Position numbers and translations under genes: made by a program. A DNA stretch of 63,614 nt, filler included, from Jimgerdemannia flammicorona (lineage: Eukaryota): NCBI GenBank assembly GCA_003990765.1. It is 3 parts of 3 records of this genome, joined end to end, with 100 filler letters (N's around TTAATTAATTAA, not from the genome) between each part and the next. Parts side by side here need not be neighbours in the genome. Positions count along the whole stretch, not along the records: positions 42,481 to 63,614 come from RBNJ01001521.1; 2 more parts are not named here. One strand, given 5' to 3'. How positions within the stretch are numbered: the stretch's first letter is position 1; every line of letters starts with the position of its first letter. The notes beneath the pieces are model-generated. The model saw nothing but the letters and a program-made list of their open reading frames with translations, was not told the DNA's origin and did not search any database. Shown one piece after another: positions 1-63,614 of this stretch.

Positions 1-203
1 CCAATCTGCTCAAAGAACCCCCAGATCATAATTACTCTCTTTGCTAATATACTCTTTTTGATATAATTCCAGAGATATACAAGATTCTATATCCCTACTA
101 GAACTTTAGAAGTACTGTTAAAGAGCAAACTGTATATAAGTATGATATGTATAATCTATATGGTAATAGTAATTATGATCTGGGGGTTCTTTGAGCAGAT
201 TGG
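1..203. repeat. Perfect 36-bp inverted repeat (1-36 / 168-203) with a 131-bp spacer; left arm may continue beyond the window edge
   Basis: ccaatctgctcaaagaacccccagatcataattact at 1-36 is the exact reverse complement of 168-203. Confidence 0.9.
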
Positions 204-895
204 TAGAGCATATAGTAGGTCAGCTTAGTGGTGATCTCAGTGTAGCTATATATATATTCTTGATATAATTTAGTATGCCATATGAGGTGAAGAGCTCCAC
301 TTTTTTAATACTGCAGCCCAGGGGATTTCTGTAGCCTGGGGGGTTTCTGCTCCCCTATACATAAAAAGGACTAACTGAATGTTGTCTATTTTGACAGATT
401 TCTAAGCCAGAGCTCTTGGAGCTGAACCAAGAGCAGGTATTCACTAGCACAACCTGGTAGTACATATAAGGTCCTGAGTCAAGAGTTTATCCAACCATAT
501 ACTCATATCACATTAGGATATGTTAGGTATAATATTTCTCTGTCTACACACACAGACAACAACATCATCTCAGTAATGTTTTATATTCCAGAAAAGAAGG
601 GCCCAACCTGGGAGAATAGCAGCAGAATCTGATATAACCTCACCTATGGTTTCAGAGTCCTATTTGTGGCCAACACAGCTGTCCTATTTCAACCACAACT
701 ACCATAGCACTGTTGCCTTCAAGGAGAGCTCAGACACAACAGTCATCACACTCACAATGGATGATAAGCTCATCAAGGCCTGGGACCAGTGGGTGGAGCA
801 GTTTTTATAAGAGTTGGGTAGTCTTTTGTGAGGGGTTGGGCTGGCAGTTGGGTGCCTCTTCTGTAGCACTAGTTTAGCTATTATGCTGGGCCCTA
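204..895. other. CpG-depleted degenerate repeat-like DNA, family not identified
   Basis: Essentially no CG dinucleotide before ~900, where CpG abruptly reappears (gcgccc); no recognisable protein motif. Confidence 0.5.
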
Positions 896-3517
896 ATATG
901 GCGCCCACATTATTCGACGTTTTCTTCCTCCTTCAAGACGATTCCTGTCTTAACAACTTATTGCATAATTCAACTGACAGAATTATCGGATGTCGGGAGA
1001 TCATGAAACGGTTAGTACTTCAAAAATCCTTCCGTAGGTACACATTTGCGGAGCCTGCAAATCCTCCCTTCCACGTTACGTCGCCAGAGCCACAAATTGT
1101 AAAGAGTTTGGGTTTGCTCTAGTTCATTGTGAATGGGAGCGAGGAATCGCATACCGCAGGAAGGCAATCTCTGATTCCAAGGACCACATTCGCGAATCAG
1201 CATCGAGTAAGTGGGCTCCAGTTGTGTAACTTGGGACGGAGCTGTATTATTGATACAAATTCGTATTGTTAATAACAGATTCCGGCTCGCCAACAGGATA
1301 CGTGTCTTTTCCGGGTACCTGTGTGAGGAGTGGCATATGTCACCATATGCCCAAAACCAAGGAAGGGATTTGGGGTGGTGTACCATTGAAAACTAACAAC
1401 AGAACATAATATCACTGCCGAACTTCGTAACGTACCTTCCTTTTGGTATGAATTTGTTGAAATTTGCATTGGCAAGAACATGGAGTAAGCCAGCGCACAA
1501 TTGTAGCTCACTGACTCATTCTTCTCATATCATACGCTTGAAGCAGTCACGACTTTCAAGAGAATGGGAATAATTTATTGTTGTTGACATGACTCTGGGG
1601 CCTCACTCGGGCTCCTTTGGTAAAGGTGATTATGCTCTGGCGTTCCGTCCGTCCCATCATTTCAACAACGCCAAAGGAAATTGTGATGTAATGATGCGTC
1701 GGGTCTCAGGCCCAAACGCGCGCTGTTTGTGAGCTTTCCCAGGCCCTCCGCGTCGATCTGTTTTTGCCCGAGGCTCGAGCGGGAACCCGATGGACCGGAA
1801 AGGGAGACACCGAGTTGCTGAACGCATTATTAATAATTTTGTTTGGGGTCAATATCCATTGGTAGGCAATTTGTTGTGTTTGTTTGTTTTTGTGTTTTTT
1901 GTTTTTTTCCATGTGCGTACCAGAATGAAGGTTGAAGATGCAAGGGAGAGATCCTCCCCTGACTTAATTACAATGTGAAATGGCGTATCGTCCCCGATCA
2001 CTGTGGGATCGGGCGCTTTTGCTAGTGCAGCTGATCCCAGTGTAACGCGAGTCAAATCGGACTAAGCGCAGATTGGTACCACCAGGAATGAGATTGAGGA
2101 AAGGAATTTGGCATGCGACCTTGTTTGGTGAGAGTATGAACGACTCCAAAAGAAGGAGGTTTCGCGGGAGGGCGTTTCATGGCGTCAGGTTCTCTCATTT
2201 TGTACGCGTGAAGTGGCGATCAAAAGGTGTGGGACACAAGTCTTACTGGATCGTGGCTTCATTTCTTTGTTTTGGGAAGGTGGGCAGGTGACAAGGGGAC
2301 TGGGAAACCACGATTATCATGGCCTACGCAAACGTTTCTTGCCTCATGATCGATGAGTAAGGTTGTATTCTGGGAGGACGAAGTGCTTAGTATTGTTCGA
2401 AATTGCATGTCCACATGGTCTGGTGAATCTGGTACAGCTTCCTTTCAAGGGGTCTCCGCAAATGAGGGGGGAGGGAAAAAAATTAGAGAGAGAGATCCGG
2501 GTGTTGTGTAGTGCGGAGATGGTTTCTCACTATTAGCAGGGAGGTTCCACCACAGTAGGTCAATGCATCTTGCAAAACGCGACGCAAGATGTAGCAGAGA
2601 CCAGTTGCTGGGACTAGGAATCGTGGCCAAGGACCCTTTTAGGCAAACCGAGGTTGGGCAGAAAATAATTTGGGCTGCATGACCTTTTCCGTGGTCGGAG
2701 GCCCACACCTCGCCACCCCTTTGACCCGCCTTAGCCGCCACATGCGAGCATACCTCCTTCATTTTTTATGAACTATTTTAATCCCGAAATCCTTTATTGC
2801 AATATCAAATAGGCGCTCGTGGTGCTACACAACTCTGGTCACTCACCCTAGCAATTCCTTCCTTACCACGCATATCACCACGTTTTCTTCGGTTGTTCCA
2901 AACCCCCCCCCACACCCACCCCCCACAACCCCACAACGTATGTTTACGCTGCCATCTTTCCCATTATCCGGCCTTTAACTTCTGACTTGTACTTTGGAGA
3001 CTCCAAAGGACCTCTTCCCACGTGCGACTTCAATCTTCTTCTCTCACGGATGCTAGCGTTTTAGCCACCTAAATCACCCTCAATTCCTCCTGCTCCACTT
3101 CTCAGACCTTTGGTTCTTCGTGCAATACCATCTTCTATGTTGTGATGCCATCGCACAACTTAGACTCCCCCGTAACCCAACAAAACAACATAAACACTCG
3201 ATCGAACTTCGTTGGTCGCACTCTCATCTCCGCCCACGCTCGAAGAAAACATCAGCTGAGAACTTTGTCAGAAATAGCGAAAGAGACATTCCTGGCTGTT
3301 CGCACCCCATTCATAGCGTCCATTCTATAATTTCTCCACTTGTACATTATCACTCAAGGGACATTTTGTGTGGCACATACCCTCGTTCGTAGCTCTAAAA
3401 AAGACACTTTTTCGGAAGTTCCTTTTCCGCCCTTTCTTTTGTACATAGTATAATATCTTTGCTCTCCTGCACACACACCTCGACACACCAGCGTTCTACA
3501 CCAACACACGCACCACA

Positions 3518-6500
3518 ATGAAAATTGCCATAAAATCCCGACCCCAAAGCCAGCAATACACACGTACCACGCGACCCTCCATCACCGGTCCCATCGGTGG
3601 CCACGCCGGTCCAAGCACGACGATTTTAAACGACTCCTCGTTGCGACAGCAGCATCAGGCGGACACGCAACGAGCCGCGAGGGAGTGGATAGAAAGCGTG
3701 CTGAGGATGAGGCTGCCAAGCGAAGATTTGCACGTGGCGTTGATGGACGGCGTCGTGCTTTGTAGGTAAGTCGAGGAGTTTCAGGCATAGCAAGGGGAGA
3801 GAAGAGAAAAAACTTGCGAGGCGGGACAAAGCGGTCGTGAAGGGACGAAAGGAAAAATAGAGGGCTCGGAGAAGTGACCAAGAGGCGTCTATATCAAGTG
3901 CAATTGTGTGGGTTAACCGAGCGAAACCCACTTTCATCGGGATGATTCGCTATCAGAATCTTCTAACCCAATTATTCTCAAATTGTTCGTATTCGTATAT
4001 TACAGGGTGATAAACGTATTACGGCCGGGCATGATACAGATAATCGGCACGAAAGATCTACCTTTCGTGAAGGTAAGATTGTGAAAAAAGAAAAAAAAAA
4101 AAAGAAAATTAGTGGATAGAAATGATATGATTTGATAGAAATGCGGGAAAGGAAATTTACATGTTGGAAACGATATGCACGCGCGCACTGTCGGATGGGG
4201 TCGCTGAGAAGCAACAAGGCCAAGATGTGAGGGGGGGTGTCACTGCTTGGATGGCTTCGAACCCAAAGGAGAGCCACGGCGGCAAATTTCGACTCTTTCC
4301 AGAGATATCGCATCATTATTCATATTCAAATATATATTGCTTGTTGATTTCGAATATATCACAGATGGAGAATATCTCTAATTTTTTGCTCGCAGCTCAT
4401 GAGGTGAGGCGCAGTTATTGAGGTTATTTAGTATGATTATTTAGTATGAATAATTTGCAACTTTATTGACTTGATTTCGTCTATAGCTGGGATTACCGAA
4501 CTCAGAGTTATTTCAGACGGTGGATCTGCACGAGGGTAAAAACATGACAGCGGTACGTACTTTAACGATTTGGTCACAAATCTGTACAAGCGTCAAGTTT
4601 ATAGCTAATATATGCACTTTTCACTATAGGTTGCCCACACAATTCTTGCCCTAGGGCGACTTGCAGCTGGCGAATACACTTCAATGTCGAGACGAAGGGT
4701 ATCACAACCCGAAAACGTCGCCCGACAGATGGTAGATCCCGCGCCGCGAATGTCGGTGGATTCGCCGCGAACATCATCAACAGATTCCTTTCGACGGATA
4801 ATGAATCCGCATATACAGGCGCCGGATCCACCAATACCGAAATCACCACAGCGCTCTCCTTCACTAGCGCACCGGTACCTCCCGTCACGGTTTGGTTTTG
4901 GAGGTACGAATGCCGAGAAGGATTTGGAAAAGGGGAATGACGAAATGACAGTGAGGGTAGAGCGGAATCGAAGCGATACCCCGCCGGTTTTGGAATTGTC
5001 TCTCAATTTACTTCCGCCCGAGCCCGAACAACAGTTCACGGAGCGGCTGACGGATATACTCAATCAAAATCAACCCGGCCGAACGCGGTTGACTGACCGG
5101 GAGTCTAACCGGCGCGTGCGGAACATGCCATCAGCGCCGTCGTTGGGATTATCACCCAGTAGCGAAATGGACATTAATGCCACTTCAAACTTCACGGATT
5201 ACGCAAATAGTCTTTCGTACGGGTCGCAGGCTCCTCGGATACATAGGGGTGGCCGCATGAATCCCAGTCATGTGCCGCGAGAGCGGGAGAGGGATAGTGA
5301 GAATCTCCCACAGTACCGACATGTAAGGGACATCTTCGCATCTATGAAGATTGACGGCGAGGATCCTATTTCTCGCACCGCCTCAGCACCACCCGTGTCT
5401 CTAGCGACACAACTTTCCTCACCGTCGCGGTCGACAGATATTATCCAAACGGCGGAAACCCTTCAAAATGCCTTCCGCTCAACCCGGCCGGCCTCCCCGA
5501 CACCCGACCGTCCTGATGAAATGAGCATCGGCGAAGCGGGTGATTTTCTCAACCTTGGCCGTCGGCGCTCTATCCGTTCCATCGCCGAATCAATTCCCGA
5601 GTCAATTCCTTCGATCCCTGACGAGGACGAGTTTGAAGACTATGACCCGCACCCTACCTCCAACACCAACACCAACCCCAACCCACCCCACCCGCCCTCC
5701 ACTCCCACCACTCCGAGCCCTACCGTTCGATCTTCCTCATCACCCGCCCCCCCCCGAACGAGTGCCGTGAACCGTAACTCAGGTCAACGCGGAGCGATGG
5801 TCATCCAGACTGATGCACCGCCTCGTTCTACTGGCACACCGTCTTACCCGTCTACTCCGACCAAGTCCCCCACCGACAGTGGCTACGGCACCACGGGCCA
5901 CCGCCGTCCGCCTTCCAGTGGTTCGTCATCTTCGCGACCCGTCACACCCGAACGACACGAACACTCTGACCGACTCGACAAATCGCACTCGTTGAGCACT
6001 ACTTTTCCTGGGAAGCGTACTCCGGCCAGATCTAGACTTCCGAATCACATGCGGTATCAGGATAAGCAGCAGCACGAACCACCAACTCCCGTCCCAGCAT
6101 CATCAGCATCGACCCCAATACCATCGCCATCAGGGTCTACGCCCATGAGCAAGGCAAAGAAGATGGGAAGTATGGGAAAGGCTGACGGAGTGCAGAAGGA
6201 ACGGCTGGTTCTGACCGCTGAGGATGGGACAGTGAGGGCACAATATGTATGTATTATATTCATGCTAGTGCGCCTTTGGGTAAAAAGAGGATGCGGAGTG
6301 AACAAGTGTGCGTTAACGCGAACGGGCTGTAGGCCATTGCTCTGCCGTATATGTTTCCAGTCGTGATTGTTGTTCTCGCGTAATAAGCTTTTTGTCTTCA
6401 CCCAGCAAATCGGCGCCTGCATTGGTAAAGGCCAGTTTGGCGCAGTCTACAAGTATGTATTATCTCCATATATATATATATATTGGGTTGTTTTGTTATA

Positions 6501-8982
6501 TAGGCCTCAATGTCTGATCTTTTATAAACAATTACGTAGAGCTTTAAATCTTAGTACTGGGGAGATGGTGGCTGTCAAACGTATCAAGCTCGAGAAGAAC
6601 CAGGTTGACGAGATTGACAGCTTGATGCAAGAAGTCGACCTCCTCAAATCCCTGCTCCATCCCAACGTGGTCAAGTACGAGGGTTTTGTCAAGAGCGACG
6701 GATTCTTCAGTATTATCCTCGAGCTTGTGGAGAACGGTTCGCTCCTGAACACGCTCAAGGGATTCGGGAACTTCCCCGAAAGGCTCGTTGCATCGTATTG
6801 CATCAAAATTTTGGAGGGACTCGTGTTCCTCCATGACAACCAGGTCGTGCATTGCGATCTCAAGGCGGCCAATATTTTGACGACTAAAAACGCCAACGTT
6901 AAGCTGTCGGATTTCGGTGTATCGCTGAACCTTAAGCTTCGCGAGGCGGACACCGGGTCGGTGGCTGGTACACCCAATTGGAGTAAGTGTGATATGAAAT
7001 GATGGTATTGCTCCTTTTTTATATTGTGATCATCAAAGTTTGGTTTAACCGGAATCGCGAATGATTTTCTCCTATGTAGTGGCGCCCGAAGTGATCGAGC
7101 TGAAGGGGGCATCGACCAAGTCTGACATTTGGTCAGTATTACCTGAAATCTTTTCAACTTTGAATAGATTTCATGTAAAAATTGAGTTTACCGTATTCTG
7201 ACTCCTTTCTCTGGCCCATCGCGATTTATTATAACACAAATAGGAGTCTTGGGTGCACTATTATCGAGTTGTTGACGGGTAAACCGCCATATTCGGACCT
7301 GATACCGATGTCAGCTCTCTTCCGCATCGTCGAGGATGAGCGCCCGCCCCTGCCTGCGAAAATTTCTGACGTATGTATGAGCGATATCTATTGCACAATG
7401 CATTGGGATAATTGTGCGAAATTTTACTTAAATGGTACATGCTGTCTTCGAACTTGTAGGATCTGGAAAACTTTTTGATTTTGTGTTTCCAAAAGAATCC
7501 AGAAGACCGACCAACAGCACGCCAGTTGCAGGAACACGATTGGATTACCAAAAACCGGGTCGCTAAGGTAGGCGAAATGGTTAAGCTTAGATATGGCTAA
7601 GCTTACCACGTATAGGTTCAATCGAATGGTCATGTGCTGACGCCTGTGGTGCGATATCAATCCCGCAGGACAATATTCCCCAGTTACGCCGCCAGACGAC
7701 AGCTCCTGAAATCAAACCGCTGAGGGACTACGACGGCAGCTTCGGCCGAGGAAGCATGGCCTATGGCCATTCTAACCGGTCCGTAGGAAGTCTGCCGCTT
7801 CATGACGACCAATCGTATACATACAATGATGATGAACCGGTGATTCCGGGTACTCCACCTTATCCTGGCAACACCCCCCCGACACCGTCACAATTCCGAG
7901 ATTATCCGATTTCGTTTGCAGGTGGTACTCCGCCGCCACGAAGCAACTCAGCCTCTGCCCAAAGCGTCCATAGCTCGCATGCCGGTGCGACGCCACCACG
8001 GAACAACTGGTTCGTTCATAATGGTACGCCACCACGTGGTGCGTTCAACCAGTCACAGCAGCACGTCCGAGCGTCGCTGTCTGGTGATCATTTCAGACCG
8101 CCGCTTGAGCATCGGTTCATAAAGACCTCATTTGCCAAGGCCATGGAATGCAAATTGTGCTCACAGCCTATAAAGAAGAACGCTCTGTTCTGCGAAGGCT
8201 GCCACTTGATTTGCCACGATCGGTGCAAGCATAATACGCGGTCTTGCACTGTCGGGTCTACGTATCTTCAGCCGTTGAACGATGTTACTCAGTCGAGTCC
8301 AGTTCTGTCCCCCATATATGTACCATCACCGGTCCCGGACTCACCCCCGAGTACTCCACGCAACTCGACATCTCTCTCGTCGCGGAGCAGGATACGCAAA
8401 GCTTCTGCGGAATTCTATACGACCGCAGCGGCACAACCTCCCGTTCCTGCCCTTCCCTTTGTACCCCAACCGTCCGTGTCTTCGTCCTCTTCCGCTCTCA
8501 TACAGCGGACACGCAAAATCTCCAAAGTATTCAGCTCTGTCACCTCGGCGACACTGGGAAACACCCTTAAGGATTTAGCGACCAGAAATCGCAGCCGCGA
8601 GCTGTCAGATACGGTATCTATGATGGCTGAGGGACATTACAGCAACTATTCTGGCTCTACATATCGCTTAGATGAACGTTACACCGACGCGCTTGTAGAT
8701 GAACCTCCTTCGTTCACAACGCCACCACCCTCCAAGCGGTTCGGTTCCACGTCCTCGGTCGCTTCATACCACTCGGCTCTTTCGCTCTCCGTGAACCCGA
8801 ACATGGGTGATGAGGTCAATGCACCCAGTACCCCGCGCCTTGGTAATTATCTTACTCCCACCCCGACGAACCAGCCCCCTTCATCGGAATCCTCCCGCAA
8901 CTCCTCAGAGGCCGATCGGTTCAAAAAGCGGGCAAGTAACAAGGGGCGGGGTCCGAATGGAGAGGACTGCGTGATCTCGTAA
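3518..8982 (+). CDS. STE-group (Cdc15/Cdc7/SepH-like) Ser/Thr kinase with N-terminal calponin-homology domain, long Pro/Ser-rich linker, C1 zinc finger and C-terminal CaaX motif; 11 exons, ~1375 aa
   Basis: GT-AG exons 3518-3765, 4006-4072, 4365-4403, 4487-4552, 4630-6246, 6406-6452, 6540-6982, 7080-7131, 7244-7370, 7460-7567, 7669-8982 join into one frame (4128 nt). [45 protein letters not shown]. Kinase: [44 protein letters not shown]1: [20 protein letters not shown]. Ends CVIS-stop. Confidence 0.9.
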
Positions 8983-9554
8983 CATGTCGTGAGCTAGTCA
9001 TGAATTGTTAAGTCACTGTGTAAATCATATCATTTCGCCTCATTTTCATTTTCATTTTCATTTTGCATTTTTCTTTTCTTTTTGTCGAGTTCATTTCTGT
9101 TTTGTGTTTCGGGATGATTATCATACCCCTATTACTTCTTGTTTTATCCTGTTTATTATTATATATTTTTGAAATTATTTGTGGTCAGGATCTATTCACA
9201 CAGCTCCCCCCCCCCTTTACTACATAGTATCATCTCTTTCCCATTTTCAATCTCAACCCTTTCAAACCTTCGAACATTAAGTACCTCACGTCCTATAGAA
9301 CCTATTCAATCAGTATAATCCTCACACCACTGCGTTTTATTCCCCTGCATTTCCATCAAGTAACCGTGCGGAAGGATTGTAATACATCAATAATAGGCAG
9401 TACTAAGCATTGCTAAAGCTACTATTTTCTGCATGACTCTAAGGTCCCCTCAAGCAATGGCCGAAGGAAGATCCTTCGGACGCCAATTCTATATAAATTG
9501 TTTCAGCAACTACAAACAATGCGACAATATGATCGTCTCGTGAATGGAAACAAT

Positions 9555-9952
9555 CTACTTCCTCTTTATCAAAGCGCGTTTTCCTTGGCCTAAATAAAAC
9601 GATTGGCCAAAATTGTGTCAAACCATTGCAAATCACACGAATAACGACCACCGTGACCAAAAAACATACCCTTCTTCGGCGTCCCCTTTCCTCTTCTCTT
9701 CCTCCTCGCAATCTCATCCAACCGTTCCTTCTCCTCCAGATCCACCAGTCCCAGATCCGGATAAGCGGCCTTCACATCCCGGAAGTGCAGTAGTTTCTGC
9801 GGATAGTAGCTCGTCAGCACCGGGCCTAGGAGACGCCCGCGCAACACCTTGTTGCCTGTTCGGGCATTTGTCGGATTGTATAAGTTGTCGAAGAGCTTGC
9901 ACGAGAGTTGGGCGAGCCTCTGGAGTGTTGTCGAGGGTACTGCTGCTGCCAT
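9555..9952 (-). CDS. RSM27: Mitochondrial ribosomal small-subunit protein mS33 (Rsm27), 2 exons, 105 aa
   Basis: Exons 9952-9670 and 9589-9555. Family-typical LSCKLF..YNPTNARTGNKVLRGRLLGP..YYP and RRKRRGKGTPKKGQGKRA. Confidence 0.9.
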
Positions 9953-10076
9953 GTTTTGTTGCTAGAGAGTTCTGTGAAGGGGTTAGGTGACGTCACCGTT
10001 GTTGTGATTTTCGCCACCCATTTAATTTCGTAGAAGATAAACACACACCAGTCCTTTGTCTACTTCAGAACACGGC
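9953..10076. promoter_or_regulatory. Compact bidirectional promoter (124 bp between start codons) with CRE-type palindrome GGTGACGTCACC at 9986-9997
   Basis: Divergent ATGs at 9952 (-) and 10077 (+); 12-bp perfect palindrome containing TGACGTCA. Confidence 0.6.
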
Positions 10077-10497
10077 ATGGCTACAGTAAGTATCACAAGC
10101 TTTGGATCTTCTCATAGAGTGGCCCTGTCCTATTTGCTCATTTCTTACTGTCCAAATTATACCTTCAGTTCGTTCCCGTGAACCCCAAACCGTTCCTAAA
10201 CGATCTGACCGGCAAGCCCGTAATCGTCAAACTGAAGTGGGGCATGGAGTACAAGGGTTATCTCATGTCTGTGGACTCGTACATGAACCTCCAGGTCCGT
10301 TCAATGTCTTGGATTTTTTTAAAGAATTTGGACTCTCTTTCTCACGTTTACAACTCATTTTGACGTTCTCACCACTCAAATAGCTTGCCAACACAGAAGA
10401 GTTCAAGGACGGTTTGTCCGTGGGCACTCTGGGTGAGGTCCTAATAAGATGCAACAATGTGTTATATATTCGGGGCATAGAAGAAGACGAAGCGTGA
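10077..10497 (+). CDS. SMX3: Spliceosomal Sm protein F (SmF), 3 exons, 82 aa
   Basis: Exons 10077-10085, 10169-10294, 10384-10497: [68 protein letters not shown]. Confidence 0.95.
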
Positions 10498-12124
10498 CGT
10501 AGAGAAATGATGAGGAAAGAAGTAAAAGCATTTGCAAATGCCATTGATTGACCAAGGCGTTCATCACATGGCATTTGCGAATACCCTTATAAAATATTCA
10601 TATCTGCTTGTTTCTTTTGTCGCCCTCTGCTGTATGCCACATGGTTCATTTTCTCTATTGGAATTCGGTGATGGGTTATACCTTCCATTTTACGTTGCGT
10701 ATAATAACGCTTCGTATGACATACACACACCTCCGATCTAATAGCAACCAAGTATACCATGACTTGTGTTGTTACAATAAGGAGGAGAGCAACCAACCCA
10801 ACGAGCATATCCCTTGTTGCCGGATTTCCGTCAGCAAGGGACGTCAGTGGCACCGCCAGAATAGCTAATGATCTCTCGATTCAGTTGGGGTCATCTTGTA
10901 AGGAATGGCGGGATATCTACCGATCAAACATAGAATTGTCTAAGGTGGGTATATGACTGTGATACCCTTGGAAGTTCTTGACGATCTGGAACACCAAGGA
11001 ATGGGCAGACCAGCTTATTTCGTTTACATGATTAAATGTACCTATAACTATAAATTGCCGCGATTTTTGACTTCCACCGGATGATTGCAATTGGGACATC
11101 ATGAGGGAGTAAACAAAAACATTGTAGGTCCCTCCCTAGTCGTAACAAATTCGGGTCAGTTGATTAATGAATTCGTATTGTAATTATGCCCCTTGGTTGC
11201 TGACCATGGATTTTCAATAGTATTTGCGCAGAAATCGGGAATGAGCTTGAGTCCTGGATTTAAGATCCTATCGCACGGAAGCCATCGCACACGCTTATTT
11301 TATTAAATCCGACCTTCCCACGCTTTCTGCCCCTGACGGCGTTGTTCGAAAGTTTTCGACTAACGACGCATCCCGTCCGTCACATGACTCTTCTGTGGGG
11401 CCCCGCCTACCTACTGTTATGTACTGTGGGTTCCGAGTTCCGATCCGTGGCGAGTTTTCACATGGGCTGGGGTAACGCCCCTTGGGCCTCGAGAAAGGAC
11501 CCACGCCATCACGGGCCAAAATTAAGAAGGGCATATGCTGGTCATCACGTGCCGTGCGAACTGGCTGCCTGATCGTCATTCCGGTCAGCGGGTCAAGCCA
11601 CGTTTTTGGGCTGGAATGGGAAGGGTTGGTAGGTCATGGTGACATAACGAATGATAGCATATCCTTATTGCGAGGCTTCTCTGTTTTATTTTCCGTCTGT
11701 CTATTGTCTAATGGTGTTGCGGTTTCGCTTGATGGGATTGAGAGAGAAGACAGGCAGCATGAGCTGTGAGTGTCAGTGACTCAGAGACAAGATGCGATTT
11801 GTGCACCATCGAACATCAATGACTTGCATTCCCCGTTATGGCCCCTGTCAAATAATAATAATAATAAAAAGATCTCGGAGGCTTCGACCCTTTTTAACCT
11901 CAGCCCGATCCCTGCAGCTTTGCTTGCTTGTTTTTGTGTATATACTCTTGTCGTAAGCATTCTCTCATTTCTCTCTGCCAGCCTCGTGCCTCTCACGCGT
12001 GCGAAACAAAATTCTCCGCGTCACTTGACTTCTCGCTCATACCCGCTTATAGCATACCTCCGCACTCTGACAATATATAAAATACCGTAGAACAGCATAG
12101 ACCCCAAAGGTATAGGTATACAGT

Positions 12125-25986: not shown

Positions 25987-28010
25987 TGGATATAAATATT
26001 TAAAGCTCAGCTGGAGTTGCCACCACCTTTTCAGCCCTACCACAGATGATTGCCTTCCGTTCCTTGTAGATAGCCCTCCAGATATGGGCTCCATTCACAC
26101 CACTGCAGAAGGCATCCACTCGCTCTGATGCCACCTTCCTGATATCAGCCATATGGTCCTCATCTACCTCATATTCTTCATCATCCAGAAGCACTGCCAC
26201 CATCACTGTCACCAACTTTGGCCCCTGCAATGCCACATTGAGGAATCTCTCCCAGACCTCCTGCAATCCATTGAATACATCCACTTCCTTGATATCCTCC
26301 TCCGTAAGTTCCTCAAGCACTGCCTGATACCAGTCATCTGCCATCATCACCATGGGCCCAGGAGTGGCTGGCCTCGGAGTCCTACTCAGCTCCTGCAGCA
26401 TCTCTCTATCTGTCAACATATCAGATGCCACATCCACCAGGTCATCCTCCTCAGTGCCTTTCTTCAGCCGAACCACTTTGCCTGCTTCTGGGTATTCCCA
26501 ATGAATATTTGCCGCTCCTGCCATGTGAACATCCTCCAACTGGGTCTCTGGTACTACCTTGATAACCTCCTCAAAGCCCCCAGTGGTCACCTCCTCCTTA
26601 TCAGCCCACTTCCCCTTTACCGGTATATGAGTGGAGTTCTTCACACCCCCTAGTTGCGAAAAGGACACCTCAGCCATCTCCACCTCTTCCATCAGATTTT
26701 TGAGCACCTCAGCTCTTTCCTTTTCCTCCCTTTCTGAGCCCTGGAAGACTGTCTGCAGGCACTCCCAGTTTGCTCTTCACCACCTCTTCCTCCTCCCATC
26801 TGTCGGGATTCAGATCCAGTCTTTGGCAAACTCCTCCCATCTCCGCTTCCACAGTTCCTTCACAGCCTCTCTCTCCTCTAGGGTGACTAGCAATTCCTCC
26901 TCCTCCTGTTTAGAATCCTTTCTTCTCCACACTTTGCACTCCTGCCCTCTGATACGAATTATTTCTGGCCAATCCCTCCCTTGCCCTATGGCCTCCTTGC
27001 CTTCCAGCCTCACCATCACCTCGCAATTGCCATTCCTCAGCTTAGTCCCCTCCCAGAACATGAATCCAAAATCAACCATCTCGCCAAATACCCCCAGTGC
27101 CTCTGCCACCATTCCTTTGGTCTCCTGTCTCCCCAATGTCAGCAGCTCTTCAATCACCAGCTGCACTGCCTGTGGGTCCCATCTCAGGCACCTTGCCATG
27201 CCAACCTTAATGCTCTTGACAACTAGCCCTTTCTCCAAGGCCTTCACCATCTCCTCCTCCTTGACAAATCCTATCTCAACTGCCTCAGCTGATGGGATGA
27301 ACTTCAGTGACTCTGCCCCTGCAATCTCCTCTCCCACTAGCCACAAGACCTCTCTAGCAGACATCCCCAGTCTCAGAAAATTTGCTGAAATGACCCACGT
27401 CGACACCGACTTGTGGAAGAAGGGATGCACCACCAGTTCGCCAGAACCTGCTGCCATCATCACCTTCTTCCTATTCTCTGATACTCCAGCAGTCACCCCA
27501 GCCACCGGCCCAGCCCCAGGAATACCAGTCCCAGCCACACCACTTCCGGACCCCTGGCCCCTAGCAGGCACCTGACCTGTCACCTGACCAGTCACCTGGC
27601 CAGTCACCTGACTCCCACCCCTGTCAACACTACATCCCCTCTGCCCTACCACCATGGGCCTAGTAGCCGCCCTCCTGCCCACTATCACTGTGTGCCAACT
27701 CTCAATACCAGCCTGCCTCCCCTGACCACCTACTTCTCTTGCCCCTACACCAGCTCCAACTGTTGCTGCAAAACTCTTAGAGAGACCCAGACCAGGCCTC
27801 CTCCTCTCCAAATGCTCAGAGCTTGATAAACCCTGGGTCGCCATCCAACGAAAACTCCACCGAAACAGATGAGACTTGTTGTATACTGTAGCTAGACTCC
27901 TGCTGCACCTTATACACCAGAATAGATGATGGGAAAACTTGAAAATGTGTTGCTTGTCGCGAAAAGATGTCCGTGTAACTTAGCTTGCTCTGAATGGTTC
28001 GAGCAAAAGG
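25987..28010 (-). mobile_element. L1-clade LINE family B: 5' UTR and ORF1 (27844-26000, two in-frame TGA stops); family A copy 1 abuts just after the ORF1 stop
   Basis: ORF1 is a diverged homologue of family A ORF1 (RCLRWDPQAVQL vs RCLRWDPRVVQL; EEYEVDE vs EGYEVDE). 12-bp QVTG tandem repeat at ~27563-27611. 5' boundary approximate. Confidence 0.75.
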
Positions 28011-28091
28011 AGTCTATATATCTGAAGTCTCCTAGAGCTACTTCTTGGAAATAAGCTAGAGCTGTTTCATCTTCTCTAAATAACTTATGCA

Positions 28092-28094
<3 letters not shown>

Positions 28095-28173
<79 letters not shown>

Positions 28174-28268
28174 GTCCCTTGGACTCCGTCTTTATTACCA
28201 GTCTATGAATAAGTATACAATATCACTACCCACTATCCGATCCCCATTGGGGGGCCCCTCCCCTCCTC

Positions 28269-28321
<53 letters not shown>

Positions 28322-28553
28322 GTCCCTTGGACTCCGTCTTTATTACCAGTCTATGAATAAGTATACAATATCACTACCCACTATCCGATCCCCATTGGGG
28401 GGCCCCTCCCCACCTCTTCACGTATAAAGATCACCCTCTCATCAATAACTCCAACTCTCCCACCACTCTGACCACAGATTTTCACCACCAAGTGGCGCCT
28501 CTGACCCCCCTGCAGCCCCCAACCAAGCCACCAGCCTGTCAAGGTATCCTCCA
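28095..28553 (-). mobile_element. 5'-truncated L1 3' end with duplicated terminus and two poly(A) tails, inside one TSD
   Basis: TSD aacttatgcactc at 28082-28094 and 28554-28566; T tracts 28095-28170 and 28274-28318; ~100-bp unit at 28171-28271 and 28319-28419; encodes the ORF2 C-terminus (LTGWWLGWGLQGG..), as at 42260. Confidence 0.9.
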
Positions 28554-29008
28554 AACTTATGCACTCTTTTAGCAATAGTGATCTGAGTATAGAAGAGCTG
28601 ACACTCTTGGATCTAATCTTCTTTTTTTCATTTCTGGCTTCAAGTTTAGTAGTTGCCTCAACTTGAAGTATTTCAGAAACTCAGTTCAGTTCTAATAGAT
28701 CTTGAAGTGTGAAATTTATAACAAGTGTATCTGTACTATACTCTGTATACTATTAAAGAATTTCTCTATAGTTGGTAGCTTGGTGAAACACTACTATCTT
28801 TCTATGACTCTTTGGATAATACTGGTAATCTTGAGGATAATGACATTACTTCACTGACTAGTTATGATATTTCTTGAGTTAGTTTTGATAGATAGTAGTA
28901 TAGATAATTGTACCTAAGAGTTTTTATAGCCAAAAGGTAGTTTCTTTTATATCTTATACCAGATAAGATTCTTCCCACTTAGGCTCCAGTTTTCATAACT
29001 ATAAAGCT

Positions 29009-29010
<2 letters not shown>

Positions 29011-29044
<34 letters not shown>

Positions 29045-30227
29045 GGACTCAATGTCCTACAGATTTTATTAAAAGAGAACCTAGACTATATAGGTTTAAA
29101 TCCTCTCTCACCATCTACCAGACATTATTCTCCTATTAACCTAGTCTATTGAATTGTCCTGTAGTCTCACTATTTCAGCTATATATATTGAATATACTGA
29201 CTCCCACTATATAGACTAGACTTATCTATTTATCAGAACTGGATCATCATGACTACATGTAAGAACCACCTATACATTGGATCTAGTAATACTGGAACTA
29301 AATAAGGAATAGTCTCTCAAACTCCAAATAAAGGCTCAAGATAAAGAAAACCCTCCAACTAGCCAACAGAAGATGGAATAGATTCAAAGTAAGTAAGTAA
29401 AGAACTTATATATAGAACCCCCTCAAAAGGACTGACACATAGACTAAGGCTTGAAAAATCCCCACTCTCACTTCCCAAGTCTACAGGCCTCAATTACATT
29501 ACTATGTCAGCTCTCAGTTCTAGTTGGGCACTGCCAAATGAGAGAGGACCCACTCTCTAAGCCTATGGATCTTGATCACATTGCTGTATCAGCTCCTAGT
29601 TCCAGTTGGATATAGCCAGGACACTGACTCCTATTCTACTCTACCTCCTGCCAGCCAATCAAAAGGTCCTACTAAGATAATACCTATATCAACCCTGATG
29701 ACCACTCCTAGTCTGGCACTCTACTGGTCTACCATTATCACCCTTCTGCCTATTTATAATAGTCATCTTCCCTCTCATCCCAACTTCTAAAAAGCAGTTA
29801 TCTATACCAGAACTATACTTGCCAGAAAGCTTACCAAAGCTTGGAGGGCCCCACCACAGATACTGGAGACCAGTAGATAATCTACACTAGTACTTAATAT
29901 CTAAGTTTGGCCAACTTTATATATAGTCTGTAATATACTGAGATGACATTTTATTGATGATAGCAAAAGAAAGAAAGCACTACACTAAAATGAATATATC
30001 TCAGATATAGGCAAAGATATCAGAAATAACAAAAAAGTAGAGAAGACACCAATCTGATACCAATAAAGGGGCAACTCATCACTATTACCTCTCTCTCACT
30101 GCCCTGCAATAGGTACAGTAAACCCATCCAAGGTAGAGGGTATAAGTTATGGAAAGTGGACTCAGAAGGTTGCCTATCAAATCTTGTAACTGGTAAGATA
30201 GTAGAGAAAGGGCATCTATTGAGTTTG
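29011..30227 (-). mobile_element. Non-autonomous poly(A) retroposon (~1.2 kb) with 13-bp TSD
   Basis: actataaagcttc at 28998-29010 and 30228-30240; T tract 29011-29041; interrupts the Gypsy integrase C-terminus; no RT or EN motif recognised. Confidence 0.85.
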
Positions 30228-33200
30228 ACTATAAAGCTTCTACTATATTCTAATATATGTGGACTTTATCTCCTATCTTGATAATCTCCAGAGGCTTATA
30301 AATCTTTTCTACATTATTCTGTTATAGTGTCTGTATCTTAATTATGTAATCCTTGGTCTTTTTCCTAATTTGGTATAGTCTCTATATCTCTATATCTATA
30401 TACTTCCATATAGTATCTCTATTGAATGATAGGATTTCTTGAGAACTTTTCTCTCCAAACAGCATCTCACAAGGAGTAAAGTGGATACTTGTAATTGAAT
30501 ATCTCTAAGAGCAGATAATGCTATTGACAGATAGTAGTCTCAGTTTTTGTAGTTATTATAGATCTTGGCAATGATGTTCTTGAGAGTTTATTGGTCTTTT
30601 CTACTTATCTATTTCTCTGAAGGTGATAGGCTATAGTCTGAATGTACTGGATCTTATACTTCTTATAGAGAATCTCAAAGAGCTGGTTTACAAACTCTAT
30701 TCTTCTATCCATAGTTACTTATATTGGGGTCTTGAGTCAGCAGATAATTTCTTTGTAAAAGAAATTAGTAATTAACTATATATTAGCTTCTTTGGGGGGT
30801 CTTACCTCTATTTATTTCATAAAAGGATCTACAATAACAATGATGTATTAGTTGTTATTCAAAGTCAAAGATAGAGGGCCAATTATATCAATTGCTATAT
30901 AGACAAAGGGTACTAATTCTATATGTACTGATTCTGAGATCTGATATCATTTGATTGTTTGCTCCTTCTTATGTTCAGATATGATTAGTAGTTTTTCTTT
31001 CTTTAGTATTTCTCCATTGGTCTCAAATTGTTTCCACATTTTGTTGATAATCATTTATATCTATTCTTTCAGATGTTGGGGCATCTTTCACTATCTCAGA
31101 TAGGTGATAATTCTATAGTAGTACTCCTTATTCATAGTTGATTTGCTGGTTGGAAGTTCTTTGGAGTATTCATGAGAGAGTATTTGCATTGATATTGATT
31201 CTTCCAGAGTAGTGTATGATGGTTACATCATAGGCTTGTAACTTCATAATTTATCTGACATAGATTCCTTTGGGTTACCTGATGGTCAGTAGCTAAGTAA
31301 GGGCTGAGTATCTGTCTAGATAGTAAAGTATCTTCTAGAAAGATAGTAGTAGAACTTTTCTATAACTCAGATAACTACAAGGCATTCTAACTTATAGAAT
31401 TCATATTCTTTTTCAGCTCCTCAGGTTCCTTGGCTAAGATATGCAATGATATTCTCTACTTTGTCTTTCTTCTAAACCAAAACTACTCCTAGTTCTTATA
31501 TACTTGCATCTGTTTGTAAAATGAATTCTTGAGTCCAATTGGGTCTTCTGAGGATGTATACTTAGTTCAGTCTAATCTTGAGCTCATCAAATGCTTTTTA
31601 TTACCTATCTATCTATTGGAACTTGATATTCTTCTTGTTGAGTACATAAATTGGATCTACAATATTGGAGAATTCTCTAATAAATCTGTAATAGTATGAG
31701 ATGAGTCCTATGAAGGCTTAGGCTTCAGTAATAGTGGTGGGCCTTAGATATACTACTACTACTTAAATTTTGAGAGAGCCTATATGTGTTCCATCTTAAT
31801 TTATAATATGGCTGAGATAGGAGATCTCAATTTCTGTAAACTTATACTTCTTGGACTTAATATATAGGCCATACTTTCTTAGCTTCTCTATTATCGACTG
31901 GATGTACTGTAGATATTCTTCTGATGTCTTACTATAGATAATAAAATCATATATATAAACCATCATCCATCTTCTCATATTATAGTAGATAATTTTGTTC
32001 ATTATTCACTGAAAGCTTACTGGTACATTATATATTTCAAATGGTATTTATAGATAGACATAGACTCCATCTGAGGTGATGAAGGCTAATTTTCACTTAC
32101 TACTTCAGTGAGGCTGATTTGATAGAATCCTGAGTACAAATCTAAGGTATTTTAATACTATACTTTAACTCTCAGAGTTACAAAGATATTACTGATGAGG
32201 GGCAGTAGTTGGTAATCCTTTATGATAGCCAGGGTGAGCTTTCTGTAATCAGTACAGAGTCTTGAAGAAAATTCTACTAGTTTGCTTCTTTTTTTCAGAG
32301 TCAGTATAACTGGTAAAGCTCAAGGATTACTGACTTCTTTAATGATACCAGCTTTTTCCATTTGCTTGATTTCTTCTCTGAGCTATTTCTGGTAGGTTGG
32401 CAGAATTGGTCTTGCTTTTTGATAGATTGGTTTGGTGTCTCCTGTATCTATATTATAGTAGTAGTGTAGTGTCTTTTCTTTAATGTCTTTGAAATCTGTA
32501 GCCAGAACATCCTCAAATTTATAAAGTCTCTTCTTGAGTTCCTTCTTGAGCAGGAATTCATTTCTGATAGTATAGCTATACTTATTTGTAGTTTTCTCCT
32601 TCTTGTGATTCAATTTAGTAATCTTGGTACTAGCAAATACTCCTCTTTCAGTAGATCTGAATTCTTTCTTTTCTCTTTCTGTTTTCTCCAACTTCTTGAC
32701 TTCCATGATCTTTGGCTGAAGAACTGAGAAGATTAACATCTGTGTCAGTCAGTCCTTCTTTTTAATTGGAAATAGAATTATTGAGTTGTAGTTCCTAGCA
32801 ATGAGTAGTATTTCTCTAATATAATCTAAATTAATGACTTCTCCTTCAATAGTAATCTCACTCCTAGCTAGACTGCTTCTCACCTTAAGGATCTCAATAT
32901 AGTTCTCTGAAATAGTTATCTCCAGACTAGTTATGAGTAGAGTAGTTGTCTGGAGCTTTAGTACAGTTTTCTCTACTATAGCAATATCTATTTCTATTAT
33001 ATTTTCTGACTTATACTCTGATAGGACTATATTAGAGTAGATTTTCCAAATCTGATCTTTATTTCTTCTTTGTCATTACTGTTCTCTAGAAGAGCTGGTG
33101 GTTTATCATTCTCTTTCTCCTCCTTCTCTTCTCTTATATATTTCTTGAGGGCCTTTTGTCTTCTTTTATAGTAGATCTTCTTGATTTTACTGATATATTA

Positions 33201-35223
33201 GTAGTAATTATTAATATACTCTATATAGTACATCTTGATTTCATAGAAGCAGACTTCTTGTAGTATATATATATTCTTCTATAATCTTCTTGCACTATTC
33301 TTCTATACTTATCTATTTAACTTTCTTCTTCTTTTTCTGAATAATCACTATATAGGTCTCTTCTTACTCACTTTCTTCTTTCTTTATTTTGGTGAGTACT
33401 TCTTTATTGATATTGATAGAAATTCACATCTTCTGGACATTTAGATCAATTATTGCTTTAGCTTTGTCAAGCCACTAGTTGCTGATGAGGATGTTATAGT
33501 TGGTAGTATTGGTTATGATCATATCTATCAAGATAGTTGCTCTTTCAAACTTACTGAAAATATCTCAGATCTTTTCTAGAAGTATAGCTCTTGTATCATC
33601 TGCTATAATGAATATCAATTTGATTACTTCTTCAATCTTTCAATCTAGGCTATCTGCTGCTTTTTTACTGAGGAGATATCTTTTTACTCTGGTGTCAATA
33701 ATGGCTTTAAAGACCCTATCTTCAATCTGACAGATTGCATAGGCAGAGGTCTTGCAATTGTCTTCACTTACTTCTCCTAAGTCTTCTTGAATATTGTTGG
33801 CCTCAGTTATCTTCCAATCTTACTTCTTGGTTATCTTAATAAGTCCATATCTCATTTGTTATTTAAATGTGAGAATTTCTATCAACTGGTTGAAGATTGT
33901 ATTGACCTTTTATTGACTAAGGTCCTTGAAAATATTATACTTGAAGGTCTTGGTTTTGTAGAGCTTTTTCTTCTTTTCTCTTTTGCTGGCTAGAGTAGTT
34001 TCTTGATGATGTCTTGAACAGTCTGTTCCAACTCTATATTTTGATTCATTTCTTTGGCTTGACTTTCTGTAGCAGTCTCTATCTGTTTTTCCCCAGAGTT
34101 CTTCTTGGGTCTCTCTGGTGGTCTCTTGAAGGGTTTCTTATGAACATCCTTCTTAGTGGTCTATATAGAGTAAGCCTCCTATTCTTTTTCATCAGATTCT
34201 CTAATTTCTTTAAAGGTAATAGTATTGGTTTGTTCTCTATTTTGAGTAGTATTGCTTGACTATATGTTATACTTAGTTTCCTTATATATATATTTATATA
34301 AGTAGTGATCTTTTTCTCTATAGATAGAGTAGGTAACTCTCTCTTCTTATCTGAGATAGTAGCAAACTTCTGAACTGAGTGATGGTCTCTTCCTCTGATC
34401 TCTTTTATTATATCTCCTAAGTAGGTAGTCATTTCAGCAAACTTCTTGACTAGCTCCTCTATAGGGTTACTATTTCTCTACTGCTCAGTAGCTCTTAGCT
34501 AAGGTGTGTTTCAATTGATCACTATAGTAGAAATCACACTGATTGCCTTGGGTACTTCAATTCTGACTCTAGTAATACTTTCTATTATATGGTCTTGTAA
34601 GATGTCTGGCTATCCAGTATCACTAGATATAGGTAACCTTTTGTACTAGATCTAGAACTACTAGTGATGAGTAGATAGCCATAACTATCTCTGAGTAGAC
34701 TCTCTTCATAAAGGTTGCCTCTATGACTTGGTCTCAGATGGTAGTAGCATAATCTGTAAGAATTATCTAATATTGAATTCTGGTATAGAATGTGTTTAGA
34801 TTCTTGCTTATTCCTTAATATATTATATTGAGTTAATTCTTCAGAGCTTGCTTGATCTCATCTGTATAGTAGGTGGCTTAGAGCTAGGCCTTCTGTACTA
34901 CTAGTATAGTATTGTCATTATTTCTCATATAGGTTATATTTGTGAATACTGCTCTTGTTAGACCTCAGAGACTGAAGAGCATGAGGGTTACTTTCTGTCT
35001 TACTGTCAAAGTCCTTATAGTAATATATGTATTACCCAAAATCATCAATAAAGGTGATGATTGATTTGTCTGAAATATATCTGTGAAATACTAGTAATCT
35101 TATATCCATCTTGTCTAGATGTCTTGGTTCAATTTGTATAGTTGTTCAAGTAGTAGCAGTTATTCATTGTATAGCTTAAAAGTGAGAGATTTATCTTGAA
35201 TTACCAGTCAATAGACACTAAGT

Positions 35224-35723
35224 TGTAATATAGTAGACACATAACTATATAAGTATTTCAGATTTCTATATTTTGAAAATGTGATCTTCTTTAACTTGGT
35301 AGAGTTCTCAGAATGTAGGAGTGAGTGAGTTTGAAGTATATCTACCTGTAGGCTTACTAGTTCTCTAGTTTTCTCTTTGCTTTGAACTATTTCAATCTGA
35401 GATTTATTTACTCTAGATGCTAGAGATATTTATACAAGTTTGCTAGCTATAAGGTGGCTAAGTTGTGAGTCACTTTTTACAAGTATTAGATCTTTTCAGT
35501 ATCTGCAGGAGGTTTTAGCAGTTGTAGGGATTTTGATATTCTTTTTTTTTTTTATTAGGAGTTTTGATATCTGTAGAATTTTTAGCAGTTGCCAAAGTTT
35601 TCTATATTTGTAAAATATGACTACTATTTATATAGCTAAGCTATATTTGGGAATTGTATTTAAGTATTATAATCAAATATCTATTCTTCTAATTTATATT
35701 CCTAATTTAGATCAACTGTTACA
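35224..35723 (-). repeat. 5' LTR (500 bp) of the decayed Gypsy element
   Basis: TGTAATA...TGTTACA termini; same agt-tgtaata junction as at 23231-23240. No partner LTR in the window. Confidence 0.65.
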
Positions 35724-35761
35724 ATATACTTGATCACTATATCTGAAATACTTATACTTAC

Positions 35762-36293
35762 AAGCTTACAAGTCTGCAATTCTGTAAGCAATAAGTATAA
35801 GCTAAGAACTTTGAATATTATAACCTACAATTCTATAGACAATAAGCATAAGCTAAGAGCTTCAAATATTGCAAAAGAGTAAAAAGTATAAGCTAAGAGC
35901 TTCAAATATTGTAATAAGAGTAAAAAGTATAAGCTAAGAGCTTTAAATATAATAATAAGTGCAAGCTCATAATCCTATGAGTAATAAGTATAAGCCAAGA
36001 GCTTTGAATATTGCAATAAGTATAAGTCCACAATCCTGTGAGCAATAAGTATAAACCAAGAGCTTTGAATATTACAACAAGTATAAGTCTGCAATCTCAT
36101 AAGCAATAAAAGCCCACAAGTCTTAAATTATATGAACAATAAGTATAAGACAAGAGCTTCAAATATTACAACAAGTATAAGCCTATAATTCTATATACAA
36201 TAAGTATAAGCTGAGAGCTTTAAATATTACAATAAGCATAAGCCTATAAGTAATAAGTATAAGTTGAGAGCTTCAGATATTACAACAAGTACA
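35762..36293. repeat. Minisatellite of ~16 units sharing CAATAAGTATAAG, largely alternating ~32-bp and ~29-bp subunits
   Basis: A = caataagtataagctaagagcttcaaatattg; B = caataagtataagtccacaatcctgtgag; variants mostly transitions. Confidence 0.85.
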
Positions 36294-36621
36294 GGTAAAA
36301 TGTATATATAAATAAGCTGACTTTAATAATAAAAACCACCCTAAAAACCAAAAATCAAAAAATGTTCTCACTTTATAAAAAACTTTAATTCTATATTAAT
36401 TATCTTTTTAGAGCCTTTGAGGATATGAACAATACTATCAACAAGATAGTTATCTGATTGGATGATGAAGAATCTAAGACTGATGATAAATATAAGAAGA
36501 AGAAGATTAAAGAAGTAATTAAGTAATTTATCTCAAAGACTATATCTGAAGCTACTCCTTAGACAGCTTCTGAAGTCTCTACTCCTGAGATCTCTGAGAT
36601 CCCTGAAGATATCACCCAAGC

Positions 36622-39600
36622 CCCACCTTTCTCCTGTACAATTCATGTTACACAAAACTTTAAGCAACAGTTTTCGACACAACTAGGAGAAATAGTACTA
36701 TCAAAATGTCATCAAGCAAGAGCGCGGGTGGGCATACTGAGTCAGGGGGATCTGGGGCTTCTGGCTGGCAGAATGTGGGGAGGGGTTATGGCCTGAGGAT
36801 GGGGGCCTTTGGAGGGTCGAAGGGCAGTGAGGGCTCTGGAGGAGGATCAGTAGCAGGTGGTAATGGGAGAAGGACTGGCCCCTCAAGCTTTGCTGACAAG
36901 GTGAAGGAGAGTGGATGACCAGCTGGAGACAGGGCTGGTGCTGCTGTGGGGAAGGACAAGGTGAGCTTTGGGAGGGGGGGAGGTCCTCAGACTGGGGGTA
37001 TGAGCATAGGGTCTAGAGATGTTGTGGCTGGAGGTGGGACTGCTGATGGAGGTGTGACGGGGAATCAGGAAAAAAAAAGAGATGTGATGGCTGATGGCAG
37101 AGTGGGGCTGGGGCTACCAATTCAGAAGGGGGATCTGGCTGATGGTGTGATGGGGCTGGTGGTGGCACCATTACTCAAGAAGTCAGTTTCAGAGTTCACA
37201 GCTACCTTGTGCTTCTGGGGCTTGGCAGTGACAGCAAGGATGGTCCTGGGGCTTATCTTGCAGCAGGTGGCTGGGGCAGCCTTGGTGAAGTTCCTAAAGG
37301 GGCTGGAGGGAGTGGAGGTGGGCTTTGAGGAAGCAGGCCCACTGGATGAGGTGATGAAGGCTAGAGTAGTGGTTGGCAAAGTGGTGGTCCCAATGGTATG
37401 CTGCCTTAGGTGGGACTCCAGGGTGGTACAGCTGTTAGTCAAAGGGGTACCTACAGTAATGAAGGTTGAGACTAGGAGGAGGGTAGAGGAGGTGGTGGTG
37501 GAGTATAGCAATGTGGTAGATATCAGCTTCTGGGTGTGGGAGGGGACAGCAATCAGGACAGGTGATGTGGATGTCAGGATTAGGCTGGCAGAGAGGGAGG
37601 CCACTGGAAAGGCAAATGACTTGCCCTCGGTGTTGATGTGGGGAGCTGTTATCTGTAGGGTATCAAGGGTGAAGGGAAGTGAAGAGGAGGAGGAGGACTT
37701 ATTGGAAGTGCTGGAGGAGTTGAGTGGTGCAGTTGAGCAGAGGGCGAAGGCCTAGAAGCTCTATGAGGAGACGACATATCTGGAGATTGTGGAGGGGAAG
37801 AGGATTTGAACTGACAAGGGGCAGTGGGAGTGGGCCCAGGGGCACAAGCGGCAGAGAGAGCTGTTGGAGAGTATGAGCAGTGGGGCTAAGAAGAAGATAG
37901 ATAGCACTGGGGAGACTGGGGACAACGAGGCCAGTGTCTGGGCTAGTAAAGGAGGAAGGGAGGTAGAGGTGAACAAGGAAGGGGCTGAGAAGGTGCCGAA
38001 CAAGGACCCCTATGCAGACGGTACATTTGAAGTCTGGGAGCAGGAGTTGGATACTACTCCCCCCTCTCTTATCAGGAAGGGCCCAATGGCAAAGTGAGGG
38101 GCAGCAGATGATGTATTGATGAAGAGGGTGCAGAGGGTACAATTTAGAGTCCCCAATGTAGTGAAAGGGGGTCAGGTAGTGGCAGTTGGTGAGGATGAGC
38201 TGGTGGATGTCCCAGAGGAGGAGTGGGATGAGGCTGCCAGTGTAGGAGCTGATACCACAATGTTGGATGCAGGGTGGCCAGGGACTCCAGGAGGGAAGGA
38301 GGTGGGGAACCTGCTGTGGATGAGCAAGGTGATGGATAACCTTGCAGCAGAGGCATTGGGGGAAGTGGACCTGTATATAATGCCTGAGGAGCATTGGGCA
38401 CGGATTCTGCATAGAGATGGTGTGATAGAGGTGCTGAAGATAGAGATTCTTGCGATCTTCCTGAAGGAGGAGAGATATGAGGTGGATGAGGTTAGGAAGG
38501 TGGAGCTGGGGGTTGTTGCTAGTGAGTGGGCTGCCTACTGTTGGGCAGAGTATCATGGTTTGCAGCTCTGGCAGGAGGCCTGTCTGGACTATTGTGAGGA
38601 CTTTGAGGAGAGAGAAGATGGGGTGATGGTGGAACTTCTGGGAGGATTGGAGGCACGGAAGGCAGGTGAAAGGGAGCTAGCTGCTGAACATGACTTGGAC
38701 TTGGTACAGGGGAGCTGAATGCGGACTTGTAGAGGATGGGATCACTACATTACATTTTTCTTATAAACAGTATAACCAATATTTTCTCTCTGAATGTGAA
38801 TGGATTAAGGGGAGCAGGGCAGCATAAGAATATTTTACTTGGCTCAAGGGATTGGAGGCTGATCTCCTTTTACTACAGAATGTATGGTGTGAGGATGAGG
38901 ATGATCAGGTAGAGTGGACTAGGGAATGGGGTGGGGCTACTGCTTGGTTTGGAAAAGTGGCAATTCTGGTGAGAAAGGGTAGAGAAGATTTGGAGGGAAT
39001 CAGGAGCTGGGGGGATCGATTGGTCTGGGGAGATTGGCATCAGCCAGGATGGGAGTTGGTGAGAGTTGGCTCTTGCTACTGTCCAGCAGTTAGGAGTGAG
39101 AGGACTGCATGGATTAAGGAGCTGCTGGAGAAGGGTATTCTCTTGGAGGAAGGGGTCGATGTTCTTGATAGGGACTTCAATATGGTTCGGGATCAGCATC
39201 TAGACAGAACTGATGGAGAGAGGAATGCAGGGGGGAGAAGTAGAGGTCTGGATGCTTGGGAGGAGGTGGAGAACTTGAGCTCCTTAGGAGATATGGGCAG
39301 AACACAGTGGGGCAATACCAGGATCTACACACATTGGGTGAATGGCCTGGGTACTAGGATTGACTGGATTCTGATGGCCAAGTGTTGGGGTTTCAATGTT
39401 TGAAAGACATTGGAGGTAGAGTGGTGCCCGTGGTCTGATCACTGGGGACTTTTTGGGGCAGGGGCAGTTTGGGGGGAGTGGAGATGGACCTGGACATTGG
39501 TGCCTTAACTCCTCTCTGCTGGCCAAGAAGAGGTTGTGGGGCTCTTGGGTGGAGGACATTCAGGCAAAGATCTGTACCTGAAGGTATGAGGGTTTGTCTG

Positions 39601-42380
39601 TGGGGGTCCATTGGATGAGATTGAAAGAGGCTACAAAGGTCTATTGGGGAGAAGCTGGTTGAGAAGTGGGGAGACAGAGGAGGAAGTGCACAAGGTGTGC
39701 TTCCAGCAGACTGAGGAGATTGCAAATGGATTGGGCAGATTTGCTTTCTTCAGATGGGGTGGAGGATTGGAGGATAGAGCAGGCAAAATTGGAGATAGTG
39801 GAACTGTAACAGGTATTGAGAGAGGAGGAGGAGACCCATATGTGAGGCATGGCTGCTAGACTATGGTAGCAGGGACTTGAGGAGGGTGAGCAGCCTACTA
39901 GATACTTATCAAGACTCCTCAAAGCTAGGAGAGTGCGACATTGGTGGGATGGGGTCCTGGATGCCGATGGGGACATAGTACATAGAACACAATAAATCCT
40001 AGGGGTTCTGAAGGCAAGATGGCAGGGTTTGTAGAGTGAGGGAGAAGGGGGTGCTGATGAGGTGGTGATTGCAGATACACTAGAGGAGTGGGGGCCACCA
40101 CAAGTAGACAGACTGTGTGACTTGATCTTACCAGTGCAAGGAGAGGAGATCCAGAGTGTCCTGGCAGCAACTAAACTTGGAACAGCGCCAGGGGAGGATG
40201 GATTACCATGGGACTTCTGGAAGAAGATGGTGAAGGTCTCCGGAGTTTTGGGTGAGATGGCTGCTCTCTGTGACTACATTCTTCAGAGTGGCAAGTGAGT
40301 GGGAGAGCAGGACCTTGGGCTAGTGGCCTTATTGTACAAAGACAAGGGGAGGAGGGAAGACTGGAAGAACTGGAGACTGATCATGCTTCTGGATATGGAC
40401 AGGAAGATGGTGACTAAGATGATTGTCACAAGGCTGCAGAAAGTTGCCCAACAGGTGCTGGGAGAGGAGCAGCAGAGCTTTGTTGGGGGCAGACTTATAA
40501 GGGATGAGACTGCATGGGTGCATGGGGTCATTGAAGGGACTCGGGCTTGTGGACTGAATGGAAGGTTGGTCTTTTTGGACCAAGAGAAGGCTTATGACTG
40601 TGTATGGCAAGTTTGGCTGGGCTAGGTTTTGGATCAAATTGGTGTTCCCTCAAGATTTTGGGCTTTTATATTGAATCTGCTAGAGAGCAGTTGGGCAGTG
40701 CTGATGTGTAATGGTCACCATGGTCTGGCGTTTTCCTTGGGGAGAGGAGTACCTCAGGGGGACCCTCTGTCCCCTATCCTCTATGCCCTTTCATTAGAGC
40801 CATTGATGGATAGGATTCGCCGGAAGGTGGCAGGGCTCTCTATATATGGTATAGTGTGGAAGGTGGGGGCCTTTGCTGATGACATAGTGGTTGGACTTGG
40901 GTCTGTGGCAGATGTTGAGACACTTAGGGAGACAGTAGAATGATATGAGGCTCACTCTGGGGCGAAGCTCAACTGGCATAAGTGTGAGATGATAGTGCTG
41001 GGGAATAGACTAGTGGGTGGGGACATCATTGGAACAATTGTCCCTACTGGTGAGGTGGTGCAGTACCTGGGTATCTTTCTTTCTATATATGGTTCTGTCT
41101 TGCCACAAGTGTGGTGGGAGAGCAGGGTGACCATTTGGGGAGAGGCCCTTCAAGATTGGGGAGGCTGCCATATTTCTCTGGTAGGGCAGGTTTCAATTCT
41201 GAATGTATACTGGTTCCCCAAGCTGTGGTATGTGGCCTATCACCTAGACTTCCCAGCTTGGGTGGTGAAGAGGCTGACAAAGGTGGCTAGAGATTGGATT
41301 TGGGCAGAGAGAAGGTCCCAGATCAGTTGGGATACTCTTACAACACCAGTGGTCAGGGGAGGACTTGGCCTTGTGGATTTCCCTAAGCAGTTGTACTGCT
41401 TGTGAGCCTGGTGGTTGAAGAGAGCTGCTGAATTGCAGAGAGGAGGTTGGGTGTCTCTGTTGCAGAAGGTGTGGGAGATGAGAACCTCCCCTCAAGGGTC
41501 CTCTGGAGATCTGCTCTCTTTGATAGGGTTGAATGGAATTCGGTAGCTGTAGTTTAAGAGCTTTTGGTAGGGAGTGGTAGATGGAGCACACCGAATTGGC
41601 CTACACTGGCAAGGTAATGAGAGGGAGGTGATGTGGGGGCCTTGTATGTGGTGATGGGATAGACTGCTCCTGGGGGGTGCTTCTCTTACAATGTTTGATA
41701 TTGGGGATGGGGTGGAGTATCAGCAGGGTCTTGGCCAGGATCTTTGGCCAAGTGGCTGGCAGGCAGCAGGGATCGGTAAGGAGTGGGACTGGGCAGGTAT
41801 CTGGTCCTGGAGTACTGAGGTGTGGCAGTGGCTTCCTCCCAAGTTCTGGGTGGTATGGTGGAGAATGCTGTGGAGGAATGTCATGTTGAATTTCCATACT
41901 GGGCATCTAGTAGATGGTGGCCATTTTGATTGTGAGGAGTGTTATGATATTGAGCAAGCTGGGGATTATGTGCAGATGCCAGAACATTGGTTGGGAGAGT
42001 GTGAGGTTCTGGGGGAATTTTGGGTAGAAATAGGGAATAGACTGGGTATGGGGCATAGGCCAGTGAGGGAGGGGGGCCACTGGGAGGACTTGAGATCTCA
42101 GCTTATGGGTGGGGTGGGTGATAGTTGGCTTACTGTAGGGTAGGTATTAGCAGTATGGGTGGGACTGGCAGGACATTGGCTTTTTGTATTTAAGGAGGGG
42201 TGATATTTGGGGCTGCAGGAAAAGATATCAAGGTGGGAGGAGTTGTTGGGAGATCTGCTAACTGGATGGTGGGTGGGTTGGAGTCCTCAGGGAGGGCGAA
42301 GGCACAGTTTAGTGGTAAGGATCTATGAGCAGAGTGGTGAGAGGGTGGAGATTGTGTTAAACAAAGTAGTCTTTCATCAG
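36622..42380 (+). mobile_element. L1-clade LINE family A, copy 2, near full length: ORF1 ~36706-38730, ORF2 ~38763 to gap (APE, RT, Cys-rich domain); multiple stops
   Basis: APE: SLNVNGLR, DFN, TRIDW, WSDH. RT: APGEDGL, LDQEKAYD, GVPQGDPLSP, AFADD, YLGI. C-terminal CEEC..EHWLGEC. Confidence 0.92.
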
Positions 42381-42480
42381 NNNNNNNNNNNNNNNNNNNN
42401 NNNNNNNNNNNNNNNNNNNNNNNNTTAATTAATTAANNNNNNNNNNNNNNNNNNNNNNNNNNNNNNNNNNNNNNNNNNNN
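42381..42480. other. Assembly gap with synthetic linker
   Basis: 44 N + TTAATTAATTAA + 44 N. Confidence 0.97.
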
Positions 42481-42520
42481 AAAATGTATGCAAAAAAAAA
42501 AAAAAAAAAAAAGATCTATA

Positions 42521-42746
42521 TATTGAGAAGAGTCAAAATAGTACCAATAGACAATTTAACTTAAAATAGTTATATTAATGTCTATAATTATCTAAATATA
42601 ATAAAACATATACTATTCAAAAGTTTAAAGGCTATTTTATTAATGTTTAAAATTTTGGTTAAATAGAATTTAGATTAGAGATATGTATAATATAATTAAA
42701 ATATTAATAATAACCAAACATTGGTACACTTTTGACTGTTACCATA
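42521..42746. mobile_element. Possible Tc1/mariner-type MITE (~225 bp, AT-rich)
   Basis: agtcaaaatagtaccaat (42531-42548) vs attggtacacttttgact (42720-42737): 16/18 inverted match; TA dinucleotides on both flanks. Confidence 0.4.
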
Positions 42747-42803
42747 TATCTGAAGATTTGCCACCCAAGTTCAAGGAAGAACTTTGCCACTTTTGAGTAA
42801 TCC

Positions 42804-43197
42804 TGTAACATTTTAGTATAGTTTATTTCTTTTCTTTATCTTTTCTCAATATTCTACAACCTTCCAGTACTTTCCAAACACTTAGAAATTCTTTCTTAGT
42901 ACTGAACATCCACTAGTACTTATTTAGCTAGTCACTGAATGTTCTGGAAACTTGTAGAACTTTATTTGTCATCTTTACTGAGAACTTCTCTCTTGGCATT
43001 TTCCTTTGATTTCTCAGATCCTTCCAGATCCTTCTTTCAGATCTTGTATAAATATTCCCTTTGTTCTTATGAATAAATACTCAGAATATTTTCTTCCAGA
43101 AATCCTTTAAGAATACTTGAATTCTTAAGTATTTCTTCAAGCTACTTAGAACCACCAGAACTAGTTGCTTTCTCATTTAGAAACTAGAACTATTACA
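42804..43197 (+). mobile_element. Solo LTR (394 bp) related to the chromovirus LTRs at 49765 and 55416
   Basis: TGTAACA...TATTACA; 5-bp TSD aatcc/aatct; end aactagaactattaca is the reverse complement of those LTR termini. Confidence 0.85.
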
Positions 43198-43849
43198 AAT
43201 CTACTGCTTAAGAAATAAGCTGCCATTTCCAAGTTATCTGTATTCCTAGAGAATCTGATCCTTATCACTAAGCCAGTCTATCTGATGCAACTTTACAGTA
43301 GAGCTAGTCTATAACATAATTTCACACAAATGAAGTTAGTCTTTGATATAACTTACCAAGAATCTGTAACATCCAAGTTATCTGAGCTATCTGCACCATC
43401 TGAGTTATTAGTTTATTCCTAGTGAGTCTGAGTTATTGAGTTATTTGCTGTAAGTATTATTCTCAAATCATCAATTCAGGAAGAATCCATATCACTCTCT
43501 ATTCCTAGTGAATCCATATCTAAATCAAGTTATCTATTAGATTATACCATCATATCAGAAATTACATATTTTTGGAGATTGTTATACTATATAGAGATTA
43601 TCACATAGAGATCATTGCTACTCAAGAAGGAAACCACTCACACTATACATGAAATTCTACTAATTCCCAGTTGACCTAAGTAGGAAACTCATTTATATAC
43701 AAATCGCCACTATATCCAGAGAACCATCCCAATTAGAAAATTGACACACAAATTGCCCACAGATATTCAGCTTTGACTATTATACTACTAAATATCAAGA
43801 ATATTTTATTACTTTTTGACAAAGTAACTAGGGGCTTAAGCCAAACTAC

Positions 43850-45057
43850 ACTAACCCCCAATCTTGTAATTTGCCTCTATTGAGCCAAGCATATTATAAT
43901 ATGCTTATATTTCTTGTATATTTTATTCTCTTTTTTATATATAAGTATTATGATATTCTAGACTAAGTTGAGTCAGAAGGTTGTATGATTCAACATCAAT
44001 TTAGCTATCTTATATACTAGATATGAATTGATAACTGCCACATCTAACAACTAAAAGAAGAGTAGCATTTAATTCTGACAAGCTGTAATTTGCATATGAT
44101 AGTGCTCTCAATATTGATCAATAATATCAATACCTCTCATATGATAATTGTAATCATTGATGATCTTGAGAATTGCTATGTTGGCTTGAGATTTATCTTC
44201 TCAGATTTTTTAAACTTAAGGCTTATTGATATTGATAGATCTTAGATAATAATATTTACATTCTACTTCTCATCTAGCTTTAATTTTATAAATAGTAGCT
44301 AGTATAGTAATAATGCTATTATCAATCCACAGTAGTGTGAGAATATTGTTGACAATAATACCTGATGTAGTATTTCAATTAAGCATTAAAACAGTCTGTT
44401 TATCAACCTTGAGTTGTATTGGGAATTTTTTTGAATCTGTCCTAACTATTTCACATATGCTGATTACTTTGGATTAAAGATATTTAAATAGCTGAATACT
44501 AGAGAAGTAATTGTCTATATATATGTTGAATGCTTGAGCTTTCTATAGTAATTACTTAGTAAGATAAATTATACCACATATAGTTTCACTGAGTTTGTAT
44601 TTACCTTTACTGACTTTTTTTATCTCTCTGTTATCAGAAGTATGAAAAAGTAGAAGAAATGACCAAGTATAGCTAAAATCACCAAGGTGAGGATTTTGAA
44701 CTCTTTTTTAATTAGCTTTCCTTTTATATAAAAGATATGTATACTCTTTCTTAAGAAAATTATCATTATTTCATCAATAGATATATTTGACTTTAGTTGG
44801 TATATCTTTTGAGAGATTGCCTGAATGTATAACAATAATGGCTCAACTTTTGAGTAATAGTATATCTTTTTCATTAATATCTTTTTCACTGATATCTTTT
44901 TCACTAATACTAGATAGAAAAAAGTGAAGGTATCATCTGATTTATTAAAAGTAGATTAACATCATATACTTCAGCATTTAGTAGATTGGTCTTCAACTAT
45001 CTCTACTCTACTAACTTTCTATATCTCTATAGTAGAAAAGACTAAGATAAATAGCAG
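43850..45057 (-). mobile_element. piggyBac-type transposase pseudogene, catalytic/C-terminal part
   Basis: KVEPLL..ISIDEIMIIF..H..IKGK, IYMDNYFSS, WIDN, DYNYHMRGIDIIDQ, LLDVAVINSY. Termini not located. Confidence 0.85.
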
Positions 45058-48000
45058 TAGAGAAGGAGGGCCCAGCAGGAGCCAGGGGAGTGAATCTAGA
45101 AACAGTATCAAAGTGAATAGATGATATATAGAAGAGTATGTATAAGGGGGATGAATAAAGAATATAATCAAAAATATATCAGTTGTTTATTACTATGTAA
45201 AAACACAGTCCTTATATATAAAATACAATATCCCAAAAGGGAGAACATGCCACAACTCAGAGTGAACTAAATTAGAAATCACATGACTGCCAGAGATAAG
45301 TAGAGATAAAGGGGAAGCCAATCTCAGTTATAGAATAAAAATCACAAACAAATACAAACAAACAAATCCAAATCCAAATTGAGATTAAAAAACATCCTTG
45401 CCCCCTCTGGGGTCTTGTGCTCACTTTGGAGTCTTGGCCTTACTCTACTCCTCTCCACTGCCTTCAGTTCCTTGCTTTACTTAGGCTCACTGTGGCTTGC
45501 TCCATTTTGACCTCACCCCTCACTCACACTCACCTCTCTGGGGTCTGTGGATGTTTTTTAATCTTGATTTGGATTTGTTTTGTTTGTGTTTGTTTGTAAT
45601 TTTTATCCTACAACTGAGATTGACTCCCCCTTTATCTCCACTTATCTCTGGCAGTTATATGGTTCCTAATTTGGTTTGCTCTGAGTTGTGGCACATTCTC
45701 TCTTTTGGGACATCATATTTTGTATATAAGGACTATGTTTTTATATAGTAATAAATAGCTAATGCATTTTCAGTTATGTTCTTTATTTGTCCCCCTTATA
45801 TATACTCTTTTACATGTCTTCTATTTGCTTTAATACTGGTTCTGAGTTTGCTCCTCTGGCTCCTACTGGACTCTCCTCCTCTACTGTTATACTGTCTGCC
45901 CTCAGGGCCTCTGTCTCCATTGACAAGATTATGGATAAGGTTCTTCCTCCTCTCTCTCCCCCACTTTCATCTCTACTACTGTCTTATTTAAGACCTATAT
46001 CTTATCTGCTATTCTTTCCCTCCCTCTAGACCTTCATCCCTCTGGTCATCTACTCCTTTCTCAGTTCTGGTCAGTCCTTGCCCTCTCTGTCAAGGAGGCT
46101 TGTCTCCATCATAACATCAATGTCATCACTCTACCCACTATCCACCACTCCATTCTCTCTGAGGCCCACTACCAAGTCCTCTCTAAAGAGGTTCATGCTA
46201 CCATCACTGCCACTAAGCTTGCTACTACTGATGCTGCTACCACTACTACTACTACTGCTTCCACCTCCTTCCACCATACCTGTACCTCTTTTGTGGTCCT
46301 TGCCTCCTCTCACTTTGTGGATACTACCCCTTTTTGTAACTTTACCATCTAAGATGTTCTCTCTGCTGCTATTGACATTAACACTGTTTGTTGCTTCCTC
46401 CTTGCTGGTACCTCTTTTGTCACTCATCTTTATGAGTAAGAAATGTCACATGCTGCTGCTGCTGCTCATACCACCACCACTGCTCCTCTGCCCACCTCTC
46501 TCAAGGTTTTGGTCTCTGAGGCCACCCATGTCAAGGCTTGTACCACTGCTTGTGCTGAGGTTTGTTTTTTTGCTATTGCTACCACCAAGGCCCCCACCAA
46601 GGCCTACACTAAGCCCAACAAGACTTTGTCAATCTCTTCTTAGTTCTCTTCTCCCACTAAGACCTTCTCCTCCATTCTTCCTGCCCTCAAGCATGGCTAC
46701 CAACTTAGTTCTTGCCCCATTGGGGCCTGGCCCTATGCTGTCTGCTCCAGTCACCTCCACCATGCTTACTGGCACCTGGCCAAGTCCATCTGCCTCCATA
46801 GTAGTGTCCCTCATACTGCTGCTCCTTTGGCTGCTCACTTACCTTCTGCCTCCTCCACCAGCTTCTCCTCCACCTCCTCTACTTATGCCCCTGAATGTAA
46901 GAGCTATATAAAAGCCTATGGCTGCAAGGTCTGTAACTCTAATAGAGTGTGCTCCTGCTCATTGGGCTTGCTGCCTTCAAAAAAAGTCAGAGGGAAGGGG
47001 AAGGCCTCCTGCTCTTAAACTTCTCTCTAGTATAGTTCTCTCCTGGTGTCCTTATTCTTTCTCAGATTCCATCATCACTTCTGGTATACCCTGAGTGGTT
47101 TCTCATACTGTCCCCCCTTTACTGTTCCCAGTTGCTTGTCTCAAACTTTCAGATTTATTCTTCTCTTAGAACACTTTTATCTCCTTCTTTTTCTTTAGCT
47201 GACTGCCCCCTTTCTCCCCTTTAAGTCTTTGCCTTATTTTTGGATCCTCACTTCATTTTTCTTATGACTCTCTCACAATTATCCTTCACTGACCTGGCTT
47301 ATCTTACACACTTTCATCATACTCTTGACCTTGCCATCTTCTTTGAGAATCATGGTAAGATGCCCTCTTACTACTATGTTCCTAGCAATTGGGTCTCCTC
47401 TCTCAATGTCTCTTCACACTGTATATTTCTTGACATGGCTTGCTCACTGTCCATTCCTGGATATACTCACTCTTGCTTAGTTTCAGACCATACCATGCAT
47501 ACTGCACTTAAATCAGTCAAGCAATTGCCTTTACACTTGCTTATAGTCACTGATAAGAATCAGGGTTTTACACTTATTCCTAAGTCACTCTACCTTGATG
47601 GCCTTTTTGCCCTCCTTCAAGCCATGGCTTATAAGTCTAGTACTCTTGAATTAGATGAGATTCTCACTCTTCTTTGGATTTCTCTGGCTCATATCAGATT
47701 ACTTTTAGATTCTCCTTTTGTGAACTCTATTTTTAACTTCTTCTAGGACTCTTTGTCCTTACTAGACATTTGTCTTCCAGTTTTTTATACTTTTCTTAAA
47801 GTCCACAAGCCTACTTTGGCTTAGTATCCCATTATGGCTGCTTATAGCTCACTCTCTACTAAGATTTTGAAGTAGTTATCCCACTTCTTTCTCTTTTGGA
47901 TAGCTCTTCTTCAATACTATATTGGGTCTGAGTATACAATTCTTTATAATACTCAGGAGCTCATCCTTCTCTGCTCCACCATTATGTCTATTTACTATTT

Positions 48001-49764
48001 TTCTCTTTTTTTTTTTTTTTTTATAACCTCTTAGACTCTTTTCTTTATTAATACAGCCATCTATTCTCTATATAATACACTAAGCCCACCCTATCTAATC
48101 CCCCTAGAGGGGCTCTCCACCCCTACTCTCTCTTGATTAAAGACTACTAGATCATTAATCACCTCCACCTGCCCACCACTCTATCTATAAATCTCTTCTA
48201 TCAAATGGTATCAATGCTCACCCTGGAGACTCCATCCAATCCACCACCCTATCAGTATATCTCCCATCAACCCCTCCCATCTTAATAATCTCTCCTACAA
48301 ATCCAGCTATCATCTTTTCTCAAAAATAAAGAGCCAATGTCTAGCTAGCTCTACTCATATAGCTAAAATCCACCCTACAGTGAGTCATTTATTGCCCACT
48401 CCACCCATCAACCTAGTTCTCAAATCTTCCCAGTGACCTCTCTCTCCATCAGATCTCCTCTTCACACCCAGCTAGTCCCCTACTACTATCCAAAAGTCCC
48501 TCAGAACCTCATACTCTCTCAGCCAATATTCTGGTATCTGCACAAATCTCTCAACTTGTCCTACATTATAGTATACTTCACATTCCAGTAGGCCACCATC
48601 CACCAGATGTCCAGCATGGAAATTCAATATGATATTTCTCTGTAGTATCTATCACTATACTATCCAGTACTTGGGAAGAAGTCATCTCTGTACCTCAGCA
48701 CTCTATACCCAGACTCCTGCTCAATCTCACTCCTTACCAATCCTCACTGCTTGCCAACTGCTAGGCCAAATATTCTGATCAAGTCCCCTCTGACACTTTA
48801 CTCTATTACCAATATCAAACTCAATAAGAGGAGTACTCTCCAGAAGCAGTTTGTCTCATCTCTATATAGCTAGTCCCTACAGTATTACTCCTTCATTACT
48901 ATATCAGTATAAGTCTATATAGTGTACTCTATCTGCTATCTCCCACCAGAAGCCTTTATACTGTAGCCAATGGCTTCTACCCAGGTTCACCAAGGAGAGC
49001 AAATCCCCTGAGGACCCTCTTGGAGAGAATCTCATCTCTCATACCTTCTGCATCAATAGCACCCATCTCCCTCTCCTCAGTTCCACAGTCTGCTTCAACC
49101 ACCAAGCTCTCAGATAGTGTAGTCTCTTAGGAAAGTCCACCAGCCCTAGCTTCTCTTAAACTACCAGCATTGAAATGATATCCTAACTGATCTGGAACCA
49201 CCTCTCAGCCCAAATCTAATCCCTAGCCAGCTTTATCAGTCTCTTTACCACCCAAGCTGAGAATTTCAAGTGATATGTAATATATCACAGCTTAGGGAAT
49301 CAGTAGATATTCAGAATTGTTACTCAGCCTACCAGAGAGATATGGCAGCCTCCTCAGCCTCAAAGTACCTCCCCCCAGATGGCCACCCTTCTCTCCCACC
49401 ATATCTGCAGTAAGACTGATCCATATACTAAAAGAAAAATACCCAGATATCTCATTACCTCTCCTGCTAAAACAATTGTTCCAATAATATCTCCTCCCAC
49501 TAATCCATTTCTCAGCACTATTGTCTCATATTTATACTAGTTGAGTTTTGCTCCAGAGTATACTATATACTATTTTACTATCTTCTTGAGAGTCTCAATA
49601 TCTGCTACTGATCTAAGTCTAACCACTATGTCATCTGCAAAAGCCCCCACCTTCTACACAATACTATAAATAGCAAGCTCTGCTACCTTCTGCTGAATTC
49701 TATCTATCAAAGATTCCAATGAAAGGACATATAGGTGGATCTCCCTGAGGAACTCCTCTCTCCA

Positions 49765-52700
49765 TGTAATAGTTCTAGTTTTTTTAAGAGAAAGCAGCTT
49801 AATCTGGAAGTTCTAGTTGGCCTAAAGTAGCTTGAAGAGATACTTAAAGGTTTAAGTGTTCTTGAAGGATTTCTGAGAGAAAATATTCTGAGCTTTATTC
49901 AGGTAGAGAATAAGGATATTTATATATAATCTAAAAGAAAGATCTGGAAGGATCTTGGAAAGAAAGAGAAATGCTAAAAAATAGATTCTTGGCAAAGCTG
50001 ACTAATACTATTCTACAATATTCTGAAAGGTTCTATGACTAGCTAAGACAAGATACTTGGTATCAAGGAAAGACAAGAATGTTCTAGTAGTATCTGGGTA
50101 TCGAGAGAAGGTTTTTAAGTAAGTAGAAGGTGGTAGAACATAGTAGAATGTTCAAGAAATGACAAGAAAAGACTAACTAAAAGATGCGAAAATGTACTAA
50201 GACTAAATATAACTGTGAAATTGTTATATCTCTCTCTTCTTAAGAACCAAAATTCTTATTGAGTTCTTAGGTAACATAAGACTAGATATACTTAACCAAA
50301 ATTTCTCAAACTTGTATCAGTGCATTGGTGGGGATTGACCATCCTTGTATAGAGCAGAGGGCCTATTATCAGACTAACTAATTGGGAGGGATTTGAACTC
50401 AGCTAGTAGCTTTATTTTAGTAGACTTCTTGTTTATTAAATGTTCTGTTAGTTCTGGGGTCCCAAAGTAAACTTCTGATATATAAGGTACTAGTCATTGC
50501 TATAGATTATCAATAATCCAAAGAAGTCACTATAGAGATTAGGCAATACATTTTGCCTTGAAGTCTTGAACTAGATCTTAAGAGTTCTTGAGGTTGACCA
50601 GTGGTTCCCAGATAGTATCATATTCAGGGTAACCTATCCACTTGACTAGGTATTCAGGATAGCAGTAGTGGATTCATTTGTTAAGAATTTTCTCTACTTT
50701 ATACTTGATATGGTCTTCAATAATTACAGGGGCAGAAGACTTAGAAATTCAACCAGAGTAGGGCAGTGACTAGTTCTAGGTCTTGAGGTGTGATACATGA
50801 AAGACTAGGTATACTCTCATGGTTTCAGGTAGCTTGAGACAGTAGGAGGATGCAGAGACTTATTCAGTGATCTCAAAAGGTCTAATATACTTAGGTTAGA
50901 ACTTGTTTGAAGGGTAGTTGACTTGAGATTATATCTTGAGGTTCTCAGAAGACAGTAGGACTTGATTTTCAACAGTATAAGTAATATCACAGTATTTCTT
51001 ATCTGCATACTTGGCTTGATACTATTGAGTCTTCTGAAGATTCACAGTGGCAATATTGAGTAGTTTGTCCATTTTGTCTATAAAGTTCTTAGTGGTTGGA
51101 ACTTGTATTTGACTGGTTTTCTTAAAAGAGAATAGACTTGCAGAGGTCTTGGAATCTTGACTATAGAGTAACTGGAAAGGGGAAAGACTAATAGATGATT
51201 GGATGGTATTATTGTATACAAACTCCACATAAGTTAGATAGTGGTCTTAATTATCTTGCTCATAAGAAATATAGTTTCTAAGCATTTGTTCTAAAGTTCT
51301 ATTCATGTGCTTGGTTTTTCCATCAGTTTGTAGGTGAAAGGCAGTAGATATAGCCAATTGGGTTCCAAGGGTCTTGAAGAGAGTTTTCCAGAAGTGACTG
51401 GTGAACTTGGGGTCACAATTACTGATAATTACTCATAGTAGGTTATAGTGAAGGAAGATGGACTTGAAGAAGATTCTTACAATCTCAGGTGCAGTAACAT
51501 TGATAGTAGTTAGTTCAGTAACCATAGTCTTAGTCAGATGGTCAATAAATATGATAATAGCATCAGTACTAGATTGAGTTTGTAGTAGTTGGGTTATAAA
51601 GTCCATGGTAACTTGCTTGAATTTCTTGGTGAGAATTGGCAGTAATTATAGCAAACTAGCTGATGCTTGGTTGATAGACTTGTTGTGCTGACATATATTA
51701 CAGCTGGCAATATAGTTCTTGATTTCCTTGACCATACTTGGCCAATAGTAGTAGTATTGAATATTCTTGACAGTCTTCTCAATTCCCAGGTAACTGACAA
51801 GAGGAGAGTCATAGTGTTCTTATAAAACCTTGTAGTATAGATTTATGTTTTCAGATAGGTAGACTTGATCTTGATGATAGATCAGGTTGTTCTTGACAGT
51901 ATATGTATCCTTGAGCTCATTCGAGAAAACTCTAGTGGTAACTGTATCTTCTTTGTAAGCTTGTCTGATTTGGTCTAGGAATTCTGATACCAAGGTGATC
52001 TGTATGATTGTGGCAAGGTCTGGGTATCTTGATAAGGCATCTGGTACTACAAATATCTTGCCAGGCTTGTAGATGATCATTGAGTTGAAGGTTTGAAGCT
52101 TAAGGCTCTACTTGACTTATAGATGTGACAGGGTAGATTGGGTGTTGATGTATTTGAGAGATTGATGATCAGTGATAACATCAAACTCAATACCTTCTAG
52201 ATAACATCACCAGTGATCTAGTGTATGTATTATTGCCAGTAGTTCCTTCTTATGAGTGGCTAGCTTTTGTTTAGCTAGAGCCAACTTGTGGGACTCAAAA
52301 GCAATAGAATGATGTTTTTTGCCATTATCTCTTATAACAGGACTGCTCTAATGATAAAATTTGACACATTAGTGGTGACCATGAATTTTAAGCCTTGATC
52401 TGCATTATGCAGGACTGGAGTATAGGTCAGGCAGTTCTTGAGTTCTTAAAAGGCTTGTTGACAGAAGAGGTCTCAGATGTAGGGTACATAGTAGTCTAAG
52501 TGCAGGGCCTTCCTCATAAGGTTAGTCAGTGGCTTGGCAATACCAGAGAAGTTTCTGACAAAGCAGCAGTAGTAGCTAGCTAGACCAAGGAAGGATTAGA
52601 GTTCTGTAAAGTTTGACAGAATGGGTCATTCTTCAATTACCTTTATCTTATATAGGTCTACTTGAATTCCTTGTATAGAGACAATATAGCCAAGATATTT

Positions 52701-55700
52701 GACTTGTTCCTTAAAGAATTCACACTTCTTGAGCTTAGCATAAAGCTTATATTTTCACAGGATCTCTAGGACTATTCAAATGTATTTGAGATGTTCTTCT
52801 TTAGTTGCACTAAAGATTAGAATGTCATCAAGATATACTAATAGGAAAATAAATAGTTAGTTCTTGAATATCTTGTTTATTAGGGTCTGGAATATGGTGG
52901 GTATATTGGTGAGATCAAATGCTAAGACCAGAAATTTGTAGAGTTCAAAGGGGGTTATAAATGCAGTCTTGGAAATGTCTTCTGGCTTGATTTGAATCTG
53001 GTGGTATCCTGACATGAGGTCTAACTTAGTGAAGTACTTGGTATTCTTGAGAGCATCAAAGATTTAATCAATCAAGAGTAGTAGATAGCAGTTCTTAACA
53101 GTGAGTTTGTTGAGTACATAGTAGTCTATGTATATTTGCAGGGTGCCATCCTTCTTCTTGATGAATAAGACTAGTGAGCTATAAGGAGATTTACTTGGCT
53201 GAATGGCTCCTTATACAAGTAGTTCTTCTAGTTCTTTTTTAACTGCTTCAATTTCAAGTGATGATATATAATACATATGTTTCTTAGGTAATATAGCTCC
53301 TGGAGTCAGTTTAATTTCATAATCAACTTCTCATATAGGTGGTAGACCAGGTAGCTTGTCTAGAAAGACATCTTTGAATTCTTCTAGTAGTAACTTGATA
53401 CTTTCATTGACTAATAGTCTCTTGTCTTATTTCTTAAAACAGACTATTACAATAAAGGTATATATTGTCTTCTTAAGTGCTCTCTTGTACTGTATAGCTG
53501 ATAGTATTGCAATCTGGATCTTGCTTATGGTCTTGTCTGTCTTGATAGTGATATTGGCTCCATCTTAGAGTAGGGTGACTTCATTCTTATACCAATTGAT
53601 GTCTGGATTGTATTTTATAAGCCAGGGTTTTCCTAAGATCAGATTATGATCTCCTAGTGATGCAACCTCAAAGTCTACTTGTTCCTAATATTTCTGGATC
53701 TTGATGGATAGTTTGGCAGCAATTGACTTGATGGGGTACAGAGTATCATCTGTAGTAACTATACTATTGTTCTTGGGTACAGACTTGGTAAGAATCTTGA
53801 GGCTTTTGATGAAATTCTGATTGATGAAGTTCCCTGTAGCTCTGCTATCTATAAGTACTTGAACTTCTTTTCCTTTGACTAGGCCTTTGAAAATGAGTAT
53901 AGCTTGAGCTCAATTTTCACTAAGACCTGCTGCTTGATCAGTGCTACTAAAATCTTTTTAATCTCATTTAGTCTCAAGGAGTTCTTGGACTTCTGTAATC
54001 TTAAGTTGACTGGCTTTTTCTAGGATCATTTGTGCAACTTGGTCTCCTTTCTTGACTGTGTAGTCTTGATCCTTCTGGTTGATAAGCAGAACTTGAACTT
54101 GTCTTTGAAAGTCTGGATCAATAACACTAGTATCTACATCTAAATGATATTTGATGCTAAGTCCTGATTACAGTACAATTCTGATATAATGTTCTTCAGA
54201 ACATTGAACTGCAATTCCAGTAGGTACCAGAGTTTGGCCCTTGGCTAGAATAGTGACTTGTTTGACTGAGTGTAGGTCAAGACCAATGGCTCCTTCTATT
54301 TGATATTGAGAGATCTGGGCCTTCAGATGAAGCTTCTTGATCTTAAGTCTGAGTTTACTGGTAGTAGGATTGACAGATGTGTCTTTGGACAATATGGTGA
54401 CTGGTCTTAAGAGTTCACTAGTCTTCTTAGGATATTTAGTTGTAATGTATCCTATTTGGCAATAGAAGAAATAGGCTCTGGATTTCTTCAGGTGGTCCTT
54501 TTCTTTAGGGATAAGCTTAGTGTTCTTTTTGTTTATGGTGTCTAAGTCTATTGGTGCTGGGCTAACTATCCTTGGTTGGTTCTTATGGTAGTTCTCAAAG
54601 TAGTTCTTCTTGTGGTGTTCTGGTTCAAAGCAGTTACTAAAGATAATAACATCAAACCTATCAGCAATTCTTATAGCTTCATAAAGATTTTTGGGCTCTT
54701 CTAGCTTGATCTTGACTTGTATATTTCCCTTCAGGTCTTGGATATAGCAGTCTATCTTTTTGTCCTCAGATATTGCTGGTAGCTCAAGTAGGATTGATAA
54801 GAATTGTATATTGTAGTTTTGCACAAACTTGAGTTACTTAATGTTTACTAGCTTGTCTCTGGCTAGTTTGGTAGTATTAGCAGACTTGAACTACTTGTGA
54901 AGGGCTCTCTTGAAGGCTTTCTAGTCTCTGATTCATATATATGAGTGTACAGAGGTAACTATGATATAATTGTACCACCAGATGGCTATATTTCCTTGGA
55001 GGAGTGTGGCAGCAAATTGAACTTGCATGTCTTCTTTCATTCTTATAAGCTCAACATATTGGTCCAACTGGAAGGTCTATGCATCTGTAAATAGCCCTCC
55101 TTGATAACTGTCAAAGATATCTGGCTTGAGTGGCTTAAAACTGACTAGTACTATAGCAGGATATAATGTATTCACAGTTCTTGTTTTTTGCTGTTCTAGT
55201 TATGCTTGAAGTTCTTGGATTTGGTGGGCTATAGCATTGATCATATCTTCTATATTGAGCTGTAATCCTCCTGCTTCTTCTGTAGCAGAGGGGTCTGGCT
55301 GATAGACTGACTCTTTGTAGCTCATTTCAGGTTCATATAACTATTTATGACAGGTTTCCAAATTTGTGTGAGGTTTCTTAATAAGGCAAGGTATAATGAC
55401 ACTACTGCTATCAAGTGTAATAGTTCTAGTTGGCCTAAAGTAGCTTGAAGAGATACTTAAAGGTTCAAGTGTTCTTAAAGAATTTCTGAGAGAAAATATT
55501 CTGAGCTTTATTTAGGCAGAGAATAAGAATATTTATATATGATCTGAAAGAAAGATCCAAAAGGATCTTGAAAAGAAAGAGAAATGCCAAGAAATAGGTT
55601 CTTGGCAAAGCTGACTAATACTATTCTAAAATATTCCAAAAGGTTCTATAACTAGCTAAGACAAGATACTTAGCACCAAGGAAAGACAAGAATATTCTAG

Positions 55701-55841
55701 TGGTGTCTGGATACTGAGAGAAGGTTTCTAAGCAAGTAGAAGGTAGCGGAATATAGTAGAATATTCAAGAAATGACAAGAAAAAACTAACTAAAAGATGC
55801 AAAAATGTACTAAGACTAAATATGACTATGAAATTGTTACA
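49765..55841 (-). mobile_element. Complete but decayed Ty3/Gypsy chromovirus: LTRs 55416-55841 and 49765-50228; gag-dUTPase-PR-RT-RH-IN-chromodomain
   Basis: Paired LTRs; decayed PBS (ttgatagcag); PPT aagaagagagaga; TSD ctcca/tctca (cccca in uninterrupted L1 copy 2); PR LIDSRATGNFI; RT YLDDILIF; chromodomain YKVEKIL..EYLVKWIGYPE..WEP at 50581-50703. Confidence 0.92.
53937..54350 (-). pseudogene. dut: dUTPase domain within the chromovirus polyprotein
   Basis: All five trimeric-dUTPase motifs, decayed but in order: GAIGLDL, L*SGL, TSVIDPDFQR, KGDQVAQ, ETK*D*KDFSSTD. Confidence 0.88.
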
Positions 55842-58800
55842 TCTCAAGGGAAATACCATATCCTGGTATCCATTACATATTAGTGCTACTCTACTACCCT
55901 CTAACAGATTCAATATAGAAGCTCAAAATAGTAGAGGAACTTCTATTCTATCCAGTATCTTGCCCAGCCACACCTGCCAAACATGATCATAGGTCTTCTC
56001 CTGGTCCAAAAAGACCAGTCTCTCATCCAATCTACTAGCTCTTATCTCTTCAATAATGCTATAGACTCAGGCTGTCCCATCTCTAATAAGTCTGCCTCCA
56101 ACAAAGCCCTACTGTTCCTTACCCAATACCTGCTGGACAACCCTCTGTAATATTGTCACAATTACCTTAGTCACTATCTTTCTGTCTATATCCAGAAGCA
56201 TAATCAGCCTCTAGTTCTTCCAATCCTCCCTCCTCCTCTTATCTTTATATAACAGGGCCACCAGCCCTAGGTTCTGTCCTCCCACTCACTGACTTCTCAG
56301 AAAAACAAAATCACAGAGAGCTGCCATCTCTCCTAATACTCCAGAGACCCCTACTATCTTCTTCCAAAAGTCCCAAGGTAGACTATCCTCTTCTGGTACC
56401 ATATCAAGCTTAGTTGCCACAAGGACTCTCTGGATCTCCTCCTCTTGGACTGAAAGAATCAAATCTCCTAGGCCCTCCACTTGTGGTAGCTCCCAGTTCT
56501 CCAGAGTGACTCTAATTGCCTCTGCATCAGCACTCTCTTCTTCCTCACTCTACAGACCCCTCCACTACTCCTTTAGCAACCCTAATATCTATTGTGTATT
56601 ATGTACTATTTCCCCCTTAGCATTAAGGACTCCATTCTACCAATGTTGTACCCTTCTCACCTAGAGGAACCTTGACAAGTACCTAGTTAGCCTCTCTCTC
56701 TCCTCAAGCCCCTACTACCTCAACCTAGCTGCCATTCATTTTATACATATCTCCTCCTCCTCTCTCAATACCTGTTGCAACTCTATTACTTCTAGTCTAG
56801 CTTGCACTAACCTCCAATTCTCCACCTCACTAGAGTTTATCAAATCAGCCCATTCTATTTGTAATCTAACCAGCCTATTGGAAGTATACCTTACTCTTTT
56901 CCTTCTTTACCTTCCAGCATCCCTACCAACTTCTCCCCAGTAAACCCTTACAGTCTCTTTCAACTTCATCTACCAGACATCCACTTACAAGACCTTATAT
57001 ATCTAGCTTATAATCTTCACCTAAATGTCCTCTATCCAAAGGTCCTATAATACCTTCTCAGTTAGTAGAGAGAAGTTAAGGTACTAATATCCAGATCTAT
57101 CTCCACTCTCTCCAAACTGTCCCTGTTCTAACAGTCCCCAGTGGTCTGACCATAGGCACCACTCTACCTCCAGAGTCCTCCAAACATCCAGGCCCCAGCA
57201 TTCAGCTATCAGTATCCAGTCAATTCTTGTACCAAGGTCATTCACTCAATATATATAAATTCTCTTTTCTCTCTACTATATTCTGCCCATATCCCCTAAG
57301 GAACTAAGGTTCTCCATCTCCTTCCATACATCCAGACTGCCACTCCTTCCACTAGCACTCCTCCCTCCATTAGTTCTATCTAACTGAAGATTTTACACCA
57401 TATTGAAGTCATCTTCCAGAATATCCACCCCATCCTCCAAGAATGTACCCTCATTCAGAAGATCCTTAATCCATATAATCTGATCACCCCTAGCTACTAG
57501 GTAGTAGTAAGAGTCAACTCTCACTGGCTCCCACTCAGATCAACACTATTTCCTCTACACCAAATATTCTTTCCAGCTTCTGATTCCGCCTAAATCCCCT
57601 TTATCTCTCTATGCCAAAATTGCCACTTTGTCAATCCAAGCTATAGCTCCTCTCCATTCTCTAGTCTACTCTACTTGATCTACATCATCCTCACAATGTA
57701 TATCCTGTAGCAGAAAGAGATCAGTCTCCAATCTCTTTAGTCAAGTAAAAATGTTCTTCTATTGCCCAGATTCTCATAACCCATTCACATTCAGAGAAAA
57801 AATGTTAGTTATACTATTCATTGGGAATAACATTTAAAAGTAGAGTCCTGCTCATTCTCTATAAATCCACATCCCTCTCCTCTTGTACTATGTCTAAGTT
57901 ATGTTTAGCAGCCAATCTCTCCTCTTTAGTCTCCTTTGCCTCCATTTCAATCAGAAGTTCAGCTATCTCTCCATTCTCCTTTTCTTCAAAGTCCTCATAA
58001 TATTCTAGGCAGACCTCTTGTCAGAGTTTCAGACCATAATGCTCTGCCCAACAGAAGGTGGTCCACTTACCAGCAACAACTACCAGCTCAGCCTCCCTCT
58101 CCTTATCAACCTCATACCCCTCTTCCTCTAGAAGAATTGCAAGCACCTCTACCTTCAGTGCCTCTACTACCTCATCACCATATAAGATCTGTGCCTAATA
58201 CTTCTTACTCATTACTCTCAGGTCCACTTCTCCCAACTCTTTAGTTATGAAGTTGTTCATCATCCAGCACATCTACAGTAGGTTTCCCACCTTTCCTCCT
58301 GGTGTTGCTAGCCTCCCAGCATCTAGTATTGTGGTATCAGCCCCTATACTCACAGTCTCATCCCACTCCTCCTCACCAACTACCACTACCTGTCCCCCTT
58401 TTGCTATGTCAGAAACTCCAAAGTATATTTACTGGGTACTATGCATTAGCACATCCTCTGCTACCTTGCTCCTCTCAACTAGATCCCTTCTGATAAGAGG
58501 AGGAGTGTCATTCAATTCCTCTTCCCAGACTTTGAATATACCATCAGTATAAGAGTTATTGTGCAGTATTATCCTGGCCCCATCCAGGCCCTCCTCTCTA
58601 TTCCCTCCTCTCTTACCAGTCCAGACATTCACTTTGGCACTTCCAGACCCCTCAGCTCTACCAGTATTCTTCTTCACCTCTTCTTTTATGCTTGCTAATA
58701 ACTTTCTCTGTCTCTTGCACCCTTGAGCCCTCTCTCACTGCCTCTTATCAGTATAAATATATTTTCCATCTACAATCTTCAAGTATATAGACTCTACATA

Positions 58801-61477
58801 TAACTTCTAGGCCTTCACTCTCTGCTCTACTGCTCCACTCATCTCCTCCAGAGTCTCCAACAGATCCTCCTCCTCCTTCTCACTCCCTTTTACCCTTGAT
58901 ACCTTACAGATAAAGGCCCCCTACAATATAACTAAAGGCCAGTCACTTATCTTCCCTATAGCCTCTCTCTCTATCAGTCTAATCCTGATATCAACATCAC
59001 CAGTTCTGAAAGTGGTCCCCTCTTATATCTGGAATCCAATATTGACTATATTGCCATAATCTGCTATCATCTCCTCCACTCTCTTCCTAGTCTCAACCTT
59101 CATCACTATAGACACCTCTTCACTAGTAACTGAATCACTCTGGGGTCCCACCTCAAACACTACACCATAGGGACCACTATCTCTCTCACCACTACTCCAG
59201 TCTTCAAAGCTTCCTTCAGTAGACTTACCTCTTTGAAACCCACCTCCACCCCCTCCAATTTCTTCAGAAACTTCACTGAGGTAGCTCCAGCCACTTGCTC
59301 TGAGATAATCCCTAGAATCATTCTTGCTATTACTACCAAGCTCCAGAAGTACAAAGTTACAGCAAACTCCAAAATCAACTTCTTGAGTAATGGTACCATA
59401 GTCAGTCCCATCATACCATCAGCCAGGTCCTCTTTTCTCTTTGGTCCCACCCATCTGATTCTACCATCAGCAGTCACATTTGGATTTTTTTTCAGATTCC
59501 CAGTTATGTCACTATCAGTAGTCCCCTCCCTACTCCTAGCAGCTACTCCACCAGCTCTTCCACCCACTAGCTGATGAGCTACATCTCCCACTTCCCCTTC
59601 CCTCTACTTTCTCTTCCCCTCTGTCTGTTCATCATGAGATCCAACAGACCATCTACTAGCCTTCAGCATATTGGCGAAGCTCCTCTCCTTCTGCCCTCCT
59701 ACTCCTCCTCTAGTGCTGCTACTACCACCTGAACTGCTCTGCCCACTCAGACCACCAAAAGACCCCATCTCTAATCCATACCCTCATCTAACATATTGCC
59801 AATCAAAGGCTCTAGGTCTATCTGATCTAGTATGTACATTAGCTTACTTATTGGTTACTATGACCTTAGTATCTTTCTCTAATAAATACTCTGAAAGTAT
59901 GTTATAAAAGTATATGTAACATAAGTTATAACTGAGAAAGGTATGCACCATTTTTCTCATTTAACCTCTAGTGACTTCTCTTCTTTCTATACTGCTATTT
60001 GTTTTGATGAGATCAATAATTATTTTCACTTCTTAGGTTTCATTGTTTTCTCTTTAGATTCCCCAGTTTTACTGGCTTCTATCATTAAGCTTATACTCCT
60101 TGTCTATAGCTCCAACTACTTTGAGTCAGCCCTTGGCTCTTTTCACCAGACTTCTGATATTACTATGAGAACAAATTGTGCCCTCACCCTTACCAATCTT
60201 GTTGATCTGGCCTATGAACTTTATGTGATATGTAATCATTCTTCATCTTTTTCCATTGCATTCTGGACTGGAGATATTTTTTTTCACTAATATATTGATG
60301 ACTTTATTGTTCTTACTATTGCTGGTATTGATATTCCTAGTGTGTTCCATAATATCTACCCTCTCTATTATTCTATTACTTGGGTGTAATATAACTAGTA
60401 TTCCCTTTTTGGACCTTTTTATTTCTCTTTCTCCCTTCCAAACTATTATTTATTCTTGTTTCCCCCATTCTCAACAGTTCTCTGACTTCCATTCTAATTA
60501 TCCTCATTATACTCTCTTTAAATGTATTCATGGTGAGGTTCATCATCTTGCTCTATGCTACTCCTATCATTCTGACTGAGTGTCTACTATTCAGGTCCTT
60601 GGCAACTTTGTGGTCCATCATTATGTCTACCCTATTTCTATTGTTCATGATCTGCTTGCTTCTGTCAAATGGTCTGTTGTTTACTCTTTTCTTCTCTCTC
60701 TCCATTATCCTCCTTTTCTTCCCTCCCTCCCTCCTTATCCTCTCTATACCCTCTCTTCATTCTCACTCCCAATTCTTATTATACTATTCAATTGTACTTA
60801 CTGAGTTACACAATGCCCTGATACCATCCTATACTCTTCTCTTTCTTGCCATAGACTTTTATCTCTTCCTTGATGCCCTCTGATTGCTTATTTGTATTTT
60901 TCTTCTGTTTTCTCTTTAATTCATCACTCTTGTTTTGTATTTTCATTACCTTCAGGTGCCTCCAGCTCTGCTGGAGAGGATTAAAAAACATTCTTGCCCC
61001 CTCTGGAGTCTCACACTTGCTCCAGGGTCTCAGCCTTACTCCACTCTTCTCTGCTACCTTTGGCCCCTCACTTCACTTGGGCTCACTGTGGCTCACTCCA
61101 TTTTGGCCTCACCCCTCACTTGCTCACCTCTTTAGGGTCTGTAGATGTTTTTTAATCTTGATTTAGATTTGTTTTGTTTGTGTTTATTTGTGATTTTTAT
61201 CCTATAACTGAGATTAGCTCCTCCTTTATCTCTACTTATCTCTGGTAGTCATGTGGTTCCTAATTCAGTTTTCCCTGAGTTGTGGCACATCCTCTCTTTT
61301 GGAACATCATATTTTATATATAAGGACTGTATTTTTACATGGCAATAAACAGCTGATACATTTTCAGTTATATTTTTTGTTTATCTCCCTTATATATGCT
61401 CTTCTATATATCTTCCATTCACTTTGACACTGGTTCTGGATTCACTTCTCTGGCTCTCACTAGGCCCTTCTCCTCTA

Positions 61478-62050
61478 ATACTGATAAATATAAGGAGTTC
61501 TAGAATTGTTAGACTATACTACTCTCTACCTCTTCTGGTATCCTTCATTATAGTATAATAGTTTGTATTAGCAATAATTTATTCCAGAAAAGAAGAGATA
61601 GAATATATTGATAATCTGTAGAATTTTACCTAGTGAGGTTATAATATTATCAGTAAGGTAAGAGTATAGATGTAAGAGAAAAGACTTGATATGTTGAAGA
61701 GATGTGAAGTTGGAAATCTTAAAAAGAATGAGTTTCTTGAAAAGAATGAATTGATCAATAGAAAGAATGAATTAATCAATAGTATCTTTTAAGTTAGCTA
61801 CCCTATACTTTATCTTTCTTTTGCTATTACTCTTATCAATAGATTCTTCAGGCTTATCTTCTTTAATAAGATCTTCCATAGTATTTTTGTTGTATAGTAT
61901 CAAACATTATTTGGATTATATCTTGAATTTGAGTTTGTCCTCTACTTCAGACCCACCACTTTAGACTTCACTTCAAATTTGAACTCATTACTGTCAGATT
62001 CATCACTATCAGATATATTATCACTATTAGCTAAAGCTAAAGAATTGCCT
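61478..62050 (-). mobile_element. piggyBac transposase pseudogene, N-terminal part
   Basis: LE*IIANTNYY..GRE*YSLTILELLIFISI continues into IYLSLF..IR*YLHF on the other side of the PLE (below 45057); acidic N-terminus. Right boundary approximate. Confidence 0.7.
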
Positions 62051-62379
62051 GAATATAGCTTTGTAGCTTGAATGGAGACTCTATAGCTCTAGTGGGGTTA
62101 TAGTATATTCTCTTATAGATTACTACTATCAGATATAATGGAAGTGATATTGTCTCTCATTCTGAACAAGTCAATTATAGTTAATACTTGAGACTTTAGT
62201 TCATAATTATGAGAGACCGATATACTGACCTTTTCTCAATAACTACTTCAGCAATTATATTTGTAATCTTCATTCTTAGAGATATAATAGTATAATATAA
62301 ACTAACTATAATTCACACAATTGGGATAATGGCTTTTATTTAATTCAGAATAGAGTATATTGAAGATAGCAGCAATATC

Positions 62380-62955
62380 CCCTTACAGCTCCAACCTATA
62401 CAGCCTATACAATCTATATAGCCCATATAGCCCATATAGTCTACATAGTCTATATAGCTTATATAGCCTATATATCTCATATAGCTTATATATACAGCTT
62501 GAATGTTATTGATTAGTATTGCCTTATATATATATTGATATATATTAGATAAGTATACATTATAAAGCTCTAATTATATATAATTGATTTTTATAACTTA
62601 AAAAACCTCTTGTATTGTATATATATTGATATATTGGTATATATATTAGTATATATATTGGTATATATATTGATATATTGATAAGTATATTGATATATAT
62701 GTTATATTATGCTTAATTTTTTATAGCTTAAAAAGCTTCTTATATTATATACATATTGATATATATTGGGCATTTTACAAAGCTCTAATCTTTTATATAG
62801 GCTCAACCACTCTACCAACTGCTTCTCTATTGTTTTACTCTACTGCTCTACTCTACTACTCTACTGCTCTGTTCTATCACTCTACTTCTCTACTCTACTA
62901 CTTTACTACTCTATTGCTCTACTGCTTGCTGCTTACTATTTACCACTACTATTAC
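62380..62955. repeat. Low-complexity repeats: ~10-bp tatagcc(c/t)a units, TATAT(T/G) tracts with a ~45-bp direct repeat, ctact/ctct repeats
   Basis: Directly visible; may be subterminal repeats of the piggyBac. Confidence 0.6.
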
Positions 62956-63024
62956 TTGAGTCAGACTCAGAGAGATAGAATTAGTGATTTATACTCTTTT
63001 ATTATACCCTTTATGTACATAACT

Positions 63025-63401
63025 ATGGCTATAGCTAATACTGAAAACCAAGAGCTAATATCTATTTTCTTCCTGAGATCAACTGTATCTTATTCATAAG
63101 AAATCTACCCTTCAAGATCATAGTCAAGAAAATGTATAATATCTTTGATAAATATAATTCTATCTATCATATCTACATTAGTATAACCAATGATACCTAT
63201 GGTATAGTCTTTGTTATCTATAAAGATATCTTTGATACTAAGATGGCATATGACTATCTATAGGAATTCAACATTCTAAACATGTATCTGATTGTGCTGT
63301 ACTATTAGCCAAACAAAGTGACCAAGAAGATAAACATTCAGAAAAAAGAAGAGAAGCTAAAGGAGCTAAAGAGCAAATATAATATATCTGATAATAACTA
63401 A
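63025..63401 (+). pseudogene. SF3B6: Intronless, hypermutated pseudogene of U2 snRNP branch-point protein p14
   Basis: From 63051: RANIYFLPEINCILFIRNLPFKIIVKKMYNIFDKYNSIYHIYISITNDTYGIVFVIYKDIFDTKMAYDYL*EFNILNMYLIVLYY*PNK..KKEEKLKELKSKY, colinear with p14 (RLPPEVNRILYIRNLPYKI..EEMYDIFGKYG..VYEDIFDAK.ACDHL.GFN..YLVVLYY). One frameshift near the ATG, two stops. Confidence 0.9.
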
Positions 63402-63614
63402 CAGATCTAAGTTTCTTGAGTAAGTTTATATACTTATTGTTGAGATAATATCAGGGAATTTGATTGGTGTATAGAGTCAGTATAGCAGTATTTACTAAGT
63501 ACTCTTATTGTTAGACATAGATGATATAATGGAGCCAAAACTATTTTATTTATTAAACTCATTTTTTTTTTTATTTTTTTTTTAACAATCAAGTATATAC
63601 CCTATATATAGATA

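Follow-up and report, generated by a model that had tools for sequence, protein, structure and literature searches.

A Penelope-like element lacking its own endonuclease carries an inverted pseudo-LTR that meets the direct pseudo-LTR at an element-encoded stem

The window analysed here, the whole 63.6-kb (63,614-nt) stretch of Jimgerdemannia flammicorona DNA, contains on its (+) strand an old, decayed Penelope-like element (PLE) that inserted once (Table 1). For annotation the locus holds a lesson, as a 16-kb 'element with 500-bp repeats' is really a 3.6-kb PLE with two nested insertions. The reverse transcriptase (RT) ORF of the PLE (~47275–60984, (+) strand) is preceded by a leader (45891–47270) in which we found no recognisable domain or repeat, and is interrupted by a minus-strand LINE whose poly(A) is visible as a T-run (48006–48022) and which is flanked by a 9-bp duplication, ATTTTTCTC (47997–48005 / 59950–59958). 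An apurinic endonuclease upstream of an RT, together with a poly(A) tail, was found for this nested 48006–59949 unit only, and the LINE was rejected as owner of the surrounding repeats on the grounds that it lies on the opposite strand with its own poly(A) and duplication. The order of events would then be PLE insertion and decay, LINE insertion, and insertion of a Ty3/gypsy element into the LINE. The PLE is flanked by AT-rich interstitial DNA, and a search of both strands of the 63.6 kb for (TTAGGG)2 with at most one mismatch gave 0 matches, though the host's telomeric unit may differ. The 8-mer GATAAATA is present at both PLE junctions (P ~0.034 in resampled local AT-rich windows); as the inverted arm possibly starts at 45051, ATAA alone (4 bp) is unambiguous.

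Table 1. Coordinates of the features of the PLE and its nested insertions within the window
Feature	Coordinates	Strand	Evidence
Candidate target-site duplication or priming microhomology GATAAATA, left copy	45046..45053		
Inverted, 5′-truncated pseudo-LTR (arm A′)	45051..45397	-	Repeat search, self-BLAST, nhmmer E 1.2e-123
Left stem arm, 15 nt common to inverted arm and direct pseudo-LTR (overlap)	45383..45397	+	
Upstream direct pseudo-LTR, 508 bp, the entire 3′ UTR	45383..45890	+	Self-BLAST
Loop, 5′ part of 3′ UTR	45398..45548	+	Direct match 45383-45883 vs 60979-61477
Right stem arm of left copy	45549..45563	+	
5′ leader of PLE body, C/T-rich	45891..47270	+	
N-terminal part of decayed RT ORF; DKN motif, 'KVHK' region	47275..48005	+	
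LINE (apurinic endonuclease and RT), later insertion, outside PLE	48006..59949	-	
Ty3/gypsy element inside LINE	~49740-55845		
C-terminal part of RT ORF; motifs around DFSSFY, YIDD, PFLD, then thumb	59950..60984	+	
Downstream pseudo-LTR, the 3′ UTR; stem arms 60979-60993 and 61143-61157	60979..61482	+	
Candidate duplication GATAAATA, right copy	61483..61490		

The preliminary description had assigned the element to the PLEs, and this was borne out by a chain of RT homology reaching a protein with both RT and GIY-YIG domains, by a DKN motif, and by the presence of direct and inverted pseudo-LTRs (pLTRs). A read-through translation of 59925–60395 matched protein P0001 at E 1.2e-25 in a search of 1.84 billion proteins, which yielded four matches at E ≤ 1e-3, and tblastn of P0001 against the window aligned residues 3–405 across the LINE gap (E 1.7e-49). 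Residues 3–66 of P0001 map to 47798–47989 and residue 14 of P0006 to 47315, 'TDKNQG' lies at ~47560, and the thumb also aligns. P0001 matched P0005 and P0006 (E 5e-44), and P0006 matched P0199 (E 9.7e-10), in which RVT_1 is followed by a C-terminal GIY-YIG domain (29.8 bits; cut-off, 22.6). RT motifs are named here after PMC8557442 and PMC13159263. The C-terminal piece of the ORF has a frameshift near 60375 and in-frame stops, and ends in a TAA at 60982–60984; Pfam searches of the decayed ORF pieces gave no match, even at E ≤ 10. No PLE ORF besides this one was found in the window by tblastn with PLE proteins, and sensitive blastn of 45891–48300, 59900–60990 and 45040–45900 returned only the known copies. 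A DIRS-like element was rejected, given that the RT is a PLE-type enzyme and that no tyrosine recombinase turned up.

In endonuclease-bearing (EN+) PLEs, the GIY-YIG domain is C-terminal in canonical clades and N-terminal in Naiad/Chlamys. Here the end of the ORF aligns with the C-terminal end of P0001, GIY-YIG was absent from 112 ORFs of the window and from 13 ORFs searched at E ≤ 10, and the nearest intact relatives, P0005 and P0006, have RVT_1 only or no domain, and no endonuclease. Because the ORF ends without a GIY-YIG domain and its nearest relatives do likewise, we assigned the element to the recognised subgroup of EN-deficient PLEs. Rfam searches (E ≤ 5, 44800–48200 and 59800–61800) detected no hammerhead ribozyme in any of the three pLTR copies, and none of the three matches in the window to the hammerhead core CTGANGA..GAAA falls in a pLTR. 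Decay of ~8% per copy may mask such a motif; canonical hammerheads are also reported as missing from Naiads (PMC8557442), so the hammerhead is not universal among PLEs.

The left end of the element had been described as arm A′, loop and arm A, with a loop and arm A repeated on the right, and this layout proved correct to ~7 nt by self-BLAST and by a repeat search that independently gave agreeing matches. Arm A′ repeats, in minus sense, the final ~347 nt of the PLE 3′ UTR: self-BLAST aligned 45051–45397 in inverted orientation with 45890–45549 (82.8% across 349 nt), and 45058–45396 likewise with 61477–61144 (83.5% across 340 nt), while the direct match joins 45383–45883 to 60979–61477 (82.4% across 501 nt). 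The ~150-nt loop has the same orientation in the left and right copies. The locus thus has both the pLTR pair formed by partial tandem copying that characterises PLEs (45383–45890 / 60979–61482) and the inverted, 5′-truncated copy adjoining the upstream pLTR (45051–45397, 15-nt overlap), and the order of inverted pLTR, direct pLTR, body and direct pLTR is the canonical PLE layout. Left–right similarity does stop at the stem, the direct match starting on the first base of the stem arm (45383 = 60979). The outer ends of all three arms are ~0–7 nt apart, in keeping with the earlier observations that the inverted arm ends near the right terminus and that the composite has TIR-like ends; with ends differing by at most ~7 nt, none of the arms has the optional 30–40-bp PLE 'tail'. 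An nhmmer search of the window with an arm profile (E ≤ 10) gave seven places, namely the three arms (E 1e-122 to 2e-126), the 34-nt stem region 60978–61011 (E 0.006) and three matches of 32–101 nt (E 0.59–8.3) that we took as chance, with no extra free-standing copy.

Palindromes are a known class of artefact, and a composite with TIR-like ends could also be sought among free-standing foldback or MITE-type DNA elements unrelated to any retrotransposon; we consider it extremely improbable that the locus is either such an element or an artefact of fold-back in the assembly or in long reads. Artefacts give near-identical arms, whereas these differ by ~17%, so a sequencing or assembly fold-back chimera is very unlikely. 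A stand-alone foldback or MITE element was rejected because what is repeated is the RT ORF's 3′ UTR, from the stop codon onwards, and the arm profile found no free-standing copy in the window at E ≤ 10. LTRs of an LTR retrotransposon were likewise rejected: the repeat has its start at the RT stop codon, and inspection by eye showed neither TG..CA ends nor a primer-binding site nor a polypurine tract.

The 3′ UTR (~505 nt) opens with 13–15 nt that include the ORF stop codon and are complementary to a second sequence 150 nt downstream, the stop codon lying within the left arm of the resulting stem. In the left copy, 45382–45397 pairs perfectly with 45549–45564 over 16 bp. The 15-bp stem previously noted in the right copy is present, but it is perfect over 13 bp only (60979–60991 with 61145–61157) and has two mismatches in 15 bp. 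Exact inverted repeats of at least 13 bp with a loop of at most 200 nt number only four in the entire window, two of which are the left fold-back and one the right stem; shuffled sequences (n = 50) averaged 0.3 and never exceeded 2. A chance origin of the right-hand stem is unlikely, and this count against shuffles supports the proposal that the stem forms an intrinsic part of the element. That the inversion turns exactly at the stem also held for this single copy, the inverted arm meeting the direct pLTR within the self-complementary 15-mer. The stem closes the loop in both RNA and DNA folds, including that of minus-strand DNA, with modest fold z-scores (RNA −2.2, DNA −1.3).

Over 339 columns, private substitutions number 28, 28 and 26 in the three arm copies, whose pairwise identities are 83.2, 83.8 and 83.8%. 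The near-equal counts indicate that the three copies arose together, and decay since insertion comes to ~8% per arm, nearly all of it transitions (78 of 82 private substitutions). In a check for RIP-like mutation context, no single dinucleotide context dominated. The three copies could alternatively derive from separate events with no mechanistic tie to reverse transcription: members of the family may have inserted independently side by side, or the short inverted repeat may later have been the site of a rearrangement or recombination. Such events would suit a region that is a dense pile of nested transposons, and short inverted repeats can mediate template switching in replication. Yet the copies have equal numbers of private substitutions, inverted arm and direct pLTR join exactly, overlapping by 15 nt without any filler between them, the outer ends match the element terminus, the candidate duplication brackets the whole composite and the layout is typical of PLEs, and we regard separate events as decidedly improbable. 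The flanking duplication, at P ~0.03 and with 4 bp unambiguous, weakly favours a single insertion.

We lean towards reading the fold-back as the left end of a single old EN-lacking PLE, the junction having formed by priming from both target strands and pairing of the cDNAs at the 15-mer. Both target 3′-OH ends would prime reverse transcription at the 3′ end of the PLE RNA, and the two minus-sense cDNAs would anneal and each be extended on the other; cDNAs of the same sense can pair only at inverted repeats of the element, hence annealing at the 15-mer. The top strand would end up with a short arm of minus sense beside a pLTR–body–pLTR copy. In favour of both-strand priming, the inverted arm has its outer end at the 3′ end of the element, to within 0–7 nt, a starting point that this model explains without extra assumptions. 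Purified PLE protein has been reported to nick and extend both target strands in vitro (PMC11167929); the element described here has no endonuclease of its own, and therefore both-strand nicking by an EN+ PLE need not apply, and one has to suppose either free ends or an endonuclease supplied in trans.

The main rival is intramolecular snap-back, in which a minus-strand cDNA folds on itself at the stem and copies the arm; it is the model of the preliminary description and in essence the self-priming that Arkhipova et al. 2013 put forward (PMC3846280). On reaching the 5′ edge of the pLTR, the cDNA would end in the complement of the left stem arm; this 3′ end would pair with its partner 150 nt behind, and extension over the arm would give an inverted copy on the same strand. 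Snap-back predicts the exact sequence, including loop orientation and the 15-nt overlap, and draws on a stem that is intrinsic and non-random and that, on folding of the minus-strand DNA, encloses the loop; the direct pLTR starts right at the stem, as if synthesis had ended there, and recurrent palindromes at inverted PLE junctions have been described (PMC3846280). However, extension would have to halt 0–7 nt from the pLTR/body boundary after 340 nt with no obvious stop signal, the second strand of the body would not be primed, the new 3′ end would still need joining to the other side of the target, and the DNA fold z-score is only −1.3. We judge snap-back possible but on the whole not probable. 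The preliminary description had gone further, proposing that the cDNA folds back and primes its own second strand in a programmed step; a programmed step is more than this single copy can show. An intramolecular origin is not required, as pairing of two minus-strand cDNAs primed from both strands yields the identical sequence, and second-strand priming does not agree with an inverted copy that spans the 340-nt arm alone and excludes the body. As for the sequence of this single copy, both-strand priming and snap-back account for it equally well.

Both the layout and the idea of self-priming are already described for PLEs. Arkhipova et al. 2013 (PMC3846280) present as the 'typical Penelope structure' two direct pLTRs accompanied by an inverted one that is shorter and overlaps by 15 bp, describe palindromes of 18 and 38 bp at pLTR 5′ ends in other families, and explicitly propose self-priming, and the layout seen here is also in print in PMC8557442. 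The locus is thus a new example and not a new mechanism; what is modestly new is its occurrence in an endonuclease-less, non-telomeric lineage, probably in an early-diverging fungal host. The origin of the tandem and inverted ends of PLEs is still unsettled: Craig et al. 2021 ascribed them to "unique EN cleavage properties" (PMC8557442), and the first in vitro PLE system dates from 2024 (PMC11167929). Our findings suggest that a cis-encoded GIY-YIG endonuclease is not needed for the inverted/direct layout, and that the junction is guided by element-encoded inverted repeats, each being a hint from one decayed copy and not a demonstration. A broader reading, which we think unlikely, is that the PLE RT and RNA, not GIY-YIG, determine the tandem/inverted pLTR architecture and the turn at the encoded stem, and that an EN-less PLE lineage bridges interstitial breaks via a dedicated stem. 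If true, such a PLE would integrate by priming on both DNA ends, and a 15-nt stem at the boundary of stop codon and 3′ UTR would bring together two cDNAs or let a single cDNA pair with itself.

In L1 twin priming, both target strands prime cDNA, the cDNAs are joined by microhomology and the inversion is flanked by a duplication; the second primer anneals internally, so that what becomes inverted is an internal stretch from further upstream. In the PLE described here, by contrast, the 3′ terminus is the starting point of both pieces, which meet at a microhomology encoded by the element as a 15-nt inverted repeat. In rolling-hairpin replication, parvoviruses use a terminal palindrome as self-primer, have a site-specific nickase for terminal resolution and show flip/flop termini, and the terminal palindrome of this element could likewise self-prime. 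The parvoviral analogy drawn earlier is nonetheless loose: no nickase was found (Rep/HUH-type matches in 0 of 112 ORFs), the palindrome is at one end only, and it is an integration product rather than a replication origin. Among relatives on metagenome contigs (80 loci at 24–32% identity, from an alignment of five intact proteins), four loci have inverted repeats of at least 50 bp (L002, L004, L009 and L018), and many contigs have identical ends, consistent with tandems; these loci (L009 and L018 inspected) are too distant for stem comparison, and short-read contigs break at such repeats. The element resembles the EN-deficient Coprina/Athena PLEs, as exemplified by Coprina-1_Alen, in its RT-only ORF, DKN motif, RT motifs and thumb, and shares fungal hosts with them (PMC13159263, PMC8557442); the ORFs of Coprina-1_Alen are also reported to be flanked by direct repeats (PMC13159263). 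Coprina/Athena elements are described at chromosome ends, between telomeric repeats, and as carrying reverse-complement telomeric repeats and hammerheads (PMC13159263, PMC8557442), whereas here we found no telomeric repeats in 63.6 kb and no hammerhead, and an inverted pLTR is present. The other close comparison is with Pen2a_Av, an EN+ Penelope of the animal Adineta vaga (PMC3846280). The element described here differs in its probably fungal host, in an ORF without GIY-YIG, in having neither a detected hammerhead nor a 30–40-bp tail, and in a pLTR of ~505 bp against ~200 bp; its inverted pLTR is shorter than the direct one by ~160 bp, since the stem arms are 150 nt apart, against 37 bp in Pen2a_Av (PMC3846280). 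The Pen2a_Av insert is flanked by a short duplication, for which there is a candidate here, and in both elements the ORF lies between two direct pLTRs, with a shorter inverted pLTR adjoining and overlapping the direct pLTR by 15 bp (PMC3846280).

Self-BLAST of the window returned two inverted pairs, 45051-45397 / 45890-45549 (82.8% over 349 nt) and 45058-45396 / 61477-61144 (83.5% over 340 nt), and one direct pair, 45383-45883 / 60979-61477 (82.4% over 501 nt); a separate repeat search recovered the same pairs. The three arms, two in the fold-back and one in the right copy, are alignable over their full length, and their outer ends differ by about 0–7 nt. The layout given in the preliminary description, in which an inverted arm, a loop and a direct arm are followed by a second loop and arm on the right, is thus present, as is the stem that it placed at the base of the loop. 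On the left, 45382-45397 and 45549-45564 form a perfect 16 bp; on the right, 60979-60991 and 61145-61157 form a perfect 13 bp (15 bp with two mismatches), and the direct similarity between left and right copies begins at the first base of the stem arm. Exact inverted repeats of at least 13 bp with a loop of at most 200 nt number four in the whole window. The left fold-back accounts for two and the right stem for a third; the remaining one, a 36-bp pair where the window begins, is unrelated. In 50 block shuffles such repeats averaged 0.3, with never more than 2 in one shuffle, so chance does not explain the right stem. In the minimum-energy structures predicted for plus-strand RNA (z −2.2) and minus-strand DNA (z −1.3), the loop is closed by the stem, which gives it modest thermodynamic support. 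The unrelated pair (1-36 / 167-202) is perfect and surrounds a 130-nt AT-rich spacer; it may represent a small hairpin or a MITE-like element truncated at the window boundary.

On initial inspection, the 15.6 kb separating the direct repeats do not resemble a Penelope-like element (PLE); a minus-strand LINE makes up most of this interval. This interior LINE is about 74% identical to a copy at 37037-42292, and self-BLAST found a third related copy at 23639-25960. In the better-preserved copy, an Exo_endo_phos match (E 5.1e-5, 23.6 bits, just below the 24.5 cut-off) is followed downstream by RVT_1 (E 1.7e-8 and 9.5e-9), and the ORFs of that copy map to 59939-48133 on the minus strand. The poly(A) of the interior LINE is visible as a T-run at 48006-48022, and a 9-bp duplication, ATTTTTCTC, flanks the insertion (47997-48005 and 59950-59958). 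The LINE is in turn split by a Ty3/gypsy element (~49740-55845, minus strand) with LTRs 90.6% identical. Its domains (Ty3 capsid, dUTPase, protease, RVT_1 and an integrase zinc finger) were matched in 5 ORFs out of 112 examined; one more ORF gave only a sub-threshold, unrelated match. The nesting order is PLE, then LINE, then gypsy, and divergence agrees with it (17.6% between the PLE pseudo-LTRs (pLTRs) versus 9.4% between the gypsy LTRs).

Features of the PLE insertion and copies of the LINE family
Feature	Position	Remarks
Candidate duplication, left	outer junction of inverted arm	first part of insertion
Inverted arm	45051-45397	after left candidate duplication
Direct upstream pLTR	45383-45890	15 nt in common with inverted arm
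Leader and ORF	between pLTRs	about 3.1 kb without LINE
Downstream pLTR	60979-61482	direct copy
Candidate duplication, right	beyond downstream pLTR	last part of insertion
LINE family copies (at least 3)	23639-28200 (−), 36900-42513 (+), 48006-59949 (−)	ORF1, apurinic endonuclease, RT

Other repeats and genes were also seen in the window. In the sense strand of the LINE, G is strikingly abundant, and the GC skew reaches 0.45 across several kb. A LINE poly(A) lies at 42500-42513, and an N-run pair at 42381-42480 hides the end of the plus-strand copy; an additional diverged ORF1 copy occupies 26000-27979, and a 146-bp tandem (28126-28419) lies within a LINE 3′ region. The dUTPase domain of the Ty3/gypsy element is placed between gag and protease, and a related solo-LTR-like fragment is found at 42915-43197. 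A gag-like ORF of 506 aa with a zinc knuckle (21185-22705, minus strand) adjoins N runs at 21141-21184 and 21197-21240. An apparently intact beta-tubulin gene (19174-20993, plus strand) has at least three introns, one carrying a (CT)n microsatellite (about 20190-20320); its exon at 20331-20762 (144 aa) shows up to 94% identity with proteins of chytrids (Zopfochytrium, Synchytrium) and Rozella, and 90–92% with those of animals and Mucoromycota, which suggests that the host is an early-diverging fungus.

Once the LINE is removed, a single decayed ORF remains on the plus strand. Translated with X at stops, 59925-60395 was searched against 1.84 billion representative proteins and matched the database RT protein P0001 (E 1.2e-25), one of four matches at E ≤ 1e-3, the fourth of which looks spurious. 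By tblastn (E 1.7e-49), P0001 spans the LINE gap, with residues 3-66 at 47798-47989, 70-212 at 59952-60386 and 208-405 at 60364-60945, and the reading frame shifts near 60375. At E ≤ 1e-3, 71 relatives of P0001 were retrieved. Among them, P0005 (Gigaspora margarita) and P0006 each match at E 5e-44, and amphibian RT proteins are more distant; the nearest named relative is from Gigaspora. P0006 matches P0199 (E 9.7e-10), which has RVT_1 and, C-terminal to it, a GIY-YIG domain scoring above threshold, as is canonical for PLEs. The alignment contains DKN (‘TDKNQG’), the ‘KVHK..RPI’ region, ‘DFxSxY’, ‘GIAMGTNCA’, ‘RYIDD’, ‘PFLD’ and the thumb, named as in PMC8557442 and PMC13159263. Judged by this similarity chain and these motifs, the host element is a PLE, and its earlier identification as such was right.

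The PLE ORF ends at TAA 60982-60984, level with the C-terminus of P0001, and P0006 residue 14 maps to 47315. A domain scan of ORFs gave no GIY-YIG signal in the 1.4-kb leader or the pLTRs, and in the closest relatives that appear complete, P0005 (554 aa) and P0006 (622 aa), the scan recovered either RVT_1 alone or no domain. As read from its sequence, this is a PLE without an endonuclease, which groups it with endonuclease-deficient PLEs. Features usual in that group are missing: no telomeric repeats occur in the 63.6-kb window, and no hammerhead was found for this PLE.

Since the stop codon falls within the left stem arm of the right copy (60979-60993), the pLTR is exactly the 3′ UTR, about 505 nt, comprising in order a stem arm, a 150-nt loop, a stem arm and a 325-nt tail. 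The 8-mer GATAAATA recurs at the two outer junctions (local resampling, P about 0.034) and may be a duplication or priming microhomology; only ATAA is unambiguous, because the inverted arm may begin at 45051. Short (CTCTACT)n-like repeats in both flanks (45001-45012 and 62810-62926) resemble the PLE's own 3′-terminal motif CTCTACTG, and CTCTACTCTACT at ≤1 mismatch has six matches versus 0.7 expected. A preference for such targets, or microhomology used in priming, might account for these flank repeats.

Private substitutions across 339 ungapped columns number 28, 28 and 26 in the three arms, and one column differs in all three; pairwise identities are 83.2, 83.8 and 83.8%. This star tree implies that the copies were identical at one moment, and it argues for their origin in one event. 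A fold-back read or assembly artefact is very unlikely, given the 17% divergence between arms. Transitions account for 78 of the 82 private substitutions, and the three-arm consensus (45051-45890, 60979-61482) retains zero CpG, which suggests deamination-type decay, by methylation or a RIP-like process.

Read along the bottom strand, a continuous minus-sense pLTR-body-pLTR copy runs as far as the 5′ edge of the upstream pLTR, where 340 nt of plus-sense arm take over. We favour a route in which both target 3′ ends would prime on the RNA 3′ end; the two minus-sense cDNAs, able to pair only at the PLE inverted repeat, would anneal via the 15-mer and each be extended along the other. This would account, with no further assumption, for the start of the inverted arm at the PLE 3′ terminus. 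It also agrees with PMC11167929, which describes a PLE protein that nicks and extends both strands in vitro, although that protein has an endonuclease and the element here does not. The preliminary description had instead proposed snap-back: the first cDNA would fold back at the stem and use itself as template for the arm. Snap-back is plausible and, like both-end priming, yields the observed sequence, so a single copy does not distinguish the two. It would require synthesis to halt at the pLTR/body boundary once 340 nt had been made, and it leaves the second strand of the body unmade. Under both-end priming and snap-back alike, the stem is the turning point.

Arkhipova et al. 2013 (PMC3846280) give typical Penelope as an ORF between two pLTRs with an adjoining inverted pLTR, which overlaps the direct one by 15 bp, and a 9-bp duplication around the whole. 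They also report palindromes of 18 and 38 bp at pLTR 5′ ends, propose self-priming, and state that fungal and protist endonuclease-deficient PLEs are not organised in this way. For Craig et al. 2021 (PMC8557442), an inverted 5′-truncated copy beside the upstream pLTR is common to PLEs in general and stems from endonuclease properties, and a 2026 paper (PMC13159263) reports direct repeats for a telomeric Coprina element. A literature search, not a thorough one and covering papers in part, found no description of an inverted pLTR in an endonuclease-deficient PLE. Eighty metagenome loci encoding PLE-type RTs were too distant and fragmented to bear on the stem; many of their contigs have the same 91–127 nt at both ends (100% identity), which would follow from the assembly of PLE units, tandem or flanked by pLTRs, as pseudo-circles. 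The fold-back is thus a fresh case of a described architecture, and its proposed self-priming is a published hypothesis. It differs from that architecture in that the element has no endonuclease, its stem arms lie far apart around a 150-nt loop, its site is interstitial and its host is probably fungal. The case offers a hint that PLE end architecture needs no cis-encoded endonuclease.

What the first reader, a model, noticed from the sequence alone, without database searches (positions are those of the whole stretch)
45398..45548. Hidden cassette of GNA-triloop DNA mini-hairpins in the fold-back loop
Seen: aligning this loop with 60994-61142 gives about nine TG/CA column pairs that restore CpG, e.g. 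ctCGCGctCGctcCGgg, ctcCGctgccttCGgcccctCGcttc. On the cDNA strand the restored text gives GCC-GAA-GGC and probably GC-GAA-GC and GC-GGA-GC. A further hairpin ctccagc-tct-gctggag (60960-60976) sits just outside the stem. Established: d(GCGAAGC)-type GNA loops are exceptionally stable ssDNA hairpins found in ssDNA replication origins. Inference: the cassette works as folded single-stranded cDNA (RT stop, priming or protein-binding signal).
Basis: inference. Interest (0 to 1): 0.7.

Follow-up and report, generated by a model that had tools for sequence, protein, structure and literature searches.

The report
Folded DNA rod at retroelement junction
The stretch is the decayed start of a Penelope-like jumping gene in a fungus-like genome; in younger copies its DNA-copy strand can fold into one long hairpin built with G-A mismatches, and this hairpin sits exactly where two copies of the element are joined head to head.

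Summary
The motifs are real; the reading needs changing. 45383-45563 is the 5' end of the pseudo-LTR of an endonuclease-less Penelope-like retroelement (family A, 812 candidate places). A natural copy carries the CpG-intact text. It is not a row of mini-hairpins: the minus (cDNA) strand folds as one ~180-nt rod closed by a 15-bp inverted repeat, with a GC-GAA-GC tip and GA/GA or GNA/GNA internal loops (15 of 24 loop ends fit sheared G.A; 0 of 600 refolded shuffles). A second family (RT 43% identical) keeps the same rod with compensatory changes. Mini-hairpins alone are weak evidence; GC-GGA-GC is absent and the 60960 hairpin has no GNA loop. In 47 of 49 family-A fold-backs the head-to-head junction lies in the rod's base. 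Best model (0.5): two minus-strand cDNAs end in the rod and are joined there; single-cDNA snap-back is the main rival. Nothing here shows that the rod forms in a cell, or that it is DNA rather than antisense RNA. Palindromes at this junction are published for animal Penelopes; a G.A-laddered rod was not found in my searches. The scan noted this element before on other pieces of this genome.

The parts
45053..45397 (-). Inverted 5' arm: copy of pseudo-LTR positions 167-506 in opposite orientation; shares the 15-bp repeat with the direct copy
45383..45397 (+). Left arm of the 15-bp inverted repeat closing the rod; the head-to-head junction lies inside it
45398..45548 (-). Rod interior (the flagged loop); decayed here (82% to the intact copy); on the minus strand of intact copies short G-C helices alternate with GA/GA and GNA/GNA loops
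45474..45480 (-). Tip of the rod: GC-GAA-GC in intact copies, flanked by a tandem GA/GA loop; decayed in this copy
45460..45468 (-). GCC-GAA-GGC in intact copies; possible side arm next to the tip (inference; the predicted minimum-energy folds leave it in an internal loop)
45402..45412 (-). CCCC-GGA-GGGG palindrome; pairs with its partner at 45532-45544 as a GGA/GGA loop in the rod, or could extrude as a cruciform arm
45532..45544 (-). Second CCCC-GGA-GGGG palindrome
45549..45563 (+). Right arm of the 15-bp inverted repeat
45383..45885 (+). 5' pseudo-LTR (503 nt), ending about 20 codons into ORF1
45817..47018 (+). ORF1, decayed (422 aa in intact copies; Cys/His-rich C-terminal part; no Pfam family); start approximate
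46950..48005 (+). ORF2 (reverse transcriptase), N-terminal part with the DK motif; decayed; limits approximate
48006..59945 (-). Later insertion splitting ORF2: LINE-type element (endonuclease + RT) with poly(A) end, itself interrupted by an LTR element at 49809-55845; limits approximate
59946..60984 (+). ORF2, C-terminal part with YIDD motif and thumb; its stop codon lies inside the left repeat of the 3' cassette
60960..60976 (+). Small palindrome in the last ORF2 codons; loop is TCT/AGA, not GNA; not part of the rod
60979..61481 (+). 3' pseudo-LTR with the second, decayed copy of the rod cassette at its start

Best explanation
The stretch is the terminal cis-element of an endonuclease-less Penelope-like retroelement. 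Shown: in intact copies the minus strand can fold as one ~180-nt rod with a GNA-triloop tip and loops ordered for sheared G.A pairs; the layout is kept in a second family; every inverted junction examined lies in a paired stem at the foot of the rod; both outer ends of an insertion stop at the same template site (family A) or at the poly(A) site (family B). Inferred: the template is sense RNA, so the minus strand is single-stranded cDNA. Both DNA ends of a chromosome break prime reverse transcription at the same site of the element's RNA (5' or 3' pseudo-LTR copy). The cDNAs end at the rod, which protects the free 3' end and holds the 15-bp repeat ready; the repeat at the end of one cDNA pairs with its complement on the other, and each cDNA becomes the template for the other's second strand. 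That gives the head-to-head arms with one rod between them, facing either arm, and no target duplication.
For: Rod and loop order: 15 of 24 (A) and 10 of 18 (B) internal-loop ends on the minus strand put a 5' G opposite a 3' A; 0 of 10000 shuffles of the unpaired letters and 0 of 600 dinucleotide shuffles refolded from scratch reach this; plus strand 0 of 22 and 2 of 14. A and B cassettes are homologous (score 49 against -31 +/- 11); 6 of 18 aligned pairs change on both sides between families, four of them in helices that the single-family folds also have. GNA triloops are the only triloops that make the stable DNA mini-hairpin (PMC13037366); tandem GA between C-G pairs forms sheared pairs in DNA hairpins (PMC10085684); GNRA tetraloops are not enriched. 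Junction in the 15-bp base in 47 of 49 A fold-backs, one helix further in for 2; in B 22 of 29 in the outer and 6 in the inner part of the base. 188 of 189 whole cassettes follow either the body or an inverted arm. 50 of 54 outer ends at template positions 496-508, no consistent target duplication in 27 insertions. Two B fold-backs (L161, L169) join a short arm ending in poly(A) plus unique flank to a long arm that runs on into ORF1; one cDNA cannot template both. One A fold-back (L179) has arms of different haplotype, 7 of 19 sites. The rod faces the short arm in 6 of 32 asymmetric A cases. A Penelope RT extends both DNA strands from the same internal RNA site in vitro (PMC11167929).
Against: No experiment and no RNA data. 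The folding program's DNA parameters give GAA and TTC loops the same energy; both strands fold well above chance (z -4.25 and -3.20 as DNA, -7.80 and -5.36 as RNA for minus and plus), so energy does not single out minus-strand DNA. Only two families, one genome: six changes are six events, and the pairs were chosen on the same alignment. The two arms are nearly always one haplotype (1.3 against 5.6 differences in 48 fold-backs; 0-1 of 24-30 sites in 7 full dimers against 39%), and the short arm matches its own 5' rather than 3' pseudo-LTR in 5 cases; a single folded-back cDNA explains this more simply. 26 to 6 is not the even split that a symmetrical exchange would give. Loop inversion after insertion or by the assembler could make the reversed cases; 2 of the 5 poly(A) short arms end at a contig end and a third has a short partner, so the two-template evidence is two loci plus one. 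The apex 13-mer is not special to this element.
Confidence: 0.5

Rival explanations
1. Snap-back of one cDNA: the cDNA's 3' end closes the rod and primes plus-strand synthesis on itself; the second chromosome end then attaches at the usual initiation site on that new plus strand. The rod is still folded cDNA, but only one reverse transcript is involved.
For: Arms share haplotypes; short arm matches the adjacent 5' arm in L069, L180, L181, L187, L191; 11 of 49 A and 17 of 29 B fold-backs have two long arms; the rod faces the long arm in 26 of 32 asymmetric A cases.
Against: Cannot add poly(A) to a short arm whose partner runs into ORF1 (L161, L169) or give arms of two haplotypes (L179); needs a later inversion for reversed rods; no inverted copy of flanking DNA at the far ends. 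Both routes may be used.
Confidence: 0.25
2. The rod acts in an antisense RNA whose 3' end folds back and primes reverse transcription, as proposed for palindromes at inverted junctions of rotifer Penelopes.
For: Model stated in PMC3846280; the minus strand folds most stably as RNA in the program used (z -7.80); tandem G.A pairs also occur in RNA (own knowledge).
Against: Family B ends carry poly(A) in sense orientation, which points to a sense template; the tip is a GAA triloop in both families and GNRA tetraloops are not enriched; RNA versions of such mini-hairpins are much less stable (39.0 against 76.5 C for the tetraloop octamer, PMC13037366).
Confidence: 0.08
3. One reading: separate mini-hairpins (or a cruciform isomer) acting as RT stop or protein-binding sites.
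For: Four perfect C-GNA-G hairpins in A (17 of 2000 shuffles); tandem pseudo-LTR copies begin inside the rod at positions 23 and 37 (L014); mini-hairpins are protein-recognised in N4 promoters and lie in the RSF1010 ssiA origin (PMC13037366).
Against: Not significant in B (104 of 2000); all four folds of A give the rod; compensatory changes are long-range; 112 of 189 cassettes were read through.
Confidence: 0.07
4. The sequence works as double-stranded promoter or as sense-RNA structure; the G.A order is a by-product of a short-word, pyrimidine-rich sequence, and only the 15-bp repeat matters, for template switching by RT or host replication.
For: Plus strand also folds; the whole element is A-poor on the sense strand; some copies lose part or all of the rod interior (L093, L102, L198); junctions use the base, not the interior.
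Against: Loop order survives composition-matched controls and is kept across families that differ in the stems; fixed outer ends and poly(A) argue against host replication errors.
Confidence: 0.1

Closest known systems
Palindromes at the inverted pseudo-LTR junction of endonuclease-bearing Penelope elements, e.g. Pen2a_Av, Pen2_Av, Pen3a_Av of Adineta vaga (PMC3846280; passages and Discussion read)
   Same: Direct pseudo-LTRs that include the first codons of the ORF, an adjacent inverted copy overlapping by 15 bp, a palindrome at the junction, self-priming proposed.
   Different: There the palindromes are 18-38 bp, elements carry GIY-YIG and often an 8-10-bp target duplication; here a 180-200-nt interrupted rod with ordered G.A loops, no nuclease found, two ORFs, no consistent duplication. 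That paper says fungal elements lack this organisation.
Endonuclease-less PLEs: Coprina, Athena, PLE-X (PMC8557442 and PMC13159263; passages read)
   Same: RT without GIY-YIG; two ORFs occur in Athena and Coprina-1_Alen; Chara PLE-X families are dispersed.
   Different: No telomere-type repeats in 228 loci, no hammerhead core in the pseudo-LTR, hundreds of dispersed copies with head-to-head arms. Clade not determined.
Poseidon PLE of Anolis (PAc) in vitro (PMC11167929; parts 1-2 of 4 read)
   Same: Initiation at a fixed internal RNA site early in the ORF; both DNA strands extended.
   Different: PAc cuts its target and carries a hammerhead; the text read describes no cDNA rod and no joining step.
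DNA mini-hairpins and CGAG blocks: GCGAAGC, phage G4 origin, RSF1010 ssiA, N4 promoter (PMC13037366), AUTS2 CGAG hairpins (PMC10085684), GRA-triloop hairpins of archaeal diversity-generating retroelements (PMC4372165); passages read
   Same: Same local motifs: GNA triloop closed by C-G, tandem sheared G.A between C-G pairs.
   Different: Those are short signals for primase, RNA polymerase or target recognition; here they are built into one long terminal rod of a eukaryotic retrotransposon. Works-like only.
Terminal hairpins of parvoviruses (recalled, not looked up beyond a search listing)
   Same: Long imperfect terminal hairpin that primes DNA synthesis; two orientations of the loop; head-to-head dimers.
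   Different: No Rep/HUH nuclease or capsid here; the element is copied by a telomerase-related RT.

Membership tests
Penelope-like elements | RT of the PLE/telomerase type with GxKF and DK motifs and thumb | tested here: met
   Motifs in both families and in 84 relatives (motif names from PMC8557442); model pLDDT 90.2, best Foldseek match a telomerase RT (E 2.8e-8, TM 0.43) with viral polymerases close behind. No named PLE reference was aligned.
Penelope-like elements | Pseudo-LTRs, direct, with optional adjacent inverted copy and tandem arrays | tested here: met
Endonuclease-bearing PLEs (Penelope/Poseidon, Neptune, Nematis, Naiad, Chlamys, Hydra) | GIY-YIG domain | tested here: not met
   No GIY-YIG in ORF1 or ORF2 of A or B, found in relative P0032 in the same scan; ORF2 model has no extra domain. 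A divergent nuclease in ORF1 is not excluded (one search gave no family).
Coprina/Athena | Telomere association with telomeric repeats at junctions | tested here: not met
   0 of 228 loci hold three TTAGGG/CCCTAA units; flanks unrelated. The organism's telomere repeat is unknown.
Coprina/Athena | RT falls in the Coprina or Athena clade | not tested
   No named reference proteins were held.
PLEs with hammerhead ribozyme | Hammerhead core in the pseudo-LTR | tested here: not met
   No CUGANGA...GAAA core in pseudo-LTRs of 4 copies; the pattern finds one in control L073 (1 of 5 distant relatives). Rfam found none, also none in the control. Other ribozyme types not excluded.
DNA mini-hairpin (GCGNAGC) | GC-GNA-GC sequence | tested here: met
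   One per cassette, at the tip, minus strand, both families; 10 of 16 B cassettes picked by RT match keep the 13-mer and 6 differ only at CpG.
DNA mini-hairpin (GCGNAGC) | High melting point and nuclease resistance of the folded single strand | not testable with these tools
   The energy model has no such term.
Single-strand replication origin (G4, ssiA type) | Recognition by a primase | not testable with these tools
   No primase is encoded; no data.

The most novel reading that the evidence does not exclude
A fungal branch of Penelope-like elements that has neither nuclease nor hammerhead spreads to about a thousand dispersed copies by using a folded-DNA terminal rod: two cDNAs primed from the two sides of a break each finish in a rod held by sheared G.A pairs, swap partners at its base and prime each other's second strand. 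This would be a DNA-structure solution to second-strand priming and 5' joining in a retrotransposon, and would favour sense-template cDNA over antisense RNA in the open question of how Penelope inverted repeats arise.
Probability: 0.3. Interest if true: 0.75.

Novelty: new variant of a known kind. Interest (0 to 1): 0.5.

Why it matters
How Penelope-like elements make their inverted ends and prime the second strand is unsettled: PMC3846280 proposed self-priming on an antisense template and left it open, and the in vitro work in PMC11167929 stops at initiation. Here the junction element is long, strand-specific in its non-Watson-Crick design, present in many near-intact copies of two families, and free of nuclease and hammerhead, so DNA against RNA, and one cDNA against two, can be tested with an oligonucleotide and a purified RT. 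The layout itself is known, which caps the surprise.

Tried and rejected
Rfam on the window and on six loci: nothing near a curated score; it also missed the control core, so weak. Folding energies as a DNA/RNA or strand test: not diagnostic. Search for tip variants with GGA, GCA or GTA loops in the genome: 7 matches against 12 for the control, none in family A or B. Search for a third family: loci from two protein searches were all A or B (30 of 30, 30 of 30; only the best 102 of 957 and 71 of 685 candidates scored), and no other PLE RT lay in the loci held. Sequencing runs: no RNA holder listed; two contig sets laid, showing only that the family is present. Target duplications: none consistent. 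Wholesale homogenisation of arms after insertion: not seen, but CpG decay is shared somewhat more between adjacent arms (118 against 77.5 expected; distant pairs 267 against 224), so some conversion is possible. PDB sequence search: no match. ORF1: no family. Literature: searches found no description of a G.A rod or GNA triloop in a PLE; the supplement of PMC8557442 (584,176 characters) holds neither the 13-mer nor its complement, one 10-mer hit in what looks like coding sequence (line breaks could hide a match). The library lacks most subscription papers, and Repbase entries were not searchable.

Full report
Setting. The window joins three contigs with N spacers; the finding lies on contig C1521 of a 231-Mb assembly. 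Genes in the first contig look fungal (my reading of the ORFs; not tested). From 28 kb on, CpG is almost absent, as expected for methylated, decaying repeats.

What the element is. The loop sits between inverted arms (45051-45396, 45545-45890), and 45383-45883 recurs at 60979-61477. Between the two repeats lie a decayed ORF1 and an RT frame split by a later LINE-type insertion that itself holds an LTR element. Intact copies have ORF1 of 422 aa and ORF2 of 696 aa. ORF2 carries the GxKF-like, DK, MGT and YIDD motifs and the thumb of Penelope-like RTs; its model (pLDDT 90.2) best matches a telomerase RT, weakly and among other polymerases. No GIY-YIG domain was found in either ORF. The pseudo-LTR search gave 812 candidate places, 40 scored. 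I call this family A. A second family, B (RT 43% identical; 314 candidates), first appeared through a 13-mer search but also makes up 20 of the 30 loci fetched with a distant RT query, so it is not an artefact of the motif search.

The observation. GCC-GAA-GGC and GC-GAA-GC are on the minus strand; GC-GGA-GC is not; CCCC-GGA-GGGG occurs twice. The extra hairpin at 60960-60976 has a TCT/AGA loop in nearly all copies and overlaps the last RT codons. As separate mini-hairpins the signal is modest in A (17 of 2000 shuffles) and not significant in B (104 of 2000); C-GNA-G words are clearly enriched in both (2 and 0 of 2000). The sense strand is A-poor throughout, so the bare strand asymmetry is not evidence.

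The structure. All four folds of the intact A copy give one unbranched rod closed by 15 base pairs with the GAA/TTC triloop at the tip. For B the minus strand gives a rod under RNA parameters, while the plus strand and the DNA-parameter folds branch. On the minus strand the internal loops of A read GGA/GGA twice, GA/GA, GA/GAG three times, GA/GGA; those of B read GAA/GGA, GGA/GTA, GGA/GGA twice, GA/GA. Loop ends able to form a sheared G.A pair: 15 of 24 and 10 of 18, against means of 5.6 and 2.7 when unpaired letters are shuffled (0 of 10000 each), and 3.5 and 2.4 when the interior is dinucleotide-shuffled and refolded (0 of 600 each). The A plus-strand fold, which has no G.A to gain from, picks almost the same stems, so the register is not made by an energy bonus. 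The cassettes of A and B align; in a sequence-only alignment of 4 + 4 copies, 6 of 18 rod pairs change on both sides, and the loop in the outer helix is GGA in A and GAA in B. This is two families, the pairs were picked on the same alignment, and two of the six lie in helices that A's own fold does not share. The DNA parameters used score GAA and TTC loops alike, so the claim that the rod is DNA rests on published chemistry: only GNA triloops form the stable mini-hairpin, and the RNA form of the related octamer melts at 39.0 against 76.5 C (PMC13037366, section 2.3 and passages); tandem GA between C-G pairs forms sheared pairs in DNA hairpins (PMC10085684, passages). That symmetrical GNA/GNA loops are stable in DNA is recalled, not checked.

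Where the rod sits. Of 189 whole cassettes held, 112 follow the element body, 76 an inverted arm, 1 was unassigned; much of this set was collected by targeted searches, but the 30 cassettes in the motif-picked loci split 21 and 9 with none beside plain flank. Among 49 A fold-backs the junction is in the 15-bp base in 47 and one helix further in for 2; 26 have the rod facing a long arm with a short partner, 6 the reverse, 11 two long arms, 1 two short arms, 5 reach a contig or locus edge. Among 29 B fold-backs 17 have two long arms, and junctions fall in either half of the interrupted base. Outer ends fall at template positions 496-508 in 50 of 54 ends of 27 A insertions, without a consistent target duplication; B ends are at position 698 followed by poly(A). 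No telomere-type repeats were found in 228 loci and no hammerhead core in the pseudo-LTRs of four copies.

One cDNA or two. For one: arms share haplotypes (1.3 against 5.6 differences, 48 fold-backs; 0-1 differences in 7 dimers), and where an element's two pseudo-LTRs differ the short arm follows the 5' one in five cases. For two: L161 and L169 join a short poly(A)-ended arm with unique flank to an arm that runs into ORF1; L179 has arms differing at 7 of 19 sites; reversed rods exist. Three further poly(A) short arms are uninformative (two end at contig ends, one has a short partner). Because the A initiation site lies early in ORF1 it is present in both pseudo-LTR copies of one RNA, so two primers on one transcript would also give matching haplotypes; a Penelope RT does extend both DNA strands from one internal site in vitro (PMC11167929, parts 1-2 of 4). 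I therefore put joining of two cDNAs at 0.5 and snap-back at 0.25; together they make a folded minus-strand cDNA rod about 0.75 likely. All steps after the sequence pattern are inference.

Known and new. The direct-plus-inverted layout, a 15-bp overlap and junction palindromes of 18-38 bp are described for rotifer Penelopes, with antisense self-priming proposed and fungal elements said to lack the layout (PMC3846280, passages and Discussion). Nuclease-less PLEs, some dispersed or with two ORFs, are known (PMC8557442, passages; PMC13159263, passages). GRA-triloop hairpins occur in archaeal diversity-generating retroelements (PMC4372165, passages), and the tip 13-mer appears in a PCR primer used with the untranslated-region assay for a single-stranded DNA virus of pigs (PMC3222624, passages), so the motif is not unique. 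A preprint on retrozymes added nothing (10.64898/2026.07.22.740005, passages). Searches and the supplement search found no account of a G.A-laddered rod in a PLE; the library is partial. Earlier notes of this scan report the same cassette on other pieces of this genome; two of them judged the GNA motifs unimportant, which prompted the stricter control. I agree for isolated mini-hairpins and disagree for the loop order in the rod.

Verdict. Real feature, new variant of a known kind: the known junction palindrome of Penelope-like elements, here enlarged into a conserved rod whose design fits folded single-stranded cDNA. Interest 0.5.

Noticed in passing
L193-L198, L182; B loci L150-L177: Full head-to-head dimers of about 8 kb sharing one rod; arms identical at 0-1 of 24-30 diagnostic sites.
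   Followed up: yes
L123: An 830-bp insertion made only of two short arms around one rod, a possible non-autonomous form.
   Followed up: partly
L093, L102, L198: Copies that lack part or all of the rod interior, with breakpoints at short repeats on the two arms; may reflect slippage across a folded hairpin.
   Followed up: no
L014:2041-2990; L033: Tandem partial pseudo-LTRs that start inside the rod (positions 23, 37 in A; 28 in B).
   Followed up: partly
window 23636-27979, 36625-42379, 48006-59945: Three copies of a LINE-type element (endonuclease + RT) with one or two long upstream ORFs of no Pfam family; the two upstream ORFs are about 58% alike in DNA.
   Followed up: no
window 49809-55845: LTR element (LTRs 91% identical) with Ty3 capsid-like and dUTPase matches, nested in the LINE.
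   Followed up: no
L061:1533-2744, L071:2764-3957: ORF1 of both families ends in two Cys/His clusters; no family found; nearest Atlas clusters are unnamed, two from Basidiomycota, all below the reliable score.
   Followed up: partly
L073:195-222: A distant relative from a metagenome has a hammerhead-like core in its terminal repeat that Rfam did not report.
   Followed up: no
L201, L256, L276, L307: Viral contigs in which the tip word recurs with other GA-rich hairpin words on one strand.
   Followed up: no
window 35759-36296: Decayed tandem repeat of a 61-base unit upstream of a LINE copy.
   Followed up: no
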